Origin: Selaginella moellendorffii
Lineage: Eukaryota; Plantae; Lycopodiophyta
Length of the DNA: 64,000 nucleotides
NCBI RefSeq assembly: GCF_000143415.4
Contig: NW_003314321.1
Location: forward strand, 1,182,422 to 1,246,421
Direction: 5' to 3'
Part shown: piece after piece, positions 1-64,000 of the stretch
Numbering within the stretch: position 1 is the stretch's first letter
How the letters are laid out: every line of letters begins with the position of its first letter
Program-made: the position numbers and the translations under genes
The notes under the pieces: generated by a model
Seen by the model: the letters and a program-made list of their open reading frames with translations, nothing else
Database searches by the model: none
Told to the model about the DNA's origin: nothing

Positions 1-419
1 AACAACGAGAAAGAAGAGCAATGTTCCTGAGCTTTCCTCCTCCTCTTCAGCTGATCAAGACACTTGCCAAGTTGCTGCTCGTCACTGCTGGGAGTTCAGT
101 TTGTATAGCTGGGTGTATTAGAATTCCCTATCAACCAAAGCGAACAACCCATATCAACCATGGTGCCTGCCGCGCCGCCCACCTGCTGGGCTTCGAGGCG
201 GCTCTACATCCACGACTTTAGGAGGTACAAGAACCTGGTGGTGATTTTCGCTAGATCTCCACATAGGAAACATCTTCACCGAGGCCTACATGCCCGAGAC
301 GAAGAACCCGGGAATAGCTGCTCCGTGGACCGAGGCACCGACGGTACCCAGGAAGATACAGAGGACCTACAAGATCCCATTCTCGCAGGCAAAGCAGGAC
401 AGTGACGATCTAAGCTTCG

Positions 420-830
420 GATCGTGCCATCCGTTTGTCGTCCTCGGAGCGCGCGCGCGCCTGTGCCGGGGATGATCTTCTCTCTGGCGGCTCAGCTACT
501 CGCGACCATTACTGCCCGTTTCTGGAGTCGCGGATGCTGGGATGGCGAGTTGCCTTCTCCTGCAGTCCCGCGTCGAATGAGTGATGAGGAGGATCGCCCA
601 CGAAGACACGGGCTGCTGGATATGGACTTCATGAATCAGCGTCTGCGTGGCATTGTAGAGTCAGGCTGCTACTGGCATACATAGATCTGGACCATCTGGA
701 CGAGATGATTAGCGAGCAGGGTGTTGGCGGGGATGAGATTGCCGTCTTGTTCGCAAGCTGCTGGCGCAGAGCAAGCTCCTGCAACCAGCTCCACTCGCAT
801 GACATGATGACCGGTGTATATGGCGATAAA
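420..830 (-). pseudogene. Degraded paralog of the 3300-4030 segment (possible PPR remnant)
   Basis: Shares blocks such as cctgcagtcccgcgtcg, gaggatcgccc and gcaaccagctccact with 3300-4030. No intact ORF. Confidence 0.4.
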
Positions 831-962
831 TCTTTCAATTGTTTTGTAGTTCTAGCAGTGAACTTTTAGCATTGTAGGTGCTGAAATGATCATTGATCAT
901 GTGATGCGCATGCGAGCTTAGAAAAAGGAGTTTGTGCATGGAGATAATGGTTTTTCTTGCCT

Positions 963-1857
963 TCAAGTTGAGCAGAATCCTCCCCAGAATAAGTAGTCTT
1001 CCTCCAGGAAAGATCTGCACGACTCGCTGCTCTGGAGCATCCCGCTGCTGGAATCCTCGAAAATTTGTGCGAAATCGAAAGGGTCGAGGATGTTCGTGGC
1101 CTCCAGACCATGACTTCTGGGTTCTTGATCCTCGTGCTGCTGGCTCTGCGAAGCTGGAAAATTTCTGCTGCTGCTGCAGCTGCTGCAAGAGGCGACTTCA
1201 GTGGATCTGGCAGTAGCGGCACTTGGAGCTTCGAATTCACTTGTAGAGCCTGAGGAAGTTGTGTCTATAGACTGCTGGGTCTGAGAGACTGTCACGGGAT
1301 CAATCCCAAGCGCCTTGAACTTCTTTCTGATGCTCGAGTTCCAGTAGTTCTTGATCTGGTTATCTGTGCGACCGGGGAGCTTTGCAGCAATCTGGGACCA
1401 TCTGCTAGTTATACGGCAAAAGTTTCACTGGTTCGTAGAAACATTGGAAGAGAAACCCCACCTGTTTCCCACAATTGCATGCATTTCCGCAATGAACTTC
1501 TCCTCCTGGGGCGAGAAATCGCTGTGGTTGAGCTCCGGTCTCAGATAGTTGAGCCATCGCAGCCTGCAGCTCTTCCCGCATCGCTTGAGACCTGTGCTCA
1601 CGATCATCACCACAGATCATTTGTCTCTATGAAACCACTTCTCATGTCAGAGATGTGTATATACCGGCATGCTTTGGAACGTCACTCCATCGGCTGTGGC
1701 CGTGCTTGAGCACGCACTCGATCAATCGGTCGTCTTCATCTGGCGACCACAGCCCACGCCGTAGCATCAGAGGTTTCCTTGCTCGTGGATTTTTCTTACC
1801 GCTGCTATTAACTTCCATTTGCCTGTCTTCTAAAAGAATTGTGTTTTGTGCCACCAT
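963..1857 (-). CDS. R2R3-MYB transcription factor, 3 exons (1857-1665, 1591-1462, 1401-963)
   Basis: Spliced translation gives [13 protein letters not shown]...WSDVPKHAG|[18 protein letters not shown]...GNR|[22 protein letters not shown]...LGIDPVT. GT-AG introns at 1664-1592 (73 nt) and 1461-1402 (60 nt). Exon 2 is 130 bp, the canonical R2R3-MYB size. The start codon could be the downstream Met (MEVNSSG). Confidence 0.92.
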
Positions 1858-2249
1858 TGTGTATAGCCGTTTAACACAACAAACTCGACGACTATCATTA
1901 ATTAAGCCTAGCCATAATTATAGAGACAAAAGCTAGCTAGCTACCAACCGTCACAATTAGAAGTATCACCCTCTCTCCAAGACTTGACAAATGCTCGCAA
2001 ATAAAATAGGTAGCGAGGGCAGCTTTGATCGTGCCTGTTGTACATTGTCCTAGAGAATGAGAGAGACACTTGTCGCTGCGATGGCAAACTCTGCCTCATG
2101 CTCGTTGGGCCACACTTGGCTAGATTCCTCTTCGGTTTCGACGCGACCCATTCCTTGTTTTTCGGAGATCCAGCCATCCCGGGGGCAGGGTGGACACACT
2201 TCTGTCAATGTGTGATGAGAACTTCGTGTAGATGCAAGGCCTTTTGTGT

Positions 2250-2860
2250 ATGAGATGGCGGCAGAGGCGTCTCAATGCTGCGCAAATCTTCTCCAGTCGT
2301 GTGGCGCCCAGAAAGATGTTGCTCATTTGCAATAGATCGGCATGGTGGATGCTGCTCTATTCTACTGCGAACTCACAACGAGGTGTTCTGGAATGCAAGC
2401 GACTGCCCAGAATGGGCATCCAGAGAATGTGAAGTACGTGTTTGGCAAGGTGCCCGGAGCATTGAACGTGGAACATTCTTTTTTATGCTTACGCGCATCA
2501 AGGCATGGTACTGGAAGCAGTTCGACTCTCGTACAATGCCCGAGCACAACCTCATGTCGTGGAACGCTATGCCGGCAGCTTATTCCGAGTATGGGCATCA
2601 ATCGGAGGCGAAGTGTTGCTTTGACAAGATGCCCGAGCGCAACTAGAGCAGCCGGAGACAACAGGGAGTGCGCTCCATGAGTAGCCGAGCCTCTTGCAAG
2701 TGCCTGCTGAACGGCATGGCGTGGAACTCATTCTACTCACGGATTGTTAAATTTGGCCCCTATCTTGTTTAGAGAGGCATCCATGATCAACGTGCATGGT
2801 CAGCGAGGCTATATATCTCACAGCACCATGGTTGATGCCATGCCGTGACATGGTTGCCTG
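2250..2860 (+). pseudogene. Deleted and frameshifted copy of the PPR gene at 5232-6977
   Basis: Begins atgagatggcggcagaggcgtctcaatg, as at 5232. Later blocks (MPEHNLMSWNAM, KCCFDKMPERN, ccatgatcaacgtgcatggtcag) match the intact gene across large deletions. Confidence 0.88.
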
Positions 2861-3299
2861 GATTTCCAGGGTGCCTGGAAATTGTCTATGGATTCCAACA
2901 TCAAGGGCATAGAGGTAAACACACCAGGGGGGAAAGACCCATCTGTTATGTTCCTTCTCGGTTAACATGTTAAAATGTTGTGAATCACACCAGGCCACTA
3001 GTTGTTTCAGGAGCCCGACACACAGTTTACATATATCGCCTTGATGTAAGTGGAGAAGGATCAGCGTCACAACTGGATTGTAATGCCAGGAACAACGAAA
3101 TACTGGCCGAAGTTCACACTGCCTAGGACGCCTTGTCCAGGAAGTCCGTTGGACTCGAGTGGAGTGGGGTTTTTCATTTCTATGTTGTGGCAAATGGCAG
3201 GATTTAACTGCGGATTTTGCGAGAGACTGGCTTCAGCTTGGTTTGAGAACAAGAAGCTGACCGTTCAACTTTCTTGACAACGAGAAAGAAGAACTCCTC

Positions 3300-4030
3300 C
3301 TCCAGCTACAAGCATGCACCTGCCAAGTTGCTGGAGGCCATGTTCAGTGGATACCAGAGCGAAGCCTCGGGCAGTCGTGTCCCACCCACTGTGTCATCTC
3401 GTCTGTCGTCTGGAGTTCCATAGCACCAAGTCGCGGATGCTGAGTCGCCTCCTCCTGCAGTCCCGCGTCGGACTGCGTGGTGATGAGGATCGCCCTCGAC
3501 TCGGGCATTTTGTGCCCGTGACAGTGGGCCGCCAGCGCCGCGCCCCACGACACGATGTTCCTGCCGCTCGGCATGCAACAGCCTCTTGGCCTCGCCCTGC
3601 TGGGACAAGCGCCCCGCGTGTAGGCGGCGGTCCAAGACACGACACTTTTGTCGTCGAGTTGAAGATCGTTCACATCCCGGCTTGGGCACCGTTTTTGAAA
3701 ACACGCAGTGCTCCGGACGGCAAGCGATAAAACACTCTTAGTCACGTTCTCCAGTTCCTCAGCCTCTGCGTGATAGAGTTGTAGTGGAATCAAACATTGT
3801 CCAGTGGAAGAATCAACACGCGCTGCAGTGCGTCTATGATGCTCACGTTACGCATATGCTGCAAGCAGAGACAATGTCATGACAGGGCATGGCGAGAAAT
3901 ATCTCTTCGGCGAGATGATGTTTTCTTGTGCATACACCATCAACACCGTCTCTGGCGGGCATGGCGATTGTCGTGCTTGTGCTCAATCTGCCTGGCGCTT
4001 CTGCAACCAGCTCCACTAGCGGTGAATTTC
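3300..4030 (-). pseudogene. Probable PPR (PLS) pseudogene remnant
   Basis: Fragments DKSVVSWTAAY and GRNIVSWGAALAAHCHGH resemble PLS-PPR/E motifs. Frameshifted. Confidence 0.45.
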
Positions 4031-4160
4031 TTGTTGTGCAGTTCTAGCAGTCAAAGGGATCATTCGTCAGCAACGTGATGCGCATGCGAGCTTAGAAAAT
4101 GCGATTCTTATCACACACCAAATTATACGGTGTTTATACATGGTGAGAACGGTTTTACTG

Positions 4161-4660
4161 CCTTCAAGTCGAGCCAAATCCTGCCCAGAACAAGTCGTCT
4201 TCCCTCCAGGAACGATGTGCCGGCCCGTGCTGCACGACTCGTTGCGATCTGGAGCATCCCACTGCTCATGTGTTCCTCTTTTCCCGCTGGATAACAAAGG
4301 AAAAGCTCTAGAGATCGAAAGTATTCGTAGCCTTGAAACCCAGACATTAATTGATGATTTCTGGATTCTTGATCCTCGTGCTGCTTGCTCTGCGAAACTG
4401 GACAGTTTCTGCTGCCATTGCTGCTGTTTGTAAGAAGCCATTTCAGTGTGGTTGAACTCCGGCCTCAGATAGTTGATCCATCGCAGTCTGCAGCTCTTCC
4501 CGCATCGCTTAAGACCTGTAGGAGATCCATCACATGAAGAGTCATATGATGTTTATATACCGGCATGGTCACTCCATCGGCTGTGGCCGTGCTTGAGCAT
4601 ACACTCGATTAATCGAGGTTTCCTTGCTCGAAAATTTGTCTTACGCTATTAGCTTCCATT
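4161..4660 (-). pseudogene. Deleted copy of the R2R3-MYB gene
   Basis: 4461-4520 matches exon 2 ([19 protein letters not shown]) and 4560-4660 matches parts of exon 1. Most of R3 is deleted. The C-terminal part matches 960-1200. Confidence 0.88.
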
Positions 4661-5231
4661 CTTGTGAAATGCAAACGTGCTTTCTCTAATATATCTACAA
4701 CTTACAAGAGCTGTGTTTGTTTCTATTTACCTAACATGTCCACAGACCTAGTGTAGACCTTAGTGTCGACCTTTTCCTGTAGTGTTCGACCCACCACCAT
4801 TGCGTGTAGCCTTTTCCAGCACAACAAACACGAGGTTGGCAGGATTATCATTCATTAAGCCAAGAAATTAATTATAGATAAACTCTTGTTTAATCAAGGC
4901 TGGCAAAAGTGTGGTGTATTTCCAACCGGCACAAATTAGACGCGTGTCGGACTCAGACAAATTGTATTTATGTATCACTTGTTTTAAATTTTGTGGTGCC
5001 TATCTACAAACACCAACTCAATATGCTCGAGAGCCTGACATTAGCTTTGAAATTAAATAGGTCGCTTGATCGTGTTCTAAAAAATGAGGGAGACAATGCT
5101 TGCGTGGCTTGTGGCTGTGATGACAAACTCATTCTACCGTGGACACACTTTTGTTAGTGCTCAAGGCTGGGCGTGAGCACTTACTGGCAGTGGAATTTTC
5201 TCATTTGTAGCTGTAGATAGGCATTATATGT

Positions 5232-6977
5232 ATGAGATGGCGGCAGAGGCGTCTCAATGCCGAGAAGAACGAGCTCGCAAAGCTTCTCCAGTCGTGTGCT
5301 GCCCACAAGGATGTTGCTCGTACCAGGATCGTTCATCGCACGATAACCGCCAGCGATCGCCACAGCCGCAGTGCCTTTCTGCTCAATCTCCTCGTCCACG
5401 CTTATGCGCAATGCGGCTGCCTGGGCGACGCCGCTGCCGTATTTGCCGCACTGCCGCGGCCAAATCTCTTCTCCTGGAACATCCTCCTCCACGCACACAT
5501 TTGCAACGGCCAGATCCAGTCGGCATGGAAAGTGTTCCACGCCATGCCGCTCAGAGACGCTGTGTCCTGGAACAATATTACCACCGTATATGCCAGCCAC
5601 GGGCAATTGCAAGAGGCTCGGCTACTCCTGGAGCGAACTCCCTCTTGGAGCGTTGTCTGTTTGAGCTCTCTCGTTAACGGCTGTGCCCAACTTGGTGACA
5701 TTGATGCCGCTCTATTCTACTTCCATTCGATGCCAACTCGCAACGAGGTGTCCTGGAATGCCATCATCCAAGCGACTACCCAGAATGGGCATCCGGACGA
5801 CGCGAAGTACGTGTTTGACAAGATGCCTCTATGGGGCATTACTACGTGGAACATTCTTTTCTATGCTTGCGCGCAGCAAGGCAGGGTATTGGAGGCAGCT
5901 CGAATTTTTTGTACAATGCCCGAGCACAATCTCATGTCATGGAACGCTATGCTGGCAGCTTTTGCCCAGTATGGGCATCAAATGCAGGCAAAGTGTTGCT
6001 TTGACAGGATGCCCGAGCGCAACATTGGTGCTTGGAACTCTATAATTCTACTCCATGGCAATCTTGGACTGCTAACTTTGGCACACTTGGCCTTCCACAA
6101 GATGCCCGCCTGGGACGTCATCTCCTGGAACACTTTGTTTCGAGCGATGTACCAAAACGGGCACCTGGATCACGCTACGGAGCTCTTTCTTTCCATGCCG
6201 GAGCGTAGCATTGTAACGTGGACCTCCATGATCGATGTGCATGGTCAGGGAGGCTATCTCGACCGCGCCGTGGAAACTTTTAACTCGATGCCATGCCGCG
6301 ACGTCGTTGCCTGGAACGCACTGATAGCAGCAAATGTTCTGAATGGTCATTTGCATGGTGCTGCCGTGGTATTCACCTCTATGCCCCTGCATGAGGCATT
6401 TGGCTGGACGACCATGTTGGCCACTTACGCAGGTCAAGGATGCATGGAAAAAGCATGTGAGATGTTTGAATCTCTTTCAAAGAGGAATGTCGTTTCATGG
6501 AATGCAATGATCCAAGCTTATGCCCAGAGTGGGCACGGCTTCGAGGCCTTGGAGCTTTACCACGAGATGCTTCTCTGCGGCGTGATGCCTGACGAGGCAT
6601 CGTTTAAGAGTGTCATGGTGGCGTGCAGCTACGTCGGGATGTTGCACGACACTTGCCACGCATTACTTGTGTCCATGGCGAGTGATTTTGACGTTGCTCT
6701 AAGCAAAGATCACTTCAACTGCATCGCAGACATGCTAGGGAGGAGCGGGCAGCTAGATCGAGCTGAGGAGTTTGTCCATAACATGCCAGTGCCACCTCTT
6801 GAAAAGGCCACGGCGTGGAGTGCATTGCTGGGGAACTGCAAGCTCCAGCAGGACACCGAACGAGCAGCTCGAGTGGCAGAGTACGCTCTGGAGCTCAACC
6901 CAGGAGACTGCGCTACCTACATACTGCTCGCAAATTTGTTTGCATCCTCAGGATGTCTCCAAGACGACAGTGTGTAA
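5232..6977 (+). CDS. PLS-class pentatricopeptide repeat protein with E domain, no DYW (organellar RNA-editing factor type)
   Basis: Intronless 581-aa ORF with repeated MP.R.VVSWNA motifs. C-terminal HFNCIADMLGRSGQL...AWSALLGNC...YILLANLFA is E1/E2-like. Confidence 0.95.
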   Translation: MRWRQRRLNAEKNELAKLLQSCAAHKDVARTRIVHRTITASDRHSRSAFLLNLLVHAYAQCGCLGDAAAVFAALPRPNLFSWNILLHAHICNGQIQSAWKVFHAMPLRDAVSWNNITTVYASHGQLQEARLLLERTPSWSVVCLSSLVNGCAQLGDIDAALFYFHSMPTRNEVSWNAIIQATTQNGHPDDAKYVFDKMPLWGITTWNILFYACAQQGRVLEAARIFCTMPEHNLMSWNAMLAAFAQYGHQMQAKCCFDRMPERNIGAWNSIILLHGNLGLLTLAHLAFHKMPAWDVISWNTLFRAMYQNGHLDHATELFLSMPERSIVTWTSMIDVHGQGGYLDRAVETFNSMPCRDVVAWNALIAANVLNGHLHGAAVVFTSMPLHEAFGWTTMLATYAGQGCMEKACEMFESLSKRNVVSWNAMIQAYAQSGHGFEALELYHEMLLCGVMPDEASFKSVMVACSYVGMLHDTCHALLVSMASDFDVALSKDHFNCIADMLGRSGQLDRAEEFVHNMPVPPLEKATAWSALLGNCKLQQDTERAARVAEYALELNPGDCATYILLANLFASSGCLQDDSV

Positions 6978-7449
6978 AGAGTTTTTTTTGTGCTTTCTGG
7001 ATTGGAAGAAGTGGCATTTCTTTTTTTTTGGTGCACTCTGTATCCTAGGTACTCATTGTTGCTCTCACCTGGGATGTCAAGGCAGTGTACTCGTTGATCC
7101 ACAGGTCAATTCAAATGCTTTTTGATGTTCAGTGTTTCTCAATGTTTGCAGAAAACAATAGGTGTTAGAGCCTTCATAAATAAATCAGCAATCTGATTCT
7201 TGATTGCCACATATTTGAGTGTCAGCTCATGTCCCATCATTCCCCTAACATATGGTGAACCTGGCATGTGCTTTTTATGGTGTTATTTCTCTCTTTTCCT
7301 TTCAGCTGTGGAATTTAAAGAGTTATTTCATGTTTGTCTTGCAGTAGATTTGCTTGATCTTTTTAGTGCATTAGATACAAAAAACATTGTTTTTCTTTGA
7401 ATACTACACAGCTTGATAAAAAAAGAGCCCTAAAGCCTCACAAAATAAA

Positions 7450-9600
7450 AACTTCACTTATAAACCAGGCCAAAATGAATAAGATCCATTTTAAGGCCTA
7501 CCAATGTGGCCATTCTGGGCAATGTCTGGGCAGGTATAGATCAAGCATCCAATGACCTGGTGATAGGGCACAATGCTTTTTATCCTTGCTGGAAGGAGAC
7601 ATGCTTCCATTGGAGTAACAAAAGGATTGAGGTTCTCAATCCCAAACCTGCTCAGTACTTCTTCCACATAAGCTTAGCCTGAGAGTGTCGTAACTCTTGA
7701 TCAAGGTTGCTGGAGTGCTTTATTGTTGGAAACAAAGATCCTATCATCCAGAAAAATGACCAAGGCACCATCCTCCAACTTCATATAGATAGGTCATAGA
7801 GAGCCTTTTTCAGCCTGTAAATCCTCTTGCTTGAATCAAGGCTTGTCAGGATCTGGATATAAAAACCTCTTCAGGAATTTCTCCATGTTCACATCCATCT
7901 ACTCCACATAAAGATCATGCTATGCTGCCAAAGCAAGTAACAGTCTGATAAAGGCCATCTTCATGACTAGGCTGAAGGTTTTAGCCTCCAATACAGATTG
8001 ACGGCATTGGAGTCAATGCCGTCAATGCCGTCAATCTGAGTGAAGCCTCTCACCACAAGCCTGGCTTTGAAGTGTTGCAGTTTTCCTGACAGTCCAGCTT
8101 TCGTGCAAAATAGAAGCTTTGTCAAAATGATAATAGCATGTCAAGAACAAATTCAGGAATGTACCAAGTCTCATTTTTCTTATGAGCTTGCATCTCATCA
8201 GCTACAGCTTGATCCTATGCAGTAGCATAAGGAAAGTTCTTAGCTTGTACAAGCATACAAAAAATCTACACTTCCACGGCTGTAAACATGGTCTTCTAGC
8301 TGAGATGATAAGAGGCTATGGCAGCTGCTCTTGTTCACCTCTCAGCTTGCTCTTGCTAATAAAAGCTTTTGTATATGTCAAAGGGCATCCAGAGCGGCTC
8401 AAAACTTGGACAATATCTTGATCATGAGTATGCATAGGTTCAGGAACCATATGCTCAGGCTCAAAAATGTTGCGCTTAGGAACCTGGTCAGGATTAGACG
8501 CAAGAACAAAACTATCAGGAATCCAGGATACCACCTTTTTCAGGCTCAGAAGCTCATGTCACAGCAAAGGTCGAAGCTCCTACTATAGGTGGAGCATAGG
8601 CACAGCCAAGTCAAGGAAGAGGATCATCATCATCCTCTTCCCATGGACTAAAGAACATAGGCTCGATCTCCCATTGCTTTCTCCATAAAGAAAACATGTT
8701 GAAGGAACTGCTGGATCATCTTGACGGTAGGATTAAAGTGTGGCTTTGCATGGGTCTAGATGAAGGAGTTGATATCCCCACTGCTAGTCACTATAGCCTT
8801 CCTAGATTTAACTTCCTATGGAGCTCATTAGGAACATGAGAAAAAGCTACACAGCCAAACTGTCTTAAGATATCCATGCATGGACATCATCTGGTACAAG
8901 GTACCTTGCCTTGATTAGTTGTTGTCAGCACCCTATTACGCATGACGACAGCTGTATAGCATGATCCCAAAACATAAGAGGAAGACCAGCATCGGCTATC
9001 ATCATCCTAGCTAGCTCCACCATTGTCTTGTTGAATCGCTCAGCTACCCTGTTGAGCTTAGAGTGTATGGAATTGTGAATTGCTAATGAATTCCTGCTTG
9101 CTTGCAGTAAGCAGCAAAATTAAAGGACATATACTCACCTCCTCCATCAGAGTAGAGCACTTTGATATGCAAATCAAGCTGGTTCTCCACTTCATGCTGA
9201 TAAGCTTTAAATGATGGCAAAGCTTTGTTCTTAGTAGCTAAGAACTTGACACCCACATACCTCATAGCATCATTGATGAATGAAATAAAATATCTTTTTG
9301 TCATCAGTTGATGGACCACCAAAGTCCAAGTGCACCAGCAGGAGAGGACTTGTCATTCAAATACTCAAGGAAGAGTTGAATGTGCAGTGATGTTGCTTGC
9401 CCATTTTGCATGGTTCGTATAATGGCATTAAAGAAGGTGTGAATTGTCGAATCCAGCCAAAGAACATGGCTAGTGGCATCAAGTATGCTCCTTGAGTCAT
9501 CTATGGCAAGCCATTGGCTGCAACAAAAGAGTTGTTTTTGTCTCAGCATTGACTTTTAAAATCTAGTGCCACATCTGTTAGGTGCTACCTTTGACCACAT
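7450..9600 (-). mobile_element. Degenerate Ty1/Copia remnant (integrase and RT fragments)
   Basis: ORF 9083-9322 reads IKVLYSDGGGEYMS (Copia integrase). About 7760-7830 on the minus strand reads IYRLKKALY and LVIFLDD-like RT motifs. Many stops. Confidence 0.8.
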
Positions 9601-9869
9601 GGTTAACATTAGTCAAAGGGAAGTGTGAGACACAAAATCCCTAGGCCCCAAAGTGGAGCCGAAAGAGTGCCACATGGTAGTGGCTGAAGTGAAAGCTAAA
9701 CGAGCGTAACACGTTTGGAATAAAAGTTTCGACTTGAAAGGTCGAGAGTGGGAGTGGAACACCTAACAAGGGCTCAAGGAACGAGCACAAATTGAGCAAT
9801 AAGCGAGGCTCCAAAAAAGACCAAAAGGACCAACACATGACACGTGGAAGTGTCCGAGAAGGAGTCCAA

Positions 9870-10380
9870 GATGGATCCGAGATAGATCCAAGATGGAGTA
9901 CAAGATAGACCCGAGATGGAGTCTGAGATGAAATCCAAAATGGAATCCGAGATGGAGTCCGAGATGGAGTCCGAGATGGAGTCTGAGATGGACTCGAGAT
10001 GGAGTTCGAGATGGACCCGAGATGGAGTCCAAGATGGACTCGAGTTGGAGTCTGAGATGGACCTAAGATGGAGTCTGAGATGGAGTCTAAGATGGACCTG
10101 AGATAGAGTCCGAGATGGACCCGAGATGGAGTCCAAGATGGACCCGAGATGGAGTCTGAGATAGACCCGACAATAGAGTCCAAGATGGAGTCCGAGATGG
10201 ACTCGAGATGGAGTTCNNNNNNNNNNNNNNNNNNNNNNNNNNNNNNNNNNNNNNNNNNNNNNNNNNNNNNNNNNNNNNNNNNNNNNNNNNNNNNNNNNNN
10301 NNNNNNNNNNNNNNNNAGATGGAGTCTGAGACGGAGTCCGAGATGGAGTTCGAGAAGGACTCGAAATGGAGTTCGAGGTT
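9870..10380. repeat. Degenerate 12-bp tandem array (GAGATGGAGTCC)n inside the LTR; contains the 100-N assembly gap at 10217-10316
   Basis: Directly visible. Equivalent arrays lie at ~15890-16190 and ~17570-17940. Confidence 0.95.
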
Positions 10381-11626
10381 GAGATGTGGACTGGGATCGA
10401 GACCGGGTTCCAACATGAGACCGTGAGTGCTACCGGGTCGGGTTCGGGGTCCAAGAAGGAGAACTAGGCCGAGGCCTAGCAGATGAACGAGTACGAATTC
10501 GAGTACGAGTTCGAATCCGAGTCCAAGTCCAAATTTGAGTCTGAGAGGGTGAAAGCCCAAAGATGGTGGTCTGAGCTAACTCTGGGGGCTTTGGTGAGCT
10601 CCAAAACCATAGTAAGAGGCAGGATTCCAGTCGAAGCAGTTCGGCCAGGAAGGCTGGCTGCGGGGGGTTCCAAAAGTATAGTAGGGAGAGTGTGGGGGTT
10701 GGAGCCTAGTGGAGCCAGTTTGGCCAGGAAAGGCTAGTTTGGCCTTGGAAGGCCATACCCAGTGTTGGGTGATGAGTTGATCACTGGGAAGTCCAAGACT
10801 AGAGTGAATACGGACCAACAAGCGGGGTAGATTAGTGAAGTGTTTAAGAGCCGACTTTAGTTCCCTTGAGAGATCGAATGGTCGATGCTCCCAGTCCAAG
10901 TGTGGGTGGCACTACCTACTTGGATACCTAGTGTGGCTCAACGGAACCTCGCTCTAAGCCCATGGCTAGAGCACCCAAAGGTGGAAGGCGGGGAGAGTAT
11001 CCATAAGGCTCGTGTAAGGCCACGGTGTTCCGAAATGCTGTCCTAAAGGCCTAGATGGTGGAAAGGAAGAGGAGTAGTCCTCTGGTGTAGTGACCAAGGA
11101 TACAGTTATGTGGTGAGGAAGTCCCATAAGACCATAGGACTTAGTGGTCAGGCTTGTGGGCCTCAATCCAGTGGCAGTGTTGGCAAACACGGTTATGGGC
11201 AGAAAGGGACTTGGTGGGGACCGGAAAAGGGATATTGGGGAAGGCTATTCCCCATGTCTGCGAGCATTTTAAGGATGCTAAAGAGTGGATCTAGGATGAT
11301 CACTTATGGATGAATGGCCTAGTCTTTTAGAGATAGGACTGTGATGTAGGTGGTGTCAAACCACTAGTGTGACCAAGGTGAATGGGCATAACCTTAGTGT
11401 AACGGGCTGATATGTCGGTGGTACCTTGGGGTGTCAGTCATGAGATTGGACACATGGAGCACTTAGACCAAATGCGATGGTTGAGTGGCTTGGATGCCAT
11501 TCTTGGGGCTAGCAAGTCCCTAAGTCCAAAATAGGACTTACTGAGGTTGTGAGTGAGACTTTTCCAAGTGGTTAGAGGTATAAATAAGTGACTAAAGTAG
11601 AATGGAAAATTTAGTCGCTTACAACT

Positions 11627-11638
11627 TGGTATCAGAGC
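11627..11638 (+). promoter_or_regulatory. Primer-binding site, tRNA-iMet
   Basis: TGGTATCAGAGC, 3 nt after the LTR-terminal CA. Confidence 0.9.
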
Positions 11639-14065
11639 TGTTCTTTAGTCCGAATTTTATTGGTGCTCAAGTATATCACCACTGGTGTTGGCATCGAAAG
11701 GTCCTAGGAGTGGGCTTATCCTTAAGGAGTAGCAAGTCGGGAAGACATGACTCTCCATTACAGTTCATGTGGGAACTTGTAAGCGAGGTGGTGGATAGAA
11801 AAGGGCCAATAATGGAACGACTTTGGGATCTTGGGAATAGTATAAAATTTTCCTCAGAGAGTTAAGGATGTGATGTAGATGAATGTTTGACTTAGCAAAT
11901 TGGTTAATGTAATTGTGGTAAACAACTATAGTTGGGATCACGGGAAAGATAAATACTCCAAAGCAATAAAGGAGTCACAAGATTATCCTTATATAGTTGA
12001 GGTTGGTGCTCATGAATGTGAGACTAGGATTAATGACCGTGGGAGGTCAAATACGGAAGAGGACACAAGTCCTTAGAATGGTAGCTGAGGCTACCTTTAA
12101 TGGATGCTGGAATAACCTAAGGAGTTGGGGGTGTACTTAGATGATGAGTTGATATTCTCATCACATGGATAATTAGTCCTAAGGGGCAAAAGTTGCCCCC
12201 AGAGAACAAAATAAAATGTTGGAGTAACACTTGCAAAGATGGTCCTTGTGTGTAGGACACAAATACATGAAGTTGCATTCCAGTGAGCTAGCACCTCAAA
12301 ATAGGACCTTACGGGTTAGTGGATTAGCAAAGTCCAAAAATGCTAGATGACTCAAGTGGAGTCAAGGAATGGTCCTAAGGGATTGGTAAAGGCATTTGGA
12401 CTGAGGTGCGTTGTACCCCACGAAGGATGAGGGGGATTATAAGATCCAAGTATGAGAATAGTGGGTATCTCATGGATGGCAGAATGTACTATACCAAAGT
12501 CGCGGGAAAGGTGTTCCCAAAAGAGAACAACTTTGACACAAAGTTGTGTATAAATTTTATGGTGCAATGCCAATGGATAGTTGGCATGAGAAAAAACTGC
12601 ATTGGTCTTGGCAAGGACTTAAACACAAGAAAAAAGTGTCTTAAAGGTAGGCTCGTGGAGCCGATGGTGTGAAGACACCGAATGTGCCAAGGTGTGATGC
12701 TTTGAGGTTAAGTTAGCGGGTTCATAAGAACCTTTTCTTAAAAGAATCTTAATGGAAATGGGAATGGCATGGCTTAAGCTGGAAAGCATGCGGTTGGAGT
12801 GTGGTGACCCAGATAATGATGGAGGTGTGGAAGCACCAACAATGAGTTGTAGGATTTGACAACTATGAGGCAACTGAGCAAAAGGTGCAAGATAATTAAA
12901 TAAACGGGTAGAAGGTAACTACCCAAGACTTCTTAATGGCACAAGGAAGTTAGATATACCCTTACAAGGGATAAATTGCTTATGTTGCGATATAGTAAAT
13001 CAATGTCGTAAAAAGTAATGCTCATTATCAAGGAGGCCATCATTGGGATACCCAAACACTCTAGAACACCAGGAGGTGGTGTTTAGTGTCACAAGGGCAA
13101 TAGATAAGGCCCAAAAGACTAAATCCCTAGCGAATGATGGATAGAAGGTGCTATCTAAATGTCCAACATTGTGGAGACAAAAGAAGACTGTTTACCCAAA
13201 TAGGACAAAGCCAAAATGGAATTTTAGCAAGGTTAGTGATGGGCATATAAAAGCTTATAAGTAGCAATATTAATCCTGGTGTGTGGGATTATAAGGTGAG
13301 CATACCCGAATTGAGGAACCACTTCCTAGGCGATTGAATGGGTTCATCCTTATGAATATTTGCTAGGCATGGCAGAAAGCATAAAGCTATCCTTCTAGTC
13401 TGGAGGAAAATAACCGAAGGGAATATACGAGGCCAAAAGCAAGTAGTAAGGGGATAGAATTGAACCATAGGAATCGACGGGTATAATCAAGGGTAGTTAT
13501 GCAAGTTGGGAGTGGAGAATCAAGTGGGTGCTCAAACATGTTGTTGTTAGTGACTGGGATGCCATGGAGAGTCTAAAACATGGGATTGTCCATGTTAGAC
13601 CATATAACAATTGAAAAGCTTGCAAAAGGAGAGGCCTTAGTCTGCTAAGGAACAGAGTTCCTTGAAGGTTCCCCTAGGTAGATAAGTACCTAGAAATCTA
13701 AGTGTAAATGGTTTATAGAGTGTGCGAAATTAGAGTAACACAGTAGAAGCGTGGTCTTGAAATTTGCCAAGAGGCAAGGTTATCAAGGTTAGGGAAGTAG
13801 TTCCCGAGTGTTCAAAGAGAGGGTTTTGAACAAAAGTTGATGGTTAAGGACTTTCATGTTTATGCATAAACCATGTTACAGTAGTTGGATGACTTGTTAA
13901 GGGAAATTAACAAGTTGGGGGAACCAATACCCTAGTTGAAGGAGCCAATTTCAAAGGGGTGGTCCATGGGGCCAAGCATGGAGGAGTCCATGCATGATCA
14001 CAGACTTGTCAAGCGAGAGGACTTGGCAGTGCAAAAGAACTAGGTTCCTAAGTTGTGATCTGTAG

Positions 14066-14244
14066 CGCACTTTAACTATAAGTTAGTGCACTAGCGTGGG
14101 GAGTAACGCCAGGCATCTTGGATGATGCCTTCCGTAGATGCATATACGGAGGTTGGGTTCGAGTCCCAACCCTCTAGTGCTTGGGTTTGAGTCTCAACTC
14201 ACTAGGGTGTGGTGATAGTTTAAAATATGAGGACACTCATTTTT
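14066..14244 (+). ncRNA. Structured cis RNA element with T-loop hairpin(s), homologous to 33490-33700
   Basis: Hairpins aggcatc/gatgcct, ccgta/tacgg, ggttggg-TTCGAGT-cccaacc, ctctagtg/cactaggg and atgag-GACA-ctcat occur in the same order as in the chromovirus 3' UTR. Confidence 0.7.
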
Positions 14245-17200
14245 CAGTGGTCATGGACTCTCAGTAAGGAGATTCGCTTAGGTACACCACCAAACGAGGG
14301 ATGCCCTGGAGTTGTGATGCACGGTTAAATTGTTTAGTGTGGCTCAACATATCTAACTTGAACACTTTGGTGTGAGTGGCACCAAGGATGTTGTGAATGA
14401 GATGGAGACACCTAGTCTTAGTTGCTATGGACCCTTAGCCGGAAGGGCTGGCTTGGGTGCACTGCCAAGTGTGGGGGATGCCCTTGGGGTCATAGTGAAC
14501 AACTTAAAAATCTGGAGGACTTAGTATCTATTGGCAAGCCTGTTATAGATCACAAGGTGATCTTATGGCCAAAAACAAGAACAAGATCTTTATGAGGTAA
14601 AAGGGATAAAATTCCTAATTTAAAGTGTTGATTTGAACTATAATGATGGTGTGGCTTGGTCAAGGTGACCAAGTGGGAAGAACACCTAAGGGAAATGATC
14701 TGTGACAATGCAATGGTATAGGGAGTCCAAAGAAAGTAGTCTCTATAAGAGACCTATGGGAAGGTCCCAAAGTTAGGCCAGGGATAGAGCCCACAGTAGA
14801 AAATGCTAAAGAGACGTACTAGGGGTGAACACCTTCTAGACTTGGCAAAGCAAAGTCTTTGCTATGGAATTGAAATGATACCTCGAGAATGGAGGTAGAG
14901 ATCCAATATTGCTAGGTGCAACAATCAAGGATAGGAGCAAAAGACTAATGGCTAAGAAAAGAGCCACGGGAATCATGGGAAATAATCCAAAAGGGCGAAG
15001 TTAGGCCAAGAACACTAATGTGTTGAGCACTAACGAATTGTGGGAAAGGCAATGTGTTTCCAAAGATGGATTCCCAATTGCTCCGATTTGGTAAAAGCAG
15101 AAGCTCCAATGCAGGGAGCGGTAAGGTAGCCAAATAATAGGGCTATGGACAGCCTTAGCAATAATTATGATAATTGGAACTTAGTGCCCAAGATGGCACG
15201 AAATAGAAGAAAGGATGATAGTGCCCTCAAGTAGAGAATTTCCTAGGATGGGGAAGTGGAGTTGCACAATATGTGCAATGCAAGGTGTCGGAGACACCTA
15301 GGAAATTGACTGCAAGAAGTCAAAAGTAAAAGTTCCAAAGTGCAAAGGTTATATTGATGGAAATTAAGACTACTCGAGAAGGAGTAGTGGGATTGAGATA
15401 GAGACGGTGTCTCTAACAGGTTTAGCGAGAACTAAACCAATAAAAGGAGAGAACCACCACAAGTGGCCCAATTAGTTTCTAAGTTGGAGAGACTATCCTC
15501 CTTAGAGGATGGGCAAGGCATGGTGAGCCTTCAGTATTAAACCATTAATGAATATTGGCGAGGTGCCAAAAATGGAAAGGGTAATATATGTTAGTAATAC
15601 TTTATAAAATAGTTTATCGTTCGATGAAGACATCGAACTTTGTCTATGGGTGGTGGAGTTGTGAGACACAAAATCCATAGGCCCCAAAGTGGAGCCGAAA
15701 GGGTGCCATGTGGTAGTGGCCAAAGCGAAAGCCAAACGAACGTAACACGTTTGGATTAAAAGCTTCGACTTGAAGGGTTGAGAGCGGGAGTGGAACTCCC
15801 AATAAGGGCTCGAGGAACGAGCACGAAGCGAGCAATAAGCAAAGCTCTAAAAAGGGACCCAAAAGGACCAACACATGACACGTGGAAGTGTTCGAGATAG
15901 AGTCTGAGATGGAGTCTAAGATGGAGTCCAAGATGGACCCGAGATGGAGTCTGAGATGGACCCGAGATGGAGTCCGAGATGGACTGAGATGGAGTCCGAT
16001 ATGGACCTGAGTTAGAGTCTGAGATGGACCTGAGATGGAATCCGAGATGGAGTCCGAGATGGACCTGAGATGGAGTCCGAGATGGACCCGAGATGGAGTC
16101 TGAGATGGAGTCCGAGATGGAACCGAAACTGAAACCGAGACCGAGACCGAGTCTGAGTCCGAAACCGGGATCGAGACCGAGTCCGAGTCTGAATACTAAT
16201 ATAGGCAATTAGGTGAAATCCCAAAGCAATCGTCCCCCGGGGGGGCTGCAGGGGGTTCCAAAAGTATAGTAGGGAGAGTGTGGGGGTTGGAGCTTAGTGG
16301 AGCCAATTTGGCCAGGAAAGGCCAGTTTGGCCCAGGAAGGCCATACCCAGTGTTGGGTGATGAGTTGACCACTGGGAAGTCCAAAACTAGAGTGAATACA
16401 GACTGATAAGTGGGGTAGCTTGGTGAAGTGTTCAAGAGCCAGCTCTAGTTCCCCCGGGAAATCAAATGGTCGATGCTCCTAGTCCAAGTGTGGGTGGCAC
16501 TACCTACTTGGATACCTGGCGTGGCTCAATGGAACCTCGCTCTAAGCCCATGGCTAAAGCACCCAAAGGTGGAAGGCGGGGAGAGTACCCATGAGGCTCG
16601 TGTAGGGCCATGGTGTTCTAAAATGTTATCCCAAAGGCCCAAACGGTGGAAAGGAAGAGGAGTACCACCCCCGAACTACCTCAAAGCTCCACTATGCTGC
16701 CATAAGCCTTAAAATAGGTTAAGTTCTTTACCTTAACATGCCTTAAGATACCCTTGAGCTTCCTATAAACGACTAAATTTTCCATTATACTTTAGTCACT
16801 TAACCACACCTCTGACCATTTGGAAGAGTCTCACTCACAACCTCCATAAGTTCTATTTTGGATTTAGGGACTTGTTAGCCCCAAGAATGGCATCCAAGCC
16901 ACTCAACCATCGCACTTGGTCCAAGTGCTCCACGTGTCCAATCCCATGACCGACACCCCAAGGTACCATCGACATATCAACCTATTACGCTAAGGCCATG
17001 CCCATTCACCTTGGTCACACCGGTGGTTTGACACCACCTACATCACAATCCTGTCTCTCAAAGACTAGGCCATCTGTCCATGAGTGATCATCCTAGTCCT
17101 CTAGTGTAGTGACCAAGGATACAGTTGTGTGGTGAGGAAGTCCCATAGGACCATGGGACTTAGTGATCGGGCCTGTGGGCCTCGATCCAGTGGCAGTGTT

Positions 17201-17334
17201 AGCGAACACGGCCATGGGCAAAAAAGGACATGGTGGGGACTGGAAAAGGGATATTGGGGAAGGCTATTCCCCATGTCTACGGGCATCCTAAGGATTGGGT
17301 GGTGAGGTAGCGTAATGTAATTTCGGGAGACTAG

Positions 17335-17785
17335 TGTGAGACACAAAATCCCTAGGCCCCAAAGTGGAGCCGGAAGGGCGCCACGTGGTAGTGGCCGAAA
17401 CAAAAGCCAAACGAGTGTAACACATTTGGACTAGAAGCTCCGCCTTGAAAGGTCGAGAGCGGGAGTGGAACTCCCAACAAAGTGCTCGAGGAATGAGCAC
17501 GAAGCGAGAAATAAGCAAGGCTCTAAAAAGGGACTCAAAAGGACCAACACATGACATGTGGAAGTGTTCGAGATGAAGTTTGAGATGGACCGAGACGGAG
17601 TCCGAGATGGAGTCCGAGATGGACCTGAGATGGAGTCCGAGATGAAGTCCGAGATGGACCGAGACGGAGTCCAAGATGGAGTCTGAGATGGAATCCGAGA
17701 TGGAGTCCGAGAAGGAGCCGAGATGGAGTCCGAGGTCATGACTGAGACCGGGACCGAGACCGAGACCGAGACCAAGACCGAGACT

Positions 17786-17819
<34 letters not shown>

Positions 17820-18930
17820 TCGGGACCGAGACCGAGACCGAGGCCAAGGCCGAGACCAAGCCCGAGCCCAAGTCCGAGTCCGAGTCCGAGTCTGAGTCCA
17901 AGTCTGAGTCCGAGTCTGAGTCTGAGTTCGAGTTAGAGTCTGAGAGGGTGAAAGCCCAAAGCGTTCGTCTCCCAGACCCTAGGGGGTTTGGTGAGCTCTA
18001 AAAGTATAGTAAGGGGGAGGATTGTAGTGGAGCCAGTTTGGCTAGGAAAGGCCAGTTTGGCCCAGGAAGGCTGTACCTAGTGTTGGGTGATGAGCTGCCC
18101 ACTGGGAAGTCCAAGATTAGAGTGAACACAGACCGACAAGCGGGGTAGCTTAGTGAAGTGTTCAAGTGCCGGCTTTAGTTCCCCCGGGAGATCAACTGGC
18201 CAATGCTCATAATCCAAGTGTGGGTGGCACTACCTACTTGGATACTAGGCGTGGCTCAACGGAACCTCGCTCTCAGCCCATGGCTAGAGCACCCAAAGGC
18301 GGAAGGCGGGGAGAGTACCCACGAGGCTTGCGTAAGGCCACGGTGTTCCGAAATGTTGTCCCGAAGGCCTAGACTGTGGAAAGGAAGAGGAGTAGTCCTC
18401 TGGTGTAGTGACCAAGGATACAGTCGTGTGGTGAGGAAGTCCCAGAGGACCGTGGGACTTAGTGGTTGGGCCTGTAGGCCTTGATCCAGTGGCAGTGTTG
18501 GCGAACTCGGCCAAGGACAGAAAGGGACTTGGTGGGGACCAGAAAGGAGATATTGGGGAAGGCTATTCCCCATGTCTGCGGGCATCCTAAGGATGCTAAG
18601 GAGTGGATCTGGGATGACCACTCATGGACGGATGGCCCAGTCTTGGAGAGACGGGATTGCAATGCAGGTGGTGTTGGACCACTGATGTAACCAAGGTGAT
18701 AGGGCATGGCCTAGCGTAATAGGCTGGTATGTTGGTGGTGCCTTGGGGTGTCGGTCATGGGACCAAACACCTGGAGCACTTGGACCAAGTGCAAAGGTTG
18801 AGTGGCATGGATGCTATTCTTGGGGCTAGCAAGCCCCAAGTCCTTATGGAGGTTGTGAATGAGACTCCTCTAAGTGGTCGGAGGTGTGGTTAAGTGACTA
18901 AAGTAGAATAGAAAAAATTAATCGCTTACA
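17335..18930 (+). mobile_element. Solo LTR, same family as 9624-11623
   Basis: TGTGAG...CTTACA flanked by 5-bp TSD ACTAG (17330-17334 and 18931-18935). Confidence 0.93.
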
Positions 18931-18966
18931 ACTAGAACTTTGTTTTTATGCACCAAATCATAGTAT

Positions 18967-21196
18967 TGGTATTAGAAGAGTTGGTTGCAATGGCTAACTA
19001 TGTTGAACACTAGAATCCTATTGTAGATGGTGGTGCCGATGATGGTGCTAATGGAGCTGCAAAAGTTTAAACCATTCAAGATGTTATTCATAAGCTATAA
19101 ACCGAGATACATGGCATGATGGATGCCATGTGTGAGCTGTTAAGACACTCGAGGTTGAATGTGATGGTGCTCCAAGTAAGCCTTTCTTGGTAGATCAACT
19201 CAAAATTCCAACCTTTTTTTAATTTGGTTAGCTAATGTGAAGAAGTTCTTGATTGTTAGAGGAATTCCAGATGTAGAGGCTTTAGTGATTATTCCAATGG
19301 TCTTATATGATGTGGGTCTTTGGTGGTGGAATTGGCTTGAGGAGTTTCATATTACGGATAAAAAACCAATAATGTTTACTATAGATAAGTTTAAGGTTGC
19401 TTTTCATTTATGTTTTGCCCCTCACTACAACATGGAGAATGCTCACACAAAACTTTGACATTTCTAGCAAGGGAAAATGACACTTGGGAACTATATTGAG
19501 AAGTTTACTCACTTAATTAGCCATGTTCCAATGAAGGATCTAGATTAGAACAAGTCTTATGGATAGTGAGAGCATTGGGCAACACTTGCATCATTTTCAG
19601 ATTACAAAGAGTTTGGAAAAGCTCTTTAATGCGGTTTGTCGACTCGACAATGACAAGCACATCACAAGTGTTTAAGGAGTCCTTCTATCAAAAATTGTCA
19701 TAATGATTGCTATGAACACAAGGATGGGAATAGGCATCATAAACTAAAATTTGTAGTGGCTACTTTAGATGCAAAAGGGTCAAAGAAGTAGAAGTTTTTT
19801 GTGAAGAATTATAGATTCATCATTGCAGAGATTAGACACTATAAAATTGATTGTCTACAATTGAAGAACAAGTAGCAGAGCAAAAAGAATGGCCAATCTT
19901 CTATTGATGGTAAATTAAATACTAAAAAGTTACAAAATTTACAGCGTGAGGATGATGGGGATGACCATTCCGGTCGGAGGAAAAAGCTTTCGATTGTTTC
20001 TCATCAACTCAACTATGTATAGAACATGGAATTTGAGGACACTCGTGAATCAGCTTTAATGCTGGAGGGTGTGTTCTATGGCAGTCTAGTGTGGATTTTA
20101 CTATATAGTGGGAGTGATGACAACTTTATTTTAGTAAAGTTTATTGAGGAGTATGGCCTAGTGATATAAAGAGTTCTTCCATACATAGTGGAAGGTGCAA
20201 CTAACTTCAACATTTCGATGCTTGTGTAAAGGGGTTAGAAGTGTTAGTTGGCAAAACCACACTTATGAAAACTTTTTATCTCATAGATATCCATTATGTA
20301 AATCTCATTTTTGGGATGCTATGGTTGGTGAAAGTGGATCCAAAGATAAAGTGGAGTATTAAATTTATTTAGCTGAAGTATGGTGGCATTAAAGATGTGT
20401 GGTTTGGAGAGGGAGTTTAACCTCCAATTGTTATGCTCTCCACTATATCTTTAAAGCTAGTTTGTCGTAATGGAAAAATACTTTTCAGTTACTTGTTGTT
20501 TATTTGTGACTTTGGGACCAAGGTATGTGTGGGAAAGAAGCAACAATATGGGATATACTTGAAGAGTTTGTTGATAGTTTTCCATTTGAACTTCCTTAGA
20601 GATTGCCTCCATTACAAGGTTTAGAGCATGAGATTATGTTGGAGCTAGGGATGCAATCAATTTACTAGAGTCCATTGCAGTTAAGTTATGCAGAGGAGCA
20701 AGAAGTTCAACAACAAATCAAAGAATTACTTAAGTTTAGATTTATTTAGCCAAAGTAAGTCTTTAGTTAGTGTTCTGGCCTTGCTTGTGAAGAAGAAAGA
20801 TGGTTCAATGAAGATGTGTATTGACTACTATGCCTTGAACAAGAAGACATTGAAGGATAAAATGTTGATGCTACATATGAATGATATCTTAAACAAGCTT
20901 AGTGAAGCACGAGTATTTACCAAAATGGATCTGAGGACTGAATATATCAAATTGCAATGGATGATGCATCTAATTCCAAGATGTCATTTAACATAAGAAA
21001 GCTTTAGGCATTTTGAGTTTATAGTTATGCCATTTTGTTTGATGAATGCACCAACCACATTTACTCGATTGATCATGGAGGTACTTAGGCATTATCTTCA
21101 TGAGTTAATGAAAATTTTCTTGGATGATATTCTTGTTTTCAGCAAGAATATGGAGTAGCATAAAGTGCATTTGTGCAAGATTCTTTTTTTACTATA
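18967..21196 (+). mobile_element. Degenerate Ty3/Gypsy gag-PR-RT, truncated
   Basis: PBS-like tggtattagaag at ~18967. Gag-like ORF 19237-19458. Protease-like SGSDDNF at ~20105. RT motifs [16 protein letters not shown] and FLDDIL. Confidence 0.82.
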
Positions 21197-21749
21197 TGTT
21201 GGGGGTTGCCAAATGTATAGTAGGGATAGTGAGTAGGTCAGGCATGATTGATCAACTTGAGGCATAGTCTAGCTCCTACTTGCGTGTCTGTCTTTGTTCT
21301 ATATCCAGTTTGGGTCTAAGCCCAAGTTCCATACCATGTTAGTTGGTGAAGTATCCATATCTTTGTGTTAGGCCACCGGTATGCTGAAATAGCATTAAAC
21401 TCTGTTTGGCTTTATTTTGTGTGTTAATTTTGGCATTGGGATATTGGATGTTGTAGAACTGTTCCATATCACTCCGTGCTTTTGTCCCTTTGCTCCTTGG
21501 GTTGAACACTCGAGAGTTGCTCTGTGCTCAAGTTCCTTCGCTCTTTGGCTCCATATTTGGGAGTTTGGCTTTGTTCCTTTGTTTAGTGGCCTAAGACCTT
21601 AAAACTTGAGTTCTACACCACTATCCTTTAAACACATGATATGTGGCATATGGCATGTGACACATGGCATATAGAGGGTTTAGGTTCCACTTCATGGTTA
21701 TTCTATAGTAAATCATCATAGGATAAAGGTGAAAACTATATGTGTTATA
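21197..21749 (+). mobile_element. LTR (~550 bp) followed by PBS-like tggtactagag; family also at 31001-31351 and 56906-57337 in the opposite orientation
   Basis: Reverse-complement similarity to 56906-57337. Starts TGTTG. PBS-like motif at 21752-21762. Confidence 0.7.
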
Positions 21750-22792
21750 TTTGGTACTAGAGGATACGTCTCGGCAAGTATTATCCAATGAGATTGGGCA
21801 ACAAATCTTGTTGCATATGTAGAGATGAAAATGATGATCTAAGTGCGTACATGTTTGGGTCCTAAGACTTCACATTCATTCCTTAGGTATGGGTTTGGTT
21901 AACTTTTTGTACCATACTATGTGAGCTTGCTCTTGGGCTCATAAGAAGGATTGAGTTGTTCCGTTTGCACGAGTTTGCGCTTGGGCTTGTGAGTGAGGCA
22001 TATTAGCAACTCAAGGTTACACCTTAAGTTGATAGGATTAATATTAGCCTATCGAGGGTTACCATGAGTGGTTCCATGTATTATGGGTAAAAGTAAACCT
22101 CCCCTAGGTTTGCTATGAGTGAAAAATAAGCTGGTTTGTAGCTATTTAGCACAGCACTAATGGATCCTTCCTAGACATGATTCTAAGTGGATCCTAAGTG
22201 TAGGGAATAGTCTATTGGTTCAAGTAGTCATTGCTATGCTCTCTCATAAACTTTTCTTGGATTAGACTGAAGGCAGTGCAAAAGCAAGTTTGAGGTTTAG
22301 TCAAAGATAAGACCGAAAAGAGAGTCCTCAGAAATGAAGAATCAAACACAAAGCTCTATTTCGTTAAAGTGGGAATTGTCATTATCCCACTTGTAAAATA
22401 AGGTTTCCAAACCTTTATATAGTATATAAATATAACAAAATTCAACTGTATTGAGGCACATGCCATTTTATTTTAAACAAGGAAATGTCTACTCAATCAT
22501 TTCTCCTCCCCCTGCCACTGCTTCACCTCTCTCTTCTCCTTGTCATCGTCGTCCAATTTCTTTCCATCCTTTTAATATTGGCTCAGTTGCTCCGAGTCTA
22601 GGTGGAGCCCAAGTCCCCATTCAATCTTTACTTTCCCCTTATTAATAAAACAACTTCGTAGACTTCCAATAACATGCTGTAACACTTCTAGTATAATGCA
22701 AATCCTCTCAAAGAATTGTCTTTTAATATTAATACAATGGCATGGAACCCCATGCCATAATAAGTTACATTTTTAAATAAATACATGCCATC

Positions 22793-23655
22793 TCAGACTG
22801 TTATTTTTTGCCTCCAACGCCTATACAATAATCTTGGAATTTCATCACTCTCCACACTATCAGGATTTAAACCCAATAGTAATGCCATCTCTTCTCTAAT
22901 ACGTCCACGCTCATGTTCAGTGGTCGAAGAACCCATCCGGTTGAGCAGATTATGGAGATGCGGATAGTGCTTGGCTAGACAATATACATGCCATAAATGA
23001 TGACTGGTGTCTATCCGATCAAATGGCTTCTGATATACCGTTCCATCTGCCATTTGGTTGATTTCTGCAGCCACCTCCTGGACTGGCCGGTTCTCTATCA
23101 CCATCGCTTCAAGCCGTTTTGCAAGGTCCCCCAGAACATACGGTTTCTTCTCCCTAGTTTCCATACTGCAAGAGATGGGGTGCACTGCATATGTGTGCGT
23201 GTTCGCTGCAGTTTTAATCGGCGAGTCATCGATGATGAGGATTTCACTTGACCTAGTAGTCCGGTTCATCACTACAGCCTCTGGCTTGACGAAGATGGGC
23301 TTGCTACCCCTCACATGGACCATAGTCAAGCAATCCTCCTGCGTTAGGAGAAAGTCAAATGGTAATATTACTCGCGTCTGATCGTGCATCATCTGTAGCA
23401 ACGTTAATGCATTGTGGCGCATCATGGATGTCCAAACTCCCAATTGCAAATTGAACCCGGCCCTCTGTTTTAAGTGTCGCATGGTCATTATTAGATCCCG
23501 CAGTTTCTCCCATGTGATTAATGTGAATCTGTCTCTTTTGACCAACTTGCGACCGCAGGCTTTGGAGGGTGCAGTGACATTCGAGGACGAGCCACGCTCA
23601 TGGGAGAAAAGGACACCGTTCAGATCAAAAACGATACAGTACTTTCGCCGTGACT
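22793..23655 (-). CDS. FCP1/NIF-type HAD phosphatase-like domain; last exon of the transposon's long minus-strand gene
   Basis: Motifs CIVFDLNGVL, GVWTSM, LLTQEDC, KPIFVKP and ILIIDDSPIK. A 47-nt GT..CTGAC..AG intron (23702-23656) joins it in frame to the upstream region. Confidence 0.8.
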
Positions 23656-23702
23656 CTAAAATGAAATGCGTCAGCATAAAAAATGGTACAAGTCAATTTT
23701 AC

Positions 23703-25540
23703 CATCTACAATATTAGCGAATGGTGCTCCCGATGGTCGTTCAGAGGGTTTTGGTCGAGGAAACGTGAAGGGCGGAAATACTCTCCTCTACAATGTGGGG
23801 TCAATCGCATCCGATGGCGTGTGGGCACATGCCATTTCAGCTATAGACTCTGGTACAACTGGCTCAACAATGGCATGGGGTGGTTCCGATGGCGTGTGAT
23901 CACACGCCATTTCAGCTGGTGCCTCCGTTGGCAAAGTGGACATAACCGAACAGGCAGCAGGGGCGGTGTAGGGAGGTTCCAACGGCGCGTAGTCAGACGA
24001 TTGGGCACACGTTGAGTCCGTTGGAAATGAGGATACGACCGGCTCGGCGGCTGGGGCGGCCTCATGCGGGTCCAATGGCGCCTGGTCACCGTCAGTTGGA
24101 TACGTGGACAAGATTGACTCAGTGGTATGGGCAGCATCAAGTGGAGCGTGGTCAGCTTGCTTGGCGTTGATATGGATAGTAGCCTCCACTAGCTCTGATG
24201 ACTCTTGCAGGCAAGTAGAGTCTACTGGCGGATCCATATGCATGTCCAAATATCTCCCTTCGATTGAGATGGTATCCTCCCTACTGGCTACTAAAAACAA
24301 ACTCATTAGCACATTGAATCGACTATACTGTATTTACCATCAACTGCTATTGGGCGCACTGTTGATTCTGAAGGATTGGACATACGTTTCGACCCTTGCT
24401 TGGCACTATCCTTCCTCGACACTAAAGGCTAGAGTTTGTATCTTAATTCAACTGAATAATCTCTACTTACCATTTCTTCTGCGACCTACATGGACAATGT
24501 TAGAAATGGTAAAAGGTTAGGAATGGATGTACTATTATTTACCTGATGGTTTGTCTTGTATGACCTTCCTCCGCTGCTCTTTGGCCACCTCAGGCTGGCC
24601 ATCGTCGTCATCATCGTCATCGTCGTTATTGTGATCGTCACCATTGTGAGGACCATCCAAGTCCTCTTCGTCCTCCTCTTCTTCGTCCTCCTCTTCTTTG
24701 TCCTCCTCTTCGTCCTTCTGCTCTTCCTGCTCATTATCTTTCTCTGGCTCCTCATCCCCCTCCTGCATTTCTTCCATAGGTTGCTTAGGCTGGATGGCTT
24801 GTTTTTCTAGGACCATCTTGGGAAAATCATCTGGCCGAGTCTCCATCTCAAAATACAAGACATCCATAGCCTGTTTCAGTGCTTGACCTAGGACCGTATC
24901 CTCACCCAACTGTCTTAACATGGTTTCTGCATGTTCTTGCACCCTTCGAAGATGACGAGATGAGAAAAACGTGGCCCTGACTTGAAAAGCATCCCTCATC
25001 CATTGTACCTCTCCATTGAGATTGGGGAAGGGGAGTCCGCCATAGGAATCTGAGTCAGGAGGTGGTGACTGGCTCCTTTCACTCAGCCCTTGATCTGCAA
25101 TGAATGGCATGAGCACACACGCCATAACCGCGAGGCATTACCTATCATCTTTTCGTTGCCCTTTTTCCTTTTCGAATCAAACGCCTCTGATCCCGATGAC
25201 TGTCCAACGTGCTTTCGCTTTTTATGACCACTGTCAGTTTGAGCTTGACTGGTGCTTGCCTGTTTTGCCTTTGAAGAAGTGTCTCTTGCAAGGAATGGCA
25301 TGAGACCACACGCCATTGCAAATATAATTTGTACCTCCTTTTTTCCTATTGCTTGTCTGTTTGTCCTTCTTCGACGCGCCACCAGTGCGCTTTTCAGTCC
25401 TCGTGTCTGAATATTCACAACGATCTATAATCAAAATGGCGTGAGGCCTCACGTGACCTTACCTTGTGCAGGTTGTGAGCTCGGCCTAACATCAGTAGTT
25501 GTTAACGCCGTTTCAGCATCTGGGGGTGGCCACGCTCCTG
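23703..25540 (-). pseudogene. Middle exons of the transposon's long gene (acidic tract, Pro/Ala-rich repeats)
   Basis: ORFs 23788-24312 and 24535-25125, with a D/E tract at ~24600-24760 and a 75-bp internal repeat. Several short intron-like gaps. In-frame TAG at 23788. Confidence 0.55.
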
Positions 25541-25570
25541 CATACAGAGCTTGTGAGATAACATTTAAAC

Positions 25571-28130
25571 TTAAAGTGTGTATTCACCAGGTTCGCAGAG
25601 AAGATACTGTTTTTCTTTGGCAACTGTAATTATATGCTCCATTGAAGTCACCTCTTCAATGGAGTTTGTCACCGCAACACACAGGACACCCTTGAGTAGT
25701 GCGGCTCGAAAGAATAGTCCGCTGCAATTGTACTCGACAACGCATTTGCCCTTGGTGTCACCCGCTATTGCGTTAAAGACCCAGCTGAGCATTTCCCATG
25801 CTGCACCTGGAGCTTTCTTTGGATTCGAAAGCTCCATAGCCGTCTTCAGTTCCTCAGGCACGGGTAAATTGACCTCCCTCAGATCAATTCGATCGGCCTT
25901 GCCGAACGAAGCTGGGAAGTCACTCCAGTCCCACTCTGCTGTAGGACCAATAACAAGGGCGAGTGTGAAGATGCGGACATTCGTCGGTATCTTCTTCTTA
26001 GCCATTATCCCATGTATCTCCCGCATCTCCTTGCCTTTCAACCGAGCCTTCACCTCGTTCAAGGCCTTCCAGAACTTGTAATAGGATTCGGAGTCGTAGA
26101 TCATATAGTGGACTGAAGATTCCACCTCCGCAAGTCCCACCATTAAGTCAATGATGGAGCTGACTTCGTCTGCATGAGTGATCTCTTCGTTTGTGAAGTC
26201 CATCACACAAAAGATGTTCTTGACCTGCTCATCTCCGCGGGAAACGATGCTCCTCCGCCTTTGATCCTCATCCGAATTCACGTATACCCGGTAAGGTTCT
26301 CGATAGGCCTCTGCTGCGGGGTCGAGCTGTTTCTGAAGCCGGCGGTCGACATCCCTCTTAATGAAATTTGGATACTGATCCAACTTCTCAGTTTTACTTT
26401 TCGTGGCATCCCGCAGCAGATCGATGAACTTGGGGGCCCCCTTCACGTACTCGTCGATGTCTTCATTTGACAAGTCCAGCTCTTCCATCATCTCTTGCGT
26501 GGCGTCGATGCTCACCCTCTCCACGGCCACTTGCTCGAAGATCCAATCCTTCAATAGCGCACGAGCTCTCAGAGTCGTGCACAAGTCCTCGTATGTCACA
26601 ATATGGCCGGGAGTCATTTTGGTCTTGTTGAAGACTACCTCACCACGTAGAAGAGCATTAGCCACTGTCAGAAGGTCGTCGTCGTCTAGAGACCGCGAGA
26701 AACGCAAGGCGTTGAGCTTCAAATCATTGGGCTTCCGGCCGTCCTCCACACCCATTGAGTTTAGCAACTCCCCGTCATGGTACCTCCTCAGCACATCTAC
26801 CCATTTATCAAAAACAACTTTTGTCGCGAGTAGAATGTTATGGATGCTGAGTGTGTCATTGACCCCCAGTGTTTTCGAGAGAAGACTCGAGAATTCCTGC
26901 AATGGAAATGGCGTGAGGCCACATGCTATGCCACATGCAACGAGGCTTACCTGCTAGGCGCTAGTTGCTAGTGCACGTCCTTGTCTTTGTTTTTGTGGCT
27001 TCTTCAGTTGAACTCAGAGCTTCCGTGTTCGTGCCAATGTCTCGTGCAGACCCGATTTGTAGCACGTTTCTTGCTTGACATTCTGCGCGTGGGAGATGGA
27101 TATGATAGATCGGAGGGGCGAGTTGCCTTTTATTAGGCGGACAACTCTTGTCTTGAAGACTTTCTTTACCTCCTCGCCCACCATAATATCCAGAACTATC
27201 TCTTGCATCGCCAAGCTAGAATGCTGCCCGGAGACGGCATAGATCCGGATGTTCTGATCGTCCAACACCTTCCTATTGATCAAGTTTGGAAACCTCGTCT
27301 CGCCCTTCATTGTTTGGTAGTAGGGGATCACGTCTGCGATGTCGGGTGTTACTGGACTTGCCAGCATCTTCTGCTTCAATTTCTCCACCCACTCATCAGA
27401 TACTAGCTTGTGGTTGTATTTGCTTTGGATGTCGATACGGCTCACGTCGATTGTATATACTTTGTTGGAATAGTAACAAGTACTATTATCTGCGACGATT
27501 TTTGCTGCCTCTTCTTGCTCTTTCTGCTCTTTGCGGCTCTTCTTTTTGGTGGGTGTAGTGTTCGAACCCAAGGCAATGGCATCACCGAGTAGCTTCTTTT
27601 TTGGAGCAGCAGAGTCGGACGTCGGCTTGAGCTTGACCACCCTTTTCTACTTCGGGGTAGTTTCCAGATCGACCCCCTTCCCCTTCGCTTCGCGAACTGG
27701 AAGCACTCTCAACGGCTCAATGTTGGAATATAGTTTTTGAACATCGCCGTAGGTGAGGTCTGTGGATTCCATGTGATCTTCATAGACCCGCAGCGTCTTT
27801 GAAATTGTGGGCCTCCTGGACAACCTCTCCCTAGCTCCCTCTAGGAATTCCTCATAGCCGCTGCCCCCCTCCGGGAAGCCGCTAGGATGTGCAAGGTGGA
27901 TCTTGAAGGCGGACGCTGTCTCTACCACAAGTGCCAATCCATATTCTTGCATGGAACTGCATGGAGTGTCTGTCACTTGGATGAGGATCCCCATGCATTA
28001 TTTTCTCCCACCATCTGTGTTGTACAGCATCAGATCCTTGCCTTCCATCCCGAAAGTCTAACTGGTGAGCTCCTCCCCCTTCTCTGCATCCACATTGACA
28101 GTGGCTGGAAGAAGAACGTAATTCCTCGCC
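25571..28130 (-). pseudogene. N-terminal part of the transposon's long gene: ParB/Sulfiredoxin-like domain followed by a possible degenerate DNA amino-methyltransferase-like region
   Basis: ORFs 27647-27994 and 27014-27640 share a frame, broken by single stops. A 54-nt GTAAG..CAG intron (26950-26897) joins in frame to ORF 25571-26902. IDVSRIDI...WVEKLKQKM...IYAVSGQHSSLA is ParB-like. The C-terminal KCVVEYNCSGLFFRAALLKG resembles the FxGxG region of beta-class MTases. Confidence 0.55.
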
Positions 28131-28686
28131 TGTTCAGAAATGCACAACAATTAGAGCTGACAGATGAAAAGCTAGCAGCTAGAAATAACGTGAGGCCACA
28201 CACCATTCACCACTGCATCAGATGTCTTGAGGCTGCATCCTAAGATGGCGTGAGGCTACACGCCATCTGTAACCGGACTGCTTATGGAACGTCTTTCAAG
28301 TTGTTCTCTTTAATTACTAACAAAAGCTTTTAAGGTTACCAAACGGTATTACTTAAAAAACAAGCAAGTATATTTCTACTCCAAATATTCTAAGGCCCTT
28401 AGCCGATTGAGAAAAGAGGTGCACTCTTATTCATGGGCCTTTTCTTTCTAAAAAATATATACAGTTGCAGCAAGGCAAAAGGAATATAGCAACAGGCTAG
28501 CAGGGGCCAAAGATAGCGTGAGGCCTCATGCCAATTTTGTGAATGCAAAATTTCACGTGGGTGTCAATAGCATGTTTGAATAATGGCATGTGGCCTCATG
28601 CTATTGAGGTTGTTTAGTATGTTATGATTTAGGCCATTCTCCAATCATTTTTTGTATGGTCTTAACTTCTTTTCTGCACTTTCAGA

Positions 28687-29466
28687 ATGGCCTTCAGGGT
28701 TGGGGAAAAGGTTTACATTTTGAATGGTGGGAAGAGAGTTGCAAAAGGGACCCTTGTGTCTATGGATCGGAACTTTGTTATACACTGTCAAAGGCTTGGG
28801 GAAGGCAATGCTGCTGTATCAGTAGAGACTGTCTTCGATGGGAATGTGGTTGCTATTGAACAAGGAGAGATGGTCGTCGGGGTAAATGTTGTTGTTGCCT
28901 TGAAAAATCTTTAGAAGAAAGCAGATGTTGGGGACAGCGCAAGTGCGACGCATGTTCCCTCCGTGGATCTTAAGAACCGTGCTACATGGATTTAGGCGAA
29001 GGTGTTTCTAAACAACCTCGAGGGGGAGGTGGTAGCTGAGGGCTTAGCCACAGTTGTCGATCCAAGAGATGCGGTTGCTAATCAAGAATTGGGCTGGGAT
29101 GATATTGGAGTTGCGATTTTAGAGGTTGTTGACACAGAAGAAAACAGTCTGACTATTGGAAGCATTGTGCGGTGGAAATTGAGGCACTTAGTGTTTGAGA
29201 ATGTGAAGGATTCACAATCAAACACCACTACAACTGATGACAGAACATCTCTTCATGGGAAAAGAAAGTACACCTTCCTAAAGCGCAGCCAAAGGGATCT
29301 GAGCAACGAACCGAAAAGGCAGAAAATGGCGATGAAGGTTCGAATGGTCTCGACAGTTGCTTGTTGCAAGAGGAGGTGCTGTCAACATGCTGATTGGGAT
29401 GCTATTGAAGAGGAGAGAGCAAGATACAAGACATTGTCCTGGAAGGCAGCTTACAATCATATGTGA
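28687..29466 (+). pseudogene. Truncated transposase-associated gene: two Tnp1/En/Spm-like (DUF8039-type) beta domains followed by a CCxxxCC motif
   Basis: VAKGTLVSMD...RLGEGNAAVSV and VAEGLATVVDP...LGWDDIGVAI...IGSIVRW are two copies of one domain. CCKRRCC...IEEERARY follows. In-frame stops, and no DDE core is visible. Confidence 0.55.
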
Positions 29467-31000
29467 CATATGCATTTACCAATCACACGTGCATAAATCT
29501 AATAATATGGCGTGTGGCCCATATTAATGGCACATAAACCCATATTGTGGGCTTACGTGCTTTATGTACCATCATTCCCTTGCAGCGTGTGTGTTGGTTT
29601 CCTTTTATAACACAACGAACTCCATATTTTAGGGTGAAGAGCGTTCTCATGGCAAGCACAAAATCCGTAAGTGAGGCAGAAAAGGAGACGGAGAAGGAGA
29701 TAGGTGAAGATGTAGAATATATAAGTCTTCCAAACTCCCCGTACTATACTCCAGGTGATCATTTTTCTGAACAAACGGCAACATTAACAACTATCGAGAA
29801 CGCCCCAGTAACGTCAGAGACAACAATCCAAAGCAAAACAACTGACCCGGAGAAGGATGATAGTACCGCTGAGAGTACCAAAAAGGAGGTGTCCACTAGC
29901 GCTTAGGCTTATAATGGCGTGTGCCCTCATGCCATTTACTTGATCACCAAATACTTTTTTCCCTTTGCACTAGTATATCTTAATACCGGTCTGAGAAATA
30001 GAATGGCATGTGCCCTCAGGCCTTTTACTAAATCACCTTTGAAAGAAATGCAAGCCTCTATGTCGTAAAAAAAGGTACTAGAGAAATTCCTTAATAATAT
30101 GAATGTTATTTAGTTTCATGAAAATACACTAAGGGTCAAATGAGTTAAATGACTTCTCCAGACTAGCAATGCCTCTTGCTACACCTTCACAATTAGATTC
30201 GTTAGAAAAAGATAACATTGAATAATATCTAAATGTTCTCACCATTAAGTTATATGTCTGGCTAATAGGAATGACGTTCATCTTGGAAAGCTCACCACAC
30301 GCTCAATGAACAAATAAATAGTGTGTGCACGCATGCCATCGCTCTTCTTTAGCTTCAGATTCGGCTTGTTCACCTTGACAATGAGATTTATTATACAACC
30401 AGATGGACACAGTCTGGACATAAAGTCACCGCGCTAGTCACCATGCCCCAGATATGTCTAGCCCCTAGACAAAAAACATATAATTTCACGTCATTTTCAA
30501 ATACTTGAAAATTTGTACCTAGTCCCATTTTACTGAATAAATCCCACTTTAACGAAATAGAGCTTCACATAAATTATTTTATCTTCTTGGAGAGGATTTG
30601 TAACAAGGTATGATTTATTGCTCATGTTTATAATATGCAATTAAAAGTCCCTACCTTGATGCATATTGGAAGTGATAGTCTTACAAATGGTGAGTCATAG
30701 GATGGATAGTGGTGAAACGTTAAACTATTTTGTCTAAGCTTGTTATTGAAGACTTGGGTTGCAATGTTCAATTCTTTGACTATTTATTCAACTATTGTTC
30801 TTTGAGTAGCTTGATGTTGGATTAGTTTTGAGTTTGGTTGGATAGAGATTGGTATAAACTTGTCTGTGTTGTGAACAAAAGTTAGTGGTATTAGGTGTTG
30901 TTAATATCTATCCGTGGGGTGTAACATTTATCTTGCATTTTATCGAATCGAGTTAGCACTTGATACTCATGTAAATCTTTGTAGTAATGACATGGGCATT

Positions 31001-31351
31001 TGTAACACACGTGGTTTTTACCCTTTATCCTATGGTGTTTTACCATAGGATAACACTATGAAGTGGAACCTAAAGCCTCCATGTGCCACATGTCACATGC
31101 CACGTGTCCATAGGGCAGTGGTGTGGAACCTGAGGTTCAGGGCCTTGGGCCACTGAACGAAGGAACGGTGCCAAACTCCTAAGCATGGAGTCAAGGAGTG
31201 ACGAAACCGGACCACAGAGCAACTCCCGAGCATACAACCCAAGGAGCGAAGGGATAGGAGCCCAGAGTGACTTGGAACAGTCTTAGAGCAACGAGCATCC
31301 CATTGCCAAGACCAGCACACAAAACGGAGCCAAATGGAGTCTGGCGCTATT
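31001..31351 (-). mobile_element. Partial LTR (family of 21197-21749 and 56906-57337), interrupted at 31351
   Basis: Colinear with 56906-57258. Breaks at ggcgctatt|tgtcaag. Confidence 0.8.
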
Positions 31352-33004
31352 TGTCAAGACCCCCAACAAGATCAAGACTGGAACATGCAGAAGACAGAGA
31401 GAAAAGCTAGTGGAAATGAAGAAAAAACCTTAGACTGGCGTTGATTCAGATTGTGGAGAAATGGAACAAAGCTAACTATATATACTATAGGTTGATGAAG
31501 CTCCACCACTCTTGGATCGAGGACGGCCTAAATATAGCTAAGGTCGAGGAGGCGCCATATCATCACCAGGAATGTGGCTCGAGACTCAGGAATCGTATGG
31601 GAAATCAGAGAGTCAAGAATAGAGAAGTGTCTCGAGAGTTAGGAATGTGGTTTGCAGGTCAAGAATCCGGCGAGAGTCAGGAATGTGGCAAGAATTAAGG
31701 GATTCCTAACAGCACCCCCTCCTCAAGAATGAGTGGAATGAGGACGTGAATGAGAATGAAGAGGAGGATGACATGGGTGGCGAGAGACGGGAGATGGAAA
31801 AAAAGAAGGAAGACTGGGATGAGAAGGATAACGGTGGTGGAAGTCTTGAACAAGGTCAGGAGAATGAATCAGGTTGTTTGTAGGTTCCCAAGTGCGTTCT
31901 TCAAGTCCATAACCCTTCCAGTCAACTAAATAGTAGAGTTTAGACCGTGAGATCTTGGAATCAAGGATGTCCTAAACCTTGTACTCAGACCCATCCTTGA
32001 GCTGCACTGGTGGAGGCGAAGGAATGACCCGATTTGGAATAAGACTGGGAATATAAAGCTCAAGGAGAGAGGAGTGAAAAACGAGGTGAATTTGATATGA
32101 GGAGGGAAGTGCAAGGTGATAAGTGATAGGATTAATGATGGCAATGATAAGGAAAGGACTGAGGCGTTTGAAATCGAGTTTGGGACATGGCCTAGTGGTG
32201 GAGATATTTCTGTAAGCCACAATTTTTCCTTTCCAATTTGCCAGCTTACCTCGTCTATCCGTCCAACACTGCCTTGGCTTTTGCTAAGTTCCCTTGCCAA
32301 GGTTCTCGCCTATGGTACCAGCCCCTACTTGGTTTCAGCTACTCACTGCACGAGCAACGGAGTGTTAGCCATCCTTCCACGGATTCCCAAATCACTCCCA
32401 ATCCCCCTCCCCGGGTTAGACTGGACTTAAGGTTCGGCTACACTCCCCGCAAGCACAAGCAGCCAAGCACACCAAGCTTCCAGATTCCTAACATCCCTTG
32501 GTACCACAAGACTTGATCATGGGACCCTCTAAATCCCAAGTCTTGAGTGCAACACTTGCTTCGGGACGCCGGGGCGAAACACCGTGGCCTAACGGCCCGG
32601 TATGGGTACCCCTCGCCCCCCACATCCATCCCGAAGGAAGGCCCAAGCCCCTAGGAAGGGCGAGGACCAATGAGCCGCATGGTACTCAAGTGGGGCACCA
32701 CTCCACATGAGCCGGGAGCACCGCAATCGGTTTCCCTTTCGGGAGTGGGAGCTGCTCTTGAGCACTTCCTTGGATGGCCCCTCCGGCACCAGCCAAGTCC
32801 ATGCTCACTCCCACCCAAGGCCCCTTAGTCCCAGTCCCAACCTCAAGTCGGTTTGGAAGCCCAACTGGAGAGTCCCTTCAAAACTGGTTCCTGGACCTCA
32901 CTATCCCTACTATACTTTTGGAACCCCCTGCAGCCCCCCCCCCCTGGGGGACGCACGCTTTGGGCTTTCACCCCTTGACCCGTATTAGTATTTGGACTTA
33001 GTCT

Positions 33005-33262
33005 CTGGCTCGATCTCGGATCCGATTTCGGATCCGACTTCGGATTCGGTCTCGGACTCGATCGCGGACTCGATCTCGGACCCGATCTCGGGCCCGACCT
33101 CGGACTCGACTTCGGACTCGGTCTCGGACCCGATTTCGGATCTCGGACTCCGTCTCGAACTCGGTCTCGAACTCGGACTCGAACTCGGTCCCCGAGTCGG
33201 TCTTGGACTCGATTCCGGACTCTATCTCGAACTCGGTCCTAGAGTCGGTCTTGGACTCGATC
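33005..33262. repeat. Degenerate hexamer array (CTCGGA/CTCGAT)n in the LTR; also at 39386-39643
   Basis: Directly visible in both LTRs. Confidence 0.93.
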
Positions 33263-33489
33263 TTTGACTTGGTCCCATCCGATGAACTCTTTGTCATTTT
33301 GGTCATGCTTTCGGGGTTCCCTTAGCCTACGACACCTCGGCGAGTTGGTTCCTTACAACTCCACCACCCATAGAAGAAGTTCGATGCCCACATCGAACGT
33401 CTCTTTTTTATCCTACGACTTGTTGACCATGTCTCCGGGGGCATCCCCCCACTTAGCGGTGTGCCTAAGTTAGCCTCCCCGGCCAAGAG

Positions 33490-33700
33490 CTCATGACAAC
33501 GGAATATAGGTGTCCCTATACTCCACCCCTCACCACGCCCTAGTATGGGGTCGGGACTTGAACCCAGCCTTGCTTTACTAGGGGGTTGGGACTCGAACCC
33601 AACCTCCGTAGAATACGTCTACGGTTTCGACATCCCCGCAGGGAGTCGGGCGTAGCTCCCTACGCCTGGTCGACCTAGCTAACCCATGCTAATTAGCTCA
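33490..33700 (-). ncRNA. Multi-hairpin structured 3' UTR element with two tRNA T-loop (box B-like) hairpins
   Basis: On the minus strand, in order: ggcgtag/ctacgcc, cgactccc/gggatgtcg, ccgtaga/tctacgg, ggttggg-TTCGAGT-cccaacc, ccctagta...tactaggg enclosing ggg-TTCAAGT-ccc, then ggagtatagg-GACA-cctatattcc. Confidence 0.72.
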
Positions 33701-33761
33701 CCTTTGGCGCGCCTTCGGGTCCCAACATATGCCACTTGCTCAACTTTGCAAATTGATATTT

Positions 33762-36700
33762 TTAATTGAACTTTGCATAAGTACATAGAGTTCTGCCTTG
33801 CAGAAATTCCTCCACTAGATCTCGCGCGTTCGCTAGGTTCTCCTCCGGTTCCCATGTTGCTTCGCAGTGTGGAAATCCTTTCCACTTCACATGGAACTCT
33901 CTCACCTCGCGTCCTTGTCGCTTGCTCTTGCGCGCATTGAGGATGGCCTCGACTTCGTATTCCTCTTCCCCTTGGATAACCTCAGGTAAAGGTCTTACTT
34001 GGTCTTTGCGAAGCGGATCCTCAAAGTACGGCTTGAGTAAGTTCACATGGAACACTGGGTGCATCTTCCCCATCTCTCGAGGAAGTCGGAGTCGGTAAGC
34101 CACTTTACCGATTCGTGCCTCAATCTCGTAAGGCCCCGCGAACCTGCTCAAGGAACTCAAGATCAATTCATTTACAGGAATACATGCATTTTTACCTTTG
34201 GGTCAACTTTCGGCTGATCCCACTTGGTAGCCTAAGGTTCTTGGTGTTCAGCCACACCTTCTCCCCAGCTTGGAACTCTACGTCCCGGCGCTTTAGGTTC
34301 GCGTACTTGGTTTGCCTTTGTTGAGCCCGTTCCAAGGAATCCCTCACTAGATTCCAAATGTTGAGTCTTTCCGCCGTGAATGCCTCCACGGCGGGTAACT
34401 CTCCATGATACTCGGCCACGCCAAGTTCCACAGGACCTTCAATAGCTCGCCCATTGATGACTTCCCATGGACTCACCCCGATACTCGAATGTGGTGAGTT
34501 GTTATAACACATTTCCGCAAGTCCCAAATGACTTACCCAATCGGTCTGGTCTCCCGAGACATAGCATCGCAAATAATCCTCCAGCTGCCTATTCACCCTT
34601 TCCGTTTGTCCGTCTGTCAAGAAGTGTTAGGACCACCAAACTTGACTTAATACCCCATACCTGTCTGTGGGTGATAGGCTGTGCTGAATTTCAACTTGGT
34701 GCGATACTGTTCCAGGAGGGTCCTCCAGAACCTACTAGTGAAGATCTTATCTCGGTCTGAGATAATCTCCTCTGGCCTTCCCCGCACTCGAACCACTTGT
34801 TCGAAGAACAGTTTCGCCACACCTTCCGCATCCACCTCCGTTGTGGTGGGTATGAAATGTGCCATCTTCGAAAATCGGTCCACCACCACGAATATCGCAT
34901 CGAACCCCTCGCTTGGGGGTAGTCCCGTGATGAAGTCCATCGTGAGACATTTCCACGGACGATCTGGAATGGGGATGCTTTGCAACAAGCCCCCACTAGC
35001 CTTAGTCACGGCTTTGACCTGCTGACATGTTGGACATGTCTTTACATAGTCTTGGACGTCCTTAGCCATATCTGGCCAATGGTACTTCCTCTTGAGTAAG
35101 CCCATCGTCTTGGGCACTCCGCCGTGTCCCGCAAGAGGTCCGTCATGACACTCTTCTAAGGCTACCTTCCTTAGTCCACCTTCTGGAACATACACCCTCG
35201 TTTGCTTGTAATAAATGAGTCCATTGCGTTCCGCATAGCCCGTTTTCTCTTCCGTTGGCGGCTCACCTCTCTGGTGAGCTTCCCGTGCCTCCAGATTCCT
35301 CAACAACACTTCTTGTGCTAGACCATCGTTCTCATATGCTGTCCGCACATCGTCCCAGAAGGTTGCTGTTGCGCTGGAGATCGCCAACCTCAAGCTCGCT
35401 TTTCGACTTAGCGCATCTGCCACGATGTTGCTCTTCCCAGGCTTGTACAGAATCTCGCAATCAAACTCGGCCAAGGCATTGGCCCACCGACCTTGTTTCC
35501 CTCTCAGGTCGGGTTGTGACAAGAAGTGTTTCGTTGCCACATTGTCCGTGTAAACCTTGAAGTGTCTCCCAAGGTAGTGTCGCCACTCCTTGAGCGCCTT
35601 GACCACCGCAAACAATTCCTTCTCGTGGGCAGGCCACTTCCGTTGAGCCTTGTCCAGCTTCTTCGAGAAGAACGCTACTGGATGGTTGTCTTGCTTCAAA
35701 ACTGCGCCTAACGCAAAGTCCGAAGCATCCGTGTCTACCTCAAAGTCCTTACCAAAGTCCGGTAATGCCAACACCGGAGCCTTCCTCAACTTCCCTTTGA
35801 GGTGGACGAATGCCGCCTCGCATTCCGCTGTCCATACCATCTTCCCTTTTCCCGTTTGATCCGTTAAGGGTAGGGCTACTCTCGAATAGTGTCTGATAAA
35901 CTTTCGATAGTAGTTGCATAGCCCCAAGAACGCCCTCAACTCATGTACATTCGATGGTCGCTCCCATTCCTGGATCGCTTGGACCTTCTCCGGGTCCACC
36001 TTGAGCCCATCCTGGCCCACCACATGCCCGAGAAACTTTACCTCTTGCTGAGCAAAGTCACATTTGCTCTCTTTAGCATACAGTTTATGTTCCCTTAGTT
36101 TCTCAAACACCTTCGCCAAGTGTTCGGCATGCTCCTCTAGCGTCTCGCTATAGATCAGGATGTCGTCAATATAGACGACCACAAAGTGATCCAGATAGGG
36201 TACAAAGACGTGGTTCATCAACGCCGAAAACGTTGCCGGCGCATTGCACAGCCCAAAGGGCATCACCAAAAACTCAAAGCTCCCATACCTCGTTCGACAG
36301 GTTGTCTTCTCGACGTCTTCCTCGGCTACCCTGATCTGGTAGTATCCTGACCTTAGGTCAATCCTCGAGAAGTATTTTGCCTTTCCCAACCTATCGAACA
36401 GGTCCTCAATCCTTGGCAACGGGTACTTGTTCTTCTTGGTATACTTGTTGAGCAACCGGTAATCTATGCACATGCGCATAGATCCATCTTTCTTTTTCAC
36501 AAATAATACCGGCGCCCCATACGGCGACTTGCTCAACCTCACATACCCTTTGCCCACCAACTCCTCTAGTTGGCACTTGAGCTCCTTGAGTTCTTTTTCG
36601 TTCAAACGATAGGGGGGACGAACCACCGCCTCAGCGCCCTCGACAAGCTCAATCTTATGTTCTATCGGTCGTGCGGGGGGCAACCCCGCCGGTAGCTCCT

Positions 36701-38534
36701 CCGGCATGGTATCCTGGAATTGGTCCAACACTCGCTGGATCACTAAAGGCACTTCTTCCGTTCTTGTCTTTTTGTCACTCTTCACCGAGAGTAAGCACAA
36801 AAAGGCTGCCTTAGTTCCTTTAGTGAGTTGTCCTCTCGTGGACACCAGGTTCAAGCATGACTCTTTGGCCTTGCTTTGCCCTACCTTTAGATCCTGGGCC
36901 TCCACCCTAGATCTTCTTCCTTGGGCATTCGCCAATACCACAAGGTTCCTACCTTGTCCATGCAGGGCTACCACGAACCGATTAAACCAATCCATTCCGA
37001 AGATCACGTCAAATCCCGCCATATCCAAGACGGTGAAATCCATGTCCACTTTCCATGTCCCCACTTCGACTCTCGCTTGTCGAAGTACCTCATCGGTGCT
37101 TTGGCTACCCTGAACAAACTCTATAGTCCTTGGTTCGCCTAGCCGCTGCACCGTTAGTCCGGCTTGCCGGACTATGTCTGCAGCCACAAAATTATCCGAA
37201 GCACCCGTGTCAATAAGGATCTTAACAAAGCTACCTCCGAGCTTCCCTCGGAGGGCTAGTAGATGTCGCGAACGACTCTCTACCAAAGTTGCTCGTGTAA
37301 TGAGTAACTTTGAGTTAGGGACTGGATCACATACCTCAGTTTGGACTTCACCCCACTTGATGGCCATATTGGCTCTGGCCTTCTTCGGGTAGGGACATTC
37401 CCTCGAGAAGTGTCCCGCTTCGCCGCAGTTGTAGCATACGTTGTTTCCCACGCTGCTATACGACTTGACCTTCTTATCCGTGGGTTTGTCCTTTTTCGCT
37501 TGACTCCCCCACGTACTCGCTCGCTGGCCACCGGATTTGCCTTTCCGGAACCCCGAGGACTCATTCTTAGAGAAACTCCTTTTGAATTTCCCCTTGCTAT
37601 ACGTTCCCCTTGGTTTGGCCCCTTTGCTAAATGTGGATCCCGACCCCGTCGTGTTCCCCTTTCGCAGGTTATCGTTGAAATGCACCTTGATGGCCGCATC
37701 CAACGCTTCCTTGTAGTTGGTCGGGTTCCACCTCATCACCTCGCCGCGAGCCCAGGTTTGCAAACCTGATATGAAGGCATGGAACGCATCCATATCCCCC
37801 ATGTCCGTGACAAGTATCCTCTTTGCCATGAACCCATTCACATATTCCTGGATGGTTCCTGTCTGTTTCAGCCTACTCAGTTCATCCCTCAGATGCAGAG
37901 TGGCATTCGGAGGAACATATGTTGCGCGGATCCTCGCCTTCATCATGTCCCAAGTGACCACCGGTCCTTCGTTGGCCTCCGTTGTTCTCCACCAAGACTT
38001 GGCATTATCTGCCAAGTATGGTTTTGCACATGGGACCTTCTCCGAGCTTGGTAACCGCAACGCTCGGAAGTAGTCCTCCATATCGTAAAACCAATCCTCC
38101 ACCACCTTATAGTCATTCACTCCCTTGAAGACCGGTGGGGGCTTTGGTTTGTACTTGGGAACTACCTGAGGGACTGATTCCACTTCGGTCTGTTCGACCT
38201 TGTCTGGTTTTGCCTCAGTCCCGGCCGAAAGATCCGCACCTTCTGCGCTGCCAGCATCCGCAGTCTTTTTCTTTTTCTTCCGCCTCTCGTCACGCTTTAG
38301 CTTGCGTACGAGAGTTTCCAGCAGGGCATTGGTCTGTGCCAACTGTCCTTCTAGCACGTCCAATCGAGCCTTGGACGACCGAACCTCGCCACCGGACTCC
38401 TGTTTGGAGGTTTCCTCACTGGAGTCCTCCTCATGCAAGGATTCCTCATCCATAGCCTCTTGTTCGACCGGAGGCTCCAGCTCTGGCGGAGGTTCCGTCT
38501 CCGCTTGGGTTCGCTTACGCCCTGCCCTTGCCAT
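33762..38534 (-). CDS. Gag-Pol polyprotein (Gag, CCHC knuckle, protease, RT, RNase H, integrase, chromodomain); 3 exons 38534-34661, 34613-34196, 34143-33762, 1557 aa if spliced
   Basis: Motifs [28 protein letters not shown], the integrase HHCC zinc finger, MDFI, SDRD and YEVEAIL...VKWKG..EATWEP. Removing two GT-AG introns restores HPQT|DGQTE and KLTQR|FAGPY in frame. Confidence 0.93.
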
Positions 38535-40586
38535 CTCCCAGCAATCCGCCTCTATCCTTCGCTAGAACTGAGGAAAAGGCTCCGATACCAAATTGTAAGC
38601 CACAATTTTTCCTTTCCAATTTGCCAGCTTACCTCGTCTATCCGTCCAACACTGCCTTGGCTTTTGCTAAGTTCCCTTGCCAAGGTTCTCGCCTATGGTA
38701 CCAGCCCCTACTTGGTTTCAGCTACTCACTGCACGAGCAACGGAGTGTTAGCCATCCTTCCACGGATTCCCAAATCACTCCCAATCCCCCTCCCCGGGTT
38801 AGACTGGACTTAAGGTTCGGCTACACTCCCCGCAAGCACAAGCAGCCAAGCACACCAAGCTTCCAGGTTCCTAACATCCCTTGGTACCACAAGACTTGAT
38901 CATGGGACCCTCTAAATCCCAAGTCTTGAGTGCAACACTTGCTTCGGGACGCCGGGGCGAAACACCGTGGCCTAACGGCCCGGTATGGGTACCTCTCGCT
39001 CCCCACTTCCATCCCGAAGGAAGGCCCAAGCCCCTTGGAAGGGCGAGGACCAATGAGCCGCATGGTACTCAAGTGGGGCACCACTCCACATGAGCCGGGA
39101 GCACCGCAATCGGTTTCCCTTTCGGGAGTGGGAGCTGCTCTTGAGCACTTCCTTGGATGGCCCCTCCGGCACCAGCCAAGTCCATGCTCACTCCCACCCA
39201 AGGCCCCTTAGTCCCAGTCCCAACCTCAAGTCGGTTTGGAAGCCCAACTGGAGAGTCCCTTCAAAACTGGTTCCTGGACCTCACTATCCCTACTATACTT
39301 TTGGAACCCCCTGCAGCCCCCCCCCTGGGGGACGCACGCTTTGGGCTTTCACCCCTTGACCCGTATTAGTATTTGGACTTAGTCTCTGGCTCGATCTCGG
39401 ATCCGATTTCGGATCCGACTTCGGATTCGGTCTCGGACTCGATCGCGGACTCGATCTCGGACCCGATCTCGGGCCCGACCTCGGACTCGACTTCGGACTC
39501 GGTCTCGGACCCGATTTCGGATCTCGGACTCCGTCTCGAACTCGGTCTCGAACTCGGACTCGAACTCGGTCCCCGAGTCGGTCTCGGACTCGATTCCGGA
39601 CTCGATCTCGAACTCGGTCCTAGAGTCGGTCTTGGACTCGATCTTTGACTTGGTCCCATCCGATGAACTCTTTGTCATTTTGGTCATGCTTTCGGGGTTC
39701 CCTTAGCCTACGACACCTCGGCGAGTTGGTTCCTTACAATTTCGCCTGAGGAGCCAAACTTTATCCCCAATATTGTAAGAGGGACAATCCTGACGATGGA
39801 CATTGGCAAATGTTTTGTGAGATTCCTAAGCACGATGGAGGTGGAAGGAGATGGAGTTGTGGATTTCCTGGAGGTTGGAGACAAATGCCTCAGAGCGGGG
39901 ATTTGAACGAGAGGATTTAGATAGAGAAAGAAGTGAGAGATTGAATCAAGGATTTTGGCCAGAGTTCGCAAAGAAGGGGGAAACTCGAAGAGAGGAGTGA
40001 ATAGAGTTGTTATAGGAGAACTCAGCAAGGGAAAGGATATCGAACCAATCATCCTGATGATAGTTGATGAAACACCTCAAGAATTGTTCCAACGTCTAAA
40101 TCGTTTGCTCAGATTGTCCATCAGTTTGAGGATGATATGCCGAAGAGAGGTTGGCCTTCACTCCAAGTAGCTACAAGAACCATTGCCAGAAATGAGAGAT
40201 GAACTAAGGTCCCTAATCCGAAACCACATCTGCAAGAATCCCATGAAGTCGGAAAATTTCCTTGAATACCAGTTTTGCCATACCCTCGCCTGAAAACTCC
40301 TTGGTACACGACAGGAAGTGCACCATCTTTGTGAAGCGATCCACCATGACTAAAATGCTATTGAAGCCTCTAGAACTCAGAAGATCACTCAAGAAATCCA
40401 TGGAGATGGATTCCTAACGACCTGAAGGGACCGGGAGGGAACAAAGCAAAGGTGGCGAGGTACCTTATTTCGGGCGCAAGTATCATAGGAGGTAACAAAA
40501 ACTTTGATGTAATCGTCCATGCGGGAATCGGCAGTCGGGAGTCACTGGGTGTCCATGGTGGAAAATGTCACTGGCGAGGTCATCGG

Positions 40587-40765
40587 ATTAGGGTTTAGGG
40601 TTTAGGGTTTATGTGCGTTTAAGTGTTTAGGGTCAAAGACACCCTGCGGTGCTGCAATCCGGCAAGGTTTAAGGAACCGGGTTTAGGTTTAGGGTTTAGG
40701 TGTAAATGCCTAAATGCATAAACCCTAAACCCTAATCCTACATGCAGTTCCCTAAACCCTAAACT
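40587..40765. repeat. Interstitial plant telomeric repeats in both orientations
   Basis: (TTTAGGG)n at ~40588-40611 and ~40680-40700. (CCCTAAA)n at ~40720-40765. Confidence 0.85.
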
Positions 40766-41244
40766 GGTCAATGGTGAAGGATGGAATATTCCCAGAATAT
40801 TATCTGCAAAGTGAACCACGTTTTTTGTTGCCAGGTACGTACAAGTGACACAAGCATTGTGGACGTAACACATGCATCATATCATGCCATGTTTACAAGT
40901 TATCTTGCATCAAAAGTACGTCACCCACCGGATGAATGCTTACTGTCTTCGGCAATCTACTGAAGTCATTCTCCACGACTACCACTGCTGCTGAGTATTG
41001 CACTCCAGGTTTGCTACATTCGCAACCTCGCGAGCCAAGGCCGCCATGCACTTTGCATGGCCGCCACTCGGACTCGTGGCACGTGAGAGAGCCAGAATAT
41101 AAGTACAGTTGGCACCGAGCTAGAGTTAGGGTAGACGCTAGACGACTAACTCTCGATCATGCCGTCTCGACAACGGCACACGGAGAATGTGGATTGCACA
41201 AATTGGTGCTGCAATCTCGCCGAATTGCAACACCGCGGGGTGTC

Positions 41245-41890
41245 TTTAACCCTAAATGCCTAAACGTGCCTAAATCCTAAACTCTAAACCTCGGTGATCT
41301 TGCTCGAAGAGTTGGATATCCTCGATATCCACTTCTTCAAAGGCCCTCACTTTGAAGAGACAGGCTGCCTCAACTCGTCCACGTTCCAGAAGCTGCTCAA
41401 TGCCTACCAGTACCTCCCCTGGACGTTGGTTCACCCACTGCACCAAAAAGTGGCATTCATCCACAGCAAGCTCTGGAGATACCTCCTCCACGAGAGCATG
41501 GCTGATGGATTCCACACCATGCGCATGTGGTTCTACCACCGCCTCCATGCCCGCTCTTCCTTCCGATCGTGAGTATGTGAGTTTCAACTCTGAACTCCAC
41601 ACACGATTCATTGAAAAGCGTGTATTCCATTAAAACGGTGCCGCTCCTTCGACATCGGACAGCTCGCGGGATGGCTCTCCCCTACGTAACCGCTGGACTC
41701 TGGGTATGTATGAGTGACCTCAGGTCCTCCACCATCCCAGTCCACACACGGTCAACGCGGGGTCAACGGTCAACGACAGAATATTCCCAGAATATTCCCT
41801 GTAAAGTGAACCACGTTTTTCGTCGCCAGGTACATACAAGTGACACAAGCATTGTGGACATAACACATGCATCATATCATGCCTTAGCTA
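41245..41890 (+). mobile_element. 5'-truncated Penelope-like retroelement fragment (RT C-terminal/thumb region) preceded by degenerate CCCTAAA repeats
   Basis: ORF 41294-41572 reads LDIHFFKG...GCLNSSTFQKLLNAYQYLPWTLVHPLHQKVAFIHSKLWRYL, like the PLE RT YL..S.HP...K motif. The 3' segment 41779-41883 is repeated at 40783-40888. Confidence 0.7.
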
Positions 41891-41899
41891 CTATCGAAG

Positions 41900-44670
41900 A
41901 TGCACATGAATACATTATAGATATAGGTAAAGAGGCATGCTTGTGCCACCATTGCCTTTTGCTATGCACTTTGGGGCTTAATGCCATGGTGGGGGAATGC
42001 ATGCATCCTGTGTTGCAAGCTTGGATGCTCCTCAATATAGACTTTTGGGAGGGTATCCTTTATCCTTGGACACAAAGGTTGAGGAGTTTGTAGGGTTATT
42101 AATTTGCATAACAATTGAGTAGTAAATCTCCTATAGGAGTCTAGTAGTGAATTTGGATGTTTTCCACAGCTATCTAATTGTTGTGCAAGAGTGGGTAAAA
42201 AGGATGTTCTCATCATGATAAAAGGTGCATCCAACACCATAGAAAATGTGGAAAGTAGTGGAGTGTGAAGAGAAAACTTTGTGAGCACATTACTAGAACA
42301 AGGCCATTTAGGCTCTTCAACCACTCTTGGATGTGATGCACAGCTCTAGATACCCCTTGAGACTTGCTAAGTGAGCATGTAACACTTATTTTTCAGATTT
42401 AGAGTGTTGCAAGTGTGCATATATTTGCTTGGCTCAAAGTACATGGGCTTTGCAACCATGTTTAGAGAAGCAAGCTCACTTTTTCCTCAATTATACTTTG
42501 TGTATTGCCATTTTTTTGGCAGTCAATTGGTGTTAAATGATGATACACAAGAATTTGGAGGGCCAGTGAGATAGGCTATGGAAGCTACTTGGGGCTAGGT
42601 ACAATTTGTTTGACATGTATACTTCAACCAGCATGAGGGAGGGCAAATTTGGCACCCATGTGCTCTAGGGGTGTGAGAGCTTCCAGAAAAAGATTTCATC
42701 AAGGTGTATGTGGCTGGGATCTTGGTATTCCAAATCCTAATTATGAAGATGAAACTAGATTGCCCATACACAATTGCTTTGTTTCATGTGGTTTGCAACA
42801 AGTGCATAGATCACGTAGTAGTGGGTAGTGTTCTAGAAAGAACTTCACCTCTATGGACCATGTATATGGGAGCTGATTGATGCGATATAGAGTGTGGTGG
42901 AAGGTGACATAAATGGCTAATGAATTTCACTTAGTGACATGAGGCAAAATAAGAGTCAAGAAAATTATATAGAGATTGGCAGTGGAGTTTGGTACTACAT
43001 ATTGAAAGACTCTTGAGTTTATCATCAAGAGCATTGTACATCACGTTTTTGTCAAGACAACAGTAGTTACTAGCACTCTACAAGTAGGCTTTTGATATTA
43101 TGTGACACCTACTAGACATCACATGGGCACTAACTTTGAGAAGATCATGGCTGATATATCTATCTCAACTCTATGACAAGTTCATTTTCCCAAACTTGTC
43201 AGATATATATCTGTAAAATTTATTACAAACATCAATGGTGGAGATAGATGTTTTACCAACCAGAAGTGGCTGCATGCCTGCATTTGGGAGGTCCTTGTGG
43301 AGGTGAGAGCATACTTTGATAAATGTGTATGACATTCCCCATGTCCCAATGGGACTAATACAAAAACTAAGTGTGTCACCCTCTTAATGAGTTACTTTAC
43401 ATGATCCTCTTGTGTCACAGTTGGACCTAGTCCTGGAGTAAAAGTGGACATGGTCGTCTCATTTGAATCATGTCAATATCCAAGTCTCCCCCTCAAGCCA
43501 AATGTAGAACAGAGTCCACAGGGGTGCCACTGCCAACGAATCTCACCACCTACCATTTTGCCAAAGCCTGGGAGTCATTTGGACCTCCACTCCTCTAGTT
43601 GCCTTGGCTTCACCCACTCTTTTAGGATGGCATAATGAAGATGCACTATTGCAAGAGTGAGTCTCCACCACAATGCCACCACCGTTGATATCCTCATTTA
43701 TTGCCCATCGAAGTGACAATGGTTCCATGCCTCCCAAAGTGCTTGCACCTTTATCACTCTCCAGATGGACCAGCACTTGTGGCCCATCACCTCCTAAATT
43801 GACATCTCGACTTCAGCCCCTGTCACGTCCCACCAAACTCACATGTTCCATCTATGTCGTCCGTGATAGCAAATACGTCTCCAAGCTGGACCAATGGTTG
43901 GACCTCTAACTCCCTCAAACTAGTGGAGGGTATCCTTGCTTCGAGCCTCAAACTCCGGAATGTCTCGTAATTCCTATGTTGCCTTGAAAATCTTTTGCAA
44001 TACCTCTCTCGCCATATCACATTCCCATAGTGCATGTCACATTGTCTCTAACTCGCCACACTCCTTGCATCGTTGGCATGCTTCCTCTTGGCACCACTGT
44101 CCTACTGGCAACCAATTATTTGCCACCAACCAAGAGGTGGTAGTGAGAGCATACTTTGAGGCTTAAGTGATAGCAATGACAACCCCAGAGTTATGCATGC
44201 TCCATTGCTTTGCGATAGGGATAAAATTCTCAGTGTTAGGCAATGAGTTACTATCTAAGTCTTTCATCATGAGTACCCTCCCAAGGTGGCAACTTACTCC
44301 TTAAGCTTAGAGGTTAAGGACTATTACTGTATTATAGAGTAGTTTCCACACAAGCTGAGGTATGCAATAGAGTAGTCACCTCTCTTCAGTAAGTGTTGAG
44401 TGGTTTATATGGCGAGCGTGAAAGTGGTTTGAGTAAGACATAATAGTAGATAGAATGAATATTTTTCTGGCAGAGTATAGATGATAACACTTTATAAGTT
44501 GCAAAAACTATGTGACAACAATTTTGATAAACATAATGAGCTACTATTGTATTTTGGATATAATATATCATGGCATATCCAAGGCCTCAAGCAACATTTG
44601 ACATGCCTCTCTTTTTTGCATTGGCAATCCTAGGATCATGATGGTATGCTCTAAATACATATGCATGGGA
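41900..44670. mobile_element. Highly decayed retroelement-derived sequence, unclassified
   Basis: No long ORFs. Called from composition and context only. Confidence 0.3.
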
Positions 44671-44674
44671 AGGG

Positions 44675-45108
44675 TGTTGAATAAGGCTTTTTTTGCCTAT
44701 ACTCGCATTTTCACCCCTGCCTACAAAACAATGACAAACAAACAGAGACAAGAACATAGGAAGAAGAGAAAAGAATGTTAGAATGAAAGGAGAATATAAT
44801 GGAACTCAACCTCAAACCCCAAAGGAGTGAGTAAGGATAAGTATATGTCACTCTCTCAACTCTTATAATTCAATGCAAATGCATACAACAATGAGTGGGG
44901 GTTGTTTTCTAGCATGTCAAAGTGCTACTTATATATTACATGATTTTATAACCGTTTCTAACTGATTTTCACTTATCTATGATAAGCATTGCCTAAACTG
45001 GGTCTTTCTTCTTTGGATGCCTAAACTTAGGCATAATTTCATTTTGCCTAAGCTTTCTTTCTGTGCTCTATCTGGGATGGTACAAGGGATAAAACATTTA
45101 CCTCTTCA
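44675..45108 (-). mobile_element. Probable 3' LTR of a minus-strand Gypsy
   Basis: TG..CA ends. On the minus strand, ttgaggacaag...gtgggggagtga (PPT) immediately precedes it. Confidence 0.6.
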
Positions 45109-45152
45109 TCACTCCCCCACGATAAAGTTATTGCTTGTCCTCAAGCAATTGG

Positions 45153-45675
45153 TGTTAGGATCCTATCCCTTACACCCTAAGCCAACTAGCTAAAGGGGTG
45201 ATCACTTGATTGCAGGGCCCTTTCCTTATCCTATTATCCTGACCTGGTGCCTAACAATCCTCCCCCTCGTCAGGGAATGATCGTCCACGATCATACTTAG
45301 GCCACCATCCAGTCACCATGGTCCTTCTCTTAGGGTTTACCAAACCTTGGTTCTCCCTTTAGATCCACCATGTTGAATATTCCTTCAGAATATTCCTGCC
45401 CCACTCGTCAGCCACGAGAATCGAACTGGGCTCCGATACCAATGTTATGATCCGGCGCAAAAAGACAAAGATCTAGTTGCCCTAGACTATGCTACGCCAC
45501 CTCTTGAGGTTCCTCACCACCCAACCACCCCCGAGCTACCTCAAAAGCTCCACTGCGCCGCCGCTCCACTGTGAGCCCTAGGGTAGGTTAAGTCCCTTAC
45601 CCTAACATGCCTTAATATACCCTTGAGCCTCCCTTTGACCGACGTTGACCACGTAGTCAAAGCTGGCGCCTAACA
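45153..45675 (-). mobile_element. TRIM-like miniature LTR element with dissimilar terminal repeats; TSD ATTGG
   Basis: Terminal units 45153-45256 and 45443-45675 both run TGTTA.GATCC...CTGG.GCCTAACA. PBS TGGTATCGGAGCCC at 45441-45428. PPT at 45268-45257. ATTGG lies at 45148-45152 and 45676-45680. Confidence 0.85.
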
Positions 45676-45680
45676 ATTGG

Positions 45681-47500
45681 ATTCTCTAAATCTTGTTTCA
45701 GGCTGTTGAGTTTGGTCTTCATAGTGATAAACTCAATGCTTCGAACTGCTAGCTCACTTGGCTGATTCGTAGTCTTGTGAGCGAAGGCACAACTAACCTT
45801 GACTTTATAGTGTTGCTGCAACGTCTGCTATTGCTGTGGCTGCCTCATCTTGCTAGATTGATCAATTGAGAGTGTGTCATTGTCAAATGTGTAGGTGGAC
45901 TAGAGAAGACTAAACTCGTACTTCTCCAGTTCACCTAAAACCTCTTTTGTAGCCTATCAATTTAAATTCGGGATTGATTCAACATTATTAGCCCAATTAT
46001 CAACAAGTGTATTTCTCTTTATGGGTATCCAAGCTTTATTGTGGACTATTAAAGTTCTTATAATAGCTTCTTTGCCTAAGATTGTATAAAATTGTAGCAA
46101 TTATCTAATAGGTAGCATTTTATAAATCCTTTATAGGTTATAATACTTAGAATTTATATCTAACTTAAATAGACAGACTATCTCTCTGTCTAAGAAAAAT
46201 ATTTTCTTTTTATATAGGTAACTCCACAGCTATAAGTCTCACTTACACTGGGTACTTACAAAATAATCTAAATATATTATCACACCTTCTTTGATAATAG
46301 TAAAGGTACCAGGAGTCAAATTTTATATACCTTGAGCAAAATATTGTCAAGTATTTCATTCGATAATTTGTCGAGCTGTTTAAGCAATTTCATTAAATCT
46401 ATCATTCGTTAGCCTAGTTAAGCACACAAGATAATTTAGTTTTTACTTTCTTATACTTTTGATTAGCCACATAGAATGGGGATCAATCAACTTTTGTCTG
46501 GGTCTATAAGTAAAATAATCTTCTGATAAATGTGGTGAATCATTAGTAAGCATTCTTATTTTATGTACCTCAATTCTCCCATTCAACTTCTATCAAGACA
46601 ATGGAGGGTTGTCAATCCTCAATCTCTCCACTTAGGTGCACAAAAGGTCCTTCCCTTTATACCCATTTTTAGTGTGGTTAAAATTAATGTAATGTAAGGT
46701 TTCTAGCGCATGATAGCCAATTCCAAAGTAGTTTACTTACTTCACAATGGGTTTTACCCTCTAGCTTATATCCAACCTTGCCCTTACAATTGTGGAATTA
46801 AAAAAAATGGTCTATTACTCTTAGTAAATTTTAGGCAAACTAAATCAACACTAAGGGTTAATTTCGTGGAGACTTATTTGTGATATTTCCCTATGAAATC
46901 AACACAAAAGTAGAATTGTCTAGCATATAATAGCTTATTCTAGATTAATTTACTTGTGAAATAACATTAAGTAGCTTTTCAAATATGTGATAGTTAATTC
47001 ATGGAAGACTTTGTTTTAAATCTAAATAAAAATTGTTTTTCAAGGTTAATTTTTTTTTAGCCTCTTCACTAATGTGCGGTTATGGTCAATACAAGTCTCT
47101 ACTCAAGCTTATATGACAGATTTTTAAACTTTGTAGTATATTTTAGAATTTCTAGGAGTGTCTGAGGCTATTTCACCTTTTAAAACATATTCTAATATTT
47201 CTAAACTTATTTTAGTTCTTTAAAGATCAAAGTGACAGTAATAGTGTCTCTAAGACTGATGCCTATCCTTAGCAACAAGCTCTACAACTCTCTATTCCAT
47301 GTTTATAGTGTGAAGCCTCTCGACTGCTTCATTTAGCAAAAACTCAATTAGTATATAGGGTGATCTATGCATTCGAAACATAGGTGGAAATTAAGCTATA
47401 ACTTTTACTAAAGTAGTTGTATAATTTTGTGTATATGAAATATATTCACTAGGTAGTCATTCTCTCTTGTGAGGAGGTATATACACCTGTGAATCATGTC
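45681..47500 (-). mobile_element. Strongly decayed Gypsy pol-like sequence
   Basis: VIIYLDY-like RT motif at ~46260-46290 on the minus strand; otherwise no ORFs. Confidence 0.35.
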
Positions 47501-48039
47501 TCACAAAGGGTGGTTCACACTTTACAAAGGGTATTTCACGCCTTTTGTGAGTATTTCCCCTAGTAATTAAGCATCACTCAACTAGTCTAAAGGCAGATTT
47601 TCACACCTATTCACTTGTATATTTGTTCTTTGTCTATACCTCACTTTAAAGGATATAAGGCACGTTTCACATGATTGCTGGAGAACTACAAAATCACCTT
47701 TACAATGATCTTGTGGATCCTCTCAAATCTAAACTAAATCCAAATATAAAAAGGAAAGAAATACTTAGCCATGTGTTGTTGCAAAGATTGATACACATCT
47801 CACAGCCTTGATCCCCAGAAGATAGTGAGTAAAATAGGCATGGAAGAGAAGAGTAGATGTTGAGCAAGTGGAGTGTATGCTATTATGGCCAAGGATATAA
47901 AAAGATAGAAAGGGGATAGGTTTGGCGTGCTATCACTAGCCTATATAACCATTACATGCTCAGTCTTCCAACTCAGGAATTTTGACTGGGAGAAATCTTG
48001 ATCTCAATTCCTAACTCAAGAAATGCCTTTGTGCAAAAA

Positions 48040-49958
48040 TCACGATGCAAAATGCATGTACCTCTCTACTCTCCGATGACTAGAGTTGAGCAGCTCCTGT
48101 AGCTCAAGCTTCCATTGTGGTGGTAGTAGTAGTTGTGGTGTTAACCTCTGGTTCTTCCTTGTAGTCCTCGAGCTTGTCGCGAGTGTAGTTCTTAATGGCA
48201 GTCTTGAGCACTTGAAGTCGAGCCTTGAGCTCCATGTTTTCTTTGGTGAGGCGGGCATTCTTGAGTTGGTACTGCTGTGCTAACTCGAAAGATTTTTGGC
48301 AGGTGTTTGGTGTTGGGAGTCTATGAGCCTGTATAGTGTGAAGGATTCCCTTTACCTAATCAAGTTCCTAAGCCATGCTCGCCATCTTCTCCTCGTGTGG
48401 GCGTGCAAAAACATTGTGAAAGAAGCTCTCCATGCCATCCCACGTGTACACTACCATGTTGGAGTTATGGTACTGCTCCAAGAAGTTTGTAGGCATGGGA
48501 TGAATCACTTTCAGTTGCTATTGCTCCTCTGCCTTGACTAGAACGTTGTTGGTGGTGTATTTATCATAATGATGGCATTTGTTGCTCATGTGCTTGTGAT
48601 GAAACTGGTGTTGCATTGTTGAACGAGGCAGCTATAGCTCAGTTGGCGGCCATGTCTGGTGTGGCTCAGCTAGCTGCTGTAGCTCAGTTGGCTGCTGCGG
48701 CAAAGATGGTTGCTCCTCAGCACACTGATGTGGTGGAGACAGTTGCTCAGCAGGCTGTGGCAACAAAGGTTGGTGTTGCTCGATGGGCTGCAACAGTGGA
48801 GGTTGCTGCTGCTGAGGCTGGTGTTGCTTGGCGGACTGCTCCTGCTGTGTGGGTGGTTTGTGAAGAGTGTTGTGCCCTTGCACAATGGATGGTGGAATTG
48901 TAACCGTCTTAGGATTTTCAAGAATATTCTGTGTCAATGAAACATGATCGTCCATTGGAATTGTTGTTGCTGGAGACGGAGATGGTGCCAGTTCATGCAG
49001 TGGTGATGGTGGTAAAATCTGGCTGCGGTGAGCTTAGAGGCTGCAAGCTCTTTGTTGATGGCTGAGTAGGTGCCAAACTCTGCTGCCATTTTGTTTTGGA
49101 GCTAGAGGTTCTCATTGGTTGTTGTCATTTCGGCACCTTGTGCTGGATTGTTTGCACATCACTGTTTTCATTGTCAATCTATGGAGGTGCAACGTTTCTT
49201 CGGCCTTGTCCCCGTGTCTTTCTTCATGGAGTTGTTGCTGTCTTTCGTTGAACCTTTTTCTTCTCAGTGTTTATCAAGTGGTCTTCAACTTGACGCTTTG
49301 AACTTTTTGTGGCTGCGTGCTATGGAGGTAGAGGTGGTGGACTGTAGATCACCATGGCTTGACTTCTATGCATGATGATGGCTCAGACATATGGTAGTAT
49401 CAGTGTCTTCACACATCTCGTCGTGTTGAGATCTGCTATCACCTTCTTAGGTTCCCTGCGAAATTTCGGGATCACATATCCTGCTAAATCCACTTTCTTC
49501 CCAGCTTGAAGATCCTCGTAAATGAAGGCTACGGATCTGCTCACTGTTATGGCAATCTCCCAAAACTCCAGGTTGAGAACAAGGAACTTGAAGATTTTGT
49601 AGAGCTCGTCCTTGACGTTGGAGAATTGCAAACTAAGCGCCGAGTTGTAGCTCTCGGGATCTTTCATGATGTCATGACTTAAAGCCCGTGTGCGTGGAGC
49701 AGAGACTGGCTTGCCTTTGGCTGGGAGACAAAGTGCTGCTGCCACCTCCGAAACTTCAAGTTCAACCTAGCCGGTGGCGAGATCCATCAAGTGAGCCTTC
49801 TCGTTGCTCACTTGATTCATGAGATATCCCGCCATTCGTTCTGCAAAGTTGAAGAGGCCGTGAGTGCGAGTCCAATGCTTGACATCAGCATTGAATTGCC
49901 ACTCGTGATTTTGAGAAAGGATGATGGTATCTGTCTTGGGTGTTTGCTTAGTTCGCAT
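48040..49958 (-). pseudogene. Extra 3' ORF of the non-chromovirus Gypsy (conserved-looking N-terminus, Q/P-rich C-terminus), disrupted
   Basis: Starts MRTKQT at 49958 downstream of the integrase and reads through a TAG at 49767 into ORF 49383-49745. Gln-rich ORF at 48632-48955. Confidence 0.55.
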
Positions 49959-50439
49959 TGTGTTGACTCTTCGGTGTTGTTGAGAATGCTCTTGTACCTG
50001 TGATGCAAATAGAGGAAAAGATATGAGCGCTCTTTCTATACTCGTGAACACACTCTTCTTGCTTCTTTTGTGGGCACTCTCTTTTCTACTTGCTTTCTTC
50101 TTGTTTCTCTCAATTGGTGTGTTTCTTAGAATCTGATGCACTCGTTTGAGATGGGTGAGAGTGCCTAGTTGATGATCACTCTCTAGCGCACTTGTGATCT
50201 CAAGATTTTTTTGCCACTCAAGCTTACCCTTGTGATGTTCTAGTGTGCACTTCCTCACCGTCAGGGTTAGGGCTAACTCTATTTTATTGTTTTGTTCATA
50301 TGGTGTTCTTGCATTTTCACTAAGTCTTTGCTTGAGTAGACTTGTTTGTAATTGTTGTGGACTTTTTTTGTGGACAACGTGAGTTGTACTGGTTTCATTG
50401 GTAGTCAATTCTAGCATGGTGTGCTTGGCTTGCATATAC

Positions 50440-53400
50440 ACTATACTTGGTTCTTGATATTTTCTCAATTTGGTGAGATTGACTATTTGAATTTCTTCAT
50501 CATCAAATGTTGCTAAGTGAGCTGTGCCGAGTGTTTGCATACTTGTGATCTTGAATGGTCTTTCCCATTGATGTACCAATTTGCCTCCAATTTTGTCAAT
50601 ATTTCCTCTATACCATAGAACAAAATTTCCAACTTCAAATCTATCAGTTTTCTTTTTAATCTGTTTTCTATCGTGATAAGCTTTTCTCCTTGCTTGTATG
50701 GCTTCAATTGTCCATAAAGCATATAATCTTTCTTCATCTAACTTTTCTAGCATAGCCAATCTTTTCTTGATTGATTCTTCTTGATTAATTTGCAGCTGAA
50801 TTGCCATTCTTAAGGATGGTATAGTATATTCTAGTGGTGTCAAAGCTTCAAGTCCATAAGCTAATTTGAATGGAGTTGAATTTGTTGAAACTTTATATGC
50901 TATTCTATAAGCCCAAAGAGCATCATAAACTTTATTATCCCAATCTTTAAAATTGGTTTGCACTATTTTCTTCAATATATTCTTGAGTGTTTTGTTTGTG
51001 GATTCGGCTTGGCCGTTGCCTTATGGATAATATGGTGTAGATTTTTTATGTTTGATGAGGAATTCATCTAGTAAAATCTTGATTGTTTCATTGAGGAAAT
51101 ATGTTCCTCTATCCGTTACTATTTCTCGAGGTAATCCATATCTTGTGATAATCGTTTCATAAAGAAACTTTGTTGTATTCTTTACTGTCGCTTTCTTGAG
51201 TGGTTGGGCTTCTGCCCATTTTGTCATATAATCTGTTGCCACCAAAATATATTGATTTTGCTCTTTTGTATAGGTCTTATAAAATCTAGGCCCCATCTTT
51301 GGAAAGGTTGCATTGCTATAGTCGGATTCAGTTGTTGTGTTTGTTTCTTGGATGGAAATTGTGTACGTTGACAAATATCACAAGTTTGACAAAACTGTGA
51401 AGTGTCTTTCCATAATGTAGGCCACCATCGGCTTGTTTGCAACATTTTCCTTGCTGTAATTTCTTCTGCAAAATGCCCTCCAAAGCAACTAGCATAGGCT
51501 TCTTCTAGTAACACGTGTATCTCTTCTTGTGATCATACACATCTTCTTAATATATTATCATGTCTAATTCTATAAAGTCTTCCTCTGACAACTGAGTATT
51601 GTTGTGTCCTCAAGACGAATTGTTTCCATTGATCTTGTATGGTGCATGATATGGGAACTTTTGTAGTAGTTAAATAATTAAAGATTTCTTGAAGTGTATC
51701 GTGGGTGGTAATCTTAAAAAGATGTGAATCAGGTAAGTCATCGTTAGGGTCTTGTATATTTTCTCCGGTTGTAATTCTGCTGAGATGATCAGCTTGTTCA
51801 TGGTATTTGCCAGGTTTGTGAACTATTTCGAAATTGAATTCTTGTAATAACAAAAATCATCTTGCTATTTATCTGCTAAGGATGGGTTGTTGAGTAGATG
51901 AATCAATGCTTGATGATCAATGAATATTTTGACTTTGTGGAAAGTAAATAATGTTGGAATTTGGTCAAGGCATATATCATGCCTAAGGATTCTTTTTCTA
52001 TAGTTGTATAATTCATTTCAGGTGGAGAAAGGCGTCAACTTGCATAATAGATGAGGTGATCATGATGATCATCTTTTCTTTGGCAAAGAATTGCTCCTAA
52101 CACATAGTCAAAGGCATCAACTTGTACGAGAAACTTTTGAGTCCAATTTGGTTAGACTAGAATTGGTGCCTGTGTAAGTTTTTCTTTGAGTACCAAAAAT
52201 GCTTGCTAACATTCTTGAGTCCAGTGATAGAATTTGTTTTTCTTGAGTAAATCAGTTAATGGTTTAGCGACTTTAACATAGTCCTTGATAAATCTTCTAT
52301 GGTAACCCATCTTGCCCAAAAAACTTCGCAAACTTTTGAGATCATAAGGTTGTTGCATTTTCATAATGATGTTGGTTTTAAATTTATCAATTTGAATGCC
52401 TTGAATGGAAACAATGTGGCTAAGTAGTATTCCTGATTTAACAAAGAAAATACATTTTTCAGGATTAAGAGTAACTTGGTTTTGTCTACATTTGATAAAA
52501 CATTTCTTGAGGTATTCAAGGTGTTTGTTTTTAGGTCCAAAGACACTAAAGTCATCCATAAATACTAATATAAAATCTGTGAGATAATTTTGGAAAGTAT
52601 CGGTAATGATCCGTTGAAAGGTAAATGGGGTATTGGTTAATCCAAATGGCATTCCCATGTATGCATATGCTCCCCAAGGACTTATGAAAGCTGTTTTATG
52701 TTGATCTTCGATAGCTATGTGTGCTTGATTGTAGCCTGAAAAACCATCAAGAAATGAGTACATCTCATGACCAGCTATAGCATCGAGTATTTCATCTTAA
52801 AATGGGATGGGAAAGGCATCTTTTGTAATGGCATCATTTAAGTTTTTGTAGTTCACACAGATGTGTAATTTCCCATTTTTCTTGGGTACAATAACTAAAG
52901 GTAATAGCCATTGGGCATTTTGTATTGGATATATAAATCTTACTTCAAGGAGTTTGTTGATTTTAGCTTTTATTTTTTTAGCAAACATTGGATTCATCCG
53001 ATAAGCAATTTGTTTAATGGGTCGAATTCTTGGAAGTAATTCAATTCGATGTGTACATAAATCTAGTGGTATACCTTTGAGGTCTTTATAAGACCAAGCA
53101 AAGACATCTTTATACTTAGTAAGAAGTGTAGTACTATCAAGTTTAAAAGGTTTGTTGAGTTGTATAGCTATTAAGACATTTTGTGGGTTTGAGGGAACCT
53201 TTAGATTTAATTCTTCAATATCTTCATTAATATTTACACAAAGTTTGAATTCTTGATTTTCAATGGTGAGAGCTGGTTTGTCTTGTATATCTAGGTGATA
53301 TTCTGTAGTTTGTAATTGTTCTGGTTGTATCATTGGTCTTGCTTTTTGTATAGTGGTTTTTGTTGTATGTGTCTTCTTTAAATTGGGTTGTTTTGAATCT

Positions 53401-55900
53401 TTATAGTTTTGACATTTGGTTATAGGAAGTATCATGTTGAGGTCAATTTCTTGAATTGCTTTAAGTTCAGGATATGCTTCAAATAATTTAGCTTTTTCAA
53501 AATTGTCTAAGCCTTTTTGCCAATTATATTCTTGAACTTGTGTTGGTTGGAAACTTCTTGAGATTTTCTTGCTTGTCAATGTTGATATTTTAGTTTGTCC
53601 TTGTTGGGATTGGATACATATCTCATGTTCCATCCAATACTGTGTAGAAACAACTTTGTTAAGCCAAAGTTTGCCTAACAAGATTTCGTAAGAAGATTCT
53701 TCAATTGGCATTTTTAACACAACAAAGTTAACCTTAAATTTATGTCCTTTGACTGTCATAGAGACATCACGGATGATGCTTGCTGATCTGACAACTCTTT
53801 GATCAGCCATGCATACATTGAATGGTGCAGTTTATATATTGCCCAGTCCTAAAGCTTTGCATAGAGAATAGTCGATGATATTATCCCTAGAACCTCCATC
53901 AAGGATAGCTCTTTCAATATAATTTTTGCTGATGTGTATGTTGATACAAAGTACATTATCATCATAATCACCAGGTTAGATTCTTTCAACTTATTCTTGT
54001 TGTGTTAGTTGAGATTAGTGTTTTTCTTGTGTGAGAGCTTCAGGGATCCTTTTATTACATATCTTTAAGATTTGGTCTTTCATATATAGTGCTATTTGCA
54101 GTATTTGTTGTAGAGTTAAAGTAATTCCCTGTTGTAGTATGTGCTCGGCAATGGTTGTATACTCATCTTGAGTAAAGCTTAATACTTGAGTTTGGTCATC
54201 TTGATTGTATATTTGATCATTAATAATTTTGAGATTTTTGTTTTGAAGCTCTTGTTGAATGGTATTAAGTATTTTTTTACTCTTTTTCCAATTAGTATTC
54301 TCGATTTCTAATGCTTGATCACTTTCATCTTGTTCTTCATAATTATCAAGTTGTTGACATTCATATTGTGTTCTTGTGATTACGAAGACTTTTGGTTCTT
54401 CAGTCATTAGTTGTTCTTCATCTTCTACATCAACTTCTGCTTGGACTACTCGTGCTGCTAGTGGTCTTTCAACAAGAGCTTGATTGACCCTTTGGTTTTA
54501 TAGATTGTATTGTTGCCTAGATTGATTTTCTTGTTGTTGATTTTGTCTTGGTTGATAATTTTGTTGCAATACTTGATTGTTGTAATTGTTATATTGCCTT
54601 TGTTGGCTTTGGTTGTAGTTGTTCCCTTGTGGATGTTAATAATTGTTTAGTTATCCATTGTATCATTGTTAGTTGTAATTTCCTCTATAATTATTTTGTC
54701 CTTGACTATAGTTTTGATTCCGTGGGGGATTATATCCATGATTATATCCTTTATTATATTATTGATTATCTTGGTAATAATAGTTTCTTGGTGGTCTTTG
54801 TTCTTGGTTGTTGTTTCCTTGATAATTTTGTCGTGGTGGTCCTCGTTGAACATTTGCCACTCTTGAAACTTTGGGGGTATTTCTATGGCTATATGTCCTT
54901 CTCTATTGCAAATCTGACATTTGGGTAAATGGAATTTACAGTCTGAAACAGAATGTCCTTCATTTTTGCATTTTGTACAAAAGACTCTTTGTTTAAGTTC
55001 AATTGAAGCTAACTTCTTCAATACATGTCTAATGTCTTTTTCCTGTGTTTGTTTCTTTTTGGTTTTGATTAATATTTCTTCCTCTTCATCATCCGAGTCA
55101 TCATTAGTATGAGAAGATTCATCTTTAGTGAATTGCTTAACCTATTTCTCAAGTTTTAAGATTCCTTGAGACAATGAATCAACACTTTCTTCATCAGGTG
55201 TATCAAGCAAGGCTATTATGTTGCGATAGGCTTCTCGTAATCCTTGTATATAAGACAAACTCTTGCCTTTGTTGGTGATGAGATCTTTACATTTCTTTGC
55301 ATGTAATTTGAATCGTCTAGTATAGTCTTGAATTCCTTCCTTTGGTCGCTGTTTTATATTCTTAATTTGCTCATAATACTCCTCCAGTGTTCCTCCGGTT
55401 GGGAATTGTTCCTTAAATTGTTTAAGTTTCTTGTCATGTGGTATAGAATCCTCTAGTGTATTATACCACTCAAGAGCTTTTTCTTTAAGTGTGTATGGGA
55501 AAAGTATGGCTTGATGCTGTTCTTGATTGTTCATTTTGACAATCTGGTTAAATTGTTTTACATGTAATTCTGAATCTTGTGAAAATTGGATATGTAATCA
55601 TGCTTCCAATTGTACTCATCAGGTTGATGATTGCCATAGGTGGTCATAGACTTTGTTGATTGAGTTGTTGTTTTGGTGAGTCTGGATTTGAGTAAAACTT
55701 TGGTGCTGTGTATTCTGCTTTTTCAAATGCCTCAAACTCTGGGGCATCTTCAATATTCAGTTCTTTGTTATTTTTGACTGGGTTGCTCGACTCAACAACT
55801 TGAATTTGTTTATCCTTTTTGTCGTACTTGTTTAAAATCATTTCTAAAATTTATTGCTGTTGTTGTTCTAATTTCTCTTTTACTACCTCTTCCTTTTTCA
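50440..55900 (-). mobile_element. Degenerate non-chromovirus Ty3/Gypsy (Athila/Tat-type) gag-pol
   Basis: Gag ORF 55142-55534. Zinc knuckles CTKCKNEGHSVSDC and CQICNREGH. Protease ILDGGS at ~53900. RT FLDGFSGYNQ and FMDD. Integrase WGLDF, YILVATDYMTKWAEA and TDRG. Many stops and frameshifts. Confidence 0.9.
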
Positions 55901-56059
55901 CTTCTTGATTCTTTTGTCAAAGATCTCTTTCCCAGCTCTTGATTGCGTCTGGTTTCTGTTTGTACATTTAGTTTGCTGAGTCTTCTTAACTTGAATGTCG
56001 AGATAAGTTTCCTAAATTTGTGTTTTGCCTAAATGATCTTGAGGCAATTGTTGTTCTTC

Positions 56060-56215
56060 ATAAATTGCAAAGTCAAGCTCTTGTGTCTTGAGTCTTCTAT
56101 AAGTTTGGTTTTGTAGTATAAATGCAAAGTCAAGTTCTTGTGTCTTGAGTCTTCTACAAGTTTGGTTTTGCTGTATAAATGTGAAGTCAAGCTCTTGTGT
56201 CTTGAGTCTTCAATC
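56060..56215. repeat. ~58-bp tandem repeat, about 2.7 copies, upstream of the Gypsy gag
   Basis: aagtcaagYtcttgtgtcttgagtcttc occurs three times. Confidence 0.85.
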
Positions 56216-56905
56216 GAGTTTTTCTTTCTTGATTTTTCCCAAGTTTCATCTCAAGGTCACTTTCCTGAGTCTAGCTCAAGTAAGGTCTTGTATTTGAAAA
56301 ATCTGATGGTGTAAGTAAGCACGATTTTGTTTGTTAGAAGGAGGTTTATTTTGTCACAAATTGATCGATTTAGCTGTTTGTTAGTAAATTTGGATACTGC
56401 TCGCCAACTTTGGGATCGAGCAGGTATGCAAACAATTGCAATTCTCTTTAGTAGCCCAATCTTGAACAGTTGTTTTAATCTCTTACAATGTGTTGGTTGT
56501 TTTGGAATGCGAGCTCTCACTATGAGCTTTTATGTTTCCTAGTCGCTGGTAAGATTTGAAAATGCTGAATACAGCAGTGGTTGTATTTTTAATGTCCTAA
56601 TTCTTGTATGTTTCTTGTCTCAAGTGACGTCCACACGTCAAAGTATAGATTCTAACAGATTCTTTTTGCTTTAAGCCTATATGTGCACAAATCTATCCAG
56701 TGTGCTTTACTATATGGTTGATTTTGTGATGGTGCATTTCCCTGATGCTGTACTTGCTGGTTTTGTTCTACTTCCCTCTATCGTATAGCACATTCTCTTT
56801 CATGATTCGAGTCAATCGCTTCGCAAACTTCCCAAGGTATAGTCTCAATTAATATTCTTGTATTATAATTTTGTAATCTTGACACAGGATCTCCTAAAAT
56901 ACTCC

Positions 56906-57337
56906 TGTAGCACACGTGGTTTTGACCCTTTATCCTATGGTGATTTATTATAGGATAACACCACGAAGCGGAACCTAAACCCTCTTTGTGCCACATGACA
57001 GATGCCACGTGTCACATGCCATGTATCCATAGGAACCTGAGGTTCAAGGCCTTGGGCCATTGAACGAAGGAATGGTGCCAAACTCCCAAGTGTGGAGCCA
57101 AAGAGTGGTGGAACCGAACCACGGAGCAACTCCTGAGCATATAGCCCAAGGAGCAAAGGGATAGGAGCCTGGAGCGACTTGGAACAGTCTTGGAGTAACC
57201 TGCATCTCAATGCTAGGACTAACACACAAAACGGAGCCAAACGGAGTTTGGCGCTATTTCGGCATACCGGTGGCCTAACGCGAGGACATAGGTACTCCAC
57301 CAGCTAGCATGGAATGGAACTTGGGCTTAGACCCAAG
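56906..57337 (-). mobile_element. Partial LTR (family of 21197-21749), cut by the Cassandra insertion
   Basis: Starts TGTAGCACACG. Similarity to the 21xxx copy stops at the Cassandra TG. Confidence 0.8.
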
Positions 57338-57932
57338 TGTAAGCAACCAAAGGGAACGACTCGAGAGACGATCCGTTGGGGTTCAAATATAGAGGGAAAG
57401 GGCCCATGAACAAGAGTGCACCCCCTTTTCCAATCGGTTAAGGGTCTTGGGATATTTGGGGTTAAGCGTCCTTGGGTTTGAATAGTACTGGGCTGGGTGA
57501 CCTCCCGGGAAGTCCAAACTCAGGAGCTTACATTTGGTATCGGAGCGGTCTCGGGTCCGACTCTGTTGGTTGGCTAAGGGAATCACACCACATGTTGATT
57601 GACATCTGGCTGGTCCAGTTTGCTCCCGCTGGGCTCGACCCGAGGGGTAGGGTGTCAAGAGAGCGAGGCTCTCGGGAGAGCTGCGGCTCTCAGCTTCCGT
57701 TCACGAGGGCGTGAACTTGCAGGGAAGCGTGGTGGATTGTAAGCAACCAAAGGGAACGACTCGAGAGACGATCCGTTGGGGTTCAAATATAGAGGGAAAG
57801 GGCCCATGAACAAGAGTGCACCCCCTTTTCCAATCGGTTAAGGGTCTTGGGATATTTGGGGTTAAGCGTCCTTGGGTTTGAATAGTACTGGGCTGGGTGA
57901 CCTCCCGGGAAGTCCAAATTTAGGAGCTTACA
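57338..57932 (+). mobile_element. Cassandra TRIM (195-bp LTRs 57338-57532 and 57738-57932 with a 5S rRNA-derived core)
   Basis: LTRs contain GTTAAGCGTCCTTGGG..AATAGTACTGGGCTGGGTGACCTCCCGGGAAGTCC (5S box A/C region). PBS TGGTATCGGAGC at 57535. PPT at 57721-57737. No TSD. Confidence 0.93.
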
Positions 57933-60900
57933 TCCGGTTCCCATGTTGCTTCGCAGTGTGGAAATCCTTTCCACTTCACATGGAACTCTCTCACCTCGCG
58001 TCCTTGTCGCTTGCTCTTGCGCGCATTGAGGATGGCCTCGACTTCGTATTCCTCCTCCCCTTGGATAACCTCAGGTAAAGGTCTTACTTGGTCCTTGCGA
58101 AGCGGATCCTCAAAATACGGCTTGAGTAAGTTCACGTGGAACACGGGATGCATCTTCCCCATCTCTCGAGGAAGTCGGAGACGGTAAGCCACTTTACCGA
58201 TTCGAGCCTCAATCTCGTAAGGCCCCGCGAACCTGCTTAAGGAACTCAAGATCAATTCATTTACAGGAATACATGCATTTTTACCTTTGGGTCAACTTCC
58301 GGCTGATCCCACTTGGTAGCCTGAGGTTCTTGGTGTTCAGCCACACCTTCTCCCCAGCTTGGAACTCCACATCTCGACGCTTTTGGTTCGCGTACTTAGT
58401 TTGCCTTTGTTGAGCCCGTTCCAAGGAATCCCTCACTAGATTCCAAATGTTGAGTCTTTCCGCCGTGAATGCCTCCACTGCGGGTAACTCTCCATGATAC
58501 TCGGCCACGCCGAGTTCCACAGGACCTTCAATAGCTCGCCCATTGATGACTTCCCATGGACTCACCCCGATGCTCGAATGTGGTGAGTTGTTATAACACA
58601 TTTCCGCAAGTCCCAAATGACTTACCCAGTCAGTCTGGTCTCCTGAGACATAGCATCGCAAATAATCCTCCAGCTGCCTATTCACCCTTTCCGTTTGTCC
58701 GTCTGTCAAGAAGTGTTAGTGCCATCAATCTTGACTCAATACCCATTACCTGTCTGTGGGTGATAGGCCGTGCTGAATTTCAACTTGGTGCGATACTGTT
58801 CTAGGAGTGTCCTCCAGAACCTACTGGTGAAGATCTTATCTCGATCTGAGATAATCTCTTCCGGCCTTCCCCGCACTCGAACCACTTGTTCGAAGAACAG
58901 CTTCGCCACACCTTCCGCATCCACATCCGTTGTGGTGGGTATGAAATGTGCCATCTTTGAAAATCGGTCCACCACCACGAATATCGCATCGAACCCCTCG
59001 CTTGGGGGTAGTCCCGTGATGAAGTCCATCGTGAGACATTTCCACGGACGATCTGGAATGGGGATGCTTTGCAACAAGCCCCCACTAGCCTTCGTCACGG
59101 CTTTGACCTGCTGACATGTTGGACATGTCTTTACATAGTCTTGGACGTCCTTAGCCATATCTGGCCAGTGATACTTCCTTTTGAGTAAGCCTATCGTCTT
59201 GGGCACTCCGCCGTGTCCCGCAAGAGGTCCGTCATGACACTCTTCCAAGGCTACTTTCCTTAGTTCCCCTTCTGGAACATACACCCTCGTTTGCTTGTAA
59301 TATATGAGTCCGTTGCGTTCCGCATAGCCCGTTTTCTCTTCCGTTGGCAACTCACCTCTCTGGTGAGCTTCCCGCGCCTCCAGATTCCTCAGCAACACTT
59401 CTTGTGCTAGACCATCACTCTCGTATGCGGTCCGCACATCGTCCCAAAAGGTTGCTGTCGCGCTAGATATCGCCAACTTCAAGCTCGCTTTTCGACTTAG
59501 CGCATCTGCCACGATGTTGCTCTTCCCAGGCTTGTACAGGATCTCGCAATCAAACTCGGCCAAAGCATTGGCCCACCGACCTTGTTTTCCCCTTAGGTCG
59601 GGCTGTGACAAGAAGTGTTTCGTTGCCACATTGTCCGTGTAAACCTTGAAGTGTCTCCCAAGGTAGTGTCGCCACTCCTTGAGCGCCTTGACCACCGCAA
59701 ACAATTCCTTCTCGTGGGCAGGCCACTTCCGTTGAGCCTTGTCCAGCTTCTTCGAGAAGAACGCTACTGGATGGTTGTCTTGCTTCAAAACTGCGCCCAA
59801 CGCAAAGTCCGAAGCATCCGTGTCTACCTCAAAGTCCTTACCAAAGTCTGGTAATGCCAACACTGGAGCCTTCCTCAACTTCCCTTTGAGGTGGACGAAT
59901 GCCGCCTCGCATTCCGCTGTCCATACCATCTTCCCTTTTCCTGTTTGGTCCGTTAAGGGCAGGGCTACTCTCGAATAGTGTCTGATAAACTTTCGATAGT
60001 AGTTGCATAGCCCCAGGAACGCCCTCAACTCATGTACATTCGATGGTCGTTCCCATTCCTGGATCGCTTGGACCTTCTCCGGGTCCACCTTGAGCCCGTC
60101 CTGGCCCACCACATGCCCGAGAAACTTTACCTCTTGTTGAGCAAAGTCACATTTGCTCTCTTTAGCATACAGTTTGTGTTCCCTTAGTTTCTCAAACACC
60201 TTCGCCAAGTGTTCGGCATGCTCCTCTAGCGTCTCGCTATAGATCAGGATGTCGTCAATATAGACGACCACGAAGCGATCCAGATAGGGTACAAAGATGT
60301 GGTTCATCAACGCCGAAAACGTTGCCGGCGCATTGCACAGCCCAAAGGGCATCACCAAAAACTCAAAGCTCCCATACCTCGTTCGACAGGTTGTCTTCTC
60401 GACATCTTCCTCAGCTACCCTGATCTGGTAGTATCCTGACCTTAGGTCAATCCTCGAGAAGTATTTTGCCTTTCCCAACCTATCGAACAGGTCCTCGATC
60501 CTTGGCAAAGGGTACTTGTTCTTCTTGGTATACTTGTTGAGCAACCGGTAGTCTATGCACATGCGCATAGATCCATCTTTCTTTTTCACAAATAGCACCG
60601 GCGCCCCATACGGCGACTTGCTCAACCTAACATACCCTTTGTCCACCAACTCCTCTAGTTGGCTCTTGAGCTCCTTGAGTTCTTTTTCGTTCAATCGATA
60701 GGGTGGACGAACCACCGCCTCAGCACCCTCGACCAGCTCAATCTTATGTTCTATCGGTCGTGCGGGGGGCAACCCTGCCGGTAGCTCCTCCGGCATCGTA
60801 TCCTGGAATTGGTCCAGCACCTGCTGGATCACTAAAGGTACTTCTTCCGTTCTTGTCTTTTTGTCACTCTTCACCGAGAGTAAGCACAAAAAGGCTGCCT

Positions 60901-62077
60901 TAGTTCCTTTAGTGAGTTGTCCTCTCGTGGACACCAGGTTTAAGCATGACTCTTTGGCCTTGCTTTGCCCTACCTTTAGATCCTGGGCCTCCACCCTAGA
61001 TCTTCTTCCTTGGGCATTCGCCAATACCACAAGGTTCCTACCTTGTCCATGTAGGGCTACCACGAACCGATTAAACCAATCCATTCCGAAGATCACGTCA
61101 AATCCCGCCATATCCAAGACGGTGAAATCCATGTCCACTTTCCATGTCCCCACTTCGACTCTCGCTTGTCGAAGTACCTCATCGGTGCTTTGGCTACCTT
61201 GAACAAACTCTATAGTCCTTGGTTCGCCTAGCCGCTGCACCGTTAGTCCGGCTTGCCGGACTATGTCTGCAGCCACAAAATTATCCGAAGCACCCGTGTC
61301 AATAAGGATCTTAACAAAGCTACCTCCGAGCTTCCCTCGAAGGGCTAGTAGATGTCGCGAACGACTCTCTACCAAAGTTGCTCGTGTAATGAGTAACTTT
61401 GAGTTAGGGACTGGATCACATACCTCAGTTTGGACTTCACCCGACTTGATGGCCATATTGGCTCTGGCCTTCTTCGGGTAGGGACATTCCCTCGAGAAGT
61501 GTCCCGCTTCGCCGCAGTTGTAGCATACGTTGTTGCCCACGCTGCTATACGACTTGACCTTCTTATCCGTGGGTTTGTCTTTTTTCGCTTGACTTCCCCA
61601 CGTACTCGCTCGCTGGCCACCGGATTTGCCTTTCCGGAACCCCGAGGACTCATTCTTAGAGAAACTCTTCTTGAATTTCCCCTTGCTATATGTTCCCCTC
61701 GGTTTGGCCCCTTTGTGAAACGTGGATCCCGACCCCGTCGTGTTTCCCTTTCGCAGATTATCGTTGAAATGCACCTTGATGGCCGCATCCAACGCTTCCT
61801 TGTAGTTGGTCGGGTTCCAGCGCATCACCTCACCGCGAGCCCAGGTTTGCAAACCTGATATAAAGGCATGGAACGCATCCATATCTCCCATGTCCGTGAC
61901 AAGTATCCTCTTTGCCATGAACCCATTCACATATTCCTGGATGGTTCCAGTTTGCTTCAGCCTACTCAACTCATCTCTCAGATGCAGAGTGGCATTCGGA
62001 GGAACGTATGTCGCGCGGATCCTCGCCTTCATCATGTCCCAGGTGGCCACCGGTCCTTCGTTGGCCTCCGTTGTTCT
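57933..62077 (-). mobile_element. Second, LTR-less copy of the intron-containing chromovirus (partial gag to partial chromodomain); introns at 58749-58703 and 58284-58233
   Basis: Colinear with 33844-37988 at an offset of 24089. ORFs 58736-62086, 58281-58709 and 57920-58255. Confidence 0.95.
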
Positions 62078-62381
62078 TGTAAGCAACCAAAGGGAACGAC
62101 TCGAGAGACGATCCGTTGGGGTTCAAATATAGAGGGAAAGGGCCCATGAACAAGAGTGCACCCCCTTTTCCAATCGGTTAAGGGTCTTGGGATACTTGGG
62201 GTTAAGCGTCCTTGGGTTTGAATAGTACTGGGCTGGGTGACCTCCCGGGAAGTCCAAACTCAGGAGCTTACATTTGGTATCAGAGAGGTCTCGAGTCCGA
62301 CTCTATTGGTTGGCTAGGGGAATCACACCACATGTTGATTGACATCTGGCTGGTCCAATTTGCTCCCGCTGGGCTCGACCC
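62078..62381 (+). mobile_element. Truncated Cassandra (LTR 62078-62272, PBS, part of the internal region)
   Basis: Near-identical to 57338-57641. Confidence 0.92.
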
Positions 62382-62405
62382 GATTGACCCCTTGACCCGT
62401 ATTAG

Positions 62406-64000
62406 TCCAAATACTAATACGGGTCAAGGGGTGAAAGCCCAAAGCGTGCGTCCCCCAGGGGGGGGGGGCTGCAGGGGGTTCCAAAAGTATAGTAGGGATA
62501 GTGAGGTCCAGGAACCAGTTTAGAAGGGACTCTCCAGTGGGGCTCCCAAACTGACTTGAGGTTGGGACTGGGACCGAGGGGCCTTGGGTGGGAGTGAGCA
62601 TGGACTTGGTTGGTGCTGGAGGGGCCATCCAAGGAAGTGCTCAAGAGCAGCTCCCACTCCCAAAAGGGAAACTGATTGCGGTGCTCCCGGCTCATGTGGA
62701 GTGGTGCCCCACTTGAGTACCATGCGGCTCATTGGTCCTCGCCCTTCCTAGGGGCTTGGGCCTTCCTTCGGGATGGAAGTGGGGGGCGAGAGATACCCAT
62801 GCCGGGCCGTTAGGCCACGGTGTTTCGCCCCGGCGTCCCGAAGCAAGTGTTGCACTCAAGACTTGGGATTTAGAGGGTCCCATGAACAAGTCTTGTGGTA
62901 CCAAGGGAAGTTAGGAACCTGGAAGCTTGGTGTGCTTGGCTGCTTGTGCTTGCGGGGAGTGTAGCCGAACCTTAAGTCCAGTCTAACCCGGGGAGGGGGA
63001 TTGGGAGTGATTTGGGAATCCGTGGAAGGATGGCTAACACTCCGTTGCTCGTGCAGTGAGTAGCTGAAACCAAGTAGGAGCTGGTACCATAGGCGAGAAC
63101 CTTGGCAAGGGAACTTAGCAAAAGCCAAGGCAGTGTTGGACGGATAGACGAGGTAAGCTGGCAAATTGGAAAGGAAAAATTTGTGGCTTACAATTTGGTA
63201 TCGGAGCCTTTATCTCAGTTCTAGCGAAGGATAGAGGCGGATTGCTGGGAGATGGCAAGGGCAGGGTGTAAGCGAACCCAGGCGGAGACGGAACCTCCGC
63301 CGGAGCTGGAGCCTCCGGTTGAACAAGAGGCTATGGATGAGGAATCCTTGCATGAGGAGGACTCCAGTGAGGAAACTTCCAAACAGGAGTCCGGTGGCGA
63401 GGTTCGGTCGTCCAAGGCTCGATTGGACGTGCTAGAAGGACAGTTGGCACAGACTAATGCCCTGCTGGAGACTCTCGTACGCAAGTTAAAGCGTGACGAG
63501 AAGCGGAAGAAAAAGCGAAAGACTGCGGATGCTGGCAGCGCAGAAGGTGCGGACCCTTCGGCAGGGACTGAGGCAAAACCAGACAAGGTCGAACAGACCG
63601 AAGTGGAATCAGTCCCTCAGGCAGTTCCCAAGTACAAACCAAAGCCCCCACCGGTGTTCAAGGGAGTGAACGACTATAAGGTTGTGGAGGATTGGTTTTA
63701 CGATATGGAGGACTACTTCCGAGCGTTGCGGTTACCGAGCTCGGAGAAGGTCCCATGTGCAAAACCATACTTGGCAGATAATGCCAAGTCTTGGTGGAGA
63801 ACAACGGAGGCCAACGAAGGACCGGTGGCCACCTGGGACATGATGAAGGCGAGGATCCGCGCGACATACGTTCCTCCGAATGCCACTCTGCATCTGAGAG
63901 ATGAGTTGAGTAGGCTGAAGCAAACTAGAACCATCCAGGAATATGTGAATGGGTTCATGGCAAAGAGGATACTTGTCACGGACATGGGGGATATGGATGC
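62406..64000 (+). mobile_element. Third copy of the chromovirus: partial 5' LTR (to 63192), PBS 63196-63208, gag from ATG 63252 running off the window
   Basis: Reverse complement of ~37785-39378. Translation [20 protein letters not shown]... Confidence 0.95.

What the first reader, a model, noticed from the sequence alone, without database searches (positions are those of the whole stretch)
34144..34660. LTR retrotransposon whose integrase is split by two spliceosomal introns
Seen: the 1295-aa gag-pol ORF stops just after HPQTG. Removing 34660-34614 (47 nt; GTATGG...CTAAC...TTGACAG) restores HPQT-DGQTE. Removing 34195-34144 (52 nt; GTAAAA...GAGCAG) restores KLTQR-FAGPY and attaches the chromodomain, giving 1557 aa. 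The element is young (LTRs ~99% identical, intact TSD) and copy 2 has both introns, so they survive replication. The older host chromovirus has uninterrupted YHPQTDGQSE. Established: retrotransposition of spliced RNA purges introns; the splicing cases I know involve Gag/Pol ratio or the Ogre PR-RT spacer, not the DDE core. Inference: unspliced genomic RNA encodes an integrase lacking its catalytic Glu, GPY/F motif and chromodomain, so active integrase must come from a spliced mRNA that is not copied. This would be a splicing-controlled integration switch.
Basis: partly seen in the sequence, partly recalled or inferred. Interest (0 to 1): 0.93.

Follow-up and report, generated by a model that had tools for sequence, protein, structure and literature searches.

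The report
Retrotransposon integrase split by real introns
A young, very abundant jumping gene of the spikemoss Selaginella (the published SM1-Galahad family) carries four true host-type introns, two of them inside its integrase, which RNA-type assemblies show cut out exactly while the DNA copies keep them, so a complete integrase can be made only from spliced RNA although new copies must be made from unspliced RNA.

Summary
A minus-strand Ty3/gypsy chromovirus lies at 32211-39739 (LTRs 99.2% identical, TSD ATTTC). Its 1295-codon gag-pol frame stops four codons into a 47-nt GT..AG insert (34660-34614). A second 52-nt GT..AG insert (34195-34144) separates the rest of the integrase core from the SH3-like and chromo domains.

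One RNA-type assembly (X15) lacks both inserts exactly. It also lacks a 157-nt intron over the protease active site, which would leave a Gag-only message, and a 65-nt leader intron that removes the LTR end and the primer-binding site. A second assembly (X17) keeps integrase intron 1 and the leader intron but shows the protease splice.

All copies in the window keep their introns. In a DNA run the 15 best-supported joints include no intron-less form. Of 22 differences between copies 1 and 2 in the downstream exons, 21 are third-codon positions in the splice-dependent frames.

The family is the published SM1-Galahad, described in 2012 as lacking an intact copy and having three ORFs; that paper does not mention introns. 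This scan has already reported the same family and reading on many other pieces of this genome. The "switch" idea is supported in outline. That the leader intron stops spliced RNA from being copied is inference.

The parts
38594..39739 (-). 5' LTR (1146 nt, TG..CA). RNA-type contigs end at 39270/39267, just downstream of TATAGTAGGG (39297-39288), which is the likely transcription start.
32211..33358 (-). 3' LTR (1148 nt), 99.2% identical to the 5' LTR
39740..39744 (.). Target-site duplication ATTTC; its twin is at 32206-32210
38568..38632 (-). Leader intron, 65 nt, GAG|GTAAGC..TTTTCCTCAG|. It contains the last 39 nt of the 5' LTR, a 3-nt spacer and the whole primer-binding site. It is absent from X15 record 11 and kept in X17 record 20.
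38578..38590 (-). Primer-binding site TGGTATCGGAGCC (tRNA-Met type, as published for SM1-Galahad); lies inside the leader intron
   Evidence: PMC3350952
34647..38534 (-). Unspliced gag-pol frame, 1295 aa: gag, CCHC, PR, RT, RNase H, H2C2, and the integrase core up to HPQT. It stops inside integrase intron 1.
37178..37334 (-). Protease intron, 157 nt, GAG|GTATGT..GCTGCAG|, phase 0 after codon 400. It holds the PR active site (ILIDTGAS). After the junction the frame reads ACA TAG, so the spliced message would encode a 401-aa Gag only. Absent from X15 record 10 and from X17 record 18.
34614..34660 (-). Integrase intron 1, 47 nt, CAG|GTATGG..CTAAC..GACAG|, phase 1, four codons upstream of the DD35E Glu. 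If retained it gives GMGY then stop.
34196..34613 (-). Exon 2: the rest of the integrase core (GQTE Glu) and the first part of the SH3-like domain
34144..34195 (-). Integrase intron 2, 52 nt, AAG|GTAAAA..GAGCAG|, phase 2, inside the SH3_Tf2-1 domain. If retained it gives R then stop.
33762..34143 (-). Exon 3 coding part: the GPY/F-SH3 remainder and the chromodomain, with the stop at 33764-33762
33359..33372 (-). Polypurine tract region (GGGTGGTGGAG) next to the 3' LTR
57933..62077 (-). Copy 2 (partial, 96.7% identical, no gaps). It keeps integrase intron 2 (58233-58284), integrase intron 1 (58703-58749) and the protease intron (61267-61423).
62404..64000 (+). Copy 3: the 5' part of another copy, running off the window end. 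It keeps the leader intron with the PBS (63153-63218, 66 nt).

Best explanation
This is a young copy of the Selaginella moellendorffii chromovirus family SM1-Galahad. The family carries four U2-type GT-AG introns that are maintained through retrotransposition. Unspliced RNA keeps the LTR end and the primer-binding site. It is therefore the form that can be reverse-transcribed, and it encodes Gag-PR-RT-RNase H plus an integrase cut off before its catalytic Glu. Host splicing gives three further outcomes. (i) Removing the two integrase introns yields a frame that continues through the DD35E Glu, the SH3-like (GPY/F) domain and the chromodomain. (ii) Removing the protease intron yields a Gag-only message that stops one codon after the junction. 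(iii) Removing the leader intron yields an RNA without the U5 end and the primer-binding site. Shown here: the introns are absent exactly in RNA-type assemblies, they are retained in all DNA copies seen, and there is purifying selection on the downstream exons. Inferred: active integrase is supplied in trans from spliced messages. Also inferred: spliced RNAs are kept out of the replication cycle because the strongest splice donor, in the leader, removes the primer-binding site, which would explain why the introns are never lost.
For: Exact GT..AG borders and restored motifs. X15 record 9 (2500 nt) lies on 36413-34661, 34613-34194 and 34141-33815 without a break. X15 records 10 and 11 skip 37178-37334 and 38568-38632. 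X17 record 18 carries the protease splice, with its loose end matching 37337-37364 at 25/28. X17 records 13 and 20 keep integrase intron 1 and the leader intron, so both spliced and unspliced forms exist. X15 and X17 look like RNA: the assemblies total 26 and 37 Mb, and their contigs end at 39270/39267 inside the LTR. In DNA run X1 the summed depth is about 1e6, and the 15 best-supported joints (depth 186-650) include no intron-less joint. X1 contigs enter intron 1 in the copy-2 variant (loose end at 34630). Copies 1, 2 and 3 all keep their introns. Between copies 1 and 2, differences by codon position (1st/2nd/3rd) are 10/11/84 in exon 1, 0/1/13 in exon 2 and 0/0/8 in exon 3. The interior of intron 1 differs at 7 of 47 sites while GT, CTAAC and AG are kept. 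The integrase introns are AT/T-richer than the exons (GC 0.35-0.43 against 0.52). The published SM1-Galahad has the same 1295-aa ORF plus two short ORFs, the last with a chromodomain, and 'no intact copy' (PMC3350952).
Against: X15 and X17 are only guessed to be RNA by the tool. The one certain raw RNA run (X22) gave 47 reads and no junction reads. Contigs cannot show which introns are removed on the same molecule. A message with the protease intron kept and the integrase introns removed, which a full Gag-Pol would need, was therefore not seen directly. X17 shows the protease splice alongside a retained leader, so coupling of the leader splice to the other splices is unproven. 67 further joints in the table were not displayed, so a rare intron-less DNA copy cannot be excluded. 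No protein or transposition data exist.
Confidence: 0.8

Rival explanations
1. The inserts are inactivating insertions fixed in a non-autonomous subfamily. That subfamily would be mobilised in trans by an intact relative such as SM2-Galahad, whose 1577-aa frame is uninterrupted. The GT..AG ends would be incidental and the downstream exons unused.
For: The 2012 paper found no intact SM1-Galahad copy and an intact sister family in the same genome. No junction reads were found in the raw RNA run X22.
Against: Four separate segments all have GT..AG ends. They are removed exactly in an RNA-type contig. 21 of 22 differences in exons 2-3 are third-codon positions in the spliced frames (binomial p about 1e-9), which would not happen in unused sequence. 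Insert lengths are identical between copies 3.3% apart.
Confidence: 0.05
2. The intron-less contigs of X15 come from DNA, either rare processed intron-less copies of the element or contamination, rather than from RNA.
For: The tool labels X15 as 'RNA? (a guess: may be DNA)'.
Against: The X15 assembly totals only 26 Mb. Its coverage stops at 39270 inside the LTR, next to a TATA-like motif. The DNA run X1 shows no such joint above depth 186 out of about 8e5. Even an intron-less DNA copy would itself be the product of splicing followed by reverse transcription.
Confidence: 0.07
3. The introns are real and are spliced, but splicing is constitutive housekeeping rather than a control point. The element simply tolerates introns. 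Their persistence would be due to packaging or export signals in unspliced RNA, as in retroviruses, and not to removal of the primer-binding site.
For: X17 shows the protease splice together with a retained leader, so leader splicing is not obligatory for every spliced RNA. Retroviruses exclude spliced RNA mainly through a packaging signal that lies in the intron (established knowledge).
Against: The leader intron has the best donor (GAG|GTAAGC) and does remove the primer-binding site and U5 end. X15 and X17 differ in which integrase-intron form dominates, which hints at variable splicing.
Confidence: 0.3

Closest known systems
SM1-Galahad, Selaginella moellendorffii chromovirus (Novikov, Smyshlyaev and Novikova 2012, PMC3350952)
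   Same: About 7.5 kb, LTRs over 1 kb with TG..CA ends and poly-G tracts, tRNA-Met PBS of 13 nt. One ORF of 3885 bp (1295 aa) with CCHC-PR-RT-RNase H-core integrase, followed by two short ORFs, the last holding a group I chromodomain. Hundreds of copies about 95% alike. The window element fits every point.
   Different: The paper treats the element as lacking an intact copy and as having three ORFs. The word 'intron' does not occur in it. Here the ORF breaks are shown to be spliced GT-AG introns, and two further introns are found. I could not compare with the published sequence letter by letter because it is not held.
SM2-Galahad (sister family, same paper)
   Same: Same clade (Galadriel-like with a group I chromodomain), same host, tRNA-Met PBS, similar length.
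   Different: A single uninterrupted 1577-aa Gag-Pol that includes the integrase core and chromodomain. The integrase introns are therefore specific to the SM1 lineage, or were lost in SM2.
Ogre (Tat lineage Ty3/gypsy of legumes), an intron between the gag-PR and RT-RH-IN frames
   Same: A plant LTR retrotransposon that keeps an intron in its DNA copies. The intron is spliced from only part of the transcripts, and splicing is needed to translate the full polyprotein (PMC6317226; PMC12786077).
   Different: Ogre has one longer spacer intron between domains. Here there are four very short introns. Two lie inside the integrase (one four codons before the catalytic Glu, one inside the SH3-like domain), one lies over the protease active site, and one excises the primer-binding site. 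The lineage is also different (chromovirus).
shGAG splicing of Ty1/copia elements (EVADE, BARE1, Drosophila copia; Oberlin et al. 2017, PMC5580714)
   Same: The protease intron works on paper exactly like this. It removes the protease, and a stop follows shortly after the junction, giving a message dedicated to Gag (one search compared).
   Different: Those elements are Ty1/copia. In Arabidopsis, Ty3/gypsy elements showed no such conserved splicing. Those elements also have no introns in the integrase and none that removes the PBS.
Retroviral splicing control (own knowledge)
   Same: Unspliced RNA serves as the genome, and spliced RNAs act as messages that are not propagated.
   Different: The retroviral major donor lies downstream of the PBS, and spliced RNAs are excluded through loss of the packaging signal. 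Retroviral pol is translated from unspliced RNA. Here part of pol needs splicing, and the leader intron takes out the PBS itself.

Membership tests
Ty3/gypsy chromovirus (Metaviridae) | LTRs with TG..CA ends, a 5-bp target-site duplication, and a PBS and PPT next to the LTRs | tested here: met
Ty3/gypsy chromovirus (Metaviridae) | Domain order gag-PR-RT-RNase H-IN with a C-terminal chromodomain | tested here: met
   Pfam: RVP_2, RVT_1, RT_RNaseH, Integrase_H2C2 and rve in exon 1; SH3_Tf2-1 and Chromo in exon 3
SM1-Galahad family | 1295-aa first ORF, two short downstream ORFs with the chromodomain in the last, LTRs over 1 kb, tRNA-Met PBS of 13 nt | tested here: met
   against the description in PMC3350952
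SM1-Galahad family | Nucleotide identity to the published reconstruction | not testable with these tools
   The published sequence is not held in any collection I could search
U2-type spliceosomal intron | GT..AG ends with host-like donor context; interior richer in A/T than the exons | tested here: met
   all four have GT..AG; integrase introns have GC 0.35-0.43 against 0.52 in exon 1; CTAAC lies 17 nt before the AG of integrase intron 1
U2-type spliceosomal intron | Exact absence from RNA while present in genomic DNA | tested here: met
   X15 records 9-11 and X17 record 18 lack them; window copies 1-3 and X1 DNA contigs keep them. Caveat: X15 and X17 are RNA by inference, and the raw RNA run X22 was too thin.
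U2-type spliceosomal intron | Removal restores a conserved, selected reading frame | tested here: met
   HPQT-D-GQTE and KLTQ-R-FAGPY are restored; 21 of 22 differences in exons 2-3 are at third positions
Ogre-type intron-bearing LTR retrotransposon | A single intron in the spacer between the gag-PR and RT-RH-IN frames; Tat/Ogre lineage | tested here: not met
   The introns lie in the leader, the protease and the integrase. The element is a chromovirus.
shGAG-type alternative splicing | An intron spanning the protease whose removal puts a stop shortly after the junction | tested here: met
   phase 0 after codon 400, then ACA TAG; the splice is seen in X15 and X17
shGAG-type alternative splicing | Ty1/copia superfamily; premature termination coupled to splicing | tested here: not met
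   The element is Ty3/gypsy. Termination could not be tested.

The most novel reading that the evidence does not exclude
SM1-Galahad has handed three separate control points of its life cycle to the host spliceosome. The protease intron would set the Gag:Pol ratio, the two integrase introns would set integrase competence, and the PBS-excising leader intron would decide which RNAs can serve as template. If so, spliced RNAs are by design dead ends for replication, and the introns can persist indefinitely in an element that copies itself through RNA. That would be a self-protecting intron architecture not described for any retroelement. It would also be a natural case of intron gain inside a retrotransposon, since the sister family SM2-Galahad lacks the integrase introns.
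Probability: 0.4. Interest if true: 0.88.

Novelty: new variant of a known kind. Interest (0 to 1): 0.78.

Why it matters
Retrotransposition normally purges introns, and that fact is the classic proof that these elements move through RNA. A 2025 review names only Ogre and EVADE as plant LTR retrotransposons with functional introns (PMC12786077).

Here a family with hundreds of copies keeps four introns. Two of them make its own integrase depend on host splicing, and one removes the primer-binding site. This makes several questions directly testable:
- How does a retroelement sort template RNA from message RNA?
- Why do intron-less revertants not take over?
- How were introns gained inside a mobile element?

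It also corrects the published view that SM1-Galahad has no intact copy. TE annotation pipelines that demand one open frame will misclassify such elements as dead.

Tried and rejected
- **Close protein relatives.** The aim was to see whether related families have introns at the same codons. The search for homologous proteins on the end of exon 1 gave only hits of 55% identity or less, mostly Closterium and seed plants. The same search with exon 2 gave nothing.
- **Exhaustive representative search.** With exon 2 as query it gave hits of 40-50% identity only. Several hits start their match at residue 11. A Met in the common motif [10 protein letters not shown] would explain this (recalled motif, hit sequences not inspected), so I did not count it as intron evidence. 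Depth of conservation therefore could not be tested.
- **Raw RNA run X22.** Only 47 reads were laid, most on an LTR segment with unlike sequence on both sides, and there were no junction reads.
- **Loose end at 38768.** It is not a splice: there is no GT there, and the sequence is not found elsewhere in the window.
- **Introner-like repeats.** A short blast of the four introns against the window found only the other copies of the element.
- **Bacterial promoter/terminator scan of the LTR.** It is irrelevant for a plant element.
- **Papers not held.** The Selaginella genome paper and the 2008 Ogre splicing paper were not available.
- **What I did not build.** The exons were searched separately, and the 1557-aa length is arithmetic.
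Full report
**The element.** The window holds a complete minus-strand LTR retrotransposon at 32211-39739.
- The LTRs are 32211-33358 and 38594-39739. They are 99.2% identical and end in TG..CA.
- The 5-bp duplication ATTTC flanks both sides.
- A tRNA-Met-type primer-binding site TGGTATCGGAGCC lies at 38590-38578, three bases from the 5' LTR. A purine tract lies next to the 3' LTR.
- The element sits inside an older, decayed chromovirus whose integrase reads AYHPQTDGQSE without a break at about 40134.
- Earlier notes of this scan name the genome as Selaginella moellendorffii. The element fits the published description of SM1-Galahad point by point: about 7.5 kb, LTRs over 1 kb with poly-G tracts, a 13-nt tRNA-Met PBS, a 3885-bp ORF of 1295 aa, and two short downstream ORFs with a group I chromodomain in the last. 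That paper reports no intact copy and never uses the word intron (PMC3350952).

**The observation.** Searches confirm it exactly.
- The 1295-codon frame (38534-34647) ends AYHPQT, then GMGY and a stop.
- The 47 nt at 34660-34614 begin GTATGG, contain CTAAC 17 nt before the end, and end GACAG. They sit in phase 1.
- Past them the split codon reads D, followed by GQTERVN. The Glu there is 35 residues after the second Asp, so it is the DD35E Glu.
- The 52 nt at 34195-34144 begin GTAAAA and end GAGCAG, in phase 2. Past them the split codon reads R, followed by FAGPYEIE.
- If either insert is retained, a stop follows within four codons (intron 1) or one codon (intron 2).
- Pfam places gag, CCHC, PR, RT, RNase H, H2C2 and rve in exon 1. 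Only profile positions 24-63 of the SH3_Tf2-1 domain, plus the chromodomain, fall in exon 3, so intron 2 splits that domain.
The 1557-aa total is arithmetic.

**RNA and DNA evidence.** No indexed holder was on record as RNA. I laid one raw RNA run (X22), two transcriptome-sized Logan assemblies from different studies (X15 at 26 Mb, X17 at 37 Mb), and one genome-sized DNA assembly (X1 at 210 Mb).
- **X15.** Record 9 (2500 nt, depth 11) lies on 36413-34661, 34613-34194 and 34141-33815 with no letters between. It lacks exactly the 47 and 52 nt; a 2-nt GT ambiguity at intron 2 is the only slack. Record 10 skips 37178-37334. Record 11 skips 38568-38632.
- **The two extra segments.** Both are GT..AG.
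  - The 157-nt segment (GAG|GTATGT..GCTGCAG|) starts after codon 400, contains the protease active site ILIDTGAS, and is followed by ACA TAG. Its removal would give a 401-aa Gag-only message.
  - The 65-nt segment (GAG|GTAAGC..TTTTCCTCAG|) contains the last 39 nt of the 5' LTR, the spacer and the whole primer-binding site.
- **X17.** This assembly comes from a different study. Record 13 runs through integrase intron 1 unspliced and record 20 runs through the leader unspliced. The 28-nt loose end of record 18 matches 37337-37364 at 25/28, which is the protease splice.
- **Are X15 and X17 RNA?** Both assemblies stop at 39270/39267, about 20 nt downstream of TATAGTAGGG. DNA would not stop there. 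Together with their size and the splices, this makes RNA the sensible reading, although the tool only guesses it.
- **X22.** Only 47 reads were laid, too few for junctions.
- **X1 (DNA).** The summed depth is about 1e6. The 15 best-supported joints (depth 186-650) are unrelated rearrangements and none is an intron-less joint. The joints appear to be listed by depth, since X15's own joints at depth 11 were not displayed. If so, any intron-less DNA form lies below roughly 0.03% of the family signal. A single such locus cannot be excluded.
- **Intron 1 in DNA.** X1 contigs enter intron 1 and branch at 34630 into TGCCATCAA, which is the intron variant of copy 2. So at least two intron haplotypes are present in the DNA run.

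**Evolutionary evidence within the window.**
- Copy 2 (57933-62077) aligns to copy 1 without a single gap, with 136 differences in 4145 nt. It keeps both integrase introns and the protease intron.
- A third partial copy on the plus strand (62404-64000) keeps the leader intron with its PBS.
- Differences between copies 1 and 2, by codon position:

| Region | 1st | 2nd | 3rd |
|---|---|---|---|
| Exon 1 | 10 | 11 | 84 |
| Exon 2 | 0 | 1 | 13 |
| Exon 3 | 0 | 0 | 8 |

- Exons 2 and 3 are counted in the frames that only splicing connects to exon 1. With 21 of 22 differences at third positions, the binomial p is about 1e-9.
- The family-wide variants listed show the same pattern.
- The two lineages therefore diverged while the whole integrase and the chromodomain were under selection, and they carried the introns along. 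Exon 2 has no Met before residue 34, so it cannot supply the catalytic Glu as a separate ORF.
- The interior of intron 1 differs at 7 of 47 sites, while GT, CTAAC and AG are unchanged.
- The integrase introns are richer in A/T than the exons.

**How it most likely works.**
- **Shown:** there are four real introns, both spliced and unspliced forms exist in RNA-type assemblies, the DNA copies keep the introns, and the downstream exons are selected.
- **Inferred:**
  - Unspliced RNA is the template. It yields Gag-PR-RT-RNase H with a dead-ended integrase.
  - Messages with the protease intron kept and the integrase introns removed supply complete Gag-Pol in trans.
  - Protease-spliced messages raise the Gag supply. 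This is the strategy known from Ty1/copia elements such as EVADE (PMC5580714), which that study did not find in Arabidopsis Ty3/gypsy elements.
  - The leader intron has the best donor of the four (GTAAGC, against GTATGT, GTATGG and GTAAAA). It removes the primer-binding site and the U5 end, so such RNAs cannot prime minus-strand synthesis. This is a simple reason why the introns are never lost.
- **Weak point:** contigs cannot show which splices share a molecule, and X17 shows the protease splice beside a retained leader. The sister family SM2-Galahad has one uninterrupted 1577-aa frame, so an intron-less design is viable. Why no intron-less SM1 revertant spreads remains the open question.

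**Comparison and novelty.**
- A 2025 review states that plant LTR retrotransposons generally lack introns, with Ogre and EVADE as the exceptions (PMC12786077).
- The large plant survey mentions only the Ogre intron, and notes that some S. moellendorffii chromoviruses behave oddly in trees (PMC6317226).
- Full-text searches for introns in the integrase of an LTR retrotransposon found nothing.
- So the family is known, but the intron reading, the integrase position, and the PBS-excising leader intron appear undescribed in the library I could search. I class it as a new variant of a known kind (intron-bearing LTR retrotransposons).
- Within this scan it is not new. At least ten notes on other pieces of the same genome report the same family and reading, some with RNA support and with the leader and protease introns. 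I re-derived all of this independently on this window.

**Limits.**
- There are no raw junction-spanning reads.
- There is no genome-wide census.
- No close relatives were found in the protein libraries, so the age and spread of the introns are unknown.

Noticed in passing
window 37178-37334 (-): A 157-nt GT..AG intron covers the protease active site. Its removal, seen in X15 and X17, puts a stop one codon after the junction. This is a Ty1/copia-style Gag-only (shGAG) splice in a Ty3/gypsy chromovirus.
   Followed up: yes
window 38568-38632 (-); copy 3 at 63153-63218 (+): The leader intron excises the last 39 nt of the 5' LTR and the whole tRNA-Met primer-binding site. It is spliced in X15 and retained in X17.
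   Followed up: yes
window 39267-39300 (-): RNA-type contigs from two studies end at 39270/39267, about 20 nt downstream of TATAGTAGGG, which is the likely transcription start. Another note of this scan (s1-405199) likens this start region to the rDNA promoter; I did not test that.
   Followed up: partly
window 38768-39124: In raw RNA run X22 almost all reads lie on this 357-nt LTR segment, on one strand, with unlike sequence on both sides (loose ends at 38768, 39001 and 39124). It looks like an LTR fragment inside some other transcript or a divergent LTR subfamily. It is not a splice, since there is no GT at the break.
   Followed up: partly
window 39305-39628 and 32924-33247: The U3 part of the LTR holds 12-nt-periodic tandem repeats, and there is a poly-G/C tract near 39320. 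The 2012 paper notes such tracts vary in length between copies.
   Followed up: no
window 62078-62403: Between copy 2 and copy 3 lies the end of a different LTR (..GGAGCTTACA) followed by TT and a tRNA-Met PBS TGGTATCAGAG. Another LTR element is nested here.
   Followed up: no
window 39740-40450 and 31840-32210 (-): The host of the insertion is an older chromovirus with several in-frame stops. Its integrase is uninterrupted at the position of intron 1, and its chromodomain lies on the other side of the insertion.
   Followed up: partly
window 10217-10316: A run of 100 N (assembly gap) lies inside a region of 23-nt and 12-nt tandem repeats that belongs to another LTR family (9600-18800).
   Followed up: no
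window 34144-34195 vs 58233-58284: Integrase intron 2 differs at only 1 of 52 sites between copies, whereas third codon positions differ at about 8% and intron 1 at 15%. This may reflect constraint on intron 2, but the sample is too small to say.
   Followed up: no
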